DNA from: Ylistrum balloti
Taxonomy: Eukaryota
Assembly (NCBI RefSeq): GCF_031769215.1
Contig: NW_026782464.1
Location: 124,001-188,000 of the forward strand
DNA length: 64,000 bases
Direction of reading: 5' to 3'
Shown here: positions 1 to 64,000 of the stretch, one piece after another
How positions within the stretch are numbered: the stretch's first letter is position 1
Layout: every line of letters begins with the position of its first letter
Made by a program: the position numbers and the translations under genes
The notes under the pieces: generated by a model
Seen by the model: only the letters and a program-made list of their open reading frames with translations
The model's database searches: none
Told to the model about the DNA's origin: nothing

Positions 1-419
1 AAACTTTCAAATTCTTCTCATTGACCAAAACTTTCACTATCAATGATGTGAAATGTTGTTGTATTTGTGAAAAGCATTGAATATATGGTGAGCAATACAG
101 AGCCAATGGGCCTTTTGTTATTTTTATACTCTATATACAAATTAGACCTTATCCTAGTTTTTAAAGCATGAAACACTAATTGTTGTGTACAGTCCTTTTT
201 TCTTACTTTAAAGAATATCAGGTTTATTTTAGTTACCATACAGTTAAATCTATGCCAATGAATGTTTTGGTAAAAACATTCACAAACCTGGTATTCAGCC
301 TGTGTCCATTTTCTCACTACAACATAACTTATTAAATTTATTACATGAAGTGTTTTTGAATCAGTGTGAGAAATGAAAGAGAGAACAAAAAGTACAAATA
401 AAGGTTACATGTAAGTCAG

Positions 420-1135
420 CCATTTTTGTTTGTTCTTATCAGTCCCCAAAATCAATAACTGGTGACCACGAGGAACCTACATTTGAAATTGGAGAAAGTT
501 CAATCCAGTACTTTATGAGAAAGAGTGATTACAAACTTTCCTTGTCAAAATACAAGATGGCTTACTTTCAGCAATTTCATTTTTCTGATCAGTCACAAAA
601 TCATATAGGATTATCTGCAGACCAAGGGGAACATGCGTATGAAATTTTAGAAAGATTAATCCATCCATTAATTTTCAAGAAATGGTGATAGCAATCTATG
701 ATGCCTGCCAGTCCTGTCAGACATTTTGATTCTCTGATCAGCCTCAAAATTATACAGGCACAACTAGGGATCAATGGGAATCCACAATATGAAATCTGGG
801 AAATATGCATTTAATACTTGTTAATGAATCATGTGATAATCAATCTTGGATAGTCAAAATCCAAGTTAGCCACCTGTCAACTATTTTCATTTCTGATCAG
901 TCCCAAAATCAAAAGAGCTTAACTAGAAATCGAGGAAAACCTGTATATGGACTTTGAGATGATTTGTTTAGTACTTCTCAAGAAATAGTAATAATAAGCT
1001 TTAAAAGTCAAAATCCAAGATGGCTGTCTGTCGGCCATTTTGTTTTTCTGATCAGTTCTAAAATCAAAATATGGATTTTATATATGAAATTTTAGAAAGA
1101 TCAATACAGTGCTTTTCAAGATATAGTAATAACAA
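420..1135. repeat. Degenerate tandem repeat, about 150-158 bp unit, about 5 copies
   Basis: Anchor motif (T/C)TGATCAGT..CAAAAT(C/T)A recurs at about 434, 583, 731, 890 and 1045. CAAGATGGC motifs accompany some units. Copies are strongly diverged. Confidence 0.55.
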
Positions 1136-2549
1136 GAATTGTTTATGGACCATGGATGTTGGGCAATTAGAATAACCCACCATCTGATGATGGTGGTCTA
1201 ATAACGAAGGATACTGAATCCTTCTTTGCTGGAACTCCGCACTTAAAGTGTATATACTCTCCTAAACTGTATATTCTGGGCAGTTTTGAAGTTTTATAGC
1301 CCAGCACCATCATGAAGATTAAAGGCTATAAGATAAAGGTGTTGACAATTAAATACTACATGTATGTCTGCAGGACTTCAGTGGTTAGTTGGCTGTTAAG
1401 GTAATACAACACAATAGCGAAGCAAAGTGAAACAAATTTGATGTTTTAGTAAGTTGGTACCTGCAGACCAAAGAAAATAATAAAATATGAATGGCATGTT
1501 AATTTAACAGTATTTTCTCTTTGTTTGATGAAAAACTTCCTATAGAAAACAAAGAGAATATTTTCTATAGGTAATGTCCCTGCTATTTCAGTCTGTTGCA
1601 TCCCATTCCTAATTAATGTCATATCTTGAGAGCCTCTCAGAAGTTTTGGATCATATTTACTCCAAAGTGTCATAACATCATATCAAGCTCTGCACCTCAT
1701 TATGTAAAGGTGGTCATCTATCAAGGTTACAAGGTCAAAGTTCATTACTTATGTAAATTCATTACACAATCATAGCTTATATGCAAGAGAGCATGGTCAT
1801 TATTCATGACTTTTTCTAGTTCAGTTCATTAATGGAAATGAATTATATAGGTTGGTGATGACAAAGTCCAGGATCAGTGTCTTCAGTCTGGACACAGGCA
1901 TGAGTCGTCCAATTTACAATAGACATAAACAGGTGTCTTACAGAATCAAACACAGAAAAATGTACATTACTAGACTGTTTCTGTCCTGCACTACTATACT
2001 TATCTGTTACCAGGGCTGTTTGTAAAGTATCATTTACGGTCACAGAAAAAATGTTCTTCAAAAACTGTTGCCTTGAAATGACTGCATCAAACCATTAATC
2101 GCTGTGTTGTAAGATTGACTACTATCTCTGAAGGTTTTGATTAATACCCAGCAACATCTGTCTACTAATTTATCTCCATGTGACGTGAAGATTAGGGCAG
2201 AATCAGATGTGTCTATACAATCAGAATGATCTTTTTTTTTTGATGAATTAAATATTCGAAAGACAGATGTCAAGATTTTTGAACAAGAGTGAGTTTAATA
2301 CCTATCATTTTCCATGTTATACTTACTCATTTCTAAATGACCAACTTTCTATCTGTATTTCAAATCTATAATATCCACTTCTTTTCTCATCCATCTTTAT
2401 GACAATGCAGTGTTAGAAAATTGAAACTCAAATACAGAGTGGTATAACATTTATTATAACAAATATATGAAAATAATATTTAAAAGATTTCATGATTATT
2501 TCTTCAAAAATATCACAAGAAAGACCAATGGCTTCATCACCTGTTGCTG

Positions 2550-4591
2550 TTAATGGCACGTTTTTCCAAAAAATGGAAGTTTAGCACAAGGGTTTTCTGG
2601 GGCTACTGTTGTGTCTGTTAAACCTTTTAACACAATTGTAATATTTCTATCCTTGGCCATCTCGGTCAAAGTTTCTACTCCTTCTGCCGACACCTTGTGG
2701 TCATATATATCCAAGTGTTCAAGTTTCGGACAATTCTTCACTAGACTTATTATTGCACTTTCTGATATAGTTTTTATCCAAGAAAGGTTAAGTTCCTTCA
2801 AGTTTTTAGCTGAACGCCATAAAGCACTCATAGATCGGTCTGTTAAATGTTTGCAGGCACACAAGTTTAAAGATTCCAAATGGGGAAGTTTCTGTAACGA
2901 AACAGAGAGAAATACTGAATTTACTTTCATTTTACATAATCAAATTATGGCATATTGTATAAAACAACATTTGCTTTGTGTCTCAAGCAATTTCAGATAC
3001 TAACACATTTATTGGCAGTTAACATGTGCCTTGTAAATAAGCCCATCAATATAACCTAAGTTTCAGTAGAGATACAGACAAATGATATGTCATTGTTGTT
3101 CTGTACTAAGCTCACTTCCATACTTTGAGCAAAACATATGCATGCTTCTTTTGAGGTGTCTTTGCTTTGATGTTCAATACTGAATTTTTTGAAAGTCCAT
3201 ACAATTTTGCAGAATATATTTAAACTAATGTTTTCATTAAGATTTATTGTTGATGATCAGCATTCTGAATTCAGTAACCAAATACTGAAAAATATCTATT
3301 TGTAACATTATCATCAACAACATAACAAATATGTTTACCTTAGCAAGTTGTTCCATTAAATTATCTGTCATTAAGTATCCACAATCTTTGAGGCTGAGAA
3401 TGCGGAGATGTGGACACGACTTCCAGACACTTCTTAGTGTTCCTTCGGTGAGGTAAATATTATCCAGATTAAGATGATGTAAAGTTGGAACAAGCAGCTG
3501 ACGAAATGCTGCATTGTTTAATTTCTTTTTTTTCTTCAGTCTATGGATCATGTTACTGTTAAAAAGTAAAAACAGCCTCATAAGCATACTCACTCTGTAA
3601 TCTTATAACAATCAGATTCAATTTCAATGATTTTAAGCCAACCCTCTGTGATAATAGCTTTATCTGGATAAATGGTACTAGTTTAATTTATCAACAGATA
3701 ACAATGTTGAATTACTTTTAATATTTGATTGTTGACTTCTGTACGACTACACTATACTATGTTTAAGAAATTGCCAGTTATATACTTACTTTATTAAATA
3801 CTCATCTGGGAAGTCTTCCAGGTCAAATAACTCCAGGTTATCCGACACATAGTCTAAACATGTGGACAGAAGTGTTGTAACATTGGTACCACTGTGACAT
3901 GGGTTCTACAATACAACAAGTGATGGTAATTGTCAATATCTGTACAACTAGACTTACTATAAATATTAATTTCAGTTATTCAAATATCTTTTTGCATAAA
4001 TCAATAATAGTTCTAATCATTTTCCAATATACTTACCACTTCGAAGTTTACACAGAAGCAAGCTCTGACCAAGGTTTTGCCGTTTTCCTCTTTGCGTTCA
4101 AATCGCTTGGCTCCTCTAGTGGAGAGGGACGAGTCCACTTCTGCCAGTATTTCTTCCCTGGTATCATGCCTCATCAGATTCAGTTCCACCACCTGGTCCA
4201 TGTCTACATATCCTACAAAATACACCACATTTTGGTAGAGATCATACATGTATTTGCTGGCAGCCTGATCATAACCATCACGTTAATCCAAATTTACATC
4301 CTGGTGAGCGATTTCCATATAATATCGCTTGGTCTGTGTCTCGAAAAATATACCCCTGATTTGAACACTGATTTAATGGGTGAAAATACATCTGTAAAAC
4401 CGATTCTGAATAAGAATACATATAACATACATTTAGATTGCTAAACGATACAAACCTCCCTCGTACACGTCCAGACCCTCTTTCACAGCGCCGTACCGAA
4501 GGAGGTAACACAGCCGCTTTGCCAAACGAGTATCTTCATTATCTTCAGAATTCATCTTTTTTTGCTTGCCAGTTTTTGTTGAACTCGACAT
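2550..4591 (-). CDS. 328-aa protein: degenerate Tpt1/KptA (2'-phosphotransferase) N-terminal lobe + BC-box-like motif + AMN1-like leucine-rich repeats; 5 coding exons
   Basis: Exons on the minus strand: 4591-4456, 4212-4037, 3905-3790, 3555-3339, 2891-2550. All introns are GT-AG with compatible phases (1,0,2,0) and the total is 987 nt. The N-terminus TRLAKRLCYLLRYGAVKEGLDVYEGGYVDMDQVV...AKRFERKEENGKTLVRAC matches TRPT1 SKALSYALRHGA..GL....DGFV....KQRF....LIRANQGHS. It is followed by TLLSTCLDYV (BC-box consensus) and LRRs such as LHHLNLDN, CPHLRILSLKDC, LPHLESLNLCAC and CPKLEHLDIYD. An AG acceptor directly precedes the ATG, so a 5' UTR intron is likely. Confidence 0.85.
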
Positions 4592-7500
4592 CTGTTGGCT
4601 AGGTTATTTTAAAAATAAAAATTGGTGACAGTTCTATATTATCGTTTGCTGAAACATATAGATAGATTAATGGTACTTTTCTTCATCCAAACGACACTTC
4701 ATATATGCATAACTTTTGCCAGAATATTTATACGTCTAGAGCATTTCACAACAGTATAACACCACCGGAAGTAGTGAGGCCAGATGAAACTATTATTTAT
4801 GTTGTGCAATAGACCAACTTGAATTTAGGTAATTATACATTCCCCTAAACATCCAAACATATAATCATTTAGGGAGTCAATATCCGTCAGTGTGTCCAAT
4901 TGTCATCATTATTTATCGCGTTATTCAAATACATGTATGATATATTGTGTGATGTGACAGATATTCAGGCAAACAAGGCCGATAACTCCCACCGACTTCA
5001 AATTCACGATTGCGCAATCATGTGCATGTGTTCAAAAGACCCGGTCGCAAGAGAAAAGAATCATTTGAAGTTAAGATTTTTCGCATTTAAATAAATAAAC
5101 GAATCTATATATCCTCAAATGGATATTTCTTTATGCAGGAAACATTTACATATACAAATTAATACGTATATGACACAAACAAAGAATAGAACGCATGCAC
5201 AATGCATTTTCATATACACACGATGGACGATAATTTTGTTATGCAGACCACTCGCATTGCTAGAACTTCTGTTATGATTGGAAGGGTAATTGGTCCTATT
5301 TATAGTCTTTTCATAAACAAATAAGCAGAAATAAACATATTTGGAACGGCGCGTTTAAGATTTTCCCTTTGTATATATAAAATACAAAAGGCGAGTCCAC
5401 ATCAAGTCTTCAAAACAAAGCCAAGTGTGAATTCCCTGGAAAGCCTTCATTGTCACATGAACAAAGCTCCCTGACATGTGTTCTCTTTCTCTCCTTCTCT
5501 CTTTTTCTAATCCCATATACTGTTACGGTATACTGTTTTTATTTGCAATAAGGGTTCCTTGTGAACGCAGGTTGACCGTGTTCCTATTGTTTGTCATTTA
5601 TTTACGATTTTCCGTTATTTTCTGTGCGTGAGATTAAGCGATTCCAACAGGGACCGTTTGTTAATACGTTTATTTATTTTTTATTAACTACTGTTAATTG
5701 CATTTGTTTTCGGCTAACATACAAAGGTTTTTCGGACAGTGGAAGAAAGTCAGGTGCGGAGCTAGTAAAAATAAATTAACTAAAAAATTAAAAAGATATT
5801 TTGTAGAGATGGAAAGACGGAAGGGGATAATGGCTGGTAGGTGTGGTATTACAAACATGTGCGCTTAAGCACGACGATCATGTAAGAGACTGGAAGCTGA
5901 TGTAATGAAAATTACAACTTTATGAATGCATTATTTTATCTGTGCATACTGTAGGTAATATATATATAACAATTTATATATTTGATTGACTTTTGTCCCA
6001 TTTTCTTCTATTTTAACGCATTTAACAGGAAGTGTCTCTCCTTTACTATCATTCTGAGCTTCGTGATGAATAAGGATTTAACATCTAGATTAATTAATTA
6101 ATATTAAGTAAATATGCTTTTATATACAGAATAACCTGATTGTCAACTTTATCTCGTCTGCTGAAAGGTCATTACATCGGACATTACACCTGTTAAATAA
6201 GTGAATAAATAAACGGATAATTAAATAAAGTCAATTATATATATTGAAATGTTGTTATTACTGATCTTACCAAAATGTATTTTTGTTTATTTAATGAAAA
6301 AAATGTATGAATAAATCTTTCGACAACATATCTACATTTTGAATTGGATTTTGAAATAGATCACATTTTCAAAATAGATGTACAATAGTTTCCTTTTCTG
6401 TGTTAAAGAGGTTGTAGAGAGGTTGCAGGAGTTTTTAATCTCCGCAGATAAACACGCGTAGTATATCTGTACCATCAAAACTATCTTACCGGCTAGTGGT
6501 TAGGATACTATCCGAAGGCCTCAGATTTGTTGTGTTCGTTTCTAGAAAAACAATTCGGTACATTAGCGCAAGTCAGAGACAGATACAGGGATACAATGCT
6601 TCTCTCACAAAGCATTTCAAGCATAATTTGACTTTGTCTCGTCGACTTAGAAGCCTATATTCAGACCTCCACATATTATTGCAGTATCATTTTTGATATA
6701 TCTTATCATAAGTTACGTTAGTTGAAGACAGTAAAACCCCTATGCTTTTAATGTTTGTAAGAATTGACTTTAACAACAATGTTCTCTCTCACGAGGATAC
6801 AAACCCAACTGGAGCTTCTTCAAGACATATTACAATTTCCGCTATACCTGTGAGCTTTAACTTTAAAATCGCTGTGCTTTTGATTTAACACAAAGGGAAT
6901 TAGTTATATTTCATCAGTGTTCACATAACATACATATGTCTGACTTGTCCAATACCTTTTCATGTAAGTCTTTCTATACATTACCATTCCTCTTTCCCCG
7001 ACATTCCAAGCTGATATATGCAGCAAACACATCAAAAATGAAAGACACAAAACTGTCTGGAAATAGATAACAATCATCAACGATAACTAGACAAAGAATC
7101 GTGTTTGGTCAAAATACCTAGCGTGTTAAATATGGATTCCAGACTCGCCAGACTTCTGACAAAAAGTCGTCTTTCTTTTCCATTCTGCCATAGTCACAAC
7201 TGCCAATGTTTAACTTCAATGTACTACCAGGAAAAAGGATATTTGCGTAGTACTTTAAGATGAGAAACAGTTACCCCTATTTAATTATATCTTTTGACAT
7301 CACTTGTAATAATTTTTATTGATTGTTAGTTTCCACGGAATACCAAAGTATTTTATTCTGTTTGTTAAGTTTCTGATGCCTTTTTGCTGTGGTTGTGGTG
7401 ATAAGACCATTTTACACATATCCGTAGTAAGGCACTGTTCTTACTTGATGCGATGTTGTCACTTCCGGTTGCGGCAGATGTTGGCTATGGGTTGTCAGTA

Positions 7501-8055
7501 GTAGGCATCTTCATATGACTTGTGCCCAATCCATTTGTCTTGTTTTTTTGGCAATAAAATATGTTTAAACTAAACTAAGTAGGCATTACCATATTGTCTT
7601 CAGTCTCTTCAAATGCGTTCTCGCAGAAAGTGGGTATTACACTGGGTGCTCCATTCCCCATAGTTATCTATGTGGACCTTGATCCCGGTCACTACTCAAT
7701 CGATTAATTGAACTTGTTGTTAGAAGCTTATCTGACGAGTTAGTGTACGATAAGTAGTGATATGATTCGTGACATTACCTGTTTCATAAGTTCGTTAATT
7801 TCCTTCTCTTGGCTTTTCAGAAAACTGTTGCTTGATTTTCAAATATGTGGCCCATGGTTATTTCCAAATGATTTATAAGGAACCTTCTGTAGACCCAGCA
7901 ATTTATCTTTCAAACGGTCAGATTTATTTTTTTGAAAATCTACACAAACATCCTTTCACCGCTGTAACCATACCTATCACACCTTTTATTATTATCGAAA
8001 TATCATCTATCGTCCCTGTGATGCTTCCACTCCAGACTTAAACGAAACACAAGCC

Positions 8056-8965
8056 ATATCATCCCTGTGGTGTTCCTACCCCAGTTACCTACGAATTATC
8101 AGCCGTACCGTCCCGGCGGTGTTCTCACAGCCCAGCTATCAACGAAAAATCAGCCTTATCATCCCTGTGGTGTTCTCACCTCAGCTATTAACAAAATATC
8201 AACCTTATCATCCCTGTGGTGTTCTCACCTCAGCTATTAACAAAATATCAGCCTTATCATCCCTGTGGTGTTCTCACCTCAGCTATTAACAAAATATCAG
8301 CCTTATCATCCCTGTGGTGTTCTCACCTCAGCTATTAACAAAATATCAGCCTTATCATCCCTGTGGTGTTTTCACCTCAGCTATTAACAAAATATCAGCC
8401 TTATCATCCCTGTGGTGTTCTCACCTCAGCTATTAACAAAATATCAGCCTTATCATCCCTGTGGTGTTCTCACCTCAGCTATTAACAAAATATCAGCCTT
8501 ATCATCCCTGTGGTGTTCTCACCTCAGCTATTAACAAAATATCAGCCTTATCATCCCTGTGGTGTTCTCACCTCAGCTATTAACAAAATATCAGCCTTAT
8601 CATCCCTGTGGTGTTCTCACCTCAGCTATTAACAAAATATCAGCCTTATCATCCCTGTGGTGTTCTCACCTCAGCTATTAACAAAATATCAGCCTTATCA
8701 TCCCTGTGGTGTTCTCACCTCAGCTATTAACAAAATATCAGCCTTATCATCCCTGTGGTGTTCTCATCTCAGCTATTAACAAAATATCAGCCTTATCATC
8801 CCTGTGGTGTTCTCACCTCAGCTATTAACAAAATATCAGCCTTATCATCCCTGTGGTGTTCCTACTCCAGTTACCAACGATTTATCAACCTATTATGTGG
8901 TTTTCCCATTTTAGCCACAAACCATCCCTGTGGTGTTCTCACCCCGTTATCAACGAATTATCAAA
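8056..8965. repeat. Minisatellite, 49-bp unit (ATCATCCCTGTGGTGTTCTCACCTCAGCTATTAACAAAATATCAGCCTT), about 14 near-perfect copies plus degenerate edge copies
   Basis: A period of 49 can be read directly (unit starts at 8158, 8207, 8256 ... 8844). Confidence 0.95.
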
Positions 8966-9779
8966 CTATCATGTAGTTTCTCCGTCTCAGCTACAAATGA
9001 ACAATCAACTATACCATTTGATATATAAAGTATTGTACAAAAGAAACACACAAGCTTAGCACATTGTAATACAAATTCAGAATTATATACAAGCTGACAG
9101 CTTAACAATGAAGTGAACTGCAGTATACGCTTGGTTCGTGATTCTTGTACTTGTAAAAGATACAGATATTGAGTCGCAGGATGAATTTTATGAAACCTAT
9201 AAGACACAAGAGGCTTTCCAGCAAGGACATGAAAACACAATTCAGTGTAAGTGGATATCGAATAATGCGGAAATATTAACCTCCTATTTTTTAAATATTT
9301 GAAAATCTGAAAGAGGAAGATTCTTGAGTAACAGCCATCAACTTTATTTGTTTAGGGGTACTTTAAGTATTGCTAAATGATAAGGTAACTAGATAAATAT
9401 TTCTGACGATGAAATTCAAATACGAATAAATCTTAAGGAACTATTTATTACGCAAAGATAAATTGTCCAAATTATTACACATACACAAATTGCTCGATTA
9501 CATGAATACAATACATAGACATACTTTCTTTATCCCTCATACTAAAGATTTTACAGGTACAATTTTATGTTGTCAATCTTTTTATTTTACAATTTGATTC
9601 AGTTATTAATTTCTCTTTATTATGTACATGATTTGCAATGCTTAGCATCAGAGTCGACCAACACTTTTATCAAGGGTTATATCGCTTTTGTAATCGAGAA
9701 TAAAGTTAGATTTTTTAATGGTCTGTTCAATTGGCAAAGAAAACATATTCGTGAACATCTAAGAATTAACGAGACAATC

Positions 9780-10155
9780 TAATAATTTGTCCTGATTGAT
9801 AGATAGACCTGGGCACTGAACAAGAAAGTGAAAGGTTATGTGATTAGTGCGCTTTTCACACAATTTACATTTCGATAGGACAACTTTATAAGCTCTCCTA
9901 TCTCATCTCTAATGCATTGCTTGCTGAGTAGTTTGTTCCAAAACATGAGCTTCATCAATTCAGCTTCACCGCAGATGTCAGTTAGTCTGATCACTCGTAT
10001 AGTAACTAATGTCGGGGATCTTTTCACGAAACCTTGACATCTTCCAGCTGCATGTCTTTGAGTAATACGGAGTTCTTCCAACGAGCGAGTAATGGGAGGT
10101 CCCCAGAGCTCGTCACCATAAAGAATTCCTGATTGAACAACCGACTCCACAAGTT
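9780..10155 (-). mobile_element. Non-LTR retrotransposon (LINE) fragment, region C-terminal to the RT domain
   Basis: ORF 9836-10150, SGILYGDELWG...LRITQRHAAGRCQGF...KLMFWNKLL, resembles the ILYGxELW...QRxAxKxIQG...KLxFxxRL tract of LINE ORF2. It abuts the start of the otopetrin A duplicated block. Confidence 0.7.
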
Positions 10156-10468
10156 AACCACTAATAAGAGGGCTCATTCCTTCATCATGTACCATGTTCA
10201 ATTACACTAATAACATAGACACATTGTCCACATTGATAAACATTGACAAATTGTCCAATCACATCGATATGGGTAGATGAAATATCCATTAACATTACAA
10301 AAACTAATTTAAAGTTGTAACTGTGGCGGGAAGCATTCTGGTATATCAAGAATTGACAAATCTGAACAAAATATCGTACATATTTTATCTAAGTCCCTAA
10401 ATGAATAAAACACAACATCGTTACTCTTCAAAGAAGATAAAATACATGTAAAAGAAAAAAAAATGTTT

Positions 10469-12034
10469 TTAGGCATTGTATTTTCCGAAGGTTGCATAAT
10501 ATTCCAAAAAAGATGTGAATCTAAAGAAGACAGACACGGGGAGAAAAATTTCATACACAACATTTAGTAAGTCTTTGGAAAAATCATCATGTTCCAGTAT
10601 CCGATTGACTGGAAACTCAGTTATAAGAAAGCTGTCGTTGAACCAGAACATAAAGTTGCTTATCATTGTAAATATCAGAACTGATTCAAGCAAATTGATG
10701 TTTGACCGAGGGTCACATTTCTTACATCGGTTAGCATGCAAAAGAAAGACAACCTGGAGATAGTCCTGGAATATGCTGATGATGCTTGTGGACATGAGCA
10801 TTTTTGCTGAAATATCTGAAGATACGTCACCGCCTATACATTCGCAGATATGCATCATAAATAATCCAAACGCCGACAGTAAATAGACGTGCTCCCATGT
10901 CTTCAGACCTTGCGAAGATCTGTCAGGACTACAGTACTGAACTAAACAAAAGAAACCAATGAAGATTGCGAGAACAATCATAGCCTTTAACACTAATTCA
11001 TACACTTCAGAGACATATCTCATACTGTTTACGTCTCCTATATCCATCGCCATGACAACATAACAAACAACTTGCCCAAGTCCCAATGCAATACTTATAA
11101 TCAGGGTAATTAACTGACATGCCGTTCGTCTGCCTTCATTTCTCGAGTGTTCCGTCGTTGTTTCAGATGACAGAAGTGACGATCTCTCTGAATCATTTAT
11201 GTCGCTTATTTCTATGTACGGCACTTCACCATTAGGATGTTGTACTTTTGTGGGAGACCAAATTTCCAGAAGAATCGTACAGGACAGCAAAACGAACTCT
11301 GTAAAATTTGGTCGTAGAATCGAGCTTGATTTTTCAAGAAGTAAAATCATGGTGCTGTTGTTTTTTAAACAGCGTGCTATATCATTGTCAGGGTCGATAT
11401 CTATAATTGTAGATAGAGTATTGCCCATAATGTTGACGTACACAAAAATGGAAACATTTCCAGCTAGCAGCATAGACATTGTACAATTAACTAGATCAGT
11501 TGGTTCCAGTTCGTATGGTGAAAAGTACGTTATGAAAATCATCTGTATGAAAAGACATATGATCAATAAAGTGTTGAAGAAGAGCACTATGTTCCAGAAA
11601 TATCCTCCAGATATGTATATGGAACATTCAATTTGCTTGGCCAGGAGGAAACCACAATAAAAAACTGTTGCTAAGCCAAACATCCAGAGGAATATTACCT
11701 GTAATTTGGGAGTGCTTGTGTTTCGTTTTGCTGCAACAATGGACTGCAGGCCATGTTTATTAACCAAGTATCCAAGGACAAAGATACACGTCATAGCGGT
11801 AATCATGAGTAATGTGAGGAGAAGAAGAACAAATCCCAAACGAATTTGTGTGTGTGAAGGTATCCGTTTGCTGGCGGTGAACACTATCACTATAGCAAAG
11901 ACGACCAAGAACAAAACACGTGAAGAGATAAGACAGTCATAATACCGGGATCCATTCCGTCGTGTTCGGCAATTTCCGGCCATGAAGGGCAGGACCACCA
12001 CGGACGTCAGCAGCTTCCCACACCAGGAGTCCAT
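10469..12034 (-). CDS. OTOP: Otopetrin-family proton channel, paralog A copy 1 (521 aa, single coding exon)
   Basis: Multi-pass hydrophobic ORF with otopetrin motifs FIQMIFI, LAGNVS, PNFTEFVLL..ILLEIW, FQDYLQVVFL, ISNFMFWFNDSF and PVSVFFRF. A splice acceptor (ttattacag) lies just upstream of the ATG. Confidence 0.85.
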   Translation of the reverse strand: MDSWCGKLLTSVVVLPFMAGNCRTRRNGSRYYDCLISSRVLFLVVFAIVIVFTASKRIPSHTQIRLGFVLLLLTLLMITAMTCIFVLGYLVNKHGLQSIVAAKRNTSTPKLQVIFLWMFGLATVFYCGFLLAKQIECSIYISGGYFWNIVLFFNTLLIICLFIQMIFITYFSPYELEPTDLVNCTMSMLLAGNVSIFVYVNIMGNTLSTIIDIDPDNDIARCLKNNSTMILLLEKSSSILRPNFTEFVLLSCTILLEIWSPTKVQHPNGEVPYIEISDINDSERSSLLSSETTTEHSRNEGRRTACQLITLIISIALGLGQVVCYVVMAMDIGDVNSMRYVSEVYELVLKAMIVLAIFIGFFCLVQYCSPDRSSQGLKTWEHVYLLSAFGLFMMHICECIGGDVSSDISAKMLMSTSIISIFQDYLQVVFLLHANRCKKCDPRSNINLLESVLIFTMISNFMFWFNDSFLITEFPVNRILEHDDFSKDLLNVVYEIFLPVSVFFRFTSFLEYYATFGKYNA

Positions 12035-12176
12035 TGTACAGAGTCTGTAATAAAAATGTGAGTTAAGTAGACCTTTCCATACCGAAGTAGCGATTAGCTT
12101 CTGGCTATGATCGTCTCTTTATCCATAATGACAAAAGGAAAATACATACCGATTATTAAAGTGTAACTTACTATAT

Positions 12177-12330
12177 NNNNNNNNNNNNNNNNNNNNNNNN
12201 NNNNNNNNNNNNNNNNNNNNNNNNNNNNNNNNNNNNNNNNNNNNNNNNNNNNNNNNNNNNNNNNNNNNNNNNNNNNNNNNNNNNNNNNNNNNNNNNNNNN
12301 NNNNNNNNNNNNNNNNNNNNNNNNNNNNNN
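12177..12330. other. Assembly gap (154 N)
   Basis: Run of N in the sequence. Confidence 1.
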
Positions 12331-13649
12331 TTAAAATATACAAGTAGATGCACGATTGTCCAGTTGTTGGTCCAAACGCTGTTTCAATACAACAAACAGG
12401 ATGGTGTGTGAGAGACTGGTTTTAAGTTACGATAAGGACAAACAGACCAGGAAGTTTTTGTGGGGATTTCCATCTTCCTTTTTCCTTCGTCACGCTGAGC
12501 AAGTATGTTATTATAGAGTGCATGTTTTAAGATATGCTTTCAATCTAGAATGGTGATATAAACGCATATAAATTAAAATGATGAAGTCGTTATATAAACA
12601 CTTACACGTGTACATCACTATCAGGCAGTCAGAAAATGTAATAATAACATGAACAGTAGTAAATGATGCCAAGCTGCGTTAGAGATATGGATAGTATATT
12701 AATACATTTACGTTTCAGAATTTTAAAATGAATTTGATGAATAGGAAAGAATTCTCCTTTAAAAACCTATTGTGATACTGACTTAATCTTTCCTTGTATA
12801 TGTTTGAGATTTACATCAGTCGAGGGCTGGCATTCTGCAGCAAAATTTGATTCGATCTAAGATATGTAGAATATCAAACTGAGTCACATATATCCGTCAG
12901 TTGTGTGTACATGTAATAGACGTTTTGTCGAACAAGTTTGTGGCAAACATTTCCAAATTCTTCGATTCGACTGAATCTTCTTGTTTTCTGGCTCTGTCAG
13001 CAATTCCGTTGGGTATGACATCACTTTGTCAATGACCTCAATTGTCCCCAGATAATACCATCTCAATAATTGGCATTTTTTAGCTTTATAATAAATGGTG
13101 GATTACCTGAACGCCAACTCTGCTTAAAAACATATTTACACATGTGGTCAGTTGTAATGATAGTGAGTTATATTGCAGAAATGACGTAAAGGTTATCTGT
13201 AAAGGTAAATTGTACTGGTAAATCAGATTCTGATAACTAAGTAAATAATAAATAGCTGCAAGTATTTTGCAGTTTTCATTGACACGTTTTACCACTGAAA
13301 TATATATGCTATTATTTATGTAATGATGGCATTTGTACAATATATACACCTCATCAAGCATTTTTTTTATTGTGAAAAGATAATCAGCATTAGTATAATG
13401 GAAAGTAACTGCCAAATATATATTTCAGTTTAAGAATAAATCTGGATATACTTCTGTTACGATGTCTCATTAGTCAACATTGGCTGGATATCAATCTGTA
13501 TTCTATCATCATCAGTGTTATAAGAATAAACAATGTTGAATATTTTACAAGATAAACACAAGTGAATAACACTTTTTCAATACAAAGTTTTAGAGTAAGA
13601 TACATATATTGTATATATGTATATATTGTGTTTGCTCCGTTTCTTCTTC

Positions 13650-14225
13650 TTCTTAGTTTTATCATTATTATTATTTCTTCCACTTTCTTCCATCGGCGAG
13701 GTTTCCGACGCGTTTCTCAAAAACTATTGCATGGAATTTAACAAAACTTTACACATATATTCATACATGCGAGGCGGAGTGCAGGCCACTTGAATTTTTC
13801 CAATCCATCACTTGAGCGTATTAGGTGACACTAGGAGCAAAATGGAGTAGTCCATTTTTCATTCGGCCATCGATCGGTCATCTGAGCGGTCAGCTGTGGT
13901 CAAAATTTGGCCAAATTTTATATATTGTCCGATTTTCGTGAAAATTGGTATCCATGTATTATGTGGCACTATAGGAACAAAATGGTGTAGTCCATTTTTT
14001 ATTCGGCCGTCGATCGGTCATCTGAACGTTCAGCTGTGGTCAAAATTTGCCCAAATTTTAGATATTTTCCGATTTTCGTGAAAATTGGTATCTATGTATT
14101 ATGTGGCACTAGGAGCAAAATGGAGTAGTCCATTTTTCATTCGGCCATCAATTGGTTATCTGATCGATCAGCTGTGGTCAAAATTTGCCAAATTTTAGAT
14201 ATTGTCTGATTTTCGTGAAAACTCT
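13650..14225. mobile_element. Non-autonomous element with internal tandem repeats of about 139 bp (3 copies); Helentron/HINE-like
   Basis: Units start at 13830, 13968 and 14108 (ACTAGGAGCAAAATGGAGTAGTCC...). A TTATTATT tract and a unique 5' segment precede them. The element is absent from the paralogous block near 18.7 kb. The class is inferred from architecture only. Confidence 0.5.
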
Positions 14226-14246
14226 TTAGTGGTGCTAAGAACATAT

Positions 14247-14490
14247 GGTGGTCGGGTGGCGCAGTGGTAACGCACTCGCCTTTCACCTAGTCGACCGGGG
14301 TTCAATTTCCGGAACGGACGTGAAAAGGTAAGGGGGTCACCTGCCCGACCACGTGGGTTTTCCCCGGGTACTCCGGTTTCCTCCCACAATAAGACCCCTC
14401 GCACACTTACATCCGGGCCAACAAGAGTGATTAGTATAAGTTGACATAACTTGTTTCGCAATTGTTGTAAAATAAATAAAGTTTATATTT
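14247..14490 (+). mobile_element. tRNA-derived SINE with V-domain core (V-SINE-like)
   Basis: Pol III A box TGGCGCAGTGG and B box GGTTCAATTTCC, the core GGGTTTTCCCCGGGTACTCCGGTTTCCTCCCACA typical of V-SINEs, and an A/T-rich tail. Confidence 0.75.
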
Positions 14491-14960
14491 ATATTTATAA
14501 GCCTAAGAGGCGGTTGAATAAAAATCTAAAGTGATCGAAAGAAATGTCTGTATCTAGATGTGGAGGTGCGCTAGCCATATAATTCAATAAACATATTTTT
14601 ATGTATCTGATGACAAGGGCATCTGTTTTGTTAAACTTGAACTTGCTGATAATTGCATAATAATGATAATAATAATAATCTATATTTAGAACGCTTTTCA
14701 GAATTTTTTTTTTCAGTTTTCTGTTGATAATCATATTTATTGCTATACATATATAGAAGTTAAATCTGTATTTTCCTTATCTTCGTAAAAAAAGAATTTG
14801 TTTTTGTTCCAGATAACCTTTCACTTTTTCAAATTTGAGTGAATATCAATAACTTCTCGCTTATACCCCCTGAATGATATACTAGATGGCGCTCTAGTTG
14901 TTACGGTCCTGGTGTTTTGCTCACGTGAAGAGTAGATATACTATATCTAGACCTGTCGAT

Positions 14961-15175
14961 ATGCCGAAAACGTGTTGTTGTGTTCCCCACTGCCATAAGG
15001 GAGGGGGCCATTCATTCCCAAGTGAAGATAAGCTGAAAGGTTATGGGTATCTGTCATCAGACGAAATTCTTTGGTGAGAAAATATGAGCGATGGACTCCC
15101 TCAAAAACAAGTGTCGTCTGCAGTGCCCATTTTCTCAAGACTAACTACAAAACTGAGACAACTTACGATAATAAT
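14961..15175 (+). pseudogene. Frameshifted THAP zinc-finger domain, probably a DNA transposon remnant (P/Harbinger/Kolobok type)
   Basis: The reading MPKTCCCVPHCHKGGGHSFPSEDKLK, then a 1-nt frameshift, then RLWVSVIRR...WTPSKTSVVCSAHF gives the full THAP C2CH signature with the FP, W and AVCSxHF-like motifs. It is not in the ORF track. Confidence 0.8.
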
Positions 15176-16197
15176 GCAATGTTGTTGGATTACTTCTGTT
15201 TGTTGTTTCTTTCTCATTAGGTTTGTAATGAATAATTACTCGTTTTGATTTTCTGTATTACAAAATTCTAATGACTATATGTATTTTGGAAACAACAGGG
15301 ATGGGACCGGGATGTTGGGAGGGGGAGGGGTCATGTACAGCAGGATTCCTTTCACGTTGCAAGAGTTGCACACTCAAATATGAAAAGAAACACGTTAAAA
15401 CAGAAGATTATTTTAGCATCTGTAGCTTCTAAAAAATCACCGATCGCTTTGTGTATGTTAAAGATAAACAGTCTCCGATTAGTCACAACTTAAATATGTA
15501 CATTCACAGGGGCTCGGTTTCGGGGCTTGTTATAATACTGAATAACTCATAAAGATGCTTCTGATCAATCTTATCACCTTAAGGGTAACCAGTTAACATT
15601 TTTAACTTGTAAATTACTGGTAATTTTCATAGAATGTCAGTTAACAACATCAACAACATTAAAATACTCAATATATATATCCACCTGAACATTAACAGCA
15701 TCTAAAATGTCATTGTGTGTATTCAGTATTTTAATGTTATTGTTATAACTGATATTATTATGAAAAAATAAGTGTGTTGCCACTAATAAAAAGTAGGGTA
15801 GGTAGGTCGGAAGTATTTATTTTTTCTTTACTTCCCCCCCCCCCCTATTTTAAGTCAATACTAGAACATACCTTATATACCTAATAAGAGGGCTCATTCC
15901 TTCATCATGCATCCCTAATTGTTCAATTACACTAATAACATAGACACATTGTCTACATTGATAAATATTGCAAATTGTCTCATCACACCAATATGTGTGA
16001 ATAAGATACCCATTAACATTACAAAAACTAATTTAAAATGGTAACTGTGGCGGGAAGCATTCTGGTATATCAAGAATTGACAAATCTGAACAAAATATCG
16101 TACATATTTTATCTAGATAATCATTAAATGAATAAAATACAACATCGTTACTCTTCAATGAAAATAAAATACATGTAAAAGAAAAAAGAAATTGTGT

Positions 16198-17763
16198 TTA
16201 GGTATTGTATTTTCCGAAGGTTGCATAATATTCCAAAAAAGATGTGAATCTAAAGAAGACAGACACGGGGAGTAAAATTTCATACACAACATTTAGTAAG
16301 TCTTTGGAAAAATCATTATGTTCCAGTATCCGATTGACTGGAAACTCAGTTTTAAGAAAGCTGTCGTTGAACCAGAACATAAAGTTGCTTATCATTGTAA
16401 ATATCAGAACTGATTCAAGCAAATCGATGTTTGACCGAGGGTCACATTTCTTACATCGGTTAGCATGCAAAAGAAAGACAACCTGGAGATAGTCCTGGAA
16501 TATGCTGATGATGCTTGTGGACATGAGCATTTTTGCTGAAATATCTGAAGATACGTCACCGCCTATACATTCGCAGATATGCATCATAAATAATCCAAAC
16601 GCCGACAGTAAATAGACGTGCTCCCATGTCTTCAGACCTTGCGAAGATTTGTCAGGACTACAGTACTGAACTAAACAAAAGAAACCAATGAAGATTGCGA
16701 GAACAATCATAGCCTTTAACACTAATTCATACACTTCAGAGACATATCTCATACTGTTTACGTCTCCTATATCCATCGCCATGGCAACATAACAAACAAC
16801 TTGCCCAAGTCCCAATGCAATACTTATAATCAGGGTAATTAACTGACATGCCGTTCGTCTGCCTTCATTTCTCGAGTGTTCCGTCGTTGTTTCAGATGAC
16901 AGAAGTGACGATCTCTCTGAATCATTTATGTCGCTTATTTCTATGTACGGCACTTCACCATTAGGATGTTGTACTTTTGTGGGAGACCAAATTTCCAGAA
17001 GAATCGTACAGGACAGCAAAACAAACTCTGTAAAATTTGGTCGCAGAATCGAGCTTGATTTTTCAAGAAGAACGATCATGGTGTTGTTGTTTTTTAAACA
17101 GCGTGCTATATCATTGTCAGGGTCGATATCTATAATTGTAGATAGAGTATTGCCCATAATGTTGACGTACACAAAAATGGAAACATTTCCTGCTAGCAGC
17201 ATAGACATTGTACAATTAACTAGATCAGTTGGTTCCAGTTCGTATAGTGAAAAGTACGTTATGAAAATCATCTGTGTGAAAAGACATATGATCAATAAAG
17301 TGTTGAAGAAGAGCACTATGTTCCAGAAATATCCTCCAGATATGTATATGGAACATTCAATTTGCTTGGCCAGGAGGAAACCACAATAAAAAACTGTTGC
17401 TAAGCCAAACATCCAGAGGAATATTACCTGTAATTTGGGAGTGCTTGTGTTTCGTTTTGCTGCAACAATGGACTGCAGGCCATGTTTATTAACCAGGTAT
17501 CCAAGGACAAAGATACACGTCATAGCGGTAATCATGAGTAATGTGAGGAGAAGAAGAACAAATCCCAAACGAATTTGTGTGTGTGAAGGTATCCGTTTGC
17601 TGGCGGTGAACACTATCACTATAGCAAAGACGACCAAGAACAAAACACGTGAAGAGATAATACAGTCATAATACCGGGATCCATTCCGTCGTGTTCGGCA
17701 ATTTCCGGCCATGAAGGGCAGGACCACTACGGACGTCAGCAGCTTCCCACACCAGGAGTCCAT
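16198..17763 (-). CDS. OTOP: Otopetrin-family proton channel, paralog A copy 2 (521 aa, single coding exon)
   Basis: 12 aa differences from copy 1. The true start is probably the ATG at 17763. The 22-aa extension in the ORF track runs through the splice acceptor ttttattccag. Confidence 0.85.
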   Translation of the reverse strand: MDSWCGKLLTSVVVLPFMAGNCRTRRNGSRYYDCIISSRVLFLVVFAIVIVFTASKRIPSHTQIRLGFVLLLLTLLMITAMTCIFVLGYLVNKHGLQSIVAAKRNTSTPKLQVIFLWMFGLATVFYCGFLLAKQIECSIYISGGYFWNIVLFFNTLLIICLFTQMIFITYFSLYELEPTDLVNCTMSMLLAGNVSIFVYVNIMGNTLSTIIDIDPDNDIARCLKNNNTMIVLLEKSSSILRPNFTEFVLLSCTILLEIWSPTKVQHPNGEVPYIEISDINDSERSSLLSSETTTEHSRNEGRRTACQLITLIISIALGLGQVVCYVAMAMDIGDVNSMRYVSEVYELVLKAMIVLAIFIGFFCLVQYCSPDKSSQGLKTWEHVYLLSAFGLFMMHICECIGGDVSSDISAKMLMSTSIISIFQDYLQVVFLLHANRCKKCDPRSNIDLLESVLIFTMISNFMFWFNDSFLKTEFPVNRILEHNDFSKDLLNVVYEILLPVSVFFRFTSFLEYYATFGKYNT

Positions 17764-17875
17764 TGTACAGAGTCTGGAATAAAAATGTGAGTTAAGTAGA
17801 CCTTTCCATACCGAAGTAGCGATTAGCATTTGGCTATGATCGCCTCTTTATCCTTAATAACAAAAGGAAAATACA

Positions 17876-17900
17876 TGTGTGTGTGTGTGTGTGTGTGTGT
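17876..17900. repeat. (TG)n microsatellite
   Basis: Read directly. It occupies the position where copy 1 has different sequence and the N gap. Confidence 0.9.
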
Positions 17901-20065
17901 ATTTATCTTGGTACCTGGTACTGTTTAAAATATACAAGTAGATGTGGTAACAATCTAATGAGATATCCTGATATGTCACTCAGTACGATTGTCCAGTTGT
18001 TGGTCCAAACGCTGTTTCTTATTGCAATAAAACAAACAGGATGGTGTATAATAGACTGGTATTAACTTTAAATAAGGACAAACAGACCAGGAAGTTTTTG
18101 TGTGGATTTCCATCTTATTTCCTTCCTCCCGCTGAACAATTATGTCATTACAGTGCATGTTTTAAGATATGCATTCAGACTAGAATGGTGATATATACGC
18201 ATATAAATTAAAATGATGAAGTCGTTATATAAACACTTACACGTGTACATCACTATCAGGCAGTCAGAAAATGTAATAATAACATGAACAGTAGTAAATG
18301 ATGCCAAGCTGCGTTAGAGATATGGATAGTATATTCATACATTTACGTTTCAGAATTTTAAAATGAATTTGATGAATAGGGAGGAATTCTCCGTTTAAAA
18401 CCTATTGTGATACTGACTTAATCTTTCCTATGTTTGATATTTATGGCAGTCGAGGGCTGGCATTCTGCAACACAAATGTGATTCGATCTAAGATATGAAG
18501 AATTTCAAACTGAGTCGCATATAAATATCCGTCAGTTGTGTGTACATGTAATGCACTTTTTGTCGAACAAGTTTGTGTCAAACATTTCCAAATTCTTCGA
18601 TTCGACTGAATGCTCTTGTTTTCTGGCTCTGTCAGCAATTCTGTTGGGTATGACATAACTTTGTCAATGACCTCAATTGTCCCCAGATAATACCTTTTCA
18701 TTTTTGTTTCAGTTTTGTAATAATAATAATCTATATTTAGAAAACTTTTCAGAATCACACAGATTTGTTATTACAATTGAATTCCCAGCTGATAAATGGG
18801 TGATGTATAAAACAGTAGCAGATCTTAAAGAATTGTCATATTGTGCTCTGTACTTTGAAGCAACACCTTTTTAATCAGTAAATTTTAATTTTTTATTCAG
18901 AATTTGTAATTGGTTAAGTTAAAATTTTACTATTTTGAATTTGTGTGAACAACAACATAAACTGTTAGATATAGGATGACCTTGTACTTCGTACTTATTT
19001 TTTCAGATTTCTGTTGATAATCATATATCTATTGCTATAAATATATAGTAGTTAAACCTTAACTTATCTTAGTAAAAAAAGAATTTTGCTCTCAGAATTG
19101 ATCTTCGTTCTAGACAACCTTTCACTTTTTTCAAATTTGAGTGATTTATTTTGTACTCAAGTTTACATATTGGTTAAATGTGTACTGTTTTCTAATTTGA
19201 GTAAATCAACATAAAATTGTTGTCATACATATATATTACATTGTAGTTGTATATCTAAATTTTTGTGTATTCTCTATACTCACTGTCATACATTACTTAA
19301 ACATTTTATTGTTGGCATAAAAATCATTGTGTCTGAGAATTGTTTTCCCTATAGATATCTATATCTAATGATTCTTTCCTATTACTTACATTTAGCTCGG
19401 TTTTAAATGTGTATTAAATTATATGTAGGAATAGCAACTTTCATAGATTTTATTATTGATTTGGTATCATGTCTACAAAATGAGTGGACATTCTTTGTTG
19501 AAACAAACGATTTACTATATAAACACATTCCTTGCTTCTTTTGCAGAGTTTAAGCCACAATCCAACAATTGGTTACTTTATACTGACAAATGACCAACAT
19601 TGATGAATACGGTATATATTGTGATGTCGACAAAAAATAACAAGACTTAGCTGTGGAGTGTACGTTTGGGATTGGTGTGTTGTTTATATTCTCTCCATCA
19701 TCATACAGCCCTGAGTAATGGGACAAAAGTTTTATACAAAGCGGTAGTAAAACCAGGAAACCACAAAAAATCGTTTCTAGGTCTCTTTAACATGTGTCAC
19801 ATTTTATCCATTTTGTTCACAACTTCAACAACTGTAATGCGATAGCCATGAAAAAAAATCCGGATAGTAAATCATGCTTTCACAATCACGACAGGAAATT
19901 ATCTCTTCAATCTATCTAACAAAGACATACATGTAGCAATGTACATATTACCGCTTATTAAGGAAGAAGGGAAATTAATGTAAAAACATCCCTGTATGAA
20001 CTTTAAGCATACTATTCGTTTTGGTTCAGATATATGTGTGTAAAAGGAAAGGAAATATTAAAGAA

Positions 20066-20726
20066 TACACGAGTACACGGTAGAACGGGTATTCATTCTA
20101 GCCTCCGACCAGGAAGGGTACCTGGATACACGAGTGTGGTAGAACGGGTATTCATTCTAGCAGCGGGCTATCTAGGGTACCTAGATACACGAGTGCGGTA
20201 GAACGGGTATTCATTCTAGTCGCCGACCAGGAAGGGTACCTGGATACACGAGTGTGACAGAACGTTCATTCATTCTAGCTGCGGACCAGGAAGGGTACCT
20301 GGATACACGAGTGTGGTAGAACGGGTATTCATTCTAGCAGCGGGCTATCTAGGGTACCTGGATACACGACTGTGGTAAAACGGGTATTCATTCTAGCAGC
20401 GGGATATCTAGGGTACCAGGATACTCGTGTGTGGTAGAGCGGGTATTCATTCTCTCCGCGGGCAATATAGGGTACCAGGATACACGAGTGTGATAGAACG
20501 GGTATTCATTCTAGCAGCGGATTAGCTAAGGTACTGGGATACACGAGTGTGATAGACCGGGTGTTCATTCTAGCCGCGCACCAGGTAGGGTACTGTAACA
20601 CACAAGTGTGATAGAACGGGTATTCATTCTAGCCGCGGACAAGGTAGGGTACCAGGATACTCGAGTGTGAAACAACGGTATTCATTCTAGCCGCGGACAA
20701 TCTAAGGTACTATAACACACGAGTGT
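20066..20726. repeat. Minisatellite, about 59-bp unit (TACACGAGTGTGGTAGAACGGGTATTCATTCTAGCCGCGGACCAGGAAGGGTACCTGGA), about 11-12 copies
   Basis: Unit starts at 20127, 20186, 20245, 20304 and onward. A solitary related unit lies at about 21275-21330. Confidence 0.9.
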
Positions 20727-21459
20727 TAAAAGATTCTTTGTTGAATAGTGGAAAGATTAAGCCCAGACGCTGTGCGGGTTGTCATGCCTTCAGGAACCTA
20801 TACATAATGATTAATTTCACGGTAGTATTTATATTAAAATGTCGCGGAACAAAGTGATATTAAACATTAGGTAACAGGCTAACAAACATTGAGTAGTTAA
20901 CATAGACTTATACGTGGAAATTATCGTAAATAAAGTTGTTTTCAACAATGTAAGTATACACTGACCTTCTTACGAACTGTGTAGATAGGACTCAGGTAAT
21001 TACTTACATAATCAGGGAATGAATTTTAAAAAATGGTCATATATAGTAGACAGAGTAACAAAAGTATGCCTCTGGCTGCTGGTCAATACATAATTGCCCA
21101 CTGGTCTATAGATGTCAGTATTTAGCTGGTCTCGTTCTGGCATTTACATTATGATAAAAAATCTGACAGATGCCTAACAGAACACAAATTTTGAATAATT
21201 TACTAAATTCACATATCAACTTTTAATACTTCAGTGTCATAGATCAAGTATTCATTCATACTGCGGAATTGTTAAGGTACCGGGATATACAAGTGAGATA
21301 GATCGGGTATTCATTCTAGCCGCGGACGTTAACTGACACATTTTCCGATTGATATGAATATTAATTGACTATTTTAGGAGTATGTGATTATAGTATGCAG
21401 TATGCTATATTAAATAAATTATGTAATTGTTTTGTAATTATCAGATATGCAGGTACAAA

Positions 21460-21650
21460 TAGTAGTCTACAGCAGATGCCTATATATCCATTGCTGCACG
21501 GGTCTCCGAGCTCAAGTCTGATAAATCACTCATCAATGACTGGCCTACGATTCGACTAGCGCTACGGGAACGTAACCCATGGTTACCAGTAGAAATAAAT
21601 ATAGTTGCAAATGAACCAAATGGCTTCAAGAGCTCATGATATTTCAGCTT
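21460..21650 (+). repeat. Dispersed repeat, copy 1 (inverted partner at about 31920-32150)
   Basis: CGACTAGCGCTACGGGAACGTAACCCAT..CCAGTAGAAATAAATATAGTTGCAAATGAACCAAAT matches the reverse complement of about 31925-32012. Confidence 0.7.
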
Positions 21651-24600
21651 TTTCATGAAAATATTGCTTCATAATTTGTTATTTTAAACATAAATACCTC
21701 TTAACAGGTGTTATATTAGTTGCATTGAAGTTTTAAATGAAACTGTGTACCATGTATGCAAATGAGTTTATACTAACACAGACGACATTACGGAACTTAT
21801 ATGAGAAATCGACAAAAAGGTTGATGGTGGGTGTGTATACTTCAAAAGGAAATCTTCAAGCGTTACGTTTAGAGTCACGTGAAAATCAGGTACACAATCG
21901 GAAGGAGGTACCTTGCTCATATGTATATATTTAATTGATTATGAGTTTTTTGAAATGGTATACATAGATTAAAACTGTTAATATCACAGTATTTCATTAT
22001 TTGTGTGACACTGCATGACCGTTACACTACAAATGTTAGGCCTTCATCCCAACCTATGTAGTAACTATTAGTAGTCAGGCTGTTTCACACGTGTTACATG
22101 GACATCACAACTAATGATGCTATCTTTTTACACATTGTCCTTTTACTTATTATGCGAATAAAGATCTAGATCCTACAATTTTAACGAAGTGTTGATTTAA
22201 TGTTTTAAGGTTCAATCTTCGTTCAGTCTTACAACACAATATGACGGCATCAATTCATGGAGTTCTGTTGTGTCAGCAATAACGAAATGCATTTGTAATC
22301 GGTCAGCATTTCAAGACTCAATGTACCGTAATGGCATATCTTATTCACGATAACTGTGAAATAATTTATTAGGAAATGGTATTGACCACAAGTATGTCAG
22401 AACAGGTACTGGAACAAGTGAACTAACTGGTGTGTGAAGGTTCGCCGTACAGATTTTATGTGACTTGTTGCTCTTAAATAAATAAATACAAATAAGCAAA
22501 TGAATTTAGGGTCGGCAACAAAATGAAATTTATTACATGTCTGGTCATTTTACATACATGTAGCCATTGATCTTAGTTTCAAGACACAAAATGGAGTGTT
22601 TTACGTCCACTATTACGGTCTTTCGGCCATCCAGAGTATCAAGAATCTATACATACCATTCTCGGTCCGCCTCTAGTAGATCAAAATTTACCAACCAATG
22701 GAATGCACGGATACCGCTAGGCAACGCCTTTTCAGTGTTGTGATTGACAAAGCTGACAGAAGCACTCAAGGTTTACGAGTTGCGAAATACAAAATAAGGC
22801 CAATTTTAACGGACGCAACATGATATGTACAGTATGAAAATGATTATGAACACTATGGTCTGGGAGTATCTAACTTAATGCTTCAAACATCATTGGACGT
22901 AAAACACAATAAAATATCATAATACATATATGATACGTGCAGATATTTCTTACAAGTAACCGAAATAACGTGGAATTTTCCTACGTTATGTTGTCATAGG
23001 GTTTAATGATGTGTAATTTGGATGTACATATATTTTCCTTAATCCGTGACAAATCAGGATATAAAATGAAATATGTAAAAAACAAGATATATGTACCTAA
23101 ATGACGGTCTTTAAACTAACCATGGAGATACGCAAAATAGACGTATGCATATATATATATATATACGTATATTTGTAATAATTTCATCTAATTTATAAAT
23201 TAGTATGTCACTGAAGCCAGATCATAGTCTCTGATAAAGCAGAACTCGTCATTTCATTTAAGGAAAGAGTGTTACGTAGTACATTGCATATTCATCGGAA
23301 ACACATGGTATTCGCTAAATTTGGAACATTTTGCTTCTATTTCCATGTCCCTTTTTGTGTTCTGTAAACAACAGATCTTCATTTCAATTGATGCTCTGAA
23401 AGATGTAACTTTAGACTTCACAATAAGCAAGTTTTTAGCGCATTCTGCGTGTTTCTCCTCGTTTCGTTTTCATTTCTTTTACGGTTGAAGACAGTGTCTT
23501 TCAGGGAGTACACAAACACTTTGCTGAATATAACAATCACATTATATCGAGTGTACAGACGACATCATGTGACCTTCATTCCAACTTATTTGTATGGAAT
23601 AAGGAAGTGCTGGTGAGTCCTGCTGACGCCTCTGGATCCTCCGTATTCCGATCGCAGAGGTTTATCACAGTTCAATAGGTCATCCCAAACATCGGCTTTC
23701 ATCGCGAATCTTGAAGTTCGCCGATCATTGCGATGATTCGGGTTTTTTTTCTGAATTACTGTGACGAGTACTGTAGATATCCCAGGCATTATTTTAGTAC
23801 CTCATCTTACTCCCTACAACGGTTTTCAGGTGAGGTGGCTCACTTGATTTCCATATTTGGCGAGCTTTACGAGACTTAAAATACATATGTCTAGGTGAGG
23901 CGGGAGAGTTGTATTAAAAATCATACTCGGCAAAGAAAAGAAATTATATTGAACTTCAGTCCTATTGTCCGCTCGGGTCATATATACATAGTGAGGTTGT
24001 GCTATTTTAAAGATATGGTATAGTTAAGTTAACATTAGTGAAAATGTGCATGATTCGTCAACAAAAAAGAAATTAATCGGACACATGAAATCAAAATCAA
24101 GAAGATGACTACATGTCATAATCTTAACTCAGAAACAAATTGGTGAATAAGGACAAAATGGGAAAAAAAGGAAGACGGAGACCCTTGGAAAAAGACACAA
24201 GGAGAATAAGACCAGGTGTTCCAGATGGTTAAGTGTCTTTTGCTTCATCGACAATATCGCCATAGAAATTGTAATAAATTCAAGTGAGTATAATGTTCCC
24301 GAATGAAAACCATGTTTATCACAACAAATCAAGCCACTATGTATCCTGACGGTAAACAAACACAAAACGAGTCATATCGTACATGGGAAAAAATGTCCTT
24401 GAATGAGATCATGACGGCGACCAATCATTTCCATATCGCCAACATTCATCTTTTAATACCATTCTATATTTATATCAGGCATCTTTTATTAAATATTGAA
24501 AATATTGATGAACCGCGTAGGTTTGAGAAGCAGACTAACATTGGAATATTCACATAAGTGAAATTAATATAAATCATTCTTATGTTACCGCTCAGTAGGA

Positions 24601-24747
24601 GGCTGTCCGTGTCAGTTACCTTGTCAGTAAAGACCGATGTAAGCAGCTTATACAGATGCATAATAATTTCTCTTGTCTTCTTTTTAAGTTTCCTGGTGGA
24701 TCTTTAACAGGAGGAGCCACTTGATGGCATGGACGGTAGCCATATTA

Positions 24748-24917
24748 GACTGGAGCCAATTTTGGTGTTATTTTAAGAGGGACATGGTCAGTAAAAGACT
24801 GGAGACAATTTTGGTGTTATTTTAAGAGGGACATGGTCAGTAATAGACTGGAGACAATTTTGGTGTTATTTTAAGAGGGACAATTTTGATGGTTTTGTAC
24901 TATGGACAGGTCAGTAA
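24748..24917. repeat. Short tandem repeat, 49-bp unit, about 3 copies
   Basis: AGACTGGAG(C/A)CAATTTTGGTGTTATTTTAAGAGGGACATGGTCAGTAA at 24748, 24797 and 24846. Confidence 0.9.
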
Positions 24918-27712
24918 TGGAGGGATACAAATTGTGGCCTTTCTGCGTCCACTCAGTGGGGAAAATGTTTTAAAGTCAGCGGCAGGTTTATTTTCTGCTC
25001 CTAGAAAATTCAGTATTGAAAAAGGAAAATTAAAAGTTCTTACAACGTCATTGTTTTGAGTGAACGTTATTCTTATTGTTTTTATGCTAAATAACAATAC
25101 ATTTGAAAGAATGCAGTTGAAAACAATTGCCAATAAGTGAATGAGTAGGTCACTGTCACATTAAGGTATGACAGCTTCAAAATGTTGACACTTACCATCA
25201 CTGACCAAGAAGGACTAAACAGCTGTATGATGAAGTTTATATGATGTTTGGATCTACTGTCTCTAACTCTAAATGTCAATTAACAAGTGATATTCATTTG
25301 TGTGTCTTTTGTGCAATCTTCACACCAAATAGGTTTTAAAATTACCTTGCATCGCTTCATTTTACATATGGAATTACAGGGATTTAAACGCAGTGATTCC
25401 GACTGGCGTAATGTACATTGTGAAGCATCTGTATCTAGCCCTGCAAAAGATTATTTCTAGCAATTAGAAATGATAGCCGAATCAACCAATATGACACATG
25501 TCGCTCGAAATCTCGCAAAAAATGCCGTTTACAGAACCAAAAGTAAACGAAACCATGTTAAAGGTTGAAATTGTACAGAAGGCACATATGTTTAGATTAA
25601 CATTTGATACAAATTTAGAATTAGATACAGTATGTTTGAAATGATAAAATTATTTTGTTACAGTTGTTTCGTCCTTCTAGGACTCTTCAGTGATACTAAA
25701 GGACCTAAATGATTAAATCCAGAAGGTGACTGAGGAACATCCAAGCGAAAAAAAACCCCATAATTTGTTGTGTACTGATCATTGCATTTCTTAGGTTTAT
25801 CGCAGCCTGTGTTAGGGAACAGCCAACCAATTGAAAAATCAGACTTTTGAAATTTGAAAAGGCCTCTGTAAAGTTGAGCCCTAGAAAAAAGTTTGGCCGT
25901 CACTGATTGGAAATTATGAAGTTCCAAAACAGATATATGTCCTGATAGGAAATTATTCATTGATAATGTTGATACAAATTTGGTAAGTCTGGTTTGAGCT
26001 TTTGTTCGAAATTCTAGTTTTGATGATAAAACCCAGAACACTAACCCTGAAGTCTATGTAAAATCATTTAGTTGGTTGGTCTCTGTTAGATGTTTTATCA
26101 CGTAGGTTATCGCCATAACATGACAGTGGACAGCTATATAAAGTGTAGTCAAACCCAACATATTGGACAACTATTTCTACATAAAATTTACTTTTGGGTA
26201 TTCCAGGTATTTTTTAAGGTAGCTATTTTTTGTTGTGTATATTTAATTTTGAAAGCGTCTATTTTTTGTGTACATATTTTAGATGAATCTATTCTTTTGG
26301 ATATGTTGCTTTCAGATGTGTCTTTTTAACTGGATACCTCTATTTTTTTGAATGCATGTATTTGTTTTTATATATAGTTTGCGGATGTATCTATGTTCGC
26401 GATTTTAATTAATCCATACTAGAAAATAAGGAAAAATAGAAATAAAGCCCCTCAAAAATAACGACCTTGACAGTAATTCAAATCAGAACTTAACACCAAA
26501 TATAGAAAGCAAATTTTTCTTTATTATCCAAAAATCATATTCTTTAACCAACCACAGCATTAGATATGTAAATTATCCACGAATTAAACAGAGCGAGACC
26601 CTATTAGTAGGTGTAATTTTATCTATCTGAATCTAGATATCATGAAATATATCATAATTCTACAATCAAATTCTTCAGTAGAAATTCTACAAACCAAGCT
26701 TTGTTCAGTGAGAATATCCATATTTCAGAGTTATGTGATTAAAAAATCTTAAATTTGTTTTCGTATGAGATTATTTAATATTTCTCGCCAAGGATCGCAA
26801 AATACTACCAAAAACTTCTACGATTTATTTAATGAAAAAATCTCATACGAAATGAAAACTCCTTTAAGATCCCATATAGTCACGTCCCATTACAAAAACT
26901 CTTATCGTAAACAATATAAAGAGAAAGAAAATATTCTTATCAAGTTCTATATTCAACACAATTTCTTCAAAGGAAATACTGTATCCTTAGTGTTTAGTTC
27001 ACTGAAACATGAGAACGGACATTCAGGACATCACCACACACTGCACAATCTTATTGAAAACCCTGTTAAGCACCAATTCATAGTGAACACCGAAACTGAA
27101 TTCATTTACATACAATTTCAGACAGAAAAAATAAAGAAAAACAATTAAGATGATTATTATGCTGTTAAATAAATGTCACGTGAAAAGTGACCACCACAAC
27201 CAATTACATATACTTACGTAACTATAGTTACATGGTGATGTAGATTGAAGGTATCGGTATATCGTCACATCTGTTCACCCTTTGACTGACTGTAAGTAAT
27301 AACCGTTTTCCAATAGCGAAAAAATCTATGACTGAGAAATTCTAGAACACTTTAGATAAAATATCAACCCTAATTTCTTCCATGTAAATAATGATTTGTG
27401 TTGTATCCAACTCATATCTACGTTGGTGACCATCGTTTAAAACATGACGAATATAATTATTCTCTCATTCAGCTGCGTCAGTTTCTTGCCGATCCTCTAT
27501 TTTTGAATTCTCTGTACTAAATGATAAAAACCTTCTATACTACAAAAGACAAGTGTTATCTAAATTACAGACACCATTCAGAGCTGATCAACCACACTAA
27601 ACGCTTTTTAATTGGCGACGTAATTTGAGTTCAAGCTGGCGGAAAATTAAATCACAAACATAAGTAGTTTGCTTTTGTTATTGTTATAATTTTTCATCTG
27701 TATTTACATCAA

Positions 27713-27718
27713 TTTATT
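27713..27718 (-). terminator. Candidate AATAAA poly(A) signal of the peptide-precursor gene
   Basis: TTTATT on the + strand, about 370 nt downstream of the TAA at 28085. The motif is common in AT-rich DNA. Confidence 0.4.
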
Positions 27719-28084
27719 ACTTTGCCTACTTGTTAGAATTTATATTAAAAATATATTTACATCATTATCTGAAATTGTTAATTTTGCATATTGAACGTCG
27801 GCTTTTGATTATCATCGGAATAGCTCTGTTATTGTGGTAGAAACAGGTCATAAAAACTCGTGATCTTACTATATGATACTTTCTATCGCTCTCGTTGGTT
27901 ATTTCTTAAAAGTAAAGAAAAAAGGGAAATTTTTTACATTCGAAAAACTAACTTGAATAAAAGAAATACCAGAACAACGTGTTGTGCGATTTCTACGTTA
28001 TCTGCTTGTGTTGATTCTTTCGCACATTATACTAAATCATAACTTCACAGTTAGAAAGTAGGGCTGAAAATTTGTTGATAATAA

Positions 28085-30600
28085 TTACAGAGATACAATT
28101 GCTGGAGAGTCGGCTTCCCTCTTCCTTAGAGATACAATTGCTGGAGACTCAGCTTCTCTCTTCCTCACAGATACAATTGCTGGAGACTCGGCTTCCCTCT
28201 TTTTCAGAGATACAATTGCTGGAGACTCGGCTTCCCTCTTCCTCACAGATACAATTGCTGGAGACTCGGCTTCCCTTTTCCTCACAGATACAATTGCTGG
28301 AGACTCGGCTTCCCTCTTCCTCACAGATACAATTGCTGGAGAGTCGACTTCCCTCTTCCTAAGAGATACAATTGCCGGAGACTCCGCTTCCCTCTTCTTC
28401 AGAGACACAATTGCTGGAGACTCGGCTTCCCTCTTTTTCAGAGATACAATTGCTGGAGAGTCGGCTTCCCTCTTCCTTAGAGATACAATTGCTGGAGACT
28501 CGGCTTCCCTCTTCCTCACAGATACAATTGCTGGAGACTCGGCTTCCCTCTTCTTCAGAGACACAATTGCCGGAGACTCCGCTTCCCTCTTCTTCAGAGA
28601 CACAATTGCTGGAGAGTCGGCTTCCCTCTTCCTCACAGATACAATTGCCGGAGAGTCGGCTTCCCTCTTCCTTACAGATACAATTGCCGGAGAGTCGGCT
28701 TCCCTCTTCCTTAGAGATACAATTGCTGGAGAGTCGGCTTCCCTCTTTCTCACAGATACAATTGCTGGAGAGTCGGCTTCCCTCTTCTTCACAGATACAA
28801 TTGCTGGAGAGTCGGCTTCCCTCTTCCTCACAGATACAATTGCTGGAGAGTCGGCTTCCCTCTTCTTCACAGATACAATTGCTGGAGAGTCGGCTTCCCT
28901 CTTCTTCACCGATACAATTGCTGGAGACTCCGCTTCCCTCTTCTTCAGAGACACAATTGCTGGAGACTCGGCTTCCCTCTTCTTCAGAGACACAATTGCT
29001 GGAGACTCGGCTTCCCTCTTCTTCAGAGATACAATTGCTTCTCTTTTCTTCAGAGACACAATTGCTGGAGACTCGGCTTCCCTCTTCTTCAGAGATACAA
29101 TTGCTGGAGAGTCGGCTTCCCTCTTCTTCACCGATACAATTGCTGGAGACCCGGCTTCCCTCTTCTTCAGAGACACAATTGCTGGAGACTCGGCTTCCCT
29201 TTTCTTCAGAGACACAATTGCTGGAGACTCGGCTTCCCTCTTCTTCAGAGATACAATTGCTGGAGAGTCGGCTTCCCTCTTCTTCACAGATACAATTGCT
29301 GGAGAGTCGGCTTCCCTCTTCCTCACAGATACAATTGCTGGAGAGTCGGCTTCCCTCTTCTTCAGAGATACAATTGCTGGAGAGTCGGCTTCCCTCTTCC
29401 TCACCGATACAATTGCCGGAGACTCCGCTTCCCTCTTCCTCACCGATACAATTGCCGGAGACTCCGCTTCCCTCTTCTTCAGAGACACAATTGCTGGAGA
29501 GTCGGCTTCCCTCTTCTTCAGAGACACAATTGCCGGAGACTCCGCTTCCCTCTTCTTCAGAGACACAATTGCTGGAGACTCGGCTTCCCTTTTCTTCAGA
29601 GACACAATTGCCGGAGAGTCGGCTTCCCTCTTCCTCAAAGACACAATTGCCGGAGACTCCGCTTCCCTCTTCTTCAGAGACACAATTGCCGGAGACTCCG
29701 CTTCCCTCTTCTTCAGAGACACAATTGCTGGAGAGTCTGCTTCCCTCTTCCTCAAAGATACAATTGCCGGAGAGTCGGCTTCCCTCTTCCTTAGAGATAC
29801 AATTGCCGGAGACTCCGCTTCCCTCTTCTTCAGAGACACAATTGCTGGAGAGTCGGCTTCCCTCTTCTTCAGAGACACAATTGCCGGAGACTCCGCTTCC
29901 CTCTTCTTCAGAGACACAATTGCTGGAGAGTCGGCTTCCCTCTTCCTCAAAGACACAATTGCCGGAGACTCCGCTTCCCTCTTCTTCAGAGACACAATTG
30001 CTGGAGAGTCGGCTTCCCTCTTCCTCAAAGACACAATTGCCGGAGACTCCGCTTCCCTTTTCTTCAGAGACACAATTGCCGGAGAGTCGGCTTCCCTCTT
30101 CTTCAGAGATACAATTGCCGGAGACTCCGCTTCCCTCTTCTTCAGAGACACAATTGCTGGAGACTCGGCTTCCCTTTTCTTCAGAGATACAATTGCCGGA
30201 GAGTCGGCTTCCCTCTTCCTCAAAGACACAATTGCCGGAGACTCCGCTTCCCTCTTCTTCAGAGATACAATTGCTGGAGACTCGGCTTCCCTCTTCCTCA
30301 AAGATACAATTGCTGGAGACTCGGCTTCCCTTTTCTTCAGAGACACAATTGCTGGAGACTCGGCCTCTCGCTTCTTCAGAGATGCACCCTGAGGGGCTGT
30401 TAACGCTATTGAAAATAAATCACAGACTGTAATTTCATTGCAATTAAAATATGTTTCAAACTTGATCAGACAATAATTAAATTGAATGATTGAATTATTT
30501 GGCTCTATCAGACTGACATTATGTTAAATAAGAATGTAAGAGTAAGCTTACCTAGATTAATCAAACACAGCATGACCACTATTGAAATCCACTGTCTCAT
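28085..30600 (-). CDS. 789-aa secreted multi-copy peptide precursor: signal peptide + 58 EA(E/D)SPAIVS(L/V)-type decapeptides + one EAIVSL, separated by KKR/RKR
   Basis: Coding exon 30600-30552 (MRQWISIVVMLCLINL+G, donor GTAAGC) splices in phase 1 to the acceptor ttttcaatag at 30406. This gives MRQWISIVVMLCLINLALTAPQGASLKKREAESPAIVSL..., and exon 30405-28085 completes 2370 nt. The stop TAA falls exactly where the next KKR would start. Unit variants are silent or conservative (K/R, D/E, L/V) in this frame. Confidence 0.9.
28088..30380. repeat. Coding tandem repeat, 39-bp unit (+ strand consensus AGAGATACAATTGCTGGAGACTCGGCTTCCCTCTTCTTC), about 59 units
   Basis: Read directly. One unit carries an in-frame 12-bp deletion near 29040. 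Confidence 0.97.
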
Positions 30601-31919
30601 ATTTGATGTTTCTGAAACAATACAAAACCTAATGATATATCACGTGTTGGAATTATGATTATACTACATCATCAGTGCACAATCAAACAATAATATGAAT
30701 TTATACAACCTGACAATGCGTTAGATAACAGACTGGTAATGCCCAACGTGACCCCGTTTTCTGCTTGTCCAACCCAACCCCACGTGGTCTCATACATAAT
30801 ACTTAATACCGTCTCGTTTTACACCATATTTAAGTGTATGATTCACTACAGTTTTGACGTTTTCTAATCATAAGAGATATTCGGCTATGAAAACAAATCC
30901 TATTTACATGTGAAAAACACTCGTTTACTGTTACACAACATCATGAAGTAAATAGAATTCACGACGATGATTTGTTAAGATGATAGCTACTATATCTTAT
31001 AAAGTGCATGTTGTCATTGCTATCATGTTGCTGATGTACTATTTTACAGTTGTTACATGAGTTTTTCTTTTCGCCTGGTCTAATGACATATGTCTGTAGC
31101 TATGAGATTTAGTCGATCTTGTATTCTTTCCTATAGAATTAAAGCTATTTGAAAGGTTAAATGAATGCCTCATATTCGAGGAAACATTCATCTATGCCCA
31201 CGAAATAATAATAATATGCATTATCCATATAGAGCTCTATACTGCTAAAATGTCACCTATAAAAAAAACTCTTTACGAGCCATGTTTAAAAAAAACTTAT
31301 TTCTACTATAAAATATACAAAAGTCATCACGTATACATCTATGGTAATACAAAGAAGTATCGAATAAATTTCGGAAGAGTCAAATACTAGCACAAACTAA
31401 TTAAAACACAGTTAAAACACTGTCTAGATCACATGCACTTTTGAAGAGATGCGTTTTCAGAGTGAGAACTTGGCAGCTGATAGCAGGGATCTTACCACTG
31501 TGATACCGTTATGTTATTTATTCTAGACTCATAAAATGTAGAGATTAAAATGTCAATGTTTCTTTCAAAAAAGAATTATTATTATTATAAAGTATTATTT
31601 ATGCTTATAGAATTTAAAATGGCAGTTTAACACAAGGGGAAATAATCCAGTGTATTTCGACTTGTCTTAGTCGCCTCTTGGGCTTCAATGTTTAGGTCCT
31701 TAATAATAATGAAGAGAGGAATAAGGCCGAAACTTTTGTAATGTGGAGTTTGATTCACTATTTGGCTCTATGTAACCTTTCCTTTTCTTATGTATGTTCC
31801 ATCATAGCCGCCTGTGTGGGTATACATTCATTTGTATACATGGAACACAGTTTCACTTAAAATTCAATAGATTAAGAAAACCTAATAAAACCATGTTTAG
31901 AATAATAAATTATGTAGCA

Positions 31920-32150
31920 ATATTTGGTGAGATTTTGAAGCTATTTGGTTCATTTGCAACTATATTTATTTCTACTGGGCACTATGGGTTACGTTCCCTT
32001 AGCGCTAGTCGAGGCGTGGGCACGTGAGCACACAGGTAAGAATGGGGTCAGTCATGGATGAGTGATTTTATAGACTTGGACTTGGAGACCCGTGTAGCCT
32101 TGGTTATATAGGTATCTATTGTAGCCTTCATATATGTTACACATCTGCTA
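31920..32150 (-). repeat. Dispersed repeat, copy 2, inside intron 1 of the peptide-precursor gene
   Basis: Reverse-complement match to about 21460-21650. Confidence 0.7.
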
Positions 32151-33366
32151 GTCCTTAATAGTACGGTGCATATCGGGCTCATTTTGAATTTAAATCCCTG
32201 ATAGCATAAATTCAGGCCAACAATATCTGTTCAATAAAACACATCACATTTTATTATGTGAGTGCATATAGTCAGTTATTTCAAAGGACGCGCCAGTAAA
32301 ACCCCTGTAGTTTATCTGTACAGGTGTGAACTATAGTCATCTCTTTAGTGGGCTAATTTCTCGTCGTCCGATTCTATGTCCTTTATGATTTCATACACTA
32401 CTACAGTCAATATACGAAGAAATCATCTGACACCCCTGACTTTAGTTAAAACAAATAAAACTGCGAGAAGATCTAGAATTTGAAAATACATTTGAACAGA
32501 ACAATTGAATATTATTGAAGCAATTAAAATTTGAAAATTAACAACTGAAAATTCTTGATCAAGGATTCGGATCGGAAGGGATCTACAACATCTACTGATA
32601 ACTATATCTTAAATTAACACAGTACATTAACGAAAAAAAGAAAAATGATTAGAAATCGATTAACCACAGTCACTTGTAAAATTACATTTTCTCTACTATG
32701 GCAATACTTATATACAATGCAAATACATAGTACATCTCTAATTAATTGAACTCGTACATTTTATTTTTCACTAAGATTTATGACTAACGTTTATAAATAG
32801 CAGTCAATAAGTTAATAGTTTTGTTTACAAAATGATAGAACAATGAGAGTAATACAGCAGAAATACAAATAAAATTTCCTTTCTGACTGTATGAGATTTT
32901 AGATGGTTCATTGAGAGACAATCTCTCTACATGTATAATAAATATGATGACGTGCGGCACTGTGGAAACAAAACACTTTAAATTATGAGTGTATCAAACT
33001 ATTCAGTCTGTATCTTATACACATATACGTGTTTGACCATAAATTTAGCTGTACTCTTATATATTTAGAAAATAGATAAACCTTATTCCACATTTATCTA
33101 TGTCATTTTAAAATGTATATCAGCTACGATAGAATCGCACAATTGTGCGATAGAACATGTGCGGTAGCTTATTTTGCCCTGTTTCCCTATCTTGTGGGAA
33201 ATTCTGAATAACTAGCTAGAACTACTAGTAGAGAAAATAAACAGGGTCGTTATTCAATACAAATGTTGATAAATGAAAGTTGAAAAAAAAACCCTTGTAT
33301 ATCTTAATCACTTAAAAAACAATTGTAATCAATTGTGAAAATTAAGAAAGCAATTTTTTTTCTTAC

Positions 33367-33475
33367 CTCTTCACGTGGATGCAGCTGATACAGTTGTTGC
33401 CTTAAAGAGGAGCTTTACAGTTGGTAAATAAGAGAGGATTTACTGATTAAACCCCGTTCGGAGTCAGCTTTTATA
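33367..33475 (-). promoter_or_regulatory. TATA box + Initiator core promoter and non-coding first exon of the peptide-precursor gene
   Basis: Minus-strand CCTATAAAAG has its first T at 33475. The Inr TCAGT has its A at 33444, giving the canonical -31 spacing. A 78-nt exon without an ATG ends at donor GAG|GTAAGA (33366). It would splice to the acceptor ttgtttcag at 30612, 11 nt before the ATG. Confidence 0.7.
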
Positions 33476-34139
33476 GGAGAATATCAAAAACATGTCGTCT
33501 GGAGTTGGGGACAACAATTATTCATATCATTTCGTAGAACTCGTAAAGTTTCACCGCACCCCCATTAATTCGGCTGCACAATAACAACAGTATAATTAAC
33601 GTCAGGGCTAAAGACTCCCTGTCAACTCATCGTACAAATGACAGATAACGACCTCTCCAAGAAACCGGATACTAAATTTTAGAAATGTGACACGGACACA
33701 AGGCACCGATTTCGCAATCTCGCTGAAATCGTTTCCAAGAACTCTGCTAAGAACTGTGTCAATACCTGGTACCTGGGCTTCGAAGGTCTAACATGACTTC
33801 TATCAAAAGTTTTAAGTTGTGCATACATCAAAGAAGCTCAATAAAATTCTTGTAATGGCGAATTTATTTCTTTTAGACACGGTTCTTTATTGGATCTAGT
33901 GTCTGACTGTGTACATGTTGCTGATTTATAGATTAACAAATTTCTGTACAAAGAAAATACGGTATTTTTACAACACACAAAGATCCATTATACTTCTATA
34001 TTTGCTAGCTAAATTTCAACTTAAATCTGTTTTTAAGAAAAAAAATTCACTTAAATACGAGTTACGTTATGTTATGAATGCACCATGAATTATGAAGTTC
34101 TAATCGATAATGGTTTTATGAATACACATTTAGAATTAG

Positions 34140-35280
34140 ATTTTGTCCACGTTGTGAGTATTGCAATAACTTTTCCATACAAAGTGCGATTTTGTCAACA
34201 TTGTGAGTATTTGAATACCTTTACTATACAACGTGCGATTTTGTCAACATTGTGAGTATTTGAATATCTTTACCATGGAAAGTGCGATTTTGTCCACGTT
34301 GTGAGTATTTGAACACCTTTACTCTACAAAGTGCGATTTTGTCCACGTTGTGAGTATTGGGATTCCTTTACTATACAAAGTGCGATTTTGTCCACGTTGT
34401 GAGTATTTGAATACCTTTACTATACAATGTGCGATTTTGTCCATGTTGTGAGTTTTTGAATATCTTTACCATAGAAACTGCGATTTTGTCCACGTTGTGA
34501 GTATTTGAATACCTTTACTCTACAAAGTGCGATTTTGTCCATGTTGTGAGTTTTTGAATATCTTTACCATAGAAACTGCGATTTTGTCCACGTTGTGAGT
34601 ATTTGAATACCTTTACTATACAATGTGCGATTTTGTCCATGTTGTGAGTATTTGGATTCCTTTACTATACAAAGTGCGATTTTGTCCACGTTGTGAGTAT
34701 TTGAATACCTTTACTATACAATGTGCGATTTTGTCCACGTTGTGATTATTTGAATACCTTTACTATACAATGTGCGATTTTGTCCATGTTGTGAGTTTTT
34801 GAATATCTTTACCATAGAAACTGCGATTTTGTCCACGTTGTGAGTATTTGAATACCTTTACTATACAATGTGCGATTTTGTCCATGTTGTGAGTTTTTGA
34901 ATATCTTTACCATAGAAACTGCGATTTTGTCCACGTTGTGAGTATTTGAATACCTTTACTATGCAATGTGCGATTTTGTCCATGTTGTGAGTATTTGAAT
35001 ACCTTTACTATACAATGTGCGATTTAATCCATGTTGTGAGTTTTTGAATATCTTTACCATAGAAACTGCGATTTTGTCCACGTTGTGAGTATTTGAATAC
35101 CTTTACTCTACAAAGTGCGATTTTGTCCACGTTGTGAGTATTGGGATTCCTTTACTATACAAAGTGCGATTTTGTCCACGTTGTGAGTATTTGAATACCT
35201 TTGCTATACAATGTGCGATTTTGTCCATGTTGTGAGTATTTGAATACCTTTACCATGCAAAGTGCGATTTTGTCTATGTA
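34140..35280. repeat. Minisatellite, 49-bp unit (TGCGATTTTGTCCACGTTGTGAGTATTTGAATACCTTTACTATACAAAG), about 23 copies, with partial dimeric higher-order structure
   Basis: Period 49 read directly. Variants ...TTTTGAATATCTTTACCATAGAAAC and ...ATTTGAATACCTTTACTATACAATG alternate over part of the array. Confidence 0.95.
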
Positions 35281-37300
35281 AAGGATACTGGACGTAAACA
35301 TTAACATGGACTGTTTTTTCTGGTTTTACCCTTCCAGACAGATCTATATATAGCCTGTGGAATGATCATCTCCACGGTTAAAGAAAGGAATATCAGAATA
35401 TGCAGATTTCTTTACCATTTATGCATTTTTCCTTTATTCATTCAAACAAATTTCCCCTTTGATGGAAAGAATTTAAGAGAAAATAGGTTCGATTTTCACA
35501 AACAAAATTAGATAAGACAGAAATGAAATTCTAAAATCTAAAAGCTGATCAACAGTTTAAAGAGGAAATAAAACTTTAGAAAATTTAAGTCTGAACAGGT
35601 AGTATTTTTCAAAACAGTGGTACTATTTGTCTGTAAAATATGACAGAACGAGTTTCTAAATATGTACGAATAACAAAATACAGGAAAAACGTCAAACCAT
35701 AACGTGAAAACACAAGGTCACCAATAACAAACAATGATAGATGGTAATAAATTATTGGTAAGTTGGCACTCCCTCTACAAGACGCAATAAAATTATATTG
35801 GTTTACCTCTTTAATAAGCATAAAGGAATATTAATGACCATTTGATAACTATCCGCAGAATATACATACATGTATACCTAGAGAATATTGCATAATATCA
35901 AAATGTAATCTGAATAATTTAATTATAATATATCATATATAATTATTTGATTTCTTAACTTGTGTATTTTATAAAAGTTCTCATTCTGAAAAACTACTAA
36001 CTTGTTTTGAAAAAAAACCCCGAACTTTTAAACAACTTGGATATTTAATCGAATCTAAGTTTCCAACTTTTAGTTACATTGAAAAACAATCTGTGGTATA
36101 CATACATGCATCTTACAAATTGTGTCTTTCAAACAAAATTGTTTTCTCAAATGTTTATTTGAACTTTAATGCACGGTGCGACAAAACAATTAAACACAAA
36201 ATAACAAAATTATTATCAAAAAACCAGTCGGACAAGCGTATAAATCATTAAAGATATTTTTATGTCATCTAATTAATTCTGTTTGCATTGGACGTGTCCT
36301 GGTTTGCAAATTAATGGCGTGTCATTTTGGACAAACGTAAATAAAATTTGACCGCTCTAACAGGTAAACCTAGCATGTGTTGAAGTGCAGATACGTGACA
36401 ACGTCCCAGCGAAATGTTCCGGAAAAAGTATTTTTAAATTTTCCACGAAAACGTTACGCCGTGAATATGATAGTTCATCTTGATGTAGTTGACATAACTT
36501 TTTAGCTGTTTATACAAATATTTCGAAATTCATTAAAATCTGATTTCTAAGTTGAGTACTAATTTGTTCAATTTGTTTACTACATATTTTGACGTTTTAG
36601 CCCAGCAACAGTGAAGTGTGGTTTTTGAAAGTGTATGATATAAGACATTGAAAAAAGATTTAAAAAATATAAATAAGATAAAGATTTTTTGATTTTTTTT
36701 TCACTGAATATAAGTTTTGAAGGGATTGTTATTTCATTATGGCACGTTTTCCCTCTGTATTTTTTTTTAATTTTTCCGTGCTATTGTTGTTATTCGTTTC
36801 GTGTATGTTTTTTTTTTTTAATTTTACGTTTTAAAATGGTAGCAAAAATGTCCTTCCGTCCTTAGACCCTTTCGATTATTTCAAGAAGGCAAAATATCTT
36901 TAAAAAATCAATTCTAAGTGACAAATTAATTTTCAATCATCCCATAAGCTTCTTACATAAACAAATACAACAGCCAATGTGTTTTGGAGGGCAGCGTATG
37001 TAAACCAGTTAAAATGGTTAACCATTAGCAATATTTATGGGATGGGACCTATGGTGCTTACATGTCGCATTTTATTCAATATTGAAGCTTATTTCCTGTT
37101 TTCGTGCAGCATTTTGGCAACTGACATGAAAAGGCAGTGTTTCGAAAATGCTTGTCGATGAAGATTTACAAATTCATTGAGAAGTATTCTATGTGTGAAA
37201 CGAAGCTAAACGTGTTTAATGCTCTATGGTATACCTAATGGTTGCGTTTCTTTTTACCTTGTTCTCATTAAGGAACGTAACACTGCGTGTTTGGATTGAT

Positions 37301-37360
37301 CAGGATTTACATGGCGGGTGTCATAGATGAAACAGAAGACGCTTACTATTCCGGAACAAA
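37301..37360 (+). repeat. Short fragment of a dispersed repeat family (inverted partner at 39641-39687)
   Basis: AGGATTTACATGGCGGGTGTCATAGATGAAACAGAAGACGCTTAC is similar to minus-strand AGGATTTACATGATGGGTGTCGTCGATGCAGAAGCAGACGCTTAC in PHM intron 4. Confidence 0.55.
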
Positions 37361-37791
37361 TGGTCTTATTCTTGTACTTTTTCAGGAGCCTCCGTTGAGT
37401 CTTCCTTTTATTCCTAGTTTTCCATGCGTTCATTGATTTTGTGTTGTATCTATGATTTCGTTAACAAATATGTATTTTTTTTATATTGTTTTGCTCCTTT
37501 CTTCACTGCGAAATTTCGTGACCTGAGCAATAGAGTTAATAAACAATGCGTGTATTATAAACAGATACAAATGGCATTTCTTATACCGAACGCAGTCAAT
37601 CAAAACATTTTCATAACAACAATGGAATATTTCTGTTTAGTGGTACGAGGGGCGTGTCAAATTTTATTTCTAAGAAAACAGCTTCCAAAACAATATCATG
37701 TCCATGATAATAAGGGCAAAGGGGAGGAGCTAGCTTTATCAGTACAAGTTTTCTCTGTGTGACAACGCATCAGTAATCAGATTACGACAAG

Positions 37792-40700
37792 ATGCTCACC
37801 AGTGTTGTTGTGTTCGTGGTGTCTGTGTGTGCTGGTTTAGTAATAGGTCTAACTACAACACGTACAGATGACCAGCATAACATTAAACATGAAGTTTATT
37901 ACAAGCATATGAAATTACCACTGAGTACTTTTGTCGGAGAAAAGGTAAGGTCACCGACGGATATCGATATAGACCTTAATCCGTGGTTCACCATCACCGT
38001 TCTGTTTCCTTATTATTTATCCTTTGACTAAATATTGCAACTTATTTAATCTTATTTAATATAGAGAAATTTAGACACGAGTATTGAAGAAATGCATGAT
38101 ATTGGTTCTGAATCTTCTGAATTTTTTTTTACAGAAAATTGAATATGGCTGTTCGGCTTTCCCGCTCAAAGCAGACGAATATATAAGTAAGTAATACTAG
38201 TATTCAATACGTTACTGTGACACATCCTTAATAGTTCACATATCTATATTGTTGTTGATTTTCTTGACCTCACGTTCGATGATCAATCACATAATTGATA
38301 TAGATATAGGGAGTTATTATGGTACATCGTCTACATCACCTGATTGGAATATTGCTACAAATCCTCCTTATGTACAAATAAGCCTTATACACAAGTCTCG
38401 TGAGAAAATATATCGTTCGTTTCGCTTTATTTCATTTCATGTTATTTCATGTGGCAACTTTATATAAAGCTTGCTTGCTTGGCTTAGTGGTAGAACTCGG
38501 CTTATTATGCCGGAGTTCTATGTCCGATTTCTGTCGGGGGACCCAGCAGAAGTGTGTATTTTCCCCTGTTTTTTTTTCCATTTTGTACAATAAAACAAAT
38601 CAAACAACTGTGACCAATGATTATATACACTTTTCTTTTTTTACCGATGTTGTTCTTTACGTTTCTGTCTTCCTCACCTATCTCTTGGTATGGTTATTTA
38701 CAGCTGAATATTTGCCAATCGGAAAACGTAACGATTTGTACCACATCACCGTGAGTGTGTGTGACACTCCCTACGATAAGTCGCCTATTTGGTAAGATGG
38801 AAAAAGTTACAATCATAGAAATAAAGATAAAATCACCAACACTGATATAATATATCCATGTTAAGGATGGTAGTGGTAGTATGCACATGTATGGCTAAAA
38901 TCAGATTCCTGTTTAACGAAAAGAAAATTAATTATACAATATTTATAGATATTAATGAGAATCGACGTAATAACGTTATTTATAACGTATTACAATGTTG
39001 TTTTATTTTATTCCTTGCTCGCGTTTTATATCTAAATGAAGGAAAGTCAGTGCTTTGATATTGCCTGTTTTACACTGTCAAATTTATGTTTTATCAGACC
39101 AGACACTTCTTTTTACATATATGTATTTACGCATTTGTTTGAAGTAGGACAGAACATGATATTAAATTCATCAATTGAAAAAACATTCTGAATAAAAGGT
39201 AAGACAAAGCTATGATTATATAGATAATTATAGACAGACAATTACAACAAACTAATTTTCAATGAATGTACCACACCCTTACTGTAGATAATTATGACAA
39301 TAAGATAAATAGAAGAAAATGAATTTAATGCATAACTGGTATATGTATTTTAGGGAATGCATCAACCCGAGTCATGTTTGTAAAAATTCGAAAAGAGAAT
39401 TCCTGTATTCCTGGACGAATGGTGCCCCGGGATGGACTTTACCTGAAGGTTAGTCTCTAATCAACTGAAAATCATATTGTAATCAGTCATTCGGTTTAGC
39501 CTCCACAGAAATCTTGAAGTCCTTGTCAACAGACTCTTAATTCTTACTCAAATTCGATTAAACTAGGGGATATGAAAGAGGATATGAATAAAAACAGATT
39601 TCCATGAAGGCTCTTGGAAACTAACAAAGGGATTCGGTAGGTAAGCGTCTGCTTCTGCATCGACGACACCCATCATGTAAATCCTAGTCACCCCAAGTAA
39701 GGGATCAATGCCATATTCCCAACTGAGAACAAGAGAACCATAGGGGCGTACCACTGTATATCAAACATTTTCAGCTCCATTTCTCAATAGCATTGTCTCC
39801 ACCCCAGTATGGTATATCTTCATCAGAAAACAATTGTTATTTGACTCTTTAATCTTTCATCTATTTATTTACATACATACTGAAGTCACATTGTATGTGT
39901 CCTCACAGGTACGGGCATATATACTGGTAATAGATCCAAATACGTAATAATGCAAGTCCACGGAAGAGACGACATCTCAGGTAGGTGCAGTCTTCGATCG
40001 TTTGATACAGCTTACTATGTGAGAGAGAGACAAGGAGATTTGTTATTCCTGCATCACTGTCAATAAAAAGTTAACGAACTTTAATCCTGATTGGAAATCT
40101 TACATATTTTTTAGGTGATTATCAAACTTGTATACGTCTCCGGATACACAGTAAAACAGTAACAGAGTATAGACCAAGCAATCTGTTATTCATATCATTA
40201 ACAGTTCAATATTCAATGAAAAAAAATTTGTTTGCAAATGAGCCATTGGTTTTGTTATTCGCAAGATGAATTATAATGACATATCAGTTTTCATATATTT
40301 CCTTCTACTGACGTATGTAGTGCATGTTTTTCCCCTGATATCAATTTACTAATATACGTTCATATCTGTTATGTTTGAGTTCCAAGTCTATATATCATTT
40401 TTATTCTCCCTGTCAGATGAACGTGTCAAAGACTTTGCACACATGCGTTTGAAAATCCAAACCACCAGGTATATATAAGAATCACTGTAATGCAAAAATC
40501 AACAGGTCAAAACAACTTTGAGAGGAATTCATAATAATTTCAATAGCCTAGATAAACTGTAAGTCTTTACGATATTTATCAAGTGTGAAAGATTACCTTT
40601 ATTGTTATTATTAATTATAATATTTATTAGGAACATTGACAAATGTATTGTCTTTTATATACCAGACCTCAAGTAGCAGCTGCTGTTAGCATGTACACCG

Positions 40701-43700
40701 GATACGGTTATATTCCTCCCCATGTAGATAGTAAGTATATGTAGGTAATGTTTGTATACCTATATTGGTGTCTTTTGTTATATATATCATCTCATGACGT
40801 TATAATCATTATGTCATTTTCTAATTATTTACTAAGGAGAATGCTTCGATTTTTTAAGTCAGTCAAAAGACGTCTTTGCTGTAGTCGATATATTATTTGA
40901 AAGAGTATAAATGTATTTAAAAAACTACACGTAGTTATATTTAGAATGAGAAATTAGGATGAGTTACTATTCTTGAGACTATAATGTTTTACTTGTAGAT
41001 TTCACAGTTGATACAGCATGTGTATGGAACAAGACGACACCTGTGCCCATCCTAGCTTACGGAATACATACACACACCAGGGGTCAGTACACAAATGCTG
41101 AGTGACCTTGTCATAATTGTCAAGCATGCATACATGATTTCATTACTTATATTAATACAGAAGATGATATCATTCTCAGACCACTTCAGTAAAGTTAATT
41201 CTGAATTGAGATCACCTGACATTTTGTCACATATCCATAACCCATCATATCTTTCTTTTGAACTTGTCATTGTATCTTTATTTCATTTTCTTTCTTCTCA
41301 TTTTTTAAAAAAAAATCTTGTTTTGTTTTTGTTTCTCGCATATCTTTTGATTTCATGAAAATTATTCTTGGCTATGGTTATAAATGTACTAGTGAGGTTC
41401 TACAAACATATTCAAATCGAAAAAAGGGCTCATTTTGATTTTATTGGATACAATGTAAACGACATCTATAATTGTGATCTCTTTTTTATTAGGTTTGGCG
41501 CTATCTGGTTACATTGTCCGAGATGGTCAGTGGATCGAGATTGGACGCGGTGACCCATTATATCCATTGGTGAGTAAAGTCACCTTTTCTCTTTCATAAC
41601 ACCAACTACAACTGTCAAAATAAATCATGCATGGTAGAATATTTAGGTTGATGAAAACCTATGATAAAAATCTCATCTGTAAACAACCTTCTTTCCAAAG
41701 ACTTAACCGATATTTAACATGGGTTAGTAAGATAACTCTTATACAATATGAATATTAAGTATCAAATTAAACACAGCAGGATTTCTTAGGTAATATCGTT
41801 TGAAATAGTAGGCACTTTCTAAGCATTGTTTTTCATTAGGAGATGGAAATCGTACTCAATGTCGTTTTCATTACAAAACGTACAAATCCTCTGGAGATAT
41901 CTCTTATTCATTAGTTGCATTAATTGATATATTCGTTTTGTTCCACTGTAAAGTAAACGACGAAAGGTCATGGAGTACGAGATACCTTCACTTCAGATTT
42001 TTGTGTTAGTCTTTATACTTGTTTATTCACGAATGTTTCTAAATAATATTTTAATTTTATGATACAATTGTGGTAACGCACAACGCAAAAGATAATACGC
42101 GCACATCGGGCTTATATCACGTGCATACCGTCCTCACATCGTCCGCACACATCCGCAATACAGTATCTAGCGCACAGCTGTGCGATAGGATCGCACATTT
42201 CGACTTGGTAAAATGTCTATTATACTGTATTGAAATTAAATGGAAAACTCACCAATTTATAACTAAATAGCGAACAAAAGCGTTTTCAAATTGATCAGTG
42301 ATTATCAAGGTCTTTTTTTAATTCGACAGTTATTCTATCGTATTGTTTCATTCCTCAGAGAATGGTGAGTGGTGTGCTGCGGATATATACGTGAAAGGTC
42401 CTGTTCCGTACCGGCTAGGTCTTCCATGTAGTGTACATGTTTTGTTTACAAAACGATATTTTTAATACAGATGCTTTCCTGACGGTATAAGATTTCAGAT
42501 GATCCGTTACAACTTGACACTGCTGATAGACCTTAGGTCTGCCTTCAAGCCACTCTTTCATTCATTCGAATGGTGGCACGGTTTACGAATTGCAAGGCAC
42601 TTATCAATTATGTGTCGTTTGTACAGTCTTCTTGTTCTTATTGGTATTGACAGCTAATTATTTATGAATATAATTAACCCGTTTTGTCGCTATTCCAGAC
42701 AATGTTTGACATCACAGATCGAAAGATGCGGATTCTGCCTGGAGATATTATCGTAAGTATTGGATGTTTATATTCAAAGCTGAAAAAATTATTGAATAAC
42801 CTAGTCTCATTTTTATCGTTTTAAAACTTATTAAATATCATTATTGCATTTGTTTCTTTTTATTTATTTTTCTCATTGATCTGTTTTATTAATTTACATG
42901 TTCGTTCGTTTATTTATTTATTCATTGATTCATCTAATAACTGTTTTATATGAGAAGCACATCTTTTGAGAGGACATGCATCAACTCAATTGTTCTTATT
43001 TTGATGAGTCGACAGCGACCACAATTACCGCGAATTACTTGACAGCAAATTAAATGTCTGAACATCATGGATATGCATTTGATATGTATGTTGTATAATG
43101 TTTATCAGTTATAGGTATTGTGCATTTCAGGCAACCAGATGCACATACCGGAATACTGACAACACACGAGTCTCCATGGGGTAAGCATACCATTAGGAAG
43201 AGTAAAATTAGAGTGAAAGATTGAAAATCGACGAACCGTAAAATGTTTACATGACACCGCTTAAATTTTACCTTATTCATGTTAATGTTCATGATGGTAT
43301 ATCAATAAGGCTGTAAATCAGAATTTGTACATTCATTGAGGACAACTATCTATAGAGAAATATCGTAAAGTTATGTATATGCCTGTTTTGAGCACATACT
43401 TTTCCTATTTGGTAAATGGTCGTTTCACGTGATATAAGACTGCTATAAATATATAGAATTAGTGTTGTTGCTTCCTTGATGATCAAGGTATATTCGTAGA
43501 TTACTTTTCGTAGTTTTGTGGTTGTAAACCTGATTTACATGGCAATGTCTTCGATAAAACAAAAGGCGCTTTCCCTTGTGAAACATCAAACCTTACTCTT
43601 ATTTTACCGTTCCAATTCCTCCGTTTAAATCTTCTCTTTGTCCATATCTTGTCCTCTCTTTTGTCTATTTGATTTTTTCAACACGTCGGTTGCTTTTGTA

Positions 43701-44176
43701 ATTTTGTATATAACTGTTGTATATTGGTGACGGACCAGTATGTGTTTTAGCTATATACTAATATCAGTTTATACATGACTACTATCATTTTGTAGAGGAC
43801 AAGTGTAAATATGTAGATGGGAAGAAAAGAATGTAGAGGACTAGCGTACATTTCTAATGGACTACAGAGAACCTTTCCAAGGGGCAAGTTTAGATACAGA
43901 AATGTCTTTGAAAATCCCCTGAAATATTACCATTATTTGTCTTTCGCTGTTCTTTAAAGGTTCACCCACGTCAGAGAGATGTGTAATTATTTCGTTTACT
44001 ACGGAGTAACTCCTGACAAAATTGCTTCGACCAAAGCCATCGCATGTGGCGGAAATGCACAGGGGACAGGCTGGGACCAACTGTTTGACAACATTCCAGC
44101 AGACGCTAGTGATCCTACTGGAGACACGGAACAATCCCGTTATGTCAAAAAGTATCATCTTACCAAAAATTACTGA
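37792..44176 (+). CDS. Phm: Monofunctional peptidylglycine alpha-hydroxylating monooxygenase (PHM)-like copper enzyme, 352 aa, 12 exons, signal peptide, no PAL domain
   Basis: Exons: 37792-37944, 38135-38186, 38704-38791, 39354-39448, 39909-39980, 40417-40468, 40666-40730, 40999-41082, 41493-41569, 42699-42752, 43131-43180, 43960-44176. All introns are GT-AG, phases are consistent, and the total is 1059 nt. Motifs are colinear with PAM/PHM: EYGC, LYHITVSVC, FLYSWTNGAPGWTLPEG, SKYVIMQVHG, AYGIHTH, SGYIVRDGQWIEIGR, PGDIIATRC, REMCNY and W..LFDNIP. Confidence 0.9.
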
Positions 44177-45446
44177 AGGGTTGTCCTTTGGTTTCTCCTG
44201 ATTATAGATGGTAGTCACCGATAAATGAAATTCAGAATTTCACAAATAATTATAAAAATAAATCCATTATCTTATTTCTGTGCTACCGATTTGTTTTTAC
44301 TAGTAAATATGTTTTAATTTAACGTGTATTGTGTAATTTAGTTCAAGTCTATAACTTCAGTGATGCGAACACGATTATCATCATTTTGACCTCATTGATC
44401 CTTGAACCCAATGCTCTCCGAAGACATACGTATCTAATGGATCTTAAGTATGCTTGAATTTGTAAAATATTCTGTTCACAATATATCACTTATTTTAATA
44501 AGTAACCTTTTATGTTTTAAGAACAAGCAAAACTTACGGTTTATTTAAATTGTAAACCTGCATACCGGAGAGAATATCTTTTTATTAAATGACTATAAGA
44601 TGAAAAAAAATGAAAACAAAACTGAAATATATCATTTGTCTATCAGATGAAACTAGGAAACAAAACAATTACTGAGTGTAATTAATAGTTTTTTTAAAGA
44701 CAAATCATAAATATATGCAATATGAAAAGAACAAAAATATAGAGACTTGTATACAAAAGAAATAAATGTAATATATAGCAAAAAATGATAATATGTATTA
44801 ACAATGATAATATTTACTAGCGACCGTTCGAGTAAACTTAAGTTCTGCAAGTACACATCTTAATATTTTATCCTAGCGTCATATCCATAATTTCACTGTT
44901 CAATTATTAAACATGTTTACATATGTATATGTCAAGGTATTGCTCTGCACAGCAGTAAAACGCACATGAGATTTCATAAACATTGTGGTAGATCCCTTAT
45001 TCTGTATAGCTTATCTTTTTTCTTACTACAGACGTACCGTTCTCTTTTTATTTGGTGTGATTTCAAGAAATGCCAAATTTGTTATAAGTAGAAATATGCA
45101 TGCTGTTGATAAAATGATTCCTTAGCTAAAAGGTTCCGACGGACGGACGGAAACAAAGTACCCCTGATTTACCGACAGGTGGCTATAGACTATCATCCAA
45201 ATGTTGTATTACATATTTAATAAATTAAATTTGTGGAAACTGCCGTGTTGAACTTAGGCATAAAACCAAGTAGACACAAGGACATTAAATGACCACGCCT
45301 TCTAAACATTCTTAAAAGATTACACATTAAAAATCAAATGTATAAGTATGCAACACAACAGATCCCATTAATATATACAACTATCTAGTTTGATAGTTTA
45401 AAGTTGATATATAACAAGGACATTGATCTTGACAAAATCGTTCGAG

Positions 45447-47024
45447 TTAATGTTCCTGCGAGTTAAACTTCCGAAATATTGCATAACATTCCAAAAACGT
45501 TGTAAATCTAAAGAACACAGAAAATGGTAAAAAAATTGAATATACTAAATTCAAAAGATATTGCGGAAAGTTACTGTGGTGCAATAGCTGTGTACGGGAA
45601 AATTCAGATATAAAGAAACTGTCCGTAAACCAGAAAATAAAGTTGTTTATCATTGTGAATATCAGAACTGATTCAAGTAAGTTTATGTTTGATCGGGGGT
45701 CAGTTTTCCTAAATCGGTTCGCATGTAACAGAAACACCACTTGAAGGTAGTCTTGGAATACGCTGAAGGCATTGGTGAACAGGATGATTTTGGTATTTTG
45801 ATCGTCGGTGACGTCAGCACCAATAGCGATGCTGATATGTGCTAAGAATAAACCAAACGCCGACAGCAAATACAAATATTCCCGAGACTTCAGGCCTTTC
45901 GGTGAACTATCAGGAGTACAGTAATGAGCCAAACAATAGAAACCAGCAAACGTTGCAAGCGCCATCATCACTTTCAATGTTAACTCATATACTTGCGCAA
46001 TATACAGTATGACGTTTCCATCCCCTATATCTAGAACGAGGACAATGTAACACACAACAAGTCCTAGCCCTGTTGTTATGCTCATTGCCAGTGAAAGTAT
46101 TTGTACTAATGTCCGCCTGCCTCTATTTGCCGGATGTTCGATGACATTGAATCCATGCAGAAGGGACGTCTGCTCCGATTCCTGTACGTCGTTTATTCCT
46201 ATATACGTTGGTGATTCATCTTGAGGATTCGCTTCTTGTTTCGGTGACCAAATCTCAAGAAGTATTGTACTGAACAGAAAAACATACTCAACGAAAGCTG
46301 GTCTTAGAAAGGGTAATGACTTTTCTAGAAGCAATGTCATTGTACTGTTGTTTCCTAAACAGGATATCAAGTCAATGTCATCTTCGACTTCTATCAAAAA
46401 TGATCTGGTGTTTTTCATTTGATAGACATACAAGATCACTGATAGATTACAAGTTAAAATCAAAAACATAGCGTAATTCACTAGTGAGCTCTGTTTCAGC
46501 TCGAACGGAGAAAAATAAGAGACGAAAACCATTTCTGAGAATAAAGCTAGGATCAATGTGATATTGAAAACTAATAAAATATTCCAATAAATTCCACCAG
46601 CGAAATTCACGGAACATTCAATCAGTTTTCCTATGAATAACGCACAAGATAATCCCGAGGACAGGCCGAAGATCCACATGAAAACCACCTGAAGTTTTCT
46701 GGTATTCCTGTCATTTCTAGCAGCGACAACTGATTGAAGGCCATATTTCCGTACTTTGTTTCCAATGATACAGAAGATGGATAATGCAGATATCATAATC
46801 ACTAATAGAAGACTAAGAACAAATCCCAATCGAAATTCCGCGTGTTTGGGTATACTTTTAGTGACAGTGAATCCAAAGACAAGTGAAACAAATATCATGA
46901 CAAGAACACGGGACGAGATTACACAGTCATAATACCAAGATCCATGCTGTCGCCTGCGGTATTGTGGACCAGCAAACGGTAGAATGATGGTTGATGTCAA
47001 CAGCTTGCCACACACCGATTCCAT
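45447..47024 (-). CDS. OTOP: Otopetrin-family proton channel, paralog B copy 1 (525 aa, single coding exon)
   Basis: Colinear with paralog A. Motifs FSEMVFV, LTCNLS, PAFVEYVFL, FQDYLQVVFL, INNFIFWFTDSF and PFSVFFRF. The acceptor ttttttgtag lies upstream of the ATG. Confidence 0.85.
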   Translation of the reverse strand: MESVCGKLLTSTIILPFAGPQYRRRQHGSWYYDCVISSRVLVMIFVSLVFGFTVTKSIPKHAEFRLGFVLSLLLVIMISALSIFCIIGNKVRKYGLQSVVAARNDRNTRKLQVVFMWIFGLSSGLSCALFIGKLIECSVNFAGGIYWNILLVFNITLILALFSEMVFVSYFSPFELKQSSLVNYAMFLILTCNLSVILYVYQMKNTRSFLIEVEDDIDLISCLGNNSTMTLLLEKSLPFLRPAFVEYVFLFSTILLEIWSPKQEANPQDESPTYIGINDVQESEQTSLLHGFNVIEHPANRGRRTLVQILSLAMSITTGLGLVVCYIVLVLDIGDGNVILYIAQVYELTLKVMMALATFAGFYCLAHYCTPDSSPKGLKSREYLYLLSAFGLFLAHISIAIGADVTDDQNTKIILFTNAFSVFQDYLQVVFLLHANRFRKTDPRSNINLLESVLIFTMINNFIFWFTDSFFISEFSRTQLLHHSNFPQYLLNLVYSIFLPFSVFFRFTTFLECYAIFRKFNSQEH

Positions 47025-47479
47025 GACGGAAAAGCAATATCTACAAAAAATATTAACTGCAGTTAAAATATTTGCATTGTCTGTCTGTTACGGAACTTTC
47101 CTTCTGGTTTATAATGCCAATAGAATAGAATTCTTACAATAGAATCAATACATTCCATTGTGACGTTCCGATGACAACACTATCAAAAGCGTATTAGTAC
47201 TGACGTATGAAGAGTCCGAAATGTCACAGAATGAACACGCTTTTGGGTTTACTATAATCCCATGTATACATAGTTAGAAATAATGTGACGAAATGGTAAA
47301 CAGATTATAGGAAAAACGTACACAAGAAGGTCTCTATTTGCTGTTGTCGATTCGGCTATACTTTATGTAACACGTGGTCATAGATGTGATTGTCTGTGAT
47401 CCTAATAGTGAACTCTACTGGTTAATTTCGTTAGAATATCTCAAAGTCAGTAGCAGACATTCTAATATCCTATTGGAGA

Positions 47480-48370
47480 AATTAGATCATCAAGTTAAGA
47501 AATGGTAACACTTTGCAAAATGTATTTCCACGTACCTATCAAAGAAGGCAAGAAATTCATTTCACTTAATGTATTGTCTCTTTTATCCAACACACTCACT
47601 GACAAAGCACCCGGTATCATTCGGAGTTGCTTAGAGCAAGATAGGTCATGGTTAAAGAACAACAATATCAATATCCAAAACATTATGGATTTACTAGAAC
47701 GTTTGCATTCTAATGCACTATCTATAAGCAACAGTATGGTACAGTCAATAGCCGCCCATAATTTCCAGAAAAAGAGGCTATATTCAGAGCCACGACTCCT
47801 AGTCTTTGCAAACGATATCTCCCTGACATTGGAAATAATCAAGAAAGGGTCACAAAAGATTTGACAGTGCATGTAAATACCGTAGATACCTACAAACACC
47901 ATCAAAGTAGCCTGTGAGGAAGAAATCAATGTCACTGTCCTTCATTGTCATCCTTCTAGTAAGGAAAGATGATGGTACTACTAGAACCTCAACTTCAGAT
48001 CGCACCACCCTCTTACACAATAAATCGGGCGTTGTACGCTCAACAAATGTGAAACTGATGTCATAGAGGAACAAGACTAGACGCAAGAACAAAATGACAA
48101 GCAATGAAACCTTGTGGCTACCCTAATTGGGCAGAATTTTGGGAATGTAAAGGAAAGACCGAAGGACGAAAAAGCAAGAAAAAACAAAACAAAAGGACAA
48201 ATAGTCATCCCTTATATCAACGGCCTGTCAGCAAACCATTCAGGGAATTTACCATGGCCACAGTATTGCAACAGCCACGAAACTTCTTAAGGATATATCC
48301 TTGTTCATCATAAGGATAAAATATCCAAAGAGGACGTCGCAGAATTTGTATAAAAAATCGGATGTAGGAA
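47480..48370 (+). mobile_element. Decayed Penelope-like retroelement (RT, thumb and start of GIY-YIG)
   Basis: Fragments in changing frames: KFISLNVLSLLSN...GIIRSCLEQD...IMDLLE, TIKVACEEE, LLVRKDDG, LNFRSHHPL, CGYPNW and HPLYQ. These match the PLE consensus SFDVxSLFTN / IKFTxExE / YLxFxSHHP / NGYPxW / IPY. Multiple stops and frameshifts are present. Confidence 0.75.
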
Positions 48371-48384
48371 CTACGCCACAACTG

Positions 48385-48740
48385 GCTAGTACAACAACGG
48401 AACAATCAGGCACACTACAGTTAACACGTTCAACGTCATAGCACACAACGGAACCACCAGGTACATTACAGTTTACACACCCAACTTCATAGCACATAAC
48501 GGAACCATCAGGCACACTACAACTAACATGCCCAACTTCATAGCATATAATGGAACCACCAGGAAGAGTACAGCTAACATGCCCAATTTCATATCACACT
48601 GAGGAACCACCAAGCACACTACTGCTAACACACACAACTTCATATCACACAACGGAACCACCAGGCACACTACAGCTAACACGCCCAACTTCATATCACA
48701 CAACGGAACCACAAGGCACATTACAGCTAACGCGTAACAC
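48385..48740. repeat. Tandem repeat, 51-bp unit, about 7 copies
   Basis: ACGGAACC anchor at 48448, 48499 and onward. It accounts for the repetitive short ORFs at 48249-48781. Confidence 0.9.
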
Positions 48741-49119
48741 AAGGAAATATGATATTTTCCAATTGTCCTGATGGTCACCATAAAACTTCTCTGTAACCTT
48801 CATGAACCGATATATATATTAAACTGAAATAATAGTCGTATCAATAGTATAGGAGACAAAGCAAGAACATATTTAGATATTTTTGCAATATACATCGAAA
48901 CACTTGGAGAATGACGACGTTTGAATGTAATTCAAACTCAAAATATATTGAAATGTGCTGTAGAAAGGCTAGTGTCTTCTGTTTCACCAGTAACACACGA
49001 CATATAATCTTAGTCAATCTAAGTAATGTCATATTGTAGAATGACAGTCATGAGCAAAGTCATATCTTACCTTTTAATCTCACGACGAAGATAAATATAT
49101 CCAAATTGATATTGTTGCA

Positions 49120-49909
49120 CAGAGCAGACCTTCAATATACCCTATAGCTGTGTAACACAGTAATGCTTCGATGCACAACTGTGGAAACCCAACGATAGTT
49201 ATTTTCATCCGCGTTCGTTTTGAATGACGGGGTATCAGTTATTGGTGTTACAGACAAAGAACATCCTATATTTACTTCCCGTTTAACGATGACGAAATGT
49301 CATATGATTTTCTTGTAAATATTTGAATAAAAACTCTTTACATAATAGAACATATATGCAGTTCAATGTTGACGGAGAAAATATTCCAATGATGATAAAT
49401 CATAATGAATATAGAATTATGTTTAAGGTCTGTTATTTTTGTTTCTTTAATAATTACAACAACATGTTTTGGAGGTGACACCACATCGAAAGTGTGTGTG
49501 TAAAGTATCCGTAATAATGAAAAGATAGTTACCAAATTATCTCTTGTTAACTGTGTACAGGTACTTTCCTTTATAGTTTGTCAAAAGAAACATTTCGGGG
49601 ATACAGAGAGTAGTTACAGCATCACAATGTATATAGCATTCGCTAGTAAACAGGGAAGTAGAGTTAATTTAAACTTGTTTAATTACAAAAAAACAAAATT
49701 ATAATTTCAGATGATGAAGATAGAGATAGATACATACAAACTTACCTATACTGATATATCAGGTGTGCATGGTATCGGACACTGTATAATTGAGTCTGTC
49801 AAAGGTGAGTTTGCTGCTGATGATTCTGTCATATATGAATGTGGTAACAATGAATATGTAGATGGCACGCTCAATTGAACGTCCTTCAGATAAATACTCC
49901 AACCAACAG
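49120..49909 (+). pseudogene. Remnant exons of an unidentified gene (repeated at +9470)
   Basis: AG..GT-bounded segments 49711-49804 (MMKIEIDTYKLTYTDISGVHGIGHCIIESVK, open) and 49862-49909 (phase 1-1, two stops). A broken exon-like tract lies at about 49120-49312. No family was recognised. Confidence 0.3.
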
Positions 49910-50229
49910 GTCTGTATATGTATACAAATCAAAGCATAGTTAATTCTGAATTGAGATCACCTGACATTTTGTCACATATTGATATCCCATCATATCTTTC
50001 TTTTGAACTTGTCATTGTATCTTTATTTCATTTTCTTTCTTCTCATTTTTTTTAACAATAATCTTGTTTTGTTTTTTGGTCTATCTTTTGATTTCATGAA
50101 AATTATTCTTGGTTATGGTTACATATGTACAAGTGGGGTTCTACAAACATATTCATATCGAAAAAATGCTCATTTTTATTTTATTGCATGCAATGTAATA
50201 TTTATAATTGTGATCTCTTTTGATATTAG

Positions 50230-53200
50230 GTTTGGCGCTATCTGGTTACATTGTCCGAGATGGTCAGTGGGTCGAGATTGGACGCGGTGAACTATTAAAT
50301 CCATTGGTGAGTAACGTCACCTTTTTTCTCTCATTACACCACCAACTACACGTGTCAAAATCAATCATGCATGGTAGAATATTTAAGTTGGTGAAAACGT
50401 TGACGCACTTTAACCTATGATAAAAAAATTCAGATGGTGTCGTGCTGTAAACAACCTTCTTTTCAAAGGTTAAACCGATATTTAACTTGGGTAAGTAAGA
50501 TAACTCTTATACAATATGAATATTAAGTATCAAATTAAACACAGCAGGATTTCTTAGGTAATATCGTTTGAAATAGTAGGCACTTTCTAAGCATTGTTTT
50601 TCATTAGGAGATGGAAATCGTTCTCAATGTCGTTTTCATTACAAAACGTACAAATCCTCTGGAGATATCTCTTATTTATTAGTTGCATTAATTCACATAT
50701 TCTTTTTGTTCCACTGTAAAGTAAACGACGAAAGGCCATGGAGTAAGAGATATCTTCACTGAAGCTTTTTGTGTTAGTCTTAATACTTGTATATTCACGA
50801 ATGTTACTAAATAGTATTTTAATTTTATGTTACAATTGTGGTTACCCACAACGCACCAAAACCTTCGCGCGCACATCTGGCTTATATCACGTGCACATCC
50901 TCTGGAATGCAGTATCTAGCGCACAGCTGTGCGATAGGATTGCACAATTTCTGCGGCTTGGTAAAAATGGTTGTCTTATAGACTTATTGAAACTTAAATG
51001 GAGAACTCACGAATTTATAACTAAAAAGCGTTTTCAAATTGATCAGTGATTATAAAGGCCTCTGTTTAATTCCTCAGAGAATGGTGAGTGGTGTTCTGCG
51101 GATATATACGTGACAGTTCTTGTTCCGTACCGGCTAGGTCTTCCATGTAGTGTACATGTTTTGTTTACATAACGATACTTTTTCATACAGAGGTAGTGAA
51201 AAGATTTTAGATGATCCGTTGCAACATGACACTGCTGATAGACCTCTCCGTAACTTTCAAGCCACTCTTTCATTCATTCGAATGGTGAAACGGTTCAGAT
51301 GAAATGCATGCGCCAAACTCTCTAAACTTGATTGAATTTCGGGGTTAATGCACCTTTCCATATGGAATTTTGACATTGCTTTCGTATGATTTAGATATTT
51401 TTTCAGTCGACTCATATGCTTCACGTTTTAGAAACTTATTTTAACTGACGAGTTCAAGAAGGACGGAACAGGCGTAAGGTGCAGTTCACTTCATTATTAC
51501 ACTATATTTCATCGAATTTTAAATATGAATTGCAAGGCACTTATCAATTATGTGTCATTTGTACAGTCTTCTTGTTTTTATTGGTATCGACAGCTAATTC
51601 TTTATGAATGTAATTAACCCGTTTTGTCACTATTCCAGACAATGTTTGACATTACAGCTCGAAAGATGCGGATTCTGCCTGGAGATATTATCCTAAGTAT
51701 TGGATGTTTATATTCAAAGCTGAAAATATTTATTGAATAACCTAGCCTCATTTTCATCGTGCTTAAAAGGCAGCTAAGGCATTAGCTTAATTTATGTATC
51801 GGAAACACTATACAAGATTGTCAAATTTTTTGTTCAATAGATGTACGAGTTATATCCCTTGATTTTCTTTCAAAAAATAACTAAGAGTTATGTCCCTTGA
51901 ATTAGAGGGTCATCGGTCATCTGATTGGTCAATTACTTTCGCGCGGATGCTGAGACCCCTCTCATAACGCAGCCATCTTTAAATGTATCAATACGTAGTT
52001 CAATTAGTGGAGTGGATTTGCATTTGTTATGCAAAATTTACCCACCCACTTCCACCCTATTGTCTGTTCTATAGTAACGTTATTTATTATCAGCAATTGT
52101 GGCGGTTTTTTTGTTAACCCCACATTGGCTTTTTATTATCATTACTAAAAAATAATCTTTTGTTCATTTTACGGTTTTTGTAACTGTAAGATATGTTTTT
52201 AATTTCATAAATGAATACAAAGTCACCCTCTCTGTAAGGGTGTTTTTTGTTAACCCCACATTGGCTTTTTATTATAATTACTAAAAAATAATCTTTTCTT
52301 CATTTTACGGTTTTTGTAACTGTTTTTCATCAATAAATACAAAGTCACCCTCTCTGTAAGGGTGGCCTTTTTCATTCATACTCATTGTTGTGTCGTTTCT
52401 TGTCGTAGTGTGCAGATACATATCATTATTGCATTTATTTCGTTTTATTTATTTTTTTCATTAATCTGTTTTATTAATCTACATGTTCGTTAGTTTATTT
52501 ATTCATTGATTCATCTAATAACTGTTTTATATGAGAAGCACATCTTTTGAGAGGACATGCATCAACTCAATTGTTCTTATTTTGATGAGTCGACAGCGAC
52601 CACAATTACCGCGAATTACTTGACAGCAAATTAAATGTCTGAACATCATGGATATGCATTTGATATGTATGTTGTATAATGTTTATCAGTATTAGGTATT
52701 GTGCATTTCAGGCAACCAGATGTACTTACCGGAATACTGGTATCACACATGTCTTAATGGGGTATGCATACCATTAGAAAGAGTAAAAATAGAGTGAAAG
52801 ATTGAAAATCGACGAGCCGTAAAATGTTTACATGACACCGCTTAAATTTTACCTTATTCATGTTAATGTTCATGATGGTATATCAATAAGGCTGTAAATC
52901 AGAATTTGTACATTCATTGAGGACAACTATCTATAGAGAAATATCGTAAAGTTATGTATATGCCTGTTTTGAGCACATACTTTTCCTATTTGGTAAATGG
53001 TCGTTTCACGTGATATAAGACTGCTATAAATCTATAGAATGAGTGTTGTTGCTTCCTTGAGGATCGTAGATAACTTTTGTTTTTTTTTATGGTTGTAAAC
53101 CTGATTTACATGGCGATTTCGTCGATAAAACAAAAGGCGCTTTCCCTTGTGAAACATCAAACCTTATTCTTATTTTACCGCTCCTATACCTCCGTTTAAA

Positions 53201-53744
53201 TCTTCTCTTTGTCCATATCTTGTCCTCTCTTTTGTCTGTTTGATTTTTTCAACACGTCGGTTGCTTTTGTAGTTTTCCCTTGTGTGTAGTTTTGAGTATT
53301 ACTGTTGTATATTGGTGACGGACCAATATTTGCGTTTTAGCTATATACTAATATCAGTGTATGCATGACTACTATCATTTTGTAGAGGACAACTGTAAAT
53401 ATATAGATGGGAAGAAAAGAATGTAGATGACTAGCGTACATTTCTAATGGACTACAGAGAACCTTCCTAAGGTACTAGTTTAGATATCCCTGAAATATTA
53501 CCATTATTTGTCTTTATCTGTTCTTTCAAGGTACACCCACGTCAGAGAGATGTGTAATTATTTCGTTTACTACGGAGTAACTGACAAAATTGCTTCGGCC
53601 AAAGCCATCGCATGTGGCGGAAATGCACAGGGGACAGGCTGGGACCAACTGTTTGACAACATTCCAGCAGACGCTAGTGATCCTACTGGAGACACGGAAC
53701 AATCCCGTTATGTCAAAAAGTATCATCTTACCAAAAATTACTGA
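50230..53744 (+). pseudogene. 5'-truncated PHM-like copy 2 (exons 9-12 only)
   Basis: Exons 50230-50306, 51639-51692, 52712-52761 and 53531-53744. The exon-10 donor GTAAGT is mutated to CTAAGT (51693). There is no promoter, signal peptide or exons 1-8. Confidence 0.8.
51762..52415. mobile_element. Insertion of about 650 bp in PHM intron 10 of units 2 and 3 (also at about 61232-61885), containing a direct repeat of about 135 bp
   Basis: Absent from the orthologous intron of the intact gene (about 42820). It begins near TTAAAAGGCAGC. The class was not determined. Confidence 0.5.
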
Positions 53745-54915
53745 AGGGTTGTCCTTTGGTTTCTCCTGATTATAGATGGTAGTCACCGATAAATGAAATT
53801 CAGAATTTCACAAATAATTATAAAAATAAATCCATTATCTTATTTCTGTGCTACCGATTTGTTTTTACTAGTAAATATGTTTTAATTTAACGTGTATTGT
53901 GTAATTTAGTTCAAGTCTATAACTTCAGTGATGCGAACACGATTATCATCATTTTGACCTCATTGATCCTTGAACCCAATGCTCTCCGAAGACATACGTA
54001 TCTAATGGATCTTAAGTATGCTTGAATTTGTAAAATATTCTGTTCACAATATATCACTTATTTCAATAAGTAACCTTTTATGTTTTAAGAACAAGCATAC
54101 GGTTTATTTACAGACCTGCATACCGGATCGAATATCTTTGTCTTTCTATGATGCAATATGAAAACAAAACAATCATGTCTATCAGATGAGGCTAGAGAGT
54201 GTAATTAATAGTTTTTTTAAAGACAAATCAGAAATATATCAACAAAAATATGCTTGTATACAAAAGAAATATGTATTAGCAATGATAATATTTACTACCG
54301 AACGTACGAGTAAACTTAAGTCCTACAAGTACACATCTTAATTTTTATCCTAGCGTCATATCCATAATTTCACTGTTCAATTATTAAACATGTTTACATA
54401 TGTATATGTCAAGTTATTGCTCTGCACAGCAGTAAAACGCACACGAGATTTCATAAACATTGTGGTAGATCCCTTATTCTGTATAGCTTCTTTTTTTCTT
54501 ACTTCAGACGTACCGTTCTCTTTTTATTTGGTGTGGTGTCAAGAAACGCCAAACTTGTTATAAGTAGAAATATGCATGCTGTTGATAAAACCATTCCTCA
54601 GCTAAAAGGTTCCGACGGATGAACGGAAACAAAATTCCTCTGATTTACGGGCAGGGGGATAAAGACTTTCATCCAAATGTTGTGTTATATATTTAATATA
54701 TTAAATTTTTGGAAACTATTGTGTTGAGCATAAAACAAAGTAGAAACAGTGACATTAAATGACCACGCCTTCTAAACATTCTTAAAAGTTTACACATTGA
54801 AATCAAATGTATAAGTATGCAACACAACAGATCCCATTAATATATACAACTATCTAGTTTGATAGTTTAAAGTTGATATATAACAAGGACATTGGTCTTG
54901 ACAAAATCGTTCGAG

Positions 54916-56493
54916 CTAATGTTCCTGCGAGTTAAACTTCCCAAATATTGCATAATATTCCAAAAACGTTGTAAATCTAAAGAACACAGAAAATGGTAAA
55001 AAAATTGAATATACTAAATTCAAAAGATATTGCGGAAAGTTACTGTGGTGCAATAGCTGTGTACGGGAAAATTCAGATATAAAGAAACTGTCCGTAAACC
55101 AGAAAATAAAGTTGTTTATCATTGTGAATATCAGAACTGATTCAAGTAAGTTTATGTTTGATCGGGGGTCAGTTTTCCTAAATCGGTTCGCATGTAACAG
55201 AAACACCACTTGAAGGTAGTCTTGGAATACGCTGAAGGCATTGGTGAACAGGATGATTTTGGTATTTTGATCGTCGGTGACGTCAGCACCAATAGCGATG
55301 CTGATATGTCCTAAGAATAAACCAAACGCCGACAGCAAATACAAATATTCCCGAGACTTCAGGCCTTTCGGTGAACTATCAGGAGTACAGTAATGAGCCA
55401 AACAATAGAAACCAGCAAACGTTGCAAGCGCCATCATCACTTTCAATGTTAACTCATATACTTGCGCAATATACAGTATGACGTTTCCATCCCCTATATC
55501 TAGAACGAGGACAATGTAACACACAACAAGTCCTAGCCCTGTTGTTATGCTCATTGCCAGTGAAAGTATTTGTACTAATGTCCGCCTGCCTCTATTTGCC
55601 GGATGTTCGATGACATTGAATCCATGCAGAAGGGACGTCTGCTCCGATTCCTGTACGTCGTTTATTCCTATATACGTTGGTGATTCATCTTGAGGATTCG
55701 CTTCTTGTTTCGGTGACCAAATCTCAAGAAGTATTGTACTGGACAGAAAAACATATTCGACGAAAGCTGGTCTTAGAAAGGGTAATGACTTTTCTAGAAG
55801 CAATGTCATTGTACTGTTGTTTCCTAAACAGGATATCAAGTCAATGTCATCTTCGACTTCTATCAAAAATGATCTGGTGTTTTTCATTTGATAGACATAC
55901 AAGATCACTGATAGATTACAAGTTAAAATCAAAAACATAGCGTAATTCACTAGTGAGCTCTGTTTCAGCTCGAACGGAGAAAAATAAGAGACGAAAACCA
56001 TTTCTGAGAATAAAGCTAGGATCAATGTGATATTGAAAACTAATAAAATATTCCAATAAATTCCACCAGCGAAATTCACGGAACATTCAATCAGTTTTCC
56101 TATGAATAACGCACAAGATAATCCCGAGGACAGGCCGAAGATCCACATGAAAACCACCTGAAGTTTTCTGGTATTCCTGTCATTTCTAGCAGCGACGACT
56201 GATTGAAGGCCATATTTCCGTACTTTGGTTCCAATGATACAGAAGATGGATAATGCAGATATCATAATCACTAATAGAAGACTAAGAACAAATCCCAATC
56301 GAAATTCCGCGTGTTTGGGTATACTTTTAGTGACAGTGAATCCAAAGACAAGTGAAACAAATATCATGACAAGAACACGGGACGAGATTACACAGTCATA
56401 ATACCAAGATCCATGCTGTCGCCTGCGGTATTGTGGACCAGCAAACGGTAGAATGATGGTTGATGTCAACAGCTTGCCACACACCGATTCCAT
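54916..56493 (-). CDS. OTOP: Otopetrin-family proton channel, paralog B copy 2 (525 aa)
   Basis: 5 aa differences from 45447-47024 (N/T, F/S, A/G, C/Y, R/G). The frame is intact. Confidence 0.85.
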   Translation of the reverse strand: MESVCGKLLTSTIILPFAGPQYRRRQHGSWYYDCVISSRVLVMIFVSLVFGFTVTKSIPKHAEFRLGFVLSLLLVIMISALSIFCIIGTKVRKYGLQSVVAARNDRNTRKLQVVFMWIFGLSSGLSCALFIGKLIECSVNFAGGIYWNILLVFNITLILALFSEMVFVSYFSPFELKQSSLVNYAMFLILTCNLSVILYVYQMKNTRSFLIEVEDDIDLISCLGNNSTMTLLLEKSLPFLRPAFVEYVFLSSTILLEIWSPKQEANPQDESPTYIGINDVQESEQTSLLHGFNVIEHPANRGRRTLVQILSLAMSITTGLGLVVCYIVLVLDIGDGNVILYIAQVYELTLKVMMALATFAGFYCLAHYCTPDSSPKGLKSREYLYLLSAFGLFLGHISIAIGADVTDDQNTKIILFTNAFSVFQDYLQVVFLLHANRFRKTDPRSNINLLESVLIFTMINNFIFWFTDSFFISEFSRTQLLHHSNFPQYLLNLVYSIFLPFSVFFRFTTFLEYYAIFGKFNSQEH

Positions 56494-56949
56494 GACGGAA
56501 AAGCAATATCTACAAAAAATATTAACTGCAGTTAAAATATTTGCATTGTCTGTCTGTTACGGAACTTTCCTTCTGGTTTATAATGCCAATAGAATAGAAA
56601 TTCTTACAATAGAATCAATACATTCCATTGTGACGTTCCGATGACAACACTATCAAAAGCGTATTAGTACTGACGTATGAAGAGTCCGAAATGTCACAGA
56701 ATGAACACGCTTTTGGGTTTACTATAATCCCATGTATACATAGTTAGAAATAATGTGACGAAATGGTAAACAGATTATAGGAAAAACGTACACAAGAAGG
56801 TCTCTATTTGCTGTTGTCGATTCGGCTATACTTTATGTAACACGTGGTCATAGATGTGATTGTCTGTGATCCTAATAGTGAACTCTACTGGTTAATTTCG
56901 TTAGAATATCTCAAAGTCAGTAGCAGACATTCTAATATCCTATTGGAGA

Positions 56950-57840
56950 AATTAGATCATCAAGTTAAGAAATGGTAACACTTTGCAAAATGTATTTCCA
57001 CGTACCTATCAAAGAAGGCAAGAAATTCATTTCACTTAATGTATTGTCTCTTTTATCCAACACACTCACTGACAAAGCACCCGGTATCATTCGGAGTTGC
57101 TTAGAGCAAGATAGGTCATGGTTAAAGAACAACAATATCAATATCCAAAACATTATGGATTTACTAGAACGTTTGCATTCTAATGCACTATCTATAAGCA
57201 ACAGTATGGTACAGTCAATAGCCGCCCATAATTTCCAGAAAAAGAGGCTATATTCAGAGCCACGACTCCTAGTCTTTGCAAACGATATCTCCCTGACATT
57301 GGAAATAATCAAGAAAGGGTCACAAAAGATTTGACAGTGCATGTAAATACCGTAGATACCTACAAACACCATCAAAGTAGCCTGTGAGGAAGAAATCAAT
57401 GTCACTGTCCTTCATTGTCATCCTTCTAGTAAGGAAAGATGATGGTACTACTAGAACCTCAACTTCAGATCGCACCACCCTCTTACACAATAAATCGGGC
57501 GTTGTACGCTCAACAAATGTGAAACTGATGTCATAGAGGAACAAGACTAGACGCAAGAACAAAATGACAAGCAATGAAACCTTGTGGCTACCCTAATTGG
57601 GCAGAATTTTGGGAATGTAAAGGAAAGACCGAAGGACGAAAAAGCAAGAAAAAACAAAACAAAAGGACAAATAGTCATCCCTTATATCAACGGCCTGTCA
57701 GCAAACCATTCAGGGAATTTACCATGGCCACAGTATTGCAACAGCCACGAAACTTCTTAAGGATATATCCTTGTTCATCATAAGGATAAAATATCCAAAG
57801 AGGACGTCGCAGAATTTGTATAAAAAATCGGATGTAGGAA
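56950..57840 (+). mobile_element. Decayed Penelope-like element, duplicate copy
   Basis: Identical ORF translations at +9470 from 47480-48370. Confidence 0.75.
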
Positions 57841-57854
57841 CTACGCCACAACTG

Positions 57855-58210
57855 GCTAGTACAACAACGGAACAATCAGGCACACTACAGTTAACACGTT
57901 CAACGTCATAGCACACAACGGAACCACCAGGTACATTACAGTTTACACACCCAACTTCATAGCACATAACGGAACCATCAGGCACACTACAACTAACATG
58001 CCCAACTTCATAGCATATAATGGAACCACCAGGAAGAGTACAGCTAACATGCCCAATTTCATATCACACTGAGGAACCACCAAGCACACTACTGCTAACA
58101 CACACAACTTCATATCACACAACGGAACCACCAGGCACACTACAGCTAACACGCCCAACTTCATATCACACAACGGAACCACAAGGCACATTACAGCTAA
58201 CGCGTAACAC
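57855..58210. repeat. 51-bp tandem repeat, duplicate copy
   Basis: +9470 copy of 48385-48740. Confidence 0.9.
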
Positions 58211-59699
58211 AAGGAAATATGATATTTTCCAATTGTCCTGATGGTCACCATAAAACTTCTCTGTAACCTTCATGAACCGATATATATATTAAACTGAAAT
58301 AATAGTCGTATCAATAGTATAGGAGACAAAGCAAGAACATATTTAGATATTTTTGCAATATACATCGAAACACTTGGAGAATGACGACGTTTGAATGTAA
58401 TTCAAACTCAAAATATATTGAAATGTGCTGTAGAAAGGCTAGTGTCTTCTGTTTCACCAGTAACACACGACATATAATCTTAGTCAATCTAAGTAATGTC
58501 ATATTGTAGAATGACAGTCATGAGCAAAGTCATATCTTACCTTTTAATCTCACGACGAAGATAAATATATCCAAATTGATATTGTTGCACAGAGCAGACC
58601 TTCAATATACCCTATAGCTGTGTAACACAGTAATGCTTCGATGCACAACTGTGGAAACCCAACGATAGTTATTTTCATCCGCGTTCGTTTTGAATGACGG
58701 GGTATCAGTTATTGGTGTTACAGACAAAGAACATCCTATATTTACTTCCCGTTTAACGATGACGAAATGTCATATGATTTTCTTGTAAATATTTGAATAA
58801 AAACTCTTTACATAATAGAACATATATGCAGTTCAATGTTGACGGAGAAAATATTCCAATGATGATAAATCATAATGAATATAGAATTATGTTTAAGGTC
58901 TGTTATTTTTGTTTCTTTAATAATTACAACAACATGTTTTGGAGGTGACACCACATCGAAAGTGTGTGTGTAAAGTATCCGTAATAATGAAAAGATAGTT
59001 ACCAAATTATCTCTTGTTAACTGTGTACAGGTACTTTCCTTTATAGTTTGTCAAAAGAAACATTTCGGGGATACAGAGAGTAGTTACAGCATCACAATGT
59101 ATATAGCATTCGCTAGTAAACAGGGAAGTAGAGTTAATTTAAACTTGTTTAATTACAAAAAAACAAAATTATAATTTCAGATGATGAAGATAGAGATAGA
59201 TACATACAAACTTACCTATACTGATATATCAGGTGTGCATGGTATCGGACACTGTATAATTGAGTCTGTCAAAGGTGAGTTTGCTGCTGATGATTCTGTC
59301 ATATATGAATGTGGTAACAATGAATATGTAGATGGCACGCTCAATTGAACGTCCTTCAGATAAATACTCCAACCAACAGGTCTGTATATGTATACAAATC
59401 AAAGCATAGTTAATTCTGAATTGAGATCACCTGACATTTTGTCACATATTGATATCCCATCATATCTTTCTTTTGAACTTGTCATTGTATCTTTATTTCA
59501 TTTTCTTTCTTCTCATTTTTTTTAACAATAATCTTGTTTTGTTTTTTGGTCTATCTTTTGATTTCATGAAAATTATTCTTGGTTATGGTTACATATGTAC
59601 AAGTGGGGTTCTACAAACATATTCATATCGAAAAAATGCTCATTTTTATTTTATTGCATGCAATGTAATATTTATAATTGTGATCTCTTTTGATATTAG

Positions 59700-62600
59700 G
59701 TTTGGCGCTATCTGGTTACATTGTCCGAGATGGTCAGTGGGTCGAGATTGGACGCGGTGAACTATTAAATCCATTGGTGAGTAACGTCACCTTTTTTCTC
59801 TCATTACACCACCAACTACACGTGTCAAAATCAATCATGCATGGTAGAATATTTAAGTTGGTGAAAACGTTGACGCACTTTAACCTATGATAAAAAAATT
59901 CAGATGGTGTCGTGCTGTAAACAACCTTCTTTTCAAAGGTTAAACCGATATTTAACTTGGGTAAGTAAGATAACTCTTATACAATATGAATATTAAGTAT
60001 CAAATTAAACACAGCAGGATTTCTTAGGTAATATCGTTTGAAATAGTAGGCACTTTCTAAGCATTGTTTTTCATTAGGAGATGGAAATCGTTCTCAATGT
60101 CGTTTTCATTACAAAACGTACAAATCCTCTGGAGATATCTCTTATTTATTAGTTGCATTAATTCACATATTCTTTTTGTTCCACTGTAAAGTAAACGACG
60201 AAAGGCCATGGAGTAAGAGATATCTTCACTGAAGCTTTTTGTGTTAGTCTTAATACTTGTATATTCACGAATGTTACTAAATAGTATTTTAATTTTATGT
60301 TACAATTGTGGTTACCCACAACGCACCAAAACCTTCGCGCGCACATCTGGCTTATATCACGTGCACATCCTCTGGAATGCAGTATCTAGCGCACAGCTGT
60401 GCGATAGGATTGCACAATTTCTGCGGCTTGGTAAAAATGGTTGTCTTATAGACTTATTGAAACTTAAATGGAGAACTCACGAATTTATAACTAAAAAGCG
60501 TTTTCAAATTGATCAGTGATTATAAAGGCCTCTGTTTAATTCCTCAGAGAATGGTGAGTGGTGTTCTGCGGATATATACGTGACAGTTCTTGTTCCGTAC
60601 CGGCTAGGTCTTCCATGTAGTGTACATGTTTTGTTTACATAACGATACTTTTTCATACAGAGGTAGTGAAAAGATTTTAGATGATCCGTTGCAACATGAC
60701 ACTGCTGATAGACCTCTCCGTAACTTTCAAGCCACTCTTTCATTCATTCGAATGGTGAAACGGTTCAGATGAAATGCATGCGCCAAACTCTCTAAACTTG
60801 ATTGAATTTCGGGGTTAATGCACCTTTCCATATGGAATTTTGACATTGCTTTCGTATGATTTAGATATTTTTTCAGTCGACTCATATGCTTCACGTTTTA
60901 GAAACTTATTTTAACTGACGAGTTCAAGAAGGACGGAACAGGCGTAAGGTGCAGTTCACTTCATTATTACACTATATTTCATCGAATTTTAAATATGAAT
61001 TGCAAGGCACTTATCAATTATGTGTCATTTGTACAGTCTTCTTGTTTTTATTGGTATCGACAGCTAATTCTTTATGAATGTAATTAACCCGTTTTGTCAC
61101 TATTCCAGACAATGTTTGACATTACAGCTCGAAAGATGCGGATTCTGCCTGGAGATATTATCCTAAGTATTGGATGTTTATATTCAAAGCTGAAAATATT
61201 TATTGAATAACCTAGCCTCATTTTCATCGTGCTTAAAAGGCAGCTAAGGCATTAGCTTAATTTATGTATCGGAAACACTATACAAGATTGTCAAATTTTT
61301 TGTTCAATAGATGTACGAGTTATATCCCTTGATTTTCTTTCAAAAAATAACTAAGAGTTATGTCCCTTGAATTAGAGGGTCATCGGTCATCTGATTGGTC
61401 AATTACTTTCGCGCGGATGCTGAGACCCCTCTCATAACGCAGCCATCTTTAAATGTATCAATACGTAGTTCAATTAGTGGAGTGGATTTGCATTTGTTAT
61501 GCAAAATTTACCCACCCACTTCCACCCTATTGTCTGTTCTATAGTAACGTTATTTATTATCAGCAATTGTGGCGGTTTTTTTGTTAACCCCACATTGGCT
61601 TTTTATTATCATTACTAAAAAATAATCTTTTGTTCATTTTACGGTTTTTGTAACTGTAAGATATGTTTTTAATTTCATAAATGAATACAAAGTCACCCTC
61701 TCTGTAAGGGTGTTTTTTGTTAACCCCACATTGGCTTTTTATTATAATTACTAAAAAATAATCTTTTCTTCATTTTACGGTTTTTGTAACTGTTTTTCAT
61801 CAATAAATACAAAGTCACCCTCTCTGTAAGGGTGGCCTTTTTCATTCATACTCATTGTTGTGTCGTTTCTTGTCGTAGTGTGCAGATACATATCATTATT
61901 GCATTTATTTCGTTTTATTTATTTTTTTCATTAATCTGTTTTATTAATCTACATGTTCGTTAGTTTATTTATTCATTGATTCATCTAATAACTGTTTTAT
62001 ATGAGAAGCACATCTTTTGAGAGGACATGCATCAACTCAATTGTTCTTATTTTGATGAGTCGACAGCGACCACAATTACCGCGAATTACTTGACAGCAAA
62101 TTAAATGTCTGAACATCATGGATATGATTTGATATGTATGTTGTATAATGTTTATCAGTATTAGGTATTGTGCATTTCAGGCAACCAGATGTACTTACCG
62201 GAATACTGGTATCACACATGTCTTAATGGGGTATGCATACCATTAGAAAGAGTAAAAATAGAGTGAAAGATTGAAAATCGACGAGCCGTAAAATGTTTAC
62301 ATGACACCGCTTAAATTTTACCTTATTCATGTTAATGTTCATGATGGTATATCAATAAGGCTGTAAATCAGAATTTGTACATTCATTGAGGACAACTATC
62401 TATAGAGAAATATCGTAAAGTTATGTATATGCCTGTTTTGAGCACATACTTTTCCTATTTGGTAAATGGTCGTTTCACGTGATATAAGACTGCTATAAAT
62501 CTATAGAATGAGTGTTGTTGCTTCCTTGAGGATCGTAGATAACTTTTGTTTTTTTTTATGGTTGTAAACCTGATTTACATGGCGATTTCGTCGATAAAAC

Positions 62601-63232
62601 AAAAGGCGCTTTCCCTTGTGAAACATCAAACCTTATTCTTATTTTACCGCTCCTATACCTCCGTTTAAATCTTCTCTTTGTCCATATCTTGTCCTCTCTT
62701 TTGTCTGTTTGATTTTTTCAACACGTCGGTTGCTTTTGTAGTTTTCCCTTGTGTGTAGTTTTGAGTATTACTGTTGTATATTGGTGACGGACCAATATTT
62801 GCGTTTTAGCTATATACTAATATCAGTGTATGCATGACTACTATCATTTTGTAGAGGACAACTGTAAATATATAGATGGGAAGAAAAGAATGTAGATGAC
62901 TAGCGTACATTTCTAATGGACTACAGAGAACCTTCCTAAGGTACTAGTTTAGATATACAAATGTCTTTAAAAATCCCCTGAAATATTACCATTATTTGTC
63001 TTTATCTGTTCTTTCAAGGTACACCCACGTCAGAGAGATGTGTAATTATTTCGTTTACTACGGAGTAACTGACAAAATTGCTTCGGCCAAAGCCATCGCA
63101 TGTGGCGGAAATGCACAGGGGACAGGCTGGGACCAACTGTTTGACAACATTCCAGCAGACGCTAGTGATCCTACTGGAGACACGGAACAATCCCGTTATG
63201 TCAAAAAGTATCATCTTACCAAAAATTACTGA
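59700..63232 (+). pseudogene. 5'-truncated PHM-like copy 3 (exons 9-12 only)
   Basis: Exons 59700-59776, 61109-61162, 62181-62230 and 63019-63232. It has the same CTAAGT donor mutation (61163). Confidence 0.8.
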
Positions 63233-64000
63233 AGGGTTGTCCTTTGGTTTCTCCTGATTATAGATGGTAGTCACCGATAAATGAAATTCAGAATTTCACA
63301 AATAATTATAAAAATAAATCCATTATCTTATTTCTGTGCTACCGATTTGTTTTTACTAGTAAATATGTTTTAATTTAACGTGTATTGTGTAATTTAGTTC
63401 AAGTCTATAACTTCAGTGATGCGAACACGATTATCATCATTTTGACCTCATTGATCCTTGAACCCAATGCTCTCCGAAGACATACGTATCTAATGGATCT
63501 TAAGTATGCTTGAATTTGTAAAATATTCTGTTCACAATATATCACTTATTTCAATAAGTAACCTTTTATGTTTTAAGAACAAGCATACGGTTTATTTACA
63601 GACCTGCATACCGGATCGAATATCTTTGTCTTTCTATGATGCAATATGAAAACAAAACAATCATGTCTATCAGATGAGGCTAGAGAGTGTAATTAATAGT
63701 TTTTTTTAAAGACAAATCAGTAATATATAAACAAAAATAAGTTTGTATACAAAAGAAATATGTATTAGCAATGATAATATTTACTACCGAACGTACGAGT
63801 AAACTTAAGTCCTACAAGTACACATCTTAATTTTTATCCTAGCGTCATATCCATAATTTCACTGTTCAATTATTAAACATGTTTACATATGTATATGTCA
63901 AGTTATTGCTCTGCACAGCAGTAAAACGCACACGAGATTTCATAAACATTGTGGTAGATCCCTTATTCTGTAAAGCTTCTTTTTTTCTTACTTCAGACGT

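What the first reader, a model, noticed from the sequence alone, without database searches (positions are those of the whole stretch)
2550..4591. Fusion of a catalytically degenerate Tpt1 RNA-binding lobe with a BC-box/LRR, a possible Cullin substrate receptor
Seen in sequence: exons 1-2 encode the Tpt1/KptA N-lobe motifs (LRYG for LRHG, KRF, VRA for IRANQGHS). The C-terminal NAD+-binding lobe is absent and is replaced by TLLSTCLDYV..LEDFPDEYLI and AMN1-like LRRs. Established: Tpt1 catalysis needs an Arg-His-Arg-Arg tetrad and the NAD+ lobe; [STP]LxxxCxxx[VI] is the Elongin BC box, and ZYG11/ZER1/PRAME-type BC-box repeat proteins are CRL2 receptors. Inference: a non-catalytic sensor of 2'-phosphate or terminal-phosphate RNA coupled to ubiquitination. 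I do not know this architecture as a characterised protein.
Basis: partly seen in the sequence, partly recalled or inferred. Interest (0 to 1): 0.75.

Follow-up and report, generated by a model that had tools for sequence, protein, structure and literature searches.

The report
Dead Tpt1 RNA-lobe fused to LRR
This scallop gene encodes half of an RNA-repair enzyme (the RNA-binding half of Tpt1, without its catalytic half) joined to a leucine-rich-repeat module of the kind that ubiquitin ligases use to pick targets. The protein family is conserved across many marine invertebrate phyla, and I found no paper that describes it.

Summary
A five-exon minus-strand gene (4591..2550, all GT-AG) encodes 328 aa, identical to XP_060079141.1 of the scallop Ylistrum balloti. 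A transcript contig from a related scallop ends its matching blocks on or within three bases of the predicted exon borders, so the Tpt1-like exons are spliced to the LRR exons.

Residues 19-96 match Pfam PTS_2-RNA above threshold, but only the RNA lobe (profile 2-77 of 177). The model superposes on human and mouse TRPT1 (Z 13.3, 1.9 A). The NAD+ lobe is absent. Both phosphate-clamping arginines are kept (49/49 and 48/49 members) and the tetrad His is Tyr (48/49).

The C-terminal part is an FBXL/SKP2/Rad7/AMN1-type LRR.

The BC-box reading is plausible, not shown:
- The motif is met strictly in 22/49 members and is common by chance.
- The strict Cul2-box pattern is met in 0/49.
- No F-box, SOCS-box or VHL family matched the box in Pfam.
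[quoted passage not shown] That is weak (Z 5.3) but in register with its EloC-contact residues.

Orthologues occur in molluscs, annelids, nemerteans, brachiopods, rotifers, echinoderms, hemichordates and amphioxus. UniProt auto-names some '2'-phosphotransferase', probably wrongly. Verdict: real, conserved, uncharacterised; ligase coupling untested.

The parts
4456..4591 (-). Exon 1: start codon, disordered Lys-rich N-terminus (res 1-20) and helix 1 of the Tpt1-like RNA lobe, with LRYG (R32 at 4498-4496, Y33 at 4495-4493)
   Evidence: model; only Tpt1 chains hit in the PDB; pLDDT below 50 for residues 1-20; transcript block 4593-4452.
4037..4212 (-). Exon 2: rest of the winged-helix RNA lobe, with KRF (R82 at 4105-4103) and VRA (R95). 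The Tpt1 similarity ends at the exon end
   Evidence: ESM Atlas top three PTS_2-RNA; PF01885, residues 19-96; Z 13.3 to TRPT1; block 4214-4037.
3790..3905 (-). Exon 3: near-invariant linker NPxH (P106 in 42/49, H108 in 48/49), BC-box-like helix T115-V124 (3875-3846) and the FPDEY motif (3812-3798)
   Evidence: conservation. (ZYG11B VHL box is the top structural neighbour). (block 3906-3790).
3339..3555 (-). Exon 4: second and third helices of the box (139-151, 157-163) and LRR 1-2
   Evidence: secondary structure; LRR hits; block starts at 3555, so the alternative in-frame acceptor at 3594 is not used in the related transcript.
2550..2891 (-). Exon 5: LRR 3-6, C-terminal tail (E314-H328, 2597-2553) and stop codon
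   Evidence: LRR_6 29.8 bits, LRR_4 28.3 bits; FBXL2 6e-31; block 2893-2550; tail conservation.
2450..2455 (-). AATAAA about 95 nt downstream of the stop: candidate polyadenylation signal
   Evidence: Read directly. Inferred, not tested.

Best explanation
The gene encodes a non-enzymatic three-part protein.

1. Residues about 20-104 are the winged-helix RNA lobe of the RNA 2'-phosphotransferase Tpt1/TRPT1. The two arginines that clamp the 2'-phosphate and the lysine that stacks on the flipped base are kept. The tetrad His is Tyr, and the whole NAD+ (ADP-ribosyltransferase) lobe is missing.
2. Residues about 111-165 form a three-helix box that resembles a VHL box (BC box plus cullin box).
3. 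Residues about 166-305 are six cysteine-containing LRRs of the FBXL/SKP2/Rad7/AMN1 type.

It most likely works as a reader rather than an enzyme. The Tpt1-derived lobe would bind a phosphomonoester-bearing nucleotide: a 2'-PO4 RNA, or a small ligand such as 2',5'-ADP, NADP or CoA, which real Tpt1 RNA lobes also hold. The box would dock the protein on Elongin B/C and a cullin, and the LRRs would hold a protein target for ubiquitylation.

Shown: the gene model, the splicing (in a relative), the domain identities, the loss of the catalytic lobe and the conservation across phyla.
Inferred: ligand binding (about 0.5), Elongin BC docking (about 0.45) and ubiquitin-ligase function (about 0.45).
For: Gene and splicing.

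Tpt1 RNA lobe:
- PF01885 38.2 bits (cut-off 26), profile positions 2-77 of 177 only. Orthologues score 33.7-45.3 bits.
- A family profile of the N-terminal part hits only Tpt1 chains in the PDB: yeast 4e-10, mouse and human 3e-8.
- VIA-align Z 13.3, rmsd 1.9 A over 84 residues to mouse and human TRPT1.

Ligand-contact residues, mapped from the HMMER alignment to an archaeal Tpt1 and the contact lists in PMC6333775 and PMC10622864: R32 49/49, R82 48/49, K25 46/49, position 98 Phe or Tyr, Y33 48/49.

LRR type: FBXL2 6e-31, FBXL17, SKP2, Rad7 and KDM2B; SKP2 Z 18.1 and Rad7-Elc1 Z 17.3; AMN1 and FBXL clusters in the Atlas.

Box: the top hit among 48,161 chains is the ZYG11B-Elongin BC complex, model 12..106 on ZYG11B 13..121. 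CRL2-APPBP2 is third. That register places L116/C120/L121/V124/F131/F136/P137 on ZYG11B L18/C22/L23/L26/F33/F50/P51, residues named as EloC contacts in PMC13201589. These positions are conserved in 49 members.

In F-box proteins the box aligns after the F-box, not on it.

Selection: the architecture is kept in eight phyla.
Against: - No experiment of any kind exists.
- The structural match to ZYG11B is weak (Z 5.3). The tool's own note says Z under 8 may reflect only a common arrangement.
- Foldseek found nothing significant for the box (best E 0.095).
- No F-box, SOCS-box or VHL Pfam family matched the box, and the PDB sequence hits were at chance level or absent.
- The strict BC consensus holds in 22/49 members: position 1 is Arg or Lys in 21, and Cys is Thr or Gly in 6. 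The strict Cul2-box pattern holds in 0/49. The BC regex is frequent in unrelated LRR proteins.
- The conserved hydrophobic residues of the box could simply be the core of an LRR cap.
- The conserved arginines of the RNA lobe could be structural. The Lys60 equivalent is not conserved and His-to-Tyr alters the 3'-phosphate contact.
- No RNA data from this species.
Confidence: 0.5

Rival explanations
1. An RNA- or nucleotide-binding LRR adaptor that has nothing to do with ubiquitylation. The three-helix box would be just the N-terminal cap of the LRR solenoid, as it may be in AMN1. The protein would bridge an RNA or nucleotide ligand to a protein partner, comparable in layout to the RNA-binding domain plus LRR of NXF1/TAP.
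For: The box matches no F-box, SOCS-box or VHL family. The strict Cul2-box pattern is absent and the BC regex is common by chance. The ZYG11B match is only Z 5.3. There are weak sub-threshold hits to LRR_NXF1-5. An AMN1 model covers residues 111-321 at TM 0.51/0.61, and my searches found no paper linking AMN1 to Elongin BC.
Against: The closest solved relatives of this LRR type (FBXL2, FBXL17, SKP2, Rad7 with Elc1, KDM2B) are cullin-RING ligase receptors or were solved bound to an Elongin C homologue. The in-register identity with seven ZYG11B EloC-contact residues is hard to get from a generic cap.
Confidence: 0.3
2. An SCF-type receptor. The box would be a diverged F-box that binds SKP1 rather than Elongin C. 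NCBI names for orthologues point this way ('F-box/LRR-repeat protein 2-like', 'F-box protein SKP2B', 'FBXL13-like').
For: The LRRs are most similar to FBXL2, FBXL17 and SKP2. FPDEYLINNMIHRL resembles the LPxE-hydrophobic start of an F-box helix 1 (read from the sequence).
Against: No Pfam F-box or F-box-like match in the box of any of 19 members or in whole proteins, apart from one noise hit inside the LRRs. In the structural search, FBXL2, FBXL3, FBXL5, COI1 and TIR1 align the box to the region after their F-box. Only two helices follow the FP motif before the first LRR strand.
Confidence: 0.1
3. The protein is still an RNA 2'-phosphotransferase, as the UniProt automatic names say.
For: PF01885 is matched above the gathering score. 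UniRef names several orthologues '2'-phosphotransferase'.
Against: Only profile positions 2-77 of 177 are matched. The NAD+ lobe, which carries the fourth tetrad arginine and all NAD+ contacts, is absent. The tetrad His is Tyr in 48/49 members and the GHS motif is gone. Tpt1 activity needs the tetrad and NAD+ (PMC6333775 and PMC10622864).
Confidence: 0.02
4. A gene-model artefact: two neighbouring genes (a Tpt1 fragment and an LRR gene) wrongly joined.
For: No RNA reads of this species could be laid.
Against: A 1014-nt transcript contig from a related scallop carries one uninterrupted 330-aa ORF, colinear with all five exons. Many 1.0-1.9 kb Logan contigs encode full-length orthologues. The same fusion is found in eight phyla.
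Confidence: 0.02

Closest known systems
Tpt1/KptA/TRPT1 RNA 2'-phosphotransferase (Pfam PF01885)
   Same: The N-terminal winged-helix RNA lobe: same fold (Z 13.3, 1.9 A) and detectable sequence homology. The two 2'-phosphate-clamping arginines and the base-stacking lysine are retained. The family profile scores eukaryotic Tpt1 chains higher than archaeal and bacterial ones.
   Different: The NAD+/ADP-ribosyltransferase lobe and the fourth tetrad Arg are absent. The tetrad His is Tyr and the GHS motif is lost. The lobe is fused to an LRR module, so it cannot catalyse the Tpt1 reaction.
ZYG11B/ZER1-type CRL2 receptors (N-terminal VHL box followed by LRRs)
   Same: An N-terminal helix with Leu-x3-Cys-Leu-x2-hydrophobic, an aromatic residue seven positions later, and then a Phe-Pro motif leading into LRRs. 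ZYG11B in its Elongin BC complex is the best structural neighbour of the box model, in register with its EloC-contact residues.
   Different: There is no ARM domain and the BC-to-cullin-box loop is shorter. Position 1 of the BC box is often Arg or Lys, and the last hydrophobic residue of the Cul2 box is polar in register. An extra domain sits N-terminal to the box. No sequence-level hit was found and the structural score is weak.
FBXL proteins, SKP2 and yeast Rad7 (cysteine-containing LRR receptors of cullin-RING ligases)
   Same: The LRR subtype (FBXL2 E 6e-31; SKP2 Z 18.1; Rad7-Elc1 Z 17.3). The general layout is a docking box followed by LRRs. KDM2A/B-type members also carry additional domains N-terminal to the box.
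   Different: No F-box is detectable. There are fewer repeats (about six).
AMN1 homologue
   Same: Overall size and shape of the box-plus-LRR part (Atlas TM 0.51/0.61 over residues 111-321). NCBI names the Pacific oyster orthologue 'protein AMN1 homolog isoform X3'.
   Different: AMN1 has no Tpt1-like domain. My searches found no paper linking animal AMN1 to Elongin BC, so the name adds no mechanism.
Fission yeast Tpt1-Yae1 fusion (PMC12810181)
   Same: A natural fusion of Tpt1 to an unrelated domain.
   Different: There the complete, active two-lobe enzyme is fused. Here only the RNA lobe survives.

Membership tests
Tpt1/KptA (PF01885) | N-terminal winged-helix RNA lobe | tested here: met
   PF01885 38.2 bits against cut-off 26, residues 19-96. 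Z 13.3, rmsd 1.9 A over 84 residues to TRPT1.
Tpt1/KptA (PF01885) | C-terminal NAD+-binding (ADP-ribosyltransferase-fold) lobe | tested here: not met
   The match covers profile positions 2-77 of 177 only. Residues from 105 on are the box and LRRs.
Tpt1/KptA (PF01885) | [quoted passage not shown] | tested here: not met
   R32 and R82 are kept. His is Tyr in 48/49 members. The fourth Arg lies in the missing lobe.
VHL-box / BC-box receptors of Elongin BC-cullin ligases | BC box (S,T,P)Lxxx(C,S,A)xxx-hydrophobic (PMC4878042) | tested here: inconclusive
   The scallop matches. The strict pattern holds in 22/49 members, with Leu in 48/49 and Cys in 36/49. The regex is common in unrelated LRR proteins: 15 hits in 10,621 residues.
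VHL-box / BC-box receptors of Elongin BC-cullin ligases | Cul2 box hydrophobic-PxX-hydrophobic-xxx-hydrophobic | tested here: not met
   0/49 in register 136-144, because the last position is polar. Phe-Pro and the +3 aromatic residue are conserved.
VHL-box / BC-box receptors of Elongin BC-cullin ligases | Three-helix box superposable on a solved VHL/SOCS box bound to Elongin C | tested here: inconclusive
   The ZYG11B-EloBC complex is the top hit among 48,161 chains, but at Z 5.3, rmsd 3.1 A over 92 residues. APPBP2 scores Z 4.5. The best Foldseek E-value is 0.095.
VHL-box / BC-box receptors of Elongin BC-cullin ligases | Physical binding to Elongin B/C and Cul2 or Cul5 | not testable with these tools
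F-box/LRR (FBXL) proteins | F-box domain that binds SKP1 | tested here: not met
   No F-box Pfam hit in the box of 19 members. The box aligns after the F-box of FBXL2/3/5, COI1 and TIR1.
F-box/LRR (FBXL) proteins | Cysteine-containing LRRs | tested here: met
   FBXL2 6e-31, FBXL17 2e-24, SKP2 6e-20. Z 16-18.
AMN1 homologues | Box-plus-LRR protein of about 260 aa without other domains | tested here: not met
   The shape of residues 111-321 resembles an AMN1 model (TM 0.51/0.61), but this protein carries an extra Tpt1-derived domain. No sequence-level orthology test was run.

The most novel reading that the evidence does not exclude
The family is an Elongin BC-cullin substrate receptor whose activity or targeting is gated by a Tpt1-derived reader domain. 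That domain would recognise RNA 2'-phosphate (or terminal phosphate) marks, or 2'-phospho-nucleotides such as NADP(H) and CoA. This would couple RNA-repair or RNA-splicing intermediates, or redox-cofactor state, directly to protein ubiquitylation in marine invertebrates. It would be the first case of the Tpt1 RNA lobe reused as a stand-alone reader module.
Probability: 0.3. Interest if true: 0.8.

Novelty: new variant of a known kind. Interest (0 to 1): 0.62.

Why it matters
- Tpt1 is a long-standing puzzle in animals. The enzyme is conserved although the main animal tRNA ligase pathway leaves no 2'-phosphate (background knowledge, not tested here). A second, non-catalytic use of its RNA lobe, kept under selection in at least eight animal phyla, points to something phosphate-marked that these animals need to read rather than remove.
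- If the box binds Elongin BC, this would be a ubiquitin-ligase receptor with a built-in nucleotide or RNA-mark sensor. That design is known for DNA (CXXC in KDM2/FBXL19) and iron (hemerythrin in FBXL5, both from background knowledge) but not for RNA 2'-phosphate.
- Practically, the UniProt automatic name '2'-phosphotransferase' for these proteins is very probably wrong.
- The isolated lobe could serve as a natural, catalysis-free affinity reagent for 2'-phosphorylated RNA.

Tried and rejected
- RNA evidence in the same species. The run search found one run of unknown kind, not on record as RNA, and nothing could be laid on the gene. I used a cross-species transcript contig instead.
- Exon pieces alone gave only marginal Tpt1 hits: exon 1 E 0.038 in Pfam and nothing in the PDB for exon 2. 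This was resolved once full-length orthologues were found.
- The exhaustive protein search with exon 2 found 21 relatives but no canonical Tpt1. So I could not test whether these animals also keep a normal TRPT1, nor root the N-lobe within Tpt1.
- Sequence tests of the box led nowhere. A family profile of residues 105-168 gave only chance-level PDB hits; Rad7 appeared at E 2.2, aligned to the N-terminal end of the crystallised chain. A 26-residue profile gave nothing. A Pfam scan of 19 box sequences matched no F-box, SOCS-box or VHL family.
- Foldseek on the box model gave no significant match.
- An alternative in-frame acceptor at 3594 (13 extra residues) was rejected. The RefSeq protein and the related transcript both use 3555.
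- Literature searches for a Tpt1-LRR fusion and for AMN1 with Elongin or cullins found nothing relevant.
- The paper on the Rad7-Elc1 structure is not in the library, so Rad7's box residues were not compared.
- No other copy of the gene lies in the window.
Full report
**1. What is in the sequence**

The minus strand between 4591 and 2550 carries five exons: 4591-4456, 4212-4037, 3905-3790, 3555-3339 and 2891-2550. All introns have canonical GT-AG borders. The reading frame is continuous over 987 nt and encodes 328 aa.

The translation is 100% identical over all 328 residues to P0023 = XP_060079141.1, 'uncharacterized protein LOC132558572 [Ylistrum balloti]'.

**2. Are the exons really joined?**

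No RNA run of this species was on offer. The single run found is of unknown kind and not on record as RNA, and nothing could be laid on the gene.

P0048, an orthologue with 83-88% amino-acid identity, lies on a 1014-nt Logan contig (L001, SRR19746227) as one uninterrupted 330-aa ORF. BLASTN of that contig against the window gives five colinear blocks:

| Block in window | Predicted exon |
|---|---|
| 4593-4452 | 4591-4456 |
| 4214-4037 | 4212-4037 |
| 3906-3790 | 3905-3790 |
| 3555-3349 | 3555-3339 |
| 2893-2550 | 2891-2550 |

The blocks end on or within three bases of the predicted borders, except that the exon 4 block stops 10 bases short of its 3' end. So in a related scallop the Tpt1-like exons are spliced to the LRR exons, using the acceptor at 3555 and not the alternative in-frame one at 3594. 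Dozens of further 1.0-1.9 kb Logan contigs encode full-length orthologues of oysters and other bivalves. The 'two genes wrongly fused' reading is out.

**3. The N-terminal domain**

Each of the first two exons points to Tpt1 on its own:
- Exon 1 alone hits only three PDB sequences at E up to 10. All three are eukaryotic tRNA 2'-phosphotransferases.
- Exon 2 alone has PTS_2-RNA clusters as its three nearest ESM Atlas neighbours.

Other evidence agrees:
- The full protein matches Pfam PF01885 at 38.2 bits (gathering score 26), with residues 19-96 on profile positions 2-77 of 177. Orthologues score 33.7-45.3 bits over the same part of the profile.
- A profile of 12 N-terminal regions finds only Tpt1 chains in the PDB: yeast 4e-10, mouse and human 3e-8, then archaeal and bacterial enzymes.
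- An AlphaFold2 model built on ten family members (mean pLDDT 82.7, pTM 0.74) superposes on mouse and human TRPT1 at Z 13.3, rmsd 1.9 A over 84 residues.

This is the RNA lobe. Banerjee et al. (PMC6333775) describe it as a winged helix that carries three of the four tetrad residues. The NAD+ lobe carries the fourth.

**4. Catalytic state**

The Pfam match stops where the NAD+ lobe should begin. The next residues, encoded from exon 3 on, belong to the LRR module, and the intron between exons 2 and 3 is only 131 nt. The lobe is therefore absent, not hidden.

I mapped contact residues using the HMMER alignment to an archaeal Tpt1 and the contact lists of PMC6333775 and PMC10622864. Counts are over 49 family members.

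| Tpt1 residue and role | Family position | Conservation |
|---|---|---|
| First tetrad Arg (bidentate on the 2'-phosphate, also contacts the 3'-phosphate) | R32 | 49/49 |
| Second tetrad Arg (2'-phosphate and base stacking) | R82 | 48/49 |
| Lys that sandwiches the flipped base | K25 | 46/49 |
| Tyr that hydrogen-bonds the phosphate | position 98 | Phe 25, Tyr 24 |
| Tetrad His (contacts only the junction 3'-phosphate) | Y33 | Tyr 48/49 (His kept only in Dimorphilus) |
| PhoTpt1 Lys60 | position 80 | variable; a basic residue follows at 81 in 39/49 |
| GHS motif | 99-101 | lost |

The protein cannot run the Tpt1 reaction. Most of the pocket that holds a 2'-phospho-nucleotide has been kept under selection. 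The same pocket in real Tpt1 also holds 2',5'-ADP, NADP+ and the pAp end of CoA, so a small-molecule ligand is as possible as an RNA one.

**5. The C-terminal part**

Residues about 166-305 are six strand-helix repeats.
- The family profile's best PDB hits are FBXL2 (6e-31), FBXL17 (2e-24), SKP2 (6e-20), yeast Rad7 (2e-17) and KDM2B (2e-14).
- Structure agrees: SKP2 Z 18.1, and Rad7 in its Elc1 complex Z 17.3 at rmsd 2.6 A over 167 residues.
- In the ESM Atlas the nearest clusters are the family's own, then FBXL4/7/15/20, SKP2 and AMN1. The AMN1 model covers residues 111-321.

The closest solved relatives of this LRR subtype are cullin-RING ligase receptors or were solved bound to an Elongin C homologue.

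**6. The box between the two domains (residues 111-165)**

It forms three helices: 116-126, 139-151 and 157-163.

The sequence-motif evidence is weak:
- The review consensus is (S,T,P)Lxxx(C,S,A)xxx-hydrophobic for the BC box and hydrophobic-Pxx-hydrophobic-xxx-hydrophobic for the Cul2 box (PMC4878042).
- The scallop meets the first pattern. Only 22 of 49 members do so strictly, and none meets the second in register.
- The BC pattern occurs 15 times in 23 unrelated LRR proteins.
- Pfam scans of 19 box sequences matched no F-box, SOCS-box or VHL family.
- PDB profile searches gave chance-level hits only.
- Foldseek on a separate box model (residues 100-205, pLDDT 84.9) gave nothing significant.

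The exhaustive VIA-align search of 48,161 chains with that model gave one more telling result:
- The only hit with Z of 5 or more is human ZYG11B in complex with Elongin B/C (9bid_A): Z 5.3, rmsd 3.1 A, 92 residues, model 12..106 on ZYG11B 13..121.
- CRL2-APPBP2 is third (Z 4.5, chain 8..91). The second ZYG11B entry scores Z 4.0 (chain 10..119).
- F-box proteins in the list (FBXL5, COI1, FBXL3, FBXL2, TIR1) align the box to the stretch after their F-box.

The start of the range fixes the register: family residue r falls on ZYG11B residue r-98. This register comes from the ranges only; I had no residue-level alignment output. It puts L116, C120, L121, V124 and F131 on ZYG11B L18, C22, L23, L26 and F33. 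After ZYG11B's longer loop, F136 and P137 fall on F50 and P51.

The ZYG11B structure paper lists exactly these residues as the EloC interface. L18 inserts into the EloC pocket, and the L18S and F50A/P51A-containing mutants lose activity. The paper also notes that ZYG11B's loop is unusually long compared with other VHL boxes (PMC13201589).

Family conservation at these positions is high: L116 48/49, C120 36/49, position 124 Val or Ile 48/49, position 131 aromatic 49/49, F136 43/49, P137 44/49.

This supports the BC-box idea, but not strongly. Z 5.3 is below what the tool regards as meaningful on its own, and a conserved hydrophobic cap would look similar. I put Elongin C binding at roughly even odds, and SKP1 binding at about 0.1.

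**7. Distribution**

Word-based and profile searches recover about 55 proteins with the same PF01885-plus-LRR architecture:
- Bivalves: Pecten, Pinctada, Ostrea, Magallana, Saccostrea, Mercenaria, Ruditapes, Mya, Mactra, Sinanodonta.
- Gastropods: Haliotis, Elysia, Bulinus, Lottia and others.
- A chiton: Liolophura.
- Annelids: Capitella, Dimorphilus.
- A nemertean: Lineus.
- A brachiopod: Lingula.
- Rotifers: Rotaria.
- Echinoderms of four classes.
- A hemichordate: Saccoglossus.
- Amphioxus.

None from vertebrates, arthropods, nematodes or cnidarians appeared. That absence rests on a word-seeded search and is not proof. Source names are inconsistent: 'uncharacterized', 'AMN1 homolog', 'FBXL2-like', 'SKP2B', and in UniProt '2'-phosphotransferase'. 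I found no paper on the fusion.

**8. Verdict**

The Tpt1-lobe, loss-of-catalysis and LRR parts of the interpretation are supported. The Elongin BC/cullin part is a reasonable hypothesis, still untested, and now rests on one weak but specific structural argument.

The most likely working model is a non-catalytic reader of a phosphorylated nucleotide or RNA mark, joined to a ligase-receptor-type LRR. It is a new domain architecture made of known parts, conserved across bilaterian phyla, and worth a bench test.

Noticed in passing
window 2553-2597 (-), residues 314-328: The tail after the last LRR carries a motif ENP[CS]xxLPNFGK[VT]W. It is conserved in most of the bivalve members, a chiton and one of the two abalone sequences. 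It is absent in echinoderms and amphioxus and replaced by long acidic tails in heterobranch gastropods. In the scallops it ends FFGKTCH or FFGKKYH. Its function is unknown; it could be a partner-binding motif or a C-terminal degron.
   Followed up: partly
window 4037-4042 and 3894-3905 (-), residues 103-108: The junction between the Tpt1 lobe and the box is among the best conserved parts of the protein: E103 49/49, P106 42/49, H108 48/49. It lies exactly where Tpt1's inter-lobe hinge would be (alignment). This suggests a fixed inter-domain interface or a functional His.
   Followed up: no
P0094 (Dimorphilus gyrociliatus), aligned to residue 33: This is the only one of 49 family members that keeps His at the tetrad position. 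All the others have Tyr.
   Followed up: no
P0018 (Branchiostoma floridae x B. japonicum, 487 aa): This model repeats the segment from the second box helix through LRR1 four times in tandem, compared with the 315-aa B. floridae protein P0016. It is either a real tandem exon duplication or an assembly or annotation artefact.
   Followed up: no
P0008 (658 aa, hit): This is a highly repetitive protein built from one short unit read in several frames. It matched the exon 2 query in five stretches. It looks like a translated tandem repeat and a chance hit, not a relative.
   Followed up: no
window 3556-3594 (-): An alternative in-frame acceptor (ttacag) 39 nt upstream of exon 4 would add 13 hydrophobic residues. 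Neither the RefSeq protein nor the related scallop transcript uses it.
   Followed up: yes
UniRef names of P0022, P0016, P0014, P0019, P0028, P0081, P0087 and others: UniProt's automatic name '2'-phosphotransferase' is applied to proteins that lack the NAD+ lobe and the tetrad His. This is a probable systematic misannotation.
   Followed up: partly

Follow-up and report, generated by a model that had tools for sequence, protein, structure and literature searches.

A satellite-like 39-bp array of the scallop Ylistrum balloti as a predicted gene for a secreted precursor of 59 decapeptides

Is the long 39-bp tandem array found in the genome of the scallop Ylistrum balloti a satellite, or is it the body of a gene? 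The question arises from an initial annotation of a 64,000-nucleotide stretch of contig NW_026782464.1 (positions 124,001 to 188,000; hereafter the window), which proposed that the array is a hidden gene for a secreted peptide precursor. The proposal was borne out by the signs of coding constraint in the array, by a unique start exon in the right phase, by canonical splice sites and by an AATAAA signal past the stop. We conclude, with a probability of roughly 0.7, that this satellite-like stretch is an intact, unannotated three-exon gene, predicted to encode a secreted, convertase-processed polyprotein of 59 near-identical decapeptides.

Organization of the locus and of its predicted product

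The array, described by TRF as a 39-bp unit repeated 59.2 times between positions 28088 and 30383 (matches 90%, indels 1%), constitutes the last exon of a gene model on the minus strand (Table 1). Its GC content is 50%, as opposed to about 33% in the flanks. Exon 3 runs for 772 codons without a stop. It contains no in-frame ATG and thus needs a splice for translation to initiate. In-silico splicing of the ATG-containing exon 2 to exon 3, across a phase-1 junction, yields a protein of 789 amino acids plus stop, reproducing the product proposed originally. All of the splice sites are canonical GT-AG (AG/GTAAGA, TTTCAG/A, AG/GTAAGC and CAATAG/C), and an A is found at position -3 of the exon 2 ATG. 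The stop codon (TAA, 28087-28085) follows immediately the last peptide, where the initial annotation had placed it, and coincides exactly with the end of the array. A further in-frame acceptor (TTACAG) is present in the sequence of intron 2, 21 nt upstream from the main one.

Table 1. Features of the predicted precursor gene (window coordinates; a slash marks an exon boundary).
Feature	Position	Strand	Details
Candidate core promoter	33442..33475	-	TATAAAA from 33475; TCAGT initiator, A at 33444, 31 bp downstream
Predicted non-coding exon 1 (5′ UTR)	33367..33444	-	no ATG; in-frame TGA close to end; donor AG/GTAAGA; from sequence
Exon 2	30552..30611	-	acceptor TTGTTTCAG/A; first ATG at 30600; 16 leader codons (MRQWISIVVMLCLINL); phase-1 donor AG/GTAAGC
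Intron 2	30406..30551	-	146 bp, GT...AG; from sequence
Exon 3, coding part	28085..30405	-	leader end (A-LT), APQGASL, 59 x [K/R]KR + peptide, TAA
59 coding repeat units	28088..30376	-	58 of 39 nt, one of 27 nt; TRF
AATAAA polyadenylation signal	27713..27718	-	369 nt past stop

The claim of a TATA box combined with an initiator stood in part. The composite is indeed present and constitutes the single match to TATAAA-N23-27-TCAGT in the window; however, chance alone would yield 0.71 such matches per window, and the motif is not significant by itself. A core promoter at this position is plausible, not established. An alternative start region is marked by a TATAAA sequence approximately 100 bp upstream from the ATG, around position 30705. 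Scanning for bacterial promoters and terminators is inapplicable to this eukaryotic locus.

Once spliced, the leader reads MRQWISIVVMLCLINL-A-LT ahead of APQGASL, a small correction to the earlier reading. It comprises M-R-Q, a 15-residue hydrophobic core and a c-region of small residues (ALT/AP), a layout that, by rule of thumb, predicts a classic N-terminal signal peptide. Both strands of the window (128 kb) were scanned for start exons with a positively charged N-terminus, a core in which hydrophobic residues fill at least 10 of 11 positions, and a GTRAG donor. Exon 2 was the sole ATG exon recovered, and it remained the sole phase-1 candidate under looser criteria.

The census of the peptide cores agreed exactly with the initial annotation. 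EAESPAIVSL occurs 25 times, EADSPAIVSL 16 times, EADSPAIVSV 8 times and EAESPAIVSV 7 times; the 3 singletons are EAGSPAIVSV, EVDSPAIVSV and EAIVSL. Likewise, the reported basic separators were all accounted for, with 36 KKR and 23 RKR making up a total of 59 sites for 59 cores. The K and the R at spacer positions 2 and 3 are invariant (58/58 units). K-R occupies P2-P1 in 59/59 junctions, and only the P3 residue varies (K/R). In 58 of the 59 units, Glu-Ala directly follows K-R. APQGASL, the short N-terminal piece, is also bounded by KKR. Every core ends in Ser-Leu or Ser-Val, and the C-terminal Gly needed for amidation is missing throughout, as had been noted. Being anionic and lacking this Gly, the peptides are atypical for neuropeptides and antimicrobial peptides alike.

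Coding constraint on the repeat units

The array comprises 37 distinct DNA units, which specify just 10 distinct peptide units. The units differ by 19 distinct variants. Of these, 14 are synonymous where 26% would be expected to be so (p=1.6e-5), an excess that persists after stratification of transitions and transversions (p=9e-5). Of the 13 third codon positions of the unit, 10 are variable, compared with just 5 of its 26 remaining codon positions (Fisher p=0.001). The dN/dS ratio among units is 0.20 in the proposed frame, whereas four of the five alternative frames give values above 1.5. The only replacements recurring in more than one unit are the exchanges K/R, E/D and L/V, and the single indel, being 12 nt long, preserves the reading frame. 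Two 51-bp arrays of the window, examined as controls, exhibit no codon-phase bias (7/7/8). These findings indicate that the array evolves as coding sequence, with purifying selection acting on the cores and the cleavage sites. A comparison of codon usage with the otopetrin genes failed to tell the sense frame from the antisense one.

Searches for relatives and comparison with known precursors

The remark that the peptide was not recognised among mollusc neuropeptide families was upheld by searches of proteins, Pfam and the literature, none of which returned a relative. Queries made of the full exon 3 product and of the 139 N-terminal residues found no match, and no self-match, in a collection of 5.8 billion clustered proteins. 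An exhaustive search of 1.84 billion representatives, proteins from run assemblies included, recovered no fragment of the peptide repeat; its 181 matches are all unrelated proteins that share the 13-residue periodicity alone, and none has a repeated SPAIVS core. In JGI metagenomes, a back-translated scan matched 536 patterns, with 0 confirmed. Pfam yielded no MF_alpha match for the precursor. Two Pfam matches that did appear, T4_y05I_C and PKHD_C, were discarded as artefacts of summation, no single stretch of them reaching significance. A feature search of the atlas produced weak analogies only (best score 0.75), MF_alpha and apidaecin clusters being among the look-alikes. A search for the peptide strings across 8.4 million papers gave no pertinent match, and nothing similar to these peptides is found in the scallop ganglion neuropeptidome paper (PMC5996578).

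The protein collections have no record for the locus, although they include its neighbours from the same contig, otopetrin and the monooxygenase. Rather than repeat masking, which the initial annotation expected to hide the gene, the missing annotation may reflect a lack of RNA-seq support in the sampled tissues. The locus lies inside a scallop otopetrin cluster; two of the otopetrin ORFs remained unmatched in an exact look-up because their annotated starts differ. A tblastn search of 10-kb flanks of the otopetrin orthologues from Pecten maximus, Mizuhopecten yessoensis and Argopecten irradians detected neither the precursor nor the monooxygenase. These flanks therefore missed the orthologous interval, which leaves the search uninformative on orthologues.

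Precursors of related design are known from several sources. The scallop FMRFamide, FCAP, FxRIamide and myomodulin precursors also combine a signal peptide with tandem short peptides set between basic convertase sites, and isoforms of molluscan multi-copy precursors likewise differ by conservative changes. Scallop multi-copy neuropeptide precursors contain 13 to 24 copies (PMC5996578); the 59 copies found here are about 2.5 times the highest of these values. Unlike the molluscan precursors, with which it has no sequence similarity, the present one lacks a C-terminal Gly and has a basic triplet as the only spacer. No core motif or precursor homology links it to FMRFamide, FCAP, MIP, myomodulin, buccalin, pedal peptide or other known molluscan neuropeptide families. 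In our reading, the precursor would join the known class of convertase-processed multi-copy precursors as a new member.

The KR-EA sequence of the junctions mimics the Kex2 and Ste13 signature of fungal repeat-peptide precursors, in which KR is directly followed by EA or DA dipeptides that Ste13 takes off; among these, the alpha-pheromone precursors have 1 to 16 repeats (PMC6339444). Fungal KEP and yeast alpha-factor share with the Ylistrum gene the signal peptide, the repeated cores, the KR-EA junction and the secretion of unmodified peptides (predicted in our case). In contrast to them, the gene described here is an animal gene with introns and scallop flanking genes; it shows no homology, has 59 repeats, and each junction provides one X-Ala dipeptide only, followed by E/D-Ser. 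The likeness is one of analogy, not of membership. A partial parallel also exists with the Antho-RFamide and PRWamide preprohormones of cnidarians and placozoans, which contain 14 to 21 copies and carry acidic residues on the N-terminal side of the cores, with trimming by aminopeptidases or dipeptidyl aminopeptidases having been proposed (PMC9545775). Very high copy number, an acidic N-terminal side and (putative) dipeptidyl trimming are thus common to both; however, the cnidarian and placozoan peptides are Gly-amidated, are not flanked N-terminally by basic residues, come from other phyla and show no sequence similarity.

The proposed trimming also has a counterpart in insects, and a polyprotein of non-amidated decapeptides is known from sea urchins. 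Honeybee apidaecin precursors consist of tandem identical peptides linked to one another by a dibasic site and a Glu-Ala or Glu-Pro dipeptide, which a dipeptidyl aminopeptidase cuts off. Apidaecins are cationic, proline-rich and antimicrobial, whereas the peptides considered here are anionic and aliphatic and have no homology with them. In sea urchins, a single mRNA for the egg peptide speract specifies many non-amidated decapeptides, separated by single Lys residues, that are released to sea water as a gamete signal. Broadcast spawners thus possess non-neural, non-amidated decapeptide polyproteins, although speract belongs to a different phylum and shows no similarity with the Ylistrum repeats.

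Alternative readings, proposed processing and significance

Could the product be secreted without being cleaved? It would then be a repetitive polyampholyte, that is, a structural, mucus, egg-coat or matrix protein, with KKR and RKR serving as charge. Secreted molluscan structural proteins often carry decapeptide-type tandem repeats, and the representative search did return numerous unrelated proteins in which repeats recur every 13 residues. Selection on the repeat would fit an uncleaved protein equally well, and the peptide bears no resemblance to any known bioactive family. Against this stands the strict retention of K-R at every junction while P3 alone alternates between K and R. Furthermore, Glu-Ala, the classic post-cleavage trimming dipeptide, follows almost all junctions, the terminus of the protein is the exact C-terminus of a peptide, and APQGASL has its own KKR boundary. 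On balance, we regard an uncleaved product as unlikely.

Two other readings dispense with the gene model altogether. In one, the array is a non-coding satellite: a unit free of stop codons leaves it open by chance, and the leader exon lies upstream by coincidence. A period that is a multiple of three, two further frames that are open or nearly so, many other tandem arrays in the window, the absence of a gene model on record and a promoter motif that fails to reach significance are all compatible with such an origin. Yet chance would have to account for the synonymous excess and codon-phase bias (features absent from the control arrays), for the unique signal-like start exon lying 147 bp upstream in the right phase with consensus splice sites, for the exact coincidence of array end and stop, and for a 50% GC segment within a 33% GC region; we consider this very improbable. 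In the other, selection acts on the plus-strand frame with the same wobble positions (unit DTIAGDSASLFFR), which stays open between 28068 and 30392. No stop interrupts this frame within the array; it has a dN/dS of 0.26, an AG dinucleotide at the plus-strand start of the array and a stop three codons past its end. A low antisense dN/dS is nonetheless what selection acting in the sense frame should leave behind on the opposite strand. Moreover, only 10 of the 19 variants are synonymous on the plus strand, against 14 of 19 on the minus; all variants silent on the former are silent on the latter as well, which has four further silent variants of its own. Replacements in the plus frame are less conservative (R/T in 17 units; mean BLOSUM62 +0.48, compared to +1.66 for the minus frame), no Met occurs anywhere in it, and no candidate start exon exists within 13 kb upstream on that strand. 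Selection on the plus frame is hardly credible.

Under the preferred reading, that of a convertase-processed precursor, the leader would direct the polyprotein to the ER, with signal cleavage around T19/A20. Later in the secretory pathway, subtilisin-like proprotein convertases (of the PC2, PC1/3 or furin type) would cut after each K/R-K-R, and a carboxypeptidase E/D-type enzyme would then strip the basic residues. One mRNA would in this way give rise to APQGASL and to 59 acidic, non-amidated decapeptides, EA[E/D]SPAIVS[L/V]. The occurrence of Glu-Ala straight after KR in nearly every unit suggests that a dipeptidyl aminopeptidase of the DPP-IV/Ste13 type may trim these to [E/D]SPAIVS[L/V]. 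The calculated [M+H]+ values are 1015.531 for EAESPAIVSL, 1001.515 for EADSPAIVSL and EAESPAIVSV, and 987.499 for EADSPAIVSV; for the trimmed forms they are 815.451 (ESPAIVSL), 801.435 (DSPAIVSL and ESPAIVSV) and 787.420 (DSPAIVSV), and for APQGASL 643.341, with pyroGlu forms shifted by -18.011, whereas the uncut protein would weigh roughly 85 kDa. The very high copy number suggests a product needed in bulk, which could be an exocrine peptide or else a signal that is released, such as a neuro/endocrine peptide or a pheromone carried by the water.

A gene for a copper monooxygenase, a PHM-like paralogue, is transcribed divergently at 37792-44176, 4.3 kb upstream of the precursor gene. As read from its translation, the paralogue is missing both of the residues by which the glycine carboxylate of the usual substrates is held; queries with its single exons, which are short, found no match among solved PHM structures. 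Precursor and enzyme might conceivably form a functional pair, in which the monooxygenase oxidatively modifies the Ser-Leu/Ser-Val ends or another core position, making the locus an animal counterpart of the ustiloxin-type fungal repeat-precursor RiPP clusters. We hold such a pairing to be a long shot; if true, no peptide precursor described from a metazoan would have a higher copy number.

If expressed, the gene would add to molluscan biology a peptide family without known relatives, its 59 copies exceeding the maxima of 24 in the scallop neuropeptidome (PMC5996578) and of 21 in the cnidarian/placozoan review (PMC9545775). The KR-EA junctions suggest, by analogy, that the Kex2/Ste13-style processing logic of fungi and insects may also be used in a bivalve. 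Expression would further provide a concrete case of a real gene missed through its satellite-like look, implying that surveys which mask tandem repeats, or which use ganglion transcriptomes alone, may systematically overlook high-copy secreted peptides. Finally, Y. balloti is a commercially fished broadcast spawner, in which a peptide secreted in bulk would be a candidate spawning, settlement or defence signal.

The 39-bp array and its proposed gene structure

Tandem Repeats Finder identified a 39-bp unit present in 59.2 copies between positions 28088 and 30383 (matches 90%, indels 1%). The array region has a GC content of 50%, as opposed to about 33% in the rest of the window, and constitutes a single open frame on the minus strand. 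Joining exons 2 and 3 as proposed in the initial annotation reproduces exactly the 789-aa protein described there. Exon 3 supplies the end of the leader (A-LT), then APQGASL and 59 repeats, each consisting of a basic triplet and a peptide, the TAA stop falling, as previously claimed, immediately after the final peptide. The translation yields the same set of peptides and spacers as originally listed: EAESPAIVSL (25 copies), EADSPAIVSL (16), EADSPAIVSV (8), EAESPAIVSV (7) and one copy each of EAGSPAIVSV, EVDSPAIVSV and EAIVSL, separated by KKR (36) or RKR (23). The initial observation is thus confirmed to base level.

Coordinates of the proposed precursor gene and of its neighbours in the window
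Feature	Position	Strand	Remarks
Exon 1, non-coding (candidate)	33444-33367	-	Proposed in the initial annotation; plausible
Exon 2	30611-30552	-	Acceptor TTGTTTCAG; donor AG/GTAAGC, phase 1
Exon 3	From 30405 to stop 28087-28085	-	Preceded by TTTTCAATAG
Copper monooxygenase (PHM-like) gene	37792-44176	+	352-aa product, PF01082 and PF03712
Otopetrin gene, intronless	10469-12034	-	Pfam PF03189
Otopetrin gene, intronless	16198-17829	-	Pfam PF03189
Otopetrin gene, intronless	45447-47024	-	Pfam PF03189
Otopetrin gene, intronless	54916-56493	-	Pfam PF03189

Exon 3 contains no in-frame ATG between the upstream stop and the array; therefore, translation requires an upstream exon. Both strands of the window (128 kb) were scanned for an exon with an ATG, a basic N-terminus, a core with at least 10 of 11 residues hydrophobic, no acidic residue, and a GTRAG donor. 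The only match was exon 2 (the "MRQW exon"), which precedes exon 3 by 147 bp, with strand and phase both correct, in agreement with the earlier proposal that a signal-peptide exon splices in phase 1 into the repeat. Its first ATG, at 30600, has an A at -3, and the exon encodes MRQWISIVVMLCLINL. The 5′ UTR, with exon 1 as proposed, is devoid of ATG, and a TGA lies in frame a few codons ahead of the initiation site, making the ATG at 30600 the first usable one.

The TATA/initiator element proposed for exon 1 is present (TATAAAA at 33475 on the minus strand, with TCAGT 31 bp downstream) and is the only such composite within the window; however, 0.71 are expected by chance, so that exon 1 and this promoter are plausible rather than demonstrated. 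An alternative TATAAA precedes the ATG by about 100 bp, and an AATAAA is found 369 nt downstream of the stop. A second acceptor, TTACAG, lies in frame 21 nt upstream of the main exon 3 acceptor (30406-30427, minus strand). Its use would add seven residues to the leader (VCDLFSI) and leave the rest unchanged, a possible alternative splice form.

Coding constraint among the units

As any stop-free unit whose period is divisible by three stays open trivially, variation among units was examined. Among the 39 columns, variation affects 10 of the 13 at third codon positions and only 5 of the remaining 26 (Fisher p=0.001); the figures are 9/13 and 2/26 when only variants found in at least two units are considered (p=1.4e-4). 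Fourteen of 19 distinct variants are synonymous, compared to 26% expected from random single changes of the consensus (binomial p=1.6e-5; p=9e-5 with separate transition and transversion rates), and 37 distinct DNA units encode just 10 distinct peptide units. The dN/dS ratio among units (Nei-Gojobori) is 0.20 when they are read as proposed; four of the five remaining frames give values from 1.5 to 3.4. Apart from E/D and L/V, the only replacement that occurs in more than one unit is K/R in the leading spacer residue. All 58 full units retain K-R next to the cleavage point, and the sole length variant, a 12-nt loss, keeps the frame. These findings show that the open reading frame is intact and under purifying selection.

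A pure satellite, open by chance, would show neither the synonymous excess nor the codon-phase bias, the latter being absent in two 51-bp control arrays from the window (variable columns 7, 7 and 8), nor would it account for a unique leader exon just upstream on the right strand and in phase; this origin is very unlikely. The plus strand also has a frame over the array (unit DTIAGDSASLFFR) that is stop-free from 28068 to 30392 (774 codons) with a dN/dS of 0.26, as would be found if the selected gene were antisense to the one proposed here. However, only 10 of the 19 variants are silent on the plus strand and all of these are also silent on the minus strand, where four others are silent exclusively. 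Replacements in the plus frame are less conservative (R/T in 17 units; mean BLOSUM62 score +0.48 versus +1.66 for the minus frame), the frame lacks any Met, and no candidate start exon exists in the 13 kb upstream on the plus strand, even under loose criteria. An antisense gene is thus extremely improbable. The low plus-frame ratio is the expected shadow of minus-strand selection through common wobble positions, a useful caution when calling the coding strand of tandem-repeat genes.

Predicted processing of the precursor

The leader of the minus-strand product has signal-peptide anatomy and each of the 59 cores is bounded by K/R-K-R. By established secretory-pathway biochemistry, the leader would be cleaved co-translationally, the -3/-1 rule favouring a cut between ALT and AP. 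Proprotein convertases would then cleave after every K-R and a carboxypeptidase E/D-type enzyme would take off the basic residues, leaving APQGASL and 59 acidic decapeptides. A secreted repeat protein left uncleaved is an unlikely alternative reading of the same sequence, since cleavage better explains junctions with an invariant K-R followed by Glu-Ala, and a stop placed exactly at a peptide end.

In the cleaved form, Glu-Ala would become N-terminal in 58 of the 59 cores, where it directly follows K-R. Bee apidaecin and melittin precursors carry the same K-R/dipeptide (Kex2 and Ste13-like) trimming signature. In fungal repeat-peptide precursors, KR followed by Glu-Ala is the documented signature of Kex2 and Ste13 (PMC6339444), and the likeness makes trimming of the cores to [E/D]SPAIVS[L/V] by a dipeptidyl aminopeptidase a real possibility. 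The Ser-Pro that comes next would probably stop further trimming. Cyclisation of an N-terminal Glu is also possible. Being anionic and, as the initial annotation had it, non-amidated, the peptides do not fit well with a typical amidated neuropeptide or a cationic antimicrobial peptide; a released signal or exocrine product would be the most natural reading.

Neighbouring genes, relatives and copy number

The monooxygenase gene stands head-to-head with the precursor (divergent transcription), 4.3 kb away. Its translated exons contain AYGIHTH and EMCNYF. In rat PHM numbering, it would have Gly for Arg240 and Phe for Tyr318, residues that in the rat enzyme hold the glycine carboxylate of the substrate. 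Single exons, too short as queries, gave no alignment with solved PHM structures. Fungal repeat-precursor clusters pair a Kex2-type precursor with oxidases (PMC7329392); by analogy a joint function of the adjacent scallop genes is conceivable, if highly doubtful. A 49-bp satellite (23 copies, 34139-35274) lies between the candidate promoter and the monooxygenase gene and a different 49-bp array (16.5 copies) at 8052-8861, neither period being divisible by three.

The otopetrin genes fall into two pairs of recent duplicates (98% and 99% identity within pairs, about 55% between them). The second pair sits inside a tandem segmental duplication (period about 9,470 bp) that also doubles 51-bp and 67-bp arrays (48394/57864 and 52108/61578). 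A homologue search with an otopetrin placed the closest relatives in Pecten, Mizuhopecten and Argopecten. In Mizuhopecten yessoensis (NEDP02005164.1, L007:967-20716) three otopetrin genes occur within 20 kb, as part of a larger cluster on a 277-kb scaffold, so that clustered otopetrin expansion is common to scallops. Neither precursor nor monooxygenase was found in the 10-kb flanks of tree-selected otopetrin orthologues from three other scallops, flanks that stop short of the orthologous interval.

Exact look-up showed otopetrins and the monooxygenase product to be called on this Ylistrum balloti contig (JAUZWB010000794.1, assembly GCA_031769215.1). Two length-restricted protein searches retrieved nothing from the repeat locus, a self-match included, its contig neighbours being on record; the missing gene model may reflect repeat masking or lack of RNA-seq support. 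An exhaustive search of 1.84 billion representatives returned nothing but unrelated proteins of 13-residue periodicity, run-assembly proteins and JGI metagenomes contained no match to the precursor, and the peptide strings recovered nothing relevant from 8.4 million papers and preprints. Pfam reports whole-protein matches to T4_y05I_C (E 1e-17) and PKHD_C (3e-16) over 28088-30403 (minus strand), in which no single stretch passes; both are artefacts of summation over the repeats that automatic annotation might take for genuine domains. The Patinopecten yessoensis ganglion neuropeptidome contains no similar peptide, and its most repetitive precursors, FMRFamide and FCAP1, have 24 and 21 copies (PMC5996578). 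Cnidarian precursors termed very high copy have 19 to 21 (PMC9545775), against 59 here. By these searches and comparisons the precursor gene is unannotated, without detectable relatives and of unusually high copy number.

The array locus is a real feature and very probably an unannotated gene. The precursor would belong to a known architectural class, with a peptide without known relatives and a record-level copy number.

Follow-up and report, generated by a model that had tools for sequence, protein, structure and literature searches.

A probable multi-copy peptide precursor gene next to a PHM-like copper monooxygenase gene in two scallop genera

Genes of the Ylistrum balloti locus

The window analyzed here is a 64-kb stretch of DNA from the scallop Ylistrum balloti. 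It carries a peptide precursor gene on the minus strand and a PHM-like gene on the plus strand, whose start codons are separated by 7.19 kb, together with otopetrin genes. All three gene types were detected where an earlier note on this DNA had placed them. The precursor is encoded by two coding exons.

30552..30600, minus strand: precursor coding exon 1, with ATG at 30600 and a putative hydrophobic signal peptide MRQWISIVVMLCLINL (direct sequence reading)
28085..30405, minus strand: precursor coding exon 2, with the short pro-segment ALTAPQGASL followed by 59 units (ORF and TRF)

Exon 1, the hydrophobic N-terminal exon from which the signal peptide was called by eye, ends in phase 1 with a GTAAGC donor after 30552 and splices to 30405. 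An acceptor-like site at about 30612, just 5' of the precursor ATG, is compatible with an extra upstream non-coding exon. The full protein has 789 amino acids. Its repeat unit is [KR]KR followed by the decapeptide EA[ED]SPAIVS[LV] (n = 59), and the stop codon at 28085 comes immediately after the final Leu. The peptides had been described as lacking a C-terminal Gly, and indeed 0 of the 59 units end in Gly. TRF delimits the repeat as a 39-bp array at 28088-30383 (59.2 copies, 90% matches), in which 37 different DNA units translate to 10 different 13-mers. The minor-allele frequency is 0.142 at codon position 3, versus 0.032 at position 1 and 0.033 at position 2, and the KKREA frame has the highest synonymous fraction among the six frames. 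Since the variation between units sits at third codon positions, the array is coding rather than satellite. A search for homologous proteins with the repeat ORF at E <= 0.001 gave no matches, probably because of composition filtering. In a literature search, no likeness of the peptide to any named molluscan peptide was found.

The PHM-like gene, which has a public gene call, was rebuilt as a 12-exon model.

37792..44176, plus strand: PHM-like copper monooxygenase gene, 352-aa public gene call, PF01082 and PF03712, 12 exons
37792-37944, 38135-38186, 38704-38791, 39354-39448, 39909-39980, 40115-40150, plus strand: exons 1-6 (rebuilt model)
40564-40644 as annotated, better 40680 or 40677 to 40730, plus strand: exon 7 (rebuilt model)
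40999-41082, 41493-41569, 42699-42752, 43131-43180, 43960-44176, plus strand: exons 8-12 (rebuilt model)

Both Pfam domains, Cu2_monooxygen (PF01082) and Cu2_monoox_C (PF03712), were found on the 352-aa call, and the rebuilt 12-exon GT-AG model has the same length, with all exons open. The annotated exon 40564-40644 reproduces this length but yields a hydrophobic stretch without similarity to the family, and is probably wrong. The alternative exon, which starts at 40680 or 40677 and ends at 40730, regains the conserved G-Y-I-P-P-H motif and gives a protein of 342 or 343 aa. A candidate for exon 3 at 38235-38328 (motif 'INH') was dropped, since exon 38704-38791 combines consensus splice sites with a sequence that suits the family. 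Pfam searches with nine exon pieces returned nothing relevant (one chance FAM176 match, E = 0.25), and a PDB search with the last exon returned no match, results that are attributed to queries too short for these searches.

Residue numbers were mapped through an alignment of the scallop homolog P0025 with rat PHM; P0025 has matches to rat PHM (E = 1.6e-33) and DBH (1.1e-9). Relative to rat PHM, the window's protein carries H107Y, R240G, and Y318F and retains H108, H172, H242, H244, M314, and N316. Five of the six copper ligands (CuH: H107, H108, H172; CuM: H242, H244, M314) are therefore present, and H107 is replaced by Tyr in the motif L-Y-H-I-T-V of exon 38704-38791. Q170 and the family Cys pattern are also retained, and the inter-domain linker is shorter than in homologs by about 8 residues. 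In PHM, R240 forms a salt bridge and Y318 a hydrogen bond with the C-terminal Gly carboxylate of the substrate, while H107 is a CuH ligand whose Ala mutant in rat PHM retains no more than about 5% activity (PMC12164859). The claim that this PHM has lost the residues that bind the Gly carboxylate is thus borne out by R240G and Y318F, with N316 retained. Because the Arg clamp on this carboxylate is replaced, the protein probably does not act on peptidyl-Gly, and H107Y would probably leave the Ylistrum copy with weak canonical turnover. The H107-H108 pair is H-H in four of five sampled relatives and K-H in the Tegillarca protein. R240 is missing in all six sampled members of the PHM-like clade (Gly here, Ala or Ser in the five relatives); the clade's named members (n = 3) are all bivalves. 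As R240 is lost clade-wide, its loss is not a fit to these particular peptides, which weakens the argument that the missing clamp matches them.

Four otopetrin ORFs and two partial copies of the PHM-like gene occupy the flanks.

10469..12034, minus strand: left-hand otopetrin paralog, 521 aa, with about 55% identity to the two right-hand otopetrins (ORF)
16198..17829, minus strand: left-hand otopetrin paralog, 543 aa, the length of Y. balloti P0003 on the same contig (ORF)
45447..47024, minus strand: intronless otopetrin, 525 aa (Pfam PF03189, E = 3.5e-20, 45450-47024)
54916..56493, minus strand: second otopetrin copy, 525 aa, inside the tandem duplicate (ORF)
49938..54139, plus strand: truncated PHM-like copy, equivalents of exons 9-12 (tblastn with the rebuilt protein, blastn self-comparison)
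59408..63627, plus strand: second truncated PHM-like copy, equivalents of exons 9-12 (tblastn, blastn self-comparison)

The otopetrin at 45447..47024 and the PHM-like gene are arranged tail-to-tail, with 1.27 kb between the otopetrin and the stop codon of the PHM-like gene. The nearest relatives of this otopetrin are scallop otopetrins with 50-58% identity, which also carry PF03189. The two left-hand genes are 97% duplicates at the DNA level. The right-hand genes lie in a 9.5-kb tandem duplication (44782-54511 versus 54262-64000, 99.1% in the blastn self-comparison) in which the 3' end of the PHM-like gene was duplicated as well; judged from its sequence, the copy at 49938..54139 is a gene fragment carried by this segmental duplication. 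On the far side of the precursor (17.8-28 kb), no PHM-like remnant was found, even at E <= 5.

Neighborhoods in other bivalves

In Pecten maximus (L006), the PHM-like gene P0038 lies 5.5 kb from an orthologous precursor, which was reached only through the neighborhood of the PHM-like homolog. This precursor is a called gene of 937 aa with 70 copies of KKR-EADVPSIVSL, and it shares the signal-peptide exon design and the phase-1 intron with Y. balloti. The tribasic site [KR]KR is constant in both species (59/59 units in Y. balloti, 70/70 in P. maximus), whereas other positions vary. In both, the ORF stops exactly at the peptide C-terminus and the pro-segment ends in S-L-K-K-R. The precursor family is known so far from these two Pectininae scallops only. 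Conservation of microsynteny had been named as a check on the pairing of precursor and PHM-like gene, and its outcome is positive, as the two genes are adjacent in P. maximus too.

The linkage is thus found in two scallop genera, with different paralogs and a different orientation. P0038 is an older paralog, lies on the opposite side of the precursor, and is convergent with it, so that both side and orientation differ from Ylistrum. In a tree of six sequences with a midpoint root, the P. maximus and Mizuhopecten yessoensis proteins group in a 100/100 clade that excludes the window's protein. The branch of the window's protein is not unusually long (0.56, versus 0.70 for the stem of the other scallop lineage). 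The species phylogeny places Ylistrum nearer to Pecten than Mizuhopecten is (PMC11354973). The gene tree is at odds with these relationships, which indicates that the PHM-like neighbors in Ylistrum and Pecten are different paralogs. Beyond the pair, no shared genes were detectable between the two neighborhoods, and a comparison of the regions upstream of the two precursors gave no significant match to a conserved promoter, 5' exon, or non-coding block. Because the rest of the neighborhood is not shared, the two genes could have stayed together through selection for linkage and not by inertia.

At the PHM-like locus of M. yessoensis, a 31-bp satellite occupies the flank examined. No such precursor was found within 10 kb on either side of the Tegillarca PHM-like homolog. 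A 51-bp array beside this gene in Tegillarca granosa, which has a coding-like third-position bias, was considered as a precursor and taken as a satellite; its ORFs are broken, and it has no signal exon or basic sites. Three ENA loci with PHM-like last exons contained no repeat ORFs.

The earlier note had also drawn the otopetrins into a module with the pair. Their presence on both sides was confirmed as four intronless minus-strand ORFs; their membership was not supported, given the recent tandem duplication here and the lack of linkage in three other scallops. No PHM-like gene was found within 10 kb of the otopetrin loci of P. maximus, M. yessoensis, and Argopecten irradians, and no otopetrin was found at the PHM-like loci of these scallops. 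In P. maximus, the sampled otopetrin genes are on other chromosome records than the pair. The otopetrins look like incidental neighbors, and this part of the hypothesis can be dropped.

Interpretation of the gene pair

The favored reading, held with slightly better than even confidence, is that the precursor and the PHM-like gene are secretory-pathway genes from an old local cluster, with the otopetrins incidental, and that the precursor is processed to decapeptides. The precursor would enter the ER through its signal peptide, and furin/PC-type convertases would cut after each [KR]KR, as the logic of the motif implies. A carboxypeptidase would then remove the basic residues. The expected product is about 59 acidic, non-amidated decapeptides EA[ED]SPAIVS[LV] whose C-terminal Leu or Val is free; trimming may also remove their N-terminal Glu-Ala. 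The PHM-like protein would be a monofunctional lumenal or secreted protein. The presence of different PHM-like paralogs beside the precursor in Ylistrum and Pecten suggests an old local cluster of such genes around it, and the ancestral order PHM-A / precursor / PHM-B would be the simplest history.

It can further be proposed that the flanking PHM-like enzymes, without the otopetrins, are dedicated oxygenases that hydroxylate or otherwise oxidize the decapeptides in the secretory pathway, much like the clustered oxidases that act on Kex2-repeat precursors in fungi. The adjacency in two genera despite otherwise differing neighborhoods agrees with this proposal, as do the involvement of two paralogs, which suggests that PHM-like genes have long resided at the locus, the apparent secretory signals on both gene products, and a clade that retains its copper ligands overall but not the R240 clamp, which implies a different substrate. 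However, tandem duplicates remain near their origin by default, so that flanking paralogs need no selection, and the side and orientation of the PHM-like gene differ between Ylistrum and Pecten. R240 is also lost in the Tegillarca homolog, which has no precursor within 10 kb on each side, H107Y predicts at most about 5% of canonical activity in the Ylistrum copy, and the peptides offer no chemical clue to the residue that would be modified. Such a dedicated module is therefore considered improbable. A repeat protein that is secreted intact is slightly less probable still. It would be a repetitive, charged, disordered protein of the mucus, shell-matrix, or adhesive type, with KKR as part of a polyampholyte repeat instead of a cleavage site. 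Cys, aromatic residues, and an amidation signal are all absent from the peptide, and 59-70 units are far more than multi-copy neuropeptide precursors are known to contain. No paper containing the sequence was found in the literature search, nor is it mentioned in the main text of a survey of neuropeptides in Yesso scallop ganglia. In contrast, the invariance of the tribasic site while other positions vary, the ORF end at the peptide C-terminus, and the S-L-K-K-R end of the pro-segment form the typical layout of a convertase precursor.

The window's PHM-like gene may instead encode a catalytically dead pseudoenzyme or be decaying, in which case the neighborhood would be uninformative on function. 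H107Y, the short inter-domain linker, and a surrounding region that is unstable, undergoes duplication, and contains two truncated copies of the gene point this way, but none of the 12 exons is interrupted, their splice sites are GT-AG, five of six copper ligands and the family Cys pattern are retained, and the branch length is ordinary; this explanation is likewise rather unlikely. That the 39-bp array is a non-coding satellite with accidental open frames is hardly credible. Several frames are indeed open across the array on both strands, but the third-position bias and the top synonymous fraction in the KKREA frame occur in two species, conservation extends to the putative signal-peptide exon and the phase-1 intron, and in P. 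maximus the array belongs to a called gene of 937 aa.

Modification of these peptides by the PHM-like enzyme is a minor prospect, with odds well short of even. The boldest form of the idea, for which we hold out only slim hope, is an animal counterpart of RiPP clusters. Here a precursor of 59-70 identical cores would have remained next to PHM-derived copper monooxygenases that no longer recognize peptidyl-Gly and that install a new, non-amidating oxidation, and the linkage would predate the split of Ylistrum and Pecten. PHM is seen as serving one purpose, the hydroxylation of C-terminal glycine. A PHM-like clade with its copper sites intact overall but without the glycine-carboxylate clamp implies another substrate, and a very high-copy, putatively secreted peptide gene beside clade members in two scallop genera supplies a concrete candidate for it. 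The pairing in a second genus makes the enzyme-peptide partnership worth testing. If the link is true, an animal would have a peptide-tailoring system whose genes are clustered in the genome, which would probably be new. If it is false, a new scallop peptide family and a corrected gene model would still result.

Comparison with known systems

The window's PHM-like protein shares the two-domain Cu2_monooxygen fold of the PHM catalytic core of PAM (rat 1PHM/1SDW), by Pfam and sequence, as well as H108, H172, H242, H244, M314, N316, Q170, and the family Cys pattern. Like insect PHM, it carries a secretory signal and serves a single function, with no PAL domain. It differs from rat PHM in R240G, Y318F, H107Y, and the shorter inter-domain linker, and the PHM-like proteins bear a conserved C-terminal extension (W-E/D..F..IP..ASD..GDTDQ) that is absent from rat PHM. 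The four flanking ORFs have Pfam Otopetrin matches and share 50-58% identity with otopetrins of other scallops; unlike known otopetrin proton channels, they are intronless and form a lineage-specific tandem expansion, and other scallops show no linkage of otopetrins to the pair.

The molluscan FMRFamide, pedal peptide, and myomodulin precursors have a signal peptide and tandem identical peptides separated by di- or tribasic convertase sites. The scallop precursor resembles them in its putative signal peptide, tandem peptides, and basic sites, whereas 59-70 spacerless copies of one acidic peptide with no amidation Gly set the scallop precursors apart. The KR-EA(EA) design is that of the yeast alpha-factor and honeybee apidaecin precursors. 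Fungal systems of the ustiloxin/dikaritin type combine Kex2-processed repeat precursors with clustered oxidases (DUF3328 protein, tyrosinase). The scallop precursor would similarly be secreted, and it has many identical cores that begin with Glu-Ala after basic sites and an oxidase gene adjacent. In contrast to the fungal clusters, the scallop system belongs to an animal, has a PHM-type copper monooxygenase in place of a DUF3328 protein or tyrosinase, and forms a 'cluster' of two genes.

Coding status and product of the precursor array

Ylistrum balloti is a scallop (Bivalvia, Pectinidae). Its precursor gene, which is predicted to yield secreted multi-copy decapeptides, contains the following features.

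28088-30383, minus strand: repeat array (Tandem Repeats Finder: 39-bp unit, 59.2 copies, 90% matches)
ATG at 30600, donor after 30552, minus strand: signal exon encoding MRQWISIVVMLCLINL

Minus-strand translation of the array gives 59 units, each with [KR]KR ahead of a decapeptide. EAESPAIVSL occurs in 25 units, EADSPAIVSL in 16, EADSPAIVSV in 8, and EAESPAIVSV in 7, while the remaining 3 of the 59 are single variants, one of them truncated. The signal exon splices onto an acceptor at 30405, with the intron in phase 1, yielding ...ALTAPQGASL-KKR-EAES..., and the 789-aa protein ends at a stop codon at 28085, directly after the last Leu. An acceptor-like site lies 12 bases 5' of the ATG; therefore, transcription probably starts further upstream, as supposed in the earlier note. 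A comparison of the Ylistrum and Pecten upstream regions showed no significant conservation that would place the start.

Several open frames run across the array on both strands, and it was therefore tested for coding constraint. The 58 full units comprise 37 distinct DNA sequences but only 10 different 13-mers. Between units, the minor-allele frequency averages 0.142 at codon position 3, compared with 0.032 and 0.033 at positions 1 and 2. Among all six frames, the synonymous share of differences is highest in the KKREA frame (0.56 in Ylistrum and 0.77 in the Pecten ortholog), versus 0.49 and 0.52 in the best antisense frame. Taken with the signal exon, which is conserved, this third-position and synonymous bias establishes the array as a coding gene. 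We infer that the precursor is cleaved into free decapeptides, because the tribasic sites are invariant and the open frame ends at a peptide end. That the product is instead an intact repetitive secreted protein is quite improbable. A literature search returned no occurrence of the decapeptide sequence, and the peptide is absent from the main text of a neuropeptide survey of Yesso scallop ganglia.

The PHM-like gene and the duplicating otopetrin array

The PHM-like gene, a copper monooxygenase relative, and the proton channel (otopetrin) genes beside it are located as follows.

37792-44176, plus strand: PHM-like gene (public call, 352 aa), adjoining an otopetrin
45450-47024, minus strand: otopetrin ORF of 525 aa (exact match on contig JAUZWB010000794.1, assembly GCA_031769215.1)
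49938-54139 and 59408-63627: truncated PHM-like copies (exon 9-12 equivalents) in duplicated units

Pfam assigns Cu2_monooxygen and Cu2_monoox_C to the 352-aa call. Rebuilding the gene by enumeration of GT-AG exons gave a 12-exon model of the same length. The annotated exon 40564-40644 appears wrong: its translation is hydrophobic and resembles no relative. An alternative exon, 40680 (or 40677)-40730, lies within that intron and has the consensus donor A|GTAAGT; its translation, ...YTGYGYIPPHVD, fits the family motif G-x-I-P and restores the conserved G-Y-I-P-P-H. With this exon, the gene model is the better one and predicts a protein of 342 or 343 aa, similar in length to the scallop homologs (339-340 aa). 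Its N-terminus is hydrophobic (signal peptide or signal anchor), and it carries no PAL domain.

All four otopetrin ORFs in the window lack introns and lie on the minus strand. In a self-comparison, 44782-54511 and 54262-64000 were 99.1% identical, and each duplicated unit contains one otopetrin and the 3' PHM-like part. The left-hand otopetrins are likewise duplicates, with 97% identity between the two at the DNA level. Given these identities, the region is an otopetrin array in active duplication, which produced the truncated PHM-like pieces as by-products. An assembly gap of 154 N (12177-12330) lies just upstream of the first otopetrin, and minus-strand leucine-rich-repeat ORFs, such as 2550-2930, occupy 2550-4591. 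A tandem repeat of about 49 bp forms two arrays, at 7990-8861 to the left of the otopetrins and at 34139-35279 within the 7 kb that separate the precursor from the PHM-like gene.

Microsynteny and history of the pair

The precursor also stands beside a PHM-like gene in Pecten maximus, as the earlier proposal of a module would have it, and the adjacency is common to two genera. A called 937-aa gene with no Pfam hit is located on the opposite strand, 5.5 kb downstream of the P. maximus gene for the PHM-like protein P0038, and consists of 70 units of KKR/RKR plus EADVPSIVSL. Its signal-peptide exon (MKCIWISFVAVVCLTTL) is followed by a phase-1 intron, its pro-segment ends in S-L-K-K-R, and its stop directly follows the last peptide; the whole layout is shared with Ylistrum. 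Between the two species, the consensus units agree at 31 of 39 bases and at 10 of 13 residues. A translated comparison of the two neighbourhoods found nothing shared besides the pair.

The otopetrins, counted as a third member of the module in the same proposal, show no such linkage in the other species sampled. No PHM-like gene was found within 10 kb of their closest relatives in P. maximus, M. yessoensis, and Argopecten irradians (called genes, tblastn), and no otopetrin was found at the PHM-like loci of M. yessoensis, P. maximus, and Tegillarca granosa. The sampled P. maximus otopetrins are on LR736845.1 and its PHM-like gene is on LR736852.1.

Two further loci carry tandem repeats. In Mizuhopecten yessoensis (NEDP02005357.1, locus L005, 27527-33456), a satellite with a 31-bp unit extends for at least 6 kb, starting 4 kb downstream of the gene for the PHM-like protein P0025, at the place corresponding to the P. 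maximus precursor, and masks any precursor linkage there. In the blood clam T. granosa (CM056608.1, locus L007, 5076-8501), a 51-bp array of about 68 copies is head-to-head with the PHM-like gene, 1.5 kb apart. One minus-strand frame repeats SHHHGPWCPYKEMSLIH, with a third-position bias that is mild and length variants that mostly stay in frame. As a precursor it was rejected, with broken ORFs, no basic sites, and no signal exon found; it is probably a satellite.

The window protein shares 42-45% identity with P0038 and P0025, which share 71% with each other. A maximum-likelihood tree of six sequences, rooted at the midpoint, places it as sister to this pair (support 97/94), which itself has support of 100/100 and a long stem (0.70). 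Both Ylistrum, as a basal member, and Pecten fall in Pectininae, whereas Mizuhopecten is in Chlamydinae (PMC11354973); therefore, a true ortholog should group with Pecten. Because the P. maximus and M. yessoensis proteins pair without it, the window gene is best read as a paralog that split before the scallop crown group. In Pecten, PHM-A (plus) precedes the precursor (minus) convergently; in Ylistrum, the precursor (minus) precedes PHM-B (plus) divergently. A search of the window found no PHM-like remnant on the other side of the precursor. The simplest history would be an ancestral PHM-A/precursor/PHM-B cluster with differential retention in each lineage. The persistence of PHM-like genes beside the precursor is real and no independent coincidence, but tandem paralogs remain near their origin even when no selection acts.

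Active site of the PHM-like clade

The last PHM-like exon was searched against 1.84 billion cluster representatives, and the 13 hits form a small family. It includes P0025, named 'probable peptidylglycine alpha-hydroxylating monooxygenase 1', through which P0038 was reached. P0025 matches rat PHM at E = 1.6e-33 and DBH at only 1.1e-9. Its alignment to rat PHM fixed the residue numbering, which was checked at H107/H108, H172, R240, H242/H244, and M314. The window protein has H107 changed to Tyr, R240 to Gly, and Y318 to Phe, and keeps H108, H172, H242, H244, M314, and N316, so the residue losses described in the earlier note are correct. In rat PHM, R240 forms a salt bridge to the substrate carboxylate, Y318 and N316 are secondary contacts, and the H107A, H108A, and H172A variants retain at most about 5% activity (PMC12164859).

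Across six family members, position 240 is G, A, A, A, S, and S, and position 318 varies (F, F, L, Y, Y, H). Since none of the six has Arg, loss of the carboxylate clamp is a trait of the whole clade and not of the window gene, which indicates that these enzymes probably do not use peptidyl-Gly. A shallow literature search found no description of a PHM clade without R240. H107 is lost only in the window protein and the Tegillarca protein (Lys), and H107Y argues that the window copy is probably a poor catalyst by the canonical mechanism.

The idea that the PHM-like enzyme tailors the precursor peptides is rather doubtful. The R240 loss is compatible with, yet not specific to, Gly-less peptides as substrates, and action on the peptides is a candidate role. 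The somewhat favoured reading is that the pair is linked by descent, with any function of the link putative and the otopetrins incidental.

P0025, P0027, P0034, P0037, P0038, and the window protein (43960-44173) have in common a C-terminal tail encoded by the last exon, W-E/D-x-x-F-x-x-I/T-P-x-x-A-S-D/E-x-x-G-D-T-D/E-Q, by which this family differs from rat PHM, where the tail is missing.

What the first reader, a model, noticed from the sequence alone, without database searches (positions are those of the whole stretch)
37792..44176. Intact PHM-like enzyme with a rewired active site (R240G, Y318F, H107Y in rat numbering)
Seen in sequence and mapped by eye on rat PHMcc: CuM ligands H242, H244 and M314 are kept (IHTH, EMC), as are H108, H172, Q170, Y79 and N316. 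Four disulfide pairs are retained, and the C47-C186 pair is lost together. However, AYRVHTH becomes AYGIHTH (R240), EMCNLY becomes EMCNYF (Y318) and VHHM becomes LYHI (CuH ligand H107). Established: R240 and Y318 anchor the peptidylglycine carboxylate. All 11 introns and the frame are intact, so this looks like a maintained enzyme with a different substrate or an altered CuH site, not a pseudogene (inference).
Basis: partly seen in the sequence, partly recalled or inferred. Interest (0 to 1): 0.75.

Follow-up and report, generated by a model that had tools for sequence, protein, structure and literature searches.

The report
Scallop PHM-like copper enzyme, altered pocket
This scallop gene is an intact, conserved relative of the peptide-amidating copper enzyme PHM that lacks the residues PHM uses to grip its normal substrate. 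It belongs to an unstudied bivalve and brachiopod subfamily that repeatedly sits beside a gene for dozens of copies of one short secreted peptide, which may be its real substrate.

Summary
A 12-exon, 352-aa gene lies at 37792-44176 (+), and all 11 introns are GT-AG. The GenBank annotation of this assembly has a product of the same span and length, with both copper type II monooxygenase Pfam domains.

In rat PHM numbering, H107 is Y81, R240 is G214 and Y318 is F292. H108, H172, H242, H244, M314, N316, Q170 and four disulfides are kept.

The interpretation needs correcting. R240 is A, S or G in every member found of a subfamily of short secreted PHM-like proteins (two scallops, ark clam, Solemya, Lingula). 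Y318 varies within it. Only H107Y is specific to this gene, and the ark clam has H107K in parallel.

The gene looks maintained. It keeps 58 of 64 columns that are invariant in its relatives. A degenerating partial duplicate of exons 9-12 has lost conserved residues that the parent still has.

New here: a homologous multi-copy peptide precursor (..P[SA][IM]V[SA]L + KKR, no Gly) also lies within about 5 kb of subfamily members in Pecten maximus and Lingula anatina.

Most likely this is a copper monooxygenase whose substrate is not a Gly-extended peptide. The neighbouring peptide is a candidate substrate. There are no expression or activity data.

The scan has notes on this same stretch only (s1-258775), none on other DNA.

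The parts
37792..37944 (+). Exon 1 (residues 1-51): ATG and a hydrophobic N-terminal signal peptide (MLTSVVVFVVSVCAGLVIGL)
   Evidence: same start as the annotated gene
38135..38186 (+). Exon 2: Y55 and C57, the equivalents of rat Y79 and C81
38704..38791 (+). Exon 3: motif LYHI. Y81 (TAC, 38739-38741) stands at CuH ligand H107. H82 = H108 and C88 = C114
   Evidence: identical in run X1
39354..39448 (+). Exon 4: C100 and C107 (= C126, C131) and the conserved GAPGW motif
39909..39980 (+). Exon 5: MQVH, with Q145 = Q170 and H147 = H172
40417..40468 (+). Exon 6: F160 at the position of C186 (the lost disulfide partner)
40666..40730 (+). Exon 7 (inter-domain linker region). One synonymous difference from run X1 at 40702
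40999..41082 (+). Exon 8: AYGIHTH. G214 (GGA, 41061-41063) stands at R240. H216 = H242, H218 = H244 and C200 = C227
41493..41569 (+). Exon 9: the conserved RDGQWIEIGRGDPLYP block. L246 stands at Q272
42699..42752 (+). Exon 10
43131..43180 (+). Exon 11: C268 = C293
43960..44176 (+). Exon 12: EMCNYF (M288 = M314, C289 = C315, N290 = N316, Y291 = L317, F292 = Y318) and C310 = C334. It also carries the subfamily-specific C-terminal tail W..F.NIP.DASD.TGDTEQ.RY and the stop codon
44257..44262 (+). AATAAA poly(A) signal, 81 nt after the stop codon
   Evidence: read directly
28085..33475 (-). Head-to-head neighbour: a multi-copy precursor gene. The last exon (28085-30346) encodes 57 matches to the peptide motif (EAESPAIVS[LV] type), separated by KKR or RKR. 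No peptide ends in Gly
   Evidence: homologues beside other subfamily members
45447..47024 (-). Tail-to-tail neighbour: a single-exon otopetrin gene (525 aa)
   Evidence: PF03189
49938..54969 (+). Partial duplicate 2: exons 9'-12' (50230-50306, 51639-51692, 52712-52761, 53531-53744) plus a second otopetrin copy. The exon 10' donor is GT>CT. There are 11 nonsynonymous and 3 synonymous codon changes and one codon deletion relative to the parent
59408..64000 (+). Partial duplicate 3: nearly identical to duplicate 2 (5 mismatches in 4573 aligned bases) and cut by the window end

Best explanation
The gene encodes a secreted, monofunctional two-domain copper monooxygenase with the PHM fold. It has no PAL domain and no membrane anchor. 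It belongs to a PHM-derived subfamily found so far in bivalves and a brachiopod.

The subfamily keeps the oxygen-activating CuM site (H242, H244, M314) and the Q170/H108/H172 electron-transfer side. It has replaced the arginine that salt-bridges the C-terminal glycine carboxylate with a small residue. It also carries a conserved extra C-terminal tail of about 25 residues.

Inference: the enzyme does PHM-type, copper- and ascorbate-dependent C-H hydroxylation on a substrate that is not a Gly-extended peptide. This scallop paralogue has additionally changed one CuH ligand (H107Y). That probably gives a two-histidine CuH site, with a nearby tyrosine, and altered or slowed electron transfer.

Shown: gene structure, family membership, residue states, subfamily-wide pattern and signs of purifying selection. 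Inferred: copper binding, catalysis and substrate class.
For: Gene and family:
- The gene model is intact and identical in span and length to the assembly's annotation, which carries PF01082 and PF03712.
- A local profile of six relatives scores the product at 428 bits over its whole length.
- The relatives pass both Pfam thresholds.
- The subfamily profile hits rat PHMcc at E 1e-51, against 3e-21 for DBH.
- An AF2 model of the nearest relative (pLDDT 80.5) matches PHM structures best, with TM-scores of 0.61-0.76.

Residue pattern:
- R240 is A, S or G in all members, while five of the six copper ligands (all but H107), N316 and 8 cysteines are invariant.

Constraint:
- The product keeps 58 of 64 columns that are invariant in the other six members. 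The six changes are conservative.
- Its branch is no longer than its sister's: 0.79 against 0.75.
- Among the 11 nonsynonymous differences from the partial duplicate, the parent keeps the outgroup state at 7 or more, including I235, D241, P242 and Y244. The duplicate keeps it at only 1.
- Against run X1, exons 2-8 (508 bp) show 1 synonymous change, while the introns show 13.

Other:
- The ark-clam member with H107K occurs as intron-free 1.5-1.6 kb contigs in two public runs. These contigs are consistent with spliced transcripts, so that member is probably transcribed.
- Literature: R240 forms the salt bridge to the substrate, and Y318 and N316 make secondary contacts. H107A still binds 2 Cu (PMC12164859).
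Against: - There is no RNA evidence for this gene. The only run found holds DNA.
- H-site variants of rat PHM, including H107A, keep no more than about 5% activity (PMC12164859). Y81 could therefore mean a crippled enzyme.
- No orthologue was found, so conservation of Y81 across species and dN/dS are untested.
- The selection tests are small: 7 against 1 polarised changes, and 1 exonic SNP.
- The structure model is of a 45%-identical paralogue, not of this protein.
Confidence: 0.55

Rival explanations
1. It is a maintained pseudoenzyme. The PHM fold would serve as a binding or chaperone protein, for example for the neighbouring peptides or for copper, without hydroxylase activity. Loss of H107 would have disabled CuH electron transfer.
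For: H107A, H108A and H172A variants of rat PHM keep no more than about 5% activity (PMC12164859). Two lineages of the subfamily lost H107 independently (Y here, K in the ark clam). That fits relaxed need for a full CuH site. The fold residues and disulfides are kept.
Against: All three CuM ligands, H108, H172, Q170 and N316 are strictly kept, although a mere binding protein would not need them. H107A still binds two coppers, and any two histidines suffice for Cu(I).
Confidence: 0.25
2. It is a non-functional or decaying gene copy that merely looks intact, such as a silent young paralogue.
For: No RNA run was found. The locus is dynamic: the 3' half of the gene was duplicated twice, and those copies are degenerating.
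Against: The duplication from the P0001/P0014 lineage predates the Pecten-Mizuhopecten split, since the branch is about 0.8 substitutions per site. Even so, all 12 exons, 22 splice sites and 58 of 64 invariant columns are intact. The true pseudo-copies beside it show what decay looks like: a broken donor and losses at invariant positions.
Confidence: 0.1
3. It is an ordinary peptidylglycine alpha-hydroxylating monooxygenase that amidates Gly-extended neuropeptides, as public names of its relatives suggest ('probable PHM 1', 'PAM A-like').
For: PHM is by far the closest solved relative. NCBI names of the relatives say PHM or PAM.
Against: The carboxylate anchor R240 is missing in the whole subfamily. 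Y318 and H107 are missing in this gene. Q272 is not kept. The public names are similarity-based, not tested.
Confidence: 0.05

Closest known systems
PHM catalytic core of rat PAM (PHMcc; PDB 1PHM, 1OPM, 1SDW)
   Same: Two beta-sandwich domains. The CuM ligands H242, H244 and M314 are kept, as are H108, H172, Q170, N316 and four of the five disulfides. It is the best sequence match (E 1e-51 to the subfamily profile) and the best fold match.
   Different: R240 is G, Y318 is F, H107 is Y and Q272 is L. The C47-C186 disulfide is absent. There is an extra conserved C-terminal tail (..ASD.xGDT[DE]Q.RY). There is no PAL domain, transmembrane segment or cytosolic domain.
Monofunctional soluble PHMs of arthropods and nematodes (Drosophila PHM, scorpion PHMm)
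   Same: The architecture matches: a signal peptide plus a single PHM core of about 350 aa, encoded by a separate gene. PHMm is 345-350 aa (PMC6669573).
   Different: Those enzymes are reported to keep all catalytic and metal-binding residues (PMC6669573). This subfamily lacks the substrate-anchoring arginine.
Rat PHM H-site variants H107A, H108A and H172A (PDB 5WJA, 6ALV, 6ALA)
   Same: One CuH histidine is missing, as in Y81 here and K in the ark clam.
   Different: Those are laboratory mutants with no more than about 5% activity that still bind 2 Cu (PMC12164859). Here the change is natural, is a tyrosine, and lies in a protein with a different substrate pocket.
Dopamine beta-hydroxylase, tyramine beta-hydroxylase and MOXD1
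   Same: Same catalytic core and copper ligands. Their substrates are not anchored by a C-terminal carboxylate (my own knowledge, not tested here).
   Different: The sequence match is much weaker (E 3e-21 against 1e-51). A 352-aa product has no room for the DOMON and dimerisation domains.
Plant BURP-domain peptide cyclases and fungal Kex2-processed repeat-peptide (dikaritin-type) RiPP systems
   Same: This is an analogy for the novel reading only. In those systems a copper or oxidative enzyme is genetically coupled to a precursor that carries many copies of a short core peptide between dibasic sites. The review PMC12164859 draws mechanistic parallels between PHM and BURP cyclases.
   Different: The folds and kingdoms are unrelated. 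No chemistry is known for the animal pair.

Membership tests
[quoted passage not shown] | Both Pfam domains detected in the product | tested here: met
   A precomputed Pfam record for the 352-aa product annotated at exactly these coordinates lists both families unmarked, meaning E <= 1e-5. Relatives pass the gathering scores. A local subfamily profile scores the product at 428 bits. Single exons alone hit nothing.
[quoted passage not shown] | CuM ligands: two His and one Met (H242, H244, M314) | tested here: met
   H216, H218 and M288.
[quoted passage not shown] | CuH ligands: three His (H107, H108, H172) | tested here: not met
   Y81 replaces H107. H82 and H147 are kept.
Peptidylglycine alpha-hydroxylating monooxygenase (EC 1.14.17.3) | Arginine (R240) that salt-bridges the C-terminal Gly carboxylate | tested here: not met
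   G214 here, and A, S or G in all subfamily members. The role of R240 is taken from PMC12164859.
Peptidylglycine alpha-hydroxylating monooxygenase (EC 1.14.17.3) | Secondary substrate contacts Y318 and N316 | tested here: not met
   N290 is kept but F292 replaces Y318. A tyrosine sits one position earlier, at Y291.
Peptidylglycine alpha-hydroxylating monooxygenase (EC 1.14.17.3) | Hydroxylation of Gly-extended peptides | not testable with these tools
   This needs an enzyme assay.
Lophotrochozoan short PHM-like subfamily (defined here: P0001, P0014, P0010, P0015, P0016, P0003) | Size of about 330-350 aa, a signal peptide, a small residue at position 240, and the conserved C-terminal tail W..F...P..[AS][ST][DE]..G[DN]T[DE]Q | tested here: met
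   Full-length alignment at 38-45% identity, with 58 of 64 invariant columns kept and the tail present. The product groups inside the subfamily, sister to the scallop pair, with 95/96 support.
Lophotrochozoan short PHM-like subfamily | 12-exon gene structure with shared intron positions | tested here: met
   Exon boundaries of P0014 on L001 and P0001 on L002 correspond one-to-one with the window's exons.
DBH / MOXD1 type | N-terminal DOMON domain and a C-terminal dimerisation region | tested here: not met
   The 352-aa product consists of a signal peptide, the catalytic core and a short tail. Pfam lists only the two core domains. The match to DBH is far weaker than the match to PHM.

The most novel reading that the evidence does not exclude
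The PHM-like subfamily and the multi-copy '..P[SA][IM]V[SA]L + KKR' precursor form an ancient enzyme-substrate gene pair, kept adjacent since before bivalves and brachiopods split. The copper enzyme would install a so far undescribed oxidative modification on these non-Gly peptides, for example a side-chain or C-alpha hydroxylation, or a Gly-independent C-terminal cleavage or amidation. That would make it an animal counterpart of RiPP-style precursor-plus-tailoring-enzyme modules.

Support: a precursor homologue lies 4-5.5 kb from a subfamily member at three loci. These are this window (head-to-head), Lingula anatina L009 (head-to-head) and Pecten maximus L001 (tail-to-tail, and a different paralogue).

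Against: no such array lies within 10 kb at the Mizuhopecten, Solemya or Tegillarca loci. There are also no co-expression or chemical data.
Probability: 0.35. Interest if true: 0.88.

Novelty: new variant of a known kind. Interest (0 to 1): 0.66.

Why it matters
PHM/PAM is regarded as the only enzyme that makes peptide amides, and its substrate pocket is among the best understood of any copper enzyme. A conserved animal clade that keeps the oxygen-activating copper site but has discarded the glycine-carboxylate anchor points to a second, unknown PHM-type reaction. The clade is also repeatedly linked to a precursor encoding 57-70 copies of a non-Gly decapeptide. This supplies a concrete candidate substrate, so the question can be tested directly with synthetic peptides and recombinant enzyme. 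The natural H107Y and H107K variants are also natural experiments on how many histidines the electron-transfer copper site really needs.

Tried and rejected
- Exon-by-exon Pfam scan and PDB searches of exons 12, 8 and 3 gave only chance-level matches or none. The exons are too short and too diverged. The family was reached only through the exon-12 search of representatives.
- RNA evidence: the run search returned one run, which proved to hold DNA, so splicing and expression could not be checked.
- Orthologue search: the word searches with P0001 and with profile A1 found only 2 and 5 proteins. None was above 50% identity to this product, so no dN/dS was possible. Neither search nor the exon-12 search returned the window's own annotated 352-aa product. 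Why is unknown, so absence there is weak evidence.
- A word search with the precursor ORF scored nothing, probably because the query is repetitive.
- A literature search for the peptide strings and for the subfamily found nothing relevant.
- A look-up of earlier findings by sequence and by words gave nothing.
- Considered and rejected: that exons 9'-12' downstream are alternative 3' cassettes. They have a broken exon-10 donor and have lost invariant residues.
- Considered and rejected: that the window's gene is the orthologue of P0014/P0001. It is 45% identical to P0001, against 71% between those two. It is also a separate branch with different neighbours.
- Considered and rejected: a register shift at LYHI. 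The H-to-C spacing and the gapless family alignment exclude it.


Full report
**Gene model**

Reading the three forward frames of 37700-44300 and joining them at consensus splice sites gives 12 exons (coordinates under 'parts'). The 11 introns are all GT-AG. The CDS is 1059 nt and the product 352 aa, starting at ATG 37792 and ending at TGA 44174-44176. An AATAAA lies 81 nt after the stop codon.

Three independent checks support the model.
- An exact look-up of the neighbouring otopetrin ORF showed that the window comes from assembly GCA_031769215.1. That assembly's annotation calls a gene of exactly the same span (6385 bp) and product length (352 aa), with Pfam Cu2_monooxygen and Cu2_monoox_C on record.
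- The annotated paralogues in Pecten maximus (P0014 on L001) and Mizuhopecten yessoensis (P0001 on L002) have the same 12 exons, with matching boundaries.
- The product aligns over its full length, essentially without gaps, to six relatives. It scores 428 bits against a profile built from them.

**Handling of the joined product**

The joined product was assembled only inside local scripts, for alignment with fetched proteins. It was never sent to a remote search or fold tool.

**Finding the family**

Single exons hit nothing in Pfam or the PDB. The 71-aa last exon, searched against the 1.84 billion representatives, found P0001 (339 aa), P0003 and P0010, plus some last-exon fragments. Word searches added P0014, P0015 (Lingula anatina) and P0016 (Solemya velum). 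P0010 clusters with a Tegillarca granosa protein.

All full-length members pass both Pfam gathering scores. P0001 matches rat PHMcc at E 1.6e-33 and DBH at 1e-9. The six-member profile matches PHMcc at 1e-51 and DBH at 3e-21. An AF2 model of P0001 (pLDDT 80.5, pTM 0.78) finds PHM structures first, with TM-scores of 0.61-0.76, and DBH next. The family is therefore PHM-derived, not DBH-type.

**Residue mapping**

The full-length chain 5wm0 fixes the numbering: chain index in 1sdw plus 42 gives the rat residue number. This reproduces Y79, C81 and H107/H108.
- Changed: Y81 = H107, G214 = R240, F292 = Y318 (with Y291 = L317).
- Kept: H82, Q145, H147, H216, H218, M288 and N290.
- Eight mature cysteines correspond to four PHM disulfides.
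- F160 stands at C186, and there is no counterpart of C47.
- L246 stands at Q272.

The roles of these residues are taken from PMC12164859. R240 forms the salt bridge to the substrate carboxylate. Y318 and N316 make secondary contacts. H-site single mutants keep no more than about 5% activity yet bind two coppers, and any two histidines bind Cu(I).

**What is specific to this gene and what is not**

Position 240 across the subfamily:

| Residue | Members |
|---|---|
| A | P0001, P0014, P0010 |
| S | P0015, P0016, P0003, and the partial genes on L003 and L005 |
| G | this gene |

No member has arginine there.

Position 318 across the subfamily:

| Residue | Members |
|---|---|
| Y | Lingula, Solemya, ark clam |
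| L | P0001 |
| F | P0014 and this gene |
| H | L003-L005 |

Position 107 is H everywhere except here (Y) and in the ark clam (K). Q272 is not conserved either.

All members share a tail beyond the end of PHMcc: W..F...P..[AS][ST][DE]..G[DN]T[DE]Q. In the P0001 model this tail includes a short predicted helix.

The 'rewired pocket' is therefore the ancestral state of an old subfamily. Only the CuH change is private to this paralogue.

In the tree the product is sister to the P0001/P0014 pair (support 95/96). Its branch (0.79) is no longer than theirs (0.57 + 0.18). The duplication therefore predates the Pecten-Mizuhopecten split, and this copy has not evolved faster.

**Is it maintained?**

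- The product keeps 58 of the 64 columns that are invariant in the other six members. The six exceptions are conservative: F>Y, M>I, V>I, A>G, N>D and D>E.
- The locus supplies an internal control. The segment from intron 8 to beyond the otopetrin gene was tandemly duplicated twice (49938-54969 and 59408-64000). The duplicated exons 9'-12' have a destroyed exon-10 donor (GT>CT), one codon deletion, and 11 nonsynonymous against 3 synonymous codon changes.
- At the differences that can be polarised with the relatives, the parent keeps the conserved state at 7 or more, including I235, D241, P242 and Y244. The duplicate keeps it at one, F282Y.
- Non-coding divergence between parent and duplicate is 6.6%. 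Exon divergence is 4.3%.
- A second individual (DNA run X1) covers exons 2-8 on one contig. It differs at 13 intronic sites and one exonic site (40702, GGA>GGG, synonymous). Y81 and G214 are present in it.
- X1's depth rises from about 11 in the unique part to between about 7 and 43, mostly 18-43, in the duplicated part, apart from one repeat-inflated bin. This fits real extra copies.

These tests are small, but they all point the same way.

**Genomic context**

The gene sits head-to-head, about 4.3 kb away, with a gene on the minus strand. That gene's last exon (28085-30346) encodes EAESPAIVS[LV]-type decapeptides separated by KKR or RKR (57 matches to the peptide motif). None of the peptides ends in Gly.

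A blastn run made only to compare repeats showed that this array matches L001 23237-25978 at about 76% identity. That stretch is a P. maximus gene annotated at 937 aa, with a signal peptide (MKCIWISFVAVVCLTTLGTS) and 69 matches to the peptide motif (EADVPSIVSL-KKR). It lies 5.5 kb downstream of P0014, tail-to-tail.

In Lingula anatina L009, both edges of a 2260-N assembly gap (3098-5357) encode SADEDLPSMVAL-KKR on the minus strand. This lies about 4.5 kb upstream of P0015, head-to-head as in the window. I did not try to fill that gap.

A motif scan finds such arrays only at these three loci among those fetched. Within 10 kb of the Mizuhopecten, Solemya and Tegillarca genes there are none. The Mizuhopecten flank instead holds a 31-bp non-coding satellite.

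A homologous peptide array therefore lies beside three different subfamily genes, in two phyla and two scallop paralogues. This is unlikely to be chance and argues for functional coupling. It does not show an enzyme-substrate relation.

**Mechanism**

The most likely reading is a secreted copper monooxygenase that uses PHM-type chemistry at an intact CuM site, with electrons delivered from a CuH site. In this paralogue the CuH site is reduced to H108 and H172 plus a tyrosine. The substrate is held differently from a C-terminal glycine. I give this 0.55.

The main rival is a selected but catalytically dead binding protein (0.25). A silent, decaying copy (0.10) and a normal amidating PHM (0.05) are less likely.

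The neighbouring peptides as substrate is the most novel reading that the data allow (0.35).

**Limits**

- There is no RNA, protein or activity evidence.
- No orthologue of this paralogue was found.
- No canonical molluscan PHM sequence could be fetched with an id for a rooted tree.
- The fold model is of a relative, not of this protein.

The scan's earlier notes on this window (s1-258770, s1-258775) led me to look at the neighbouring gene. The synteny in Pecten and Lingula was found here.

Noticed in passing
window 28085-33475 (-); L001 23237-26372 (-); L009 2991-5516 (-): Homologous multi-copy precursors lie within about 5 kb of three different PHM-like subfamily genes. The repeated peptides are EAESPAIVS[LV], EADVPSIVSL and SADEDLPSMVAL, each followed by KKR or RKR. 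The loci are in this scallop, Pecten maximus and Lingula anatina. No paper found mentions these peptides.
   Followed up: partly
window 41193-64000: There is a tandem triplication of a unit of about 9.47 kb. The unit carries the 3' half of the PHM-like gene plus a single-exon otopetrin gene (45447-47024 and 54916-56493, minus strand). Copies 2 and 3 differ by only 5 mismatches in 4573 aligned bases. Related otopetrin-like sequence also lies at 10483-11962 and 16212-17691.
   Followed up: partly
window 39530-39729 (intron 4) and 37291-37346: A short repeat pairs 39641-39696 with an inverted copy at 37291-37346. It reaches a depth of about 560 in run X1, against 11 around it. It is probably a high-copy small mobile element.
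   Followed up: no
L003 5332-5415 and 5449-5532: In an unidentified ENA assembly, the exon equivalent to exon 9 of a subfamily member is tandemly duplicated 117 bp apart. Both copies have an open frame.
   Followed up: no
L002 27527-33456: A 31-bp non-coding satellite of at least 6 kb lies 4 kb downstream of the Mizuhopecten paralogue. This is roughly where Pecten maximus has the peptide-precursor gene.
   Followed up: no
L011 5137-8537: Upstream of the Tegillarca subfamily gene lies a 51-bp coding-looking tandem array. It reads KDHDDDCVSETSLYKGT on one strand and KEMSLIHSHHHGPWCPY on the other. It has no dibasic sites and no similarity to the scallop peptides.
   Followed up: no
window 12177-12330: This is a run of 154 N (an assembly gap). 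It was left untouched.
   Followed up: no
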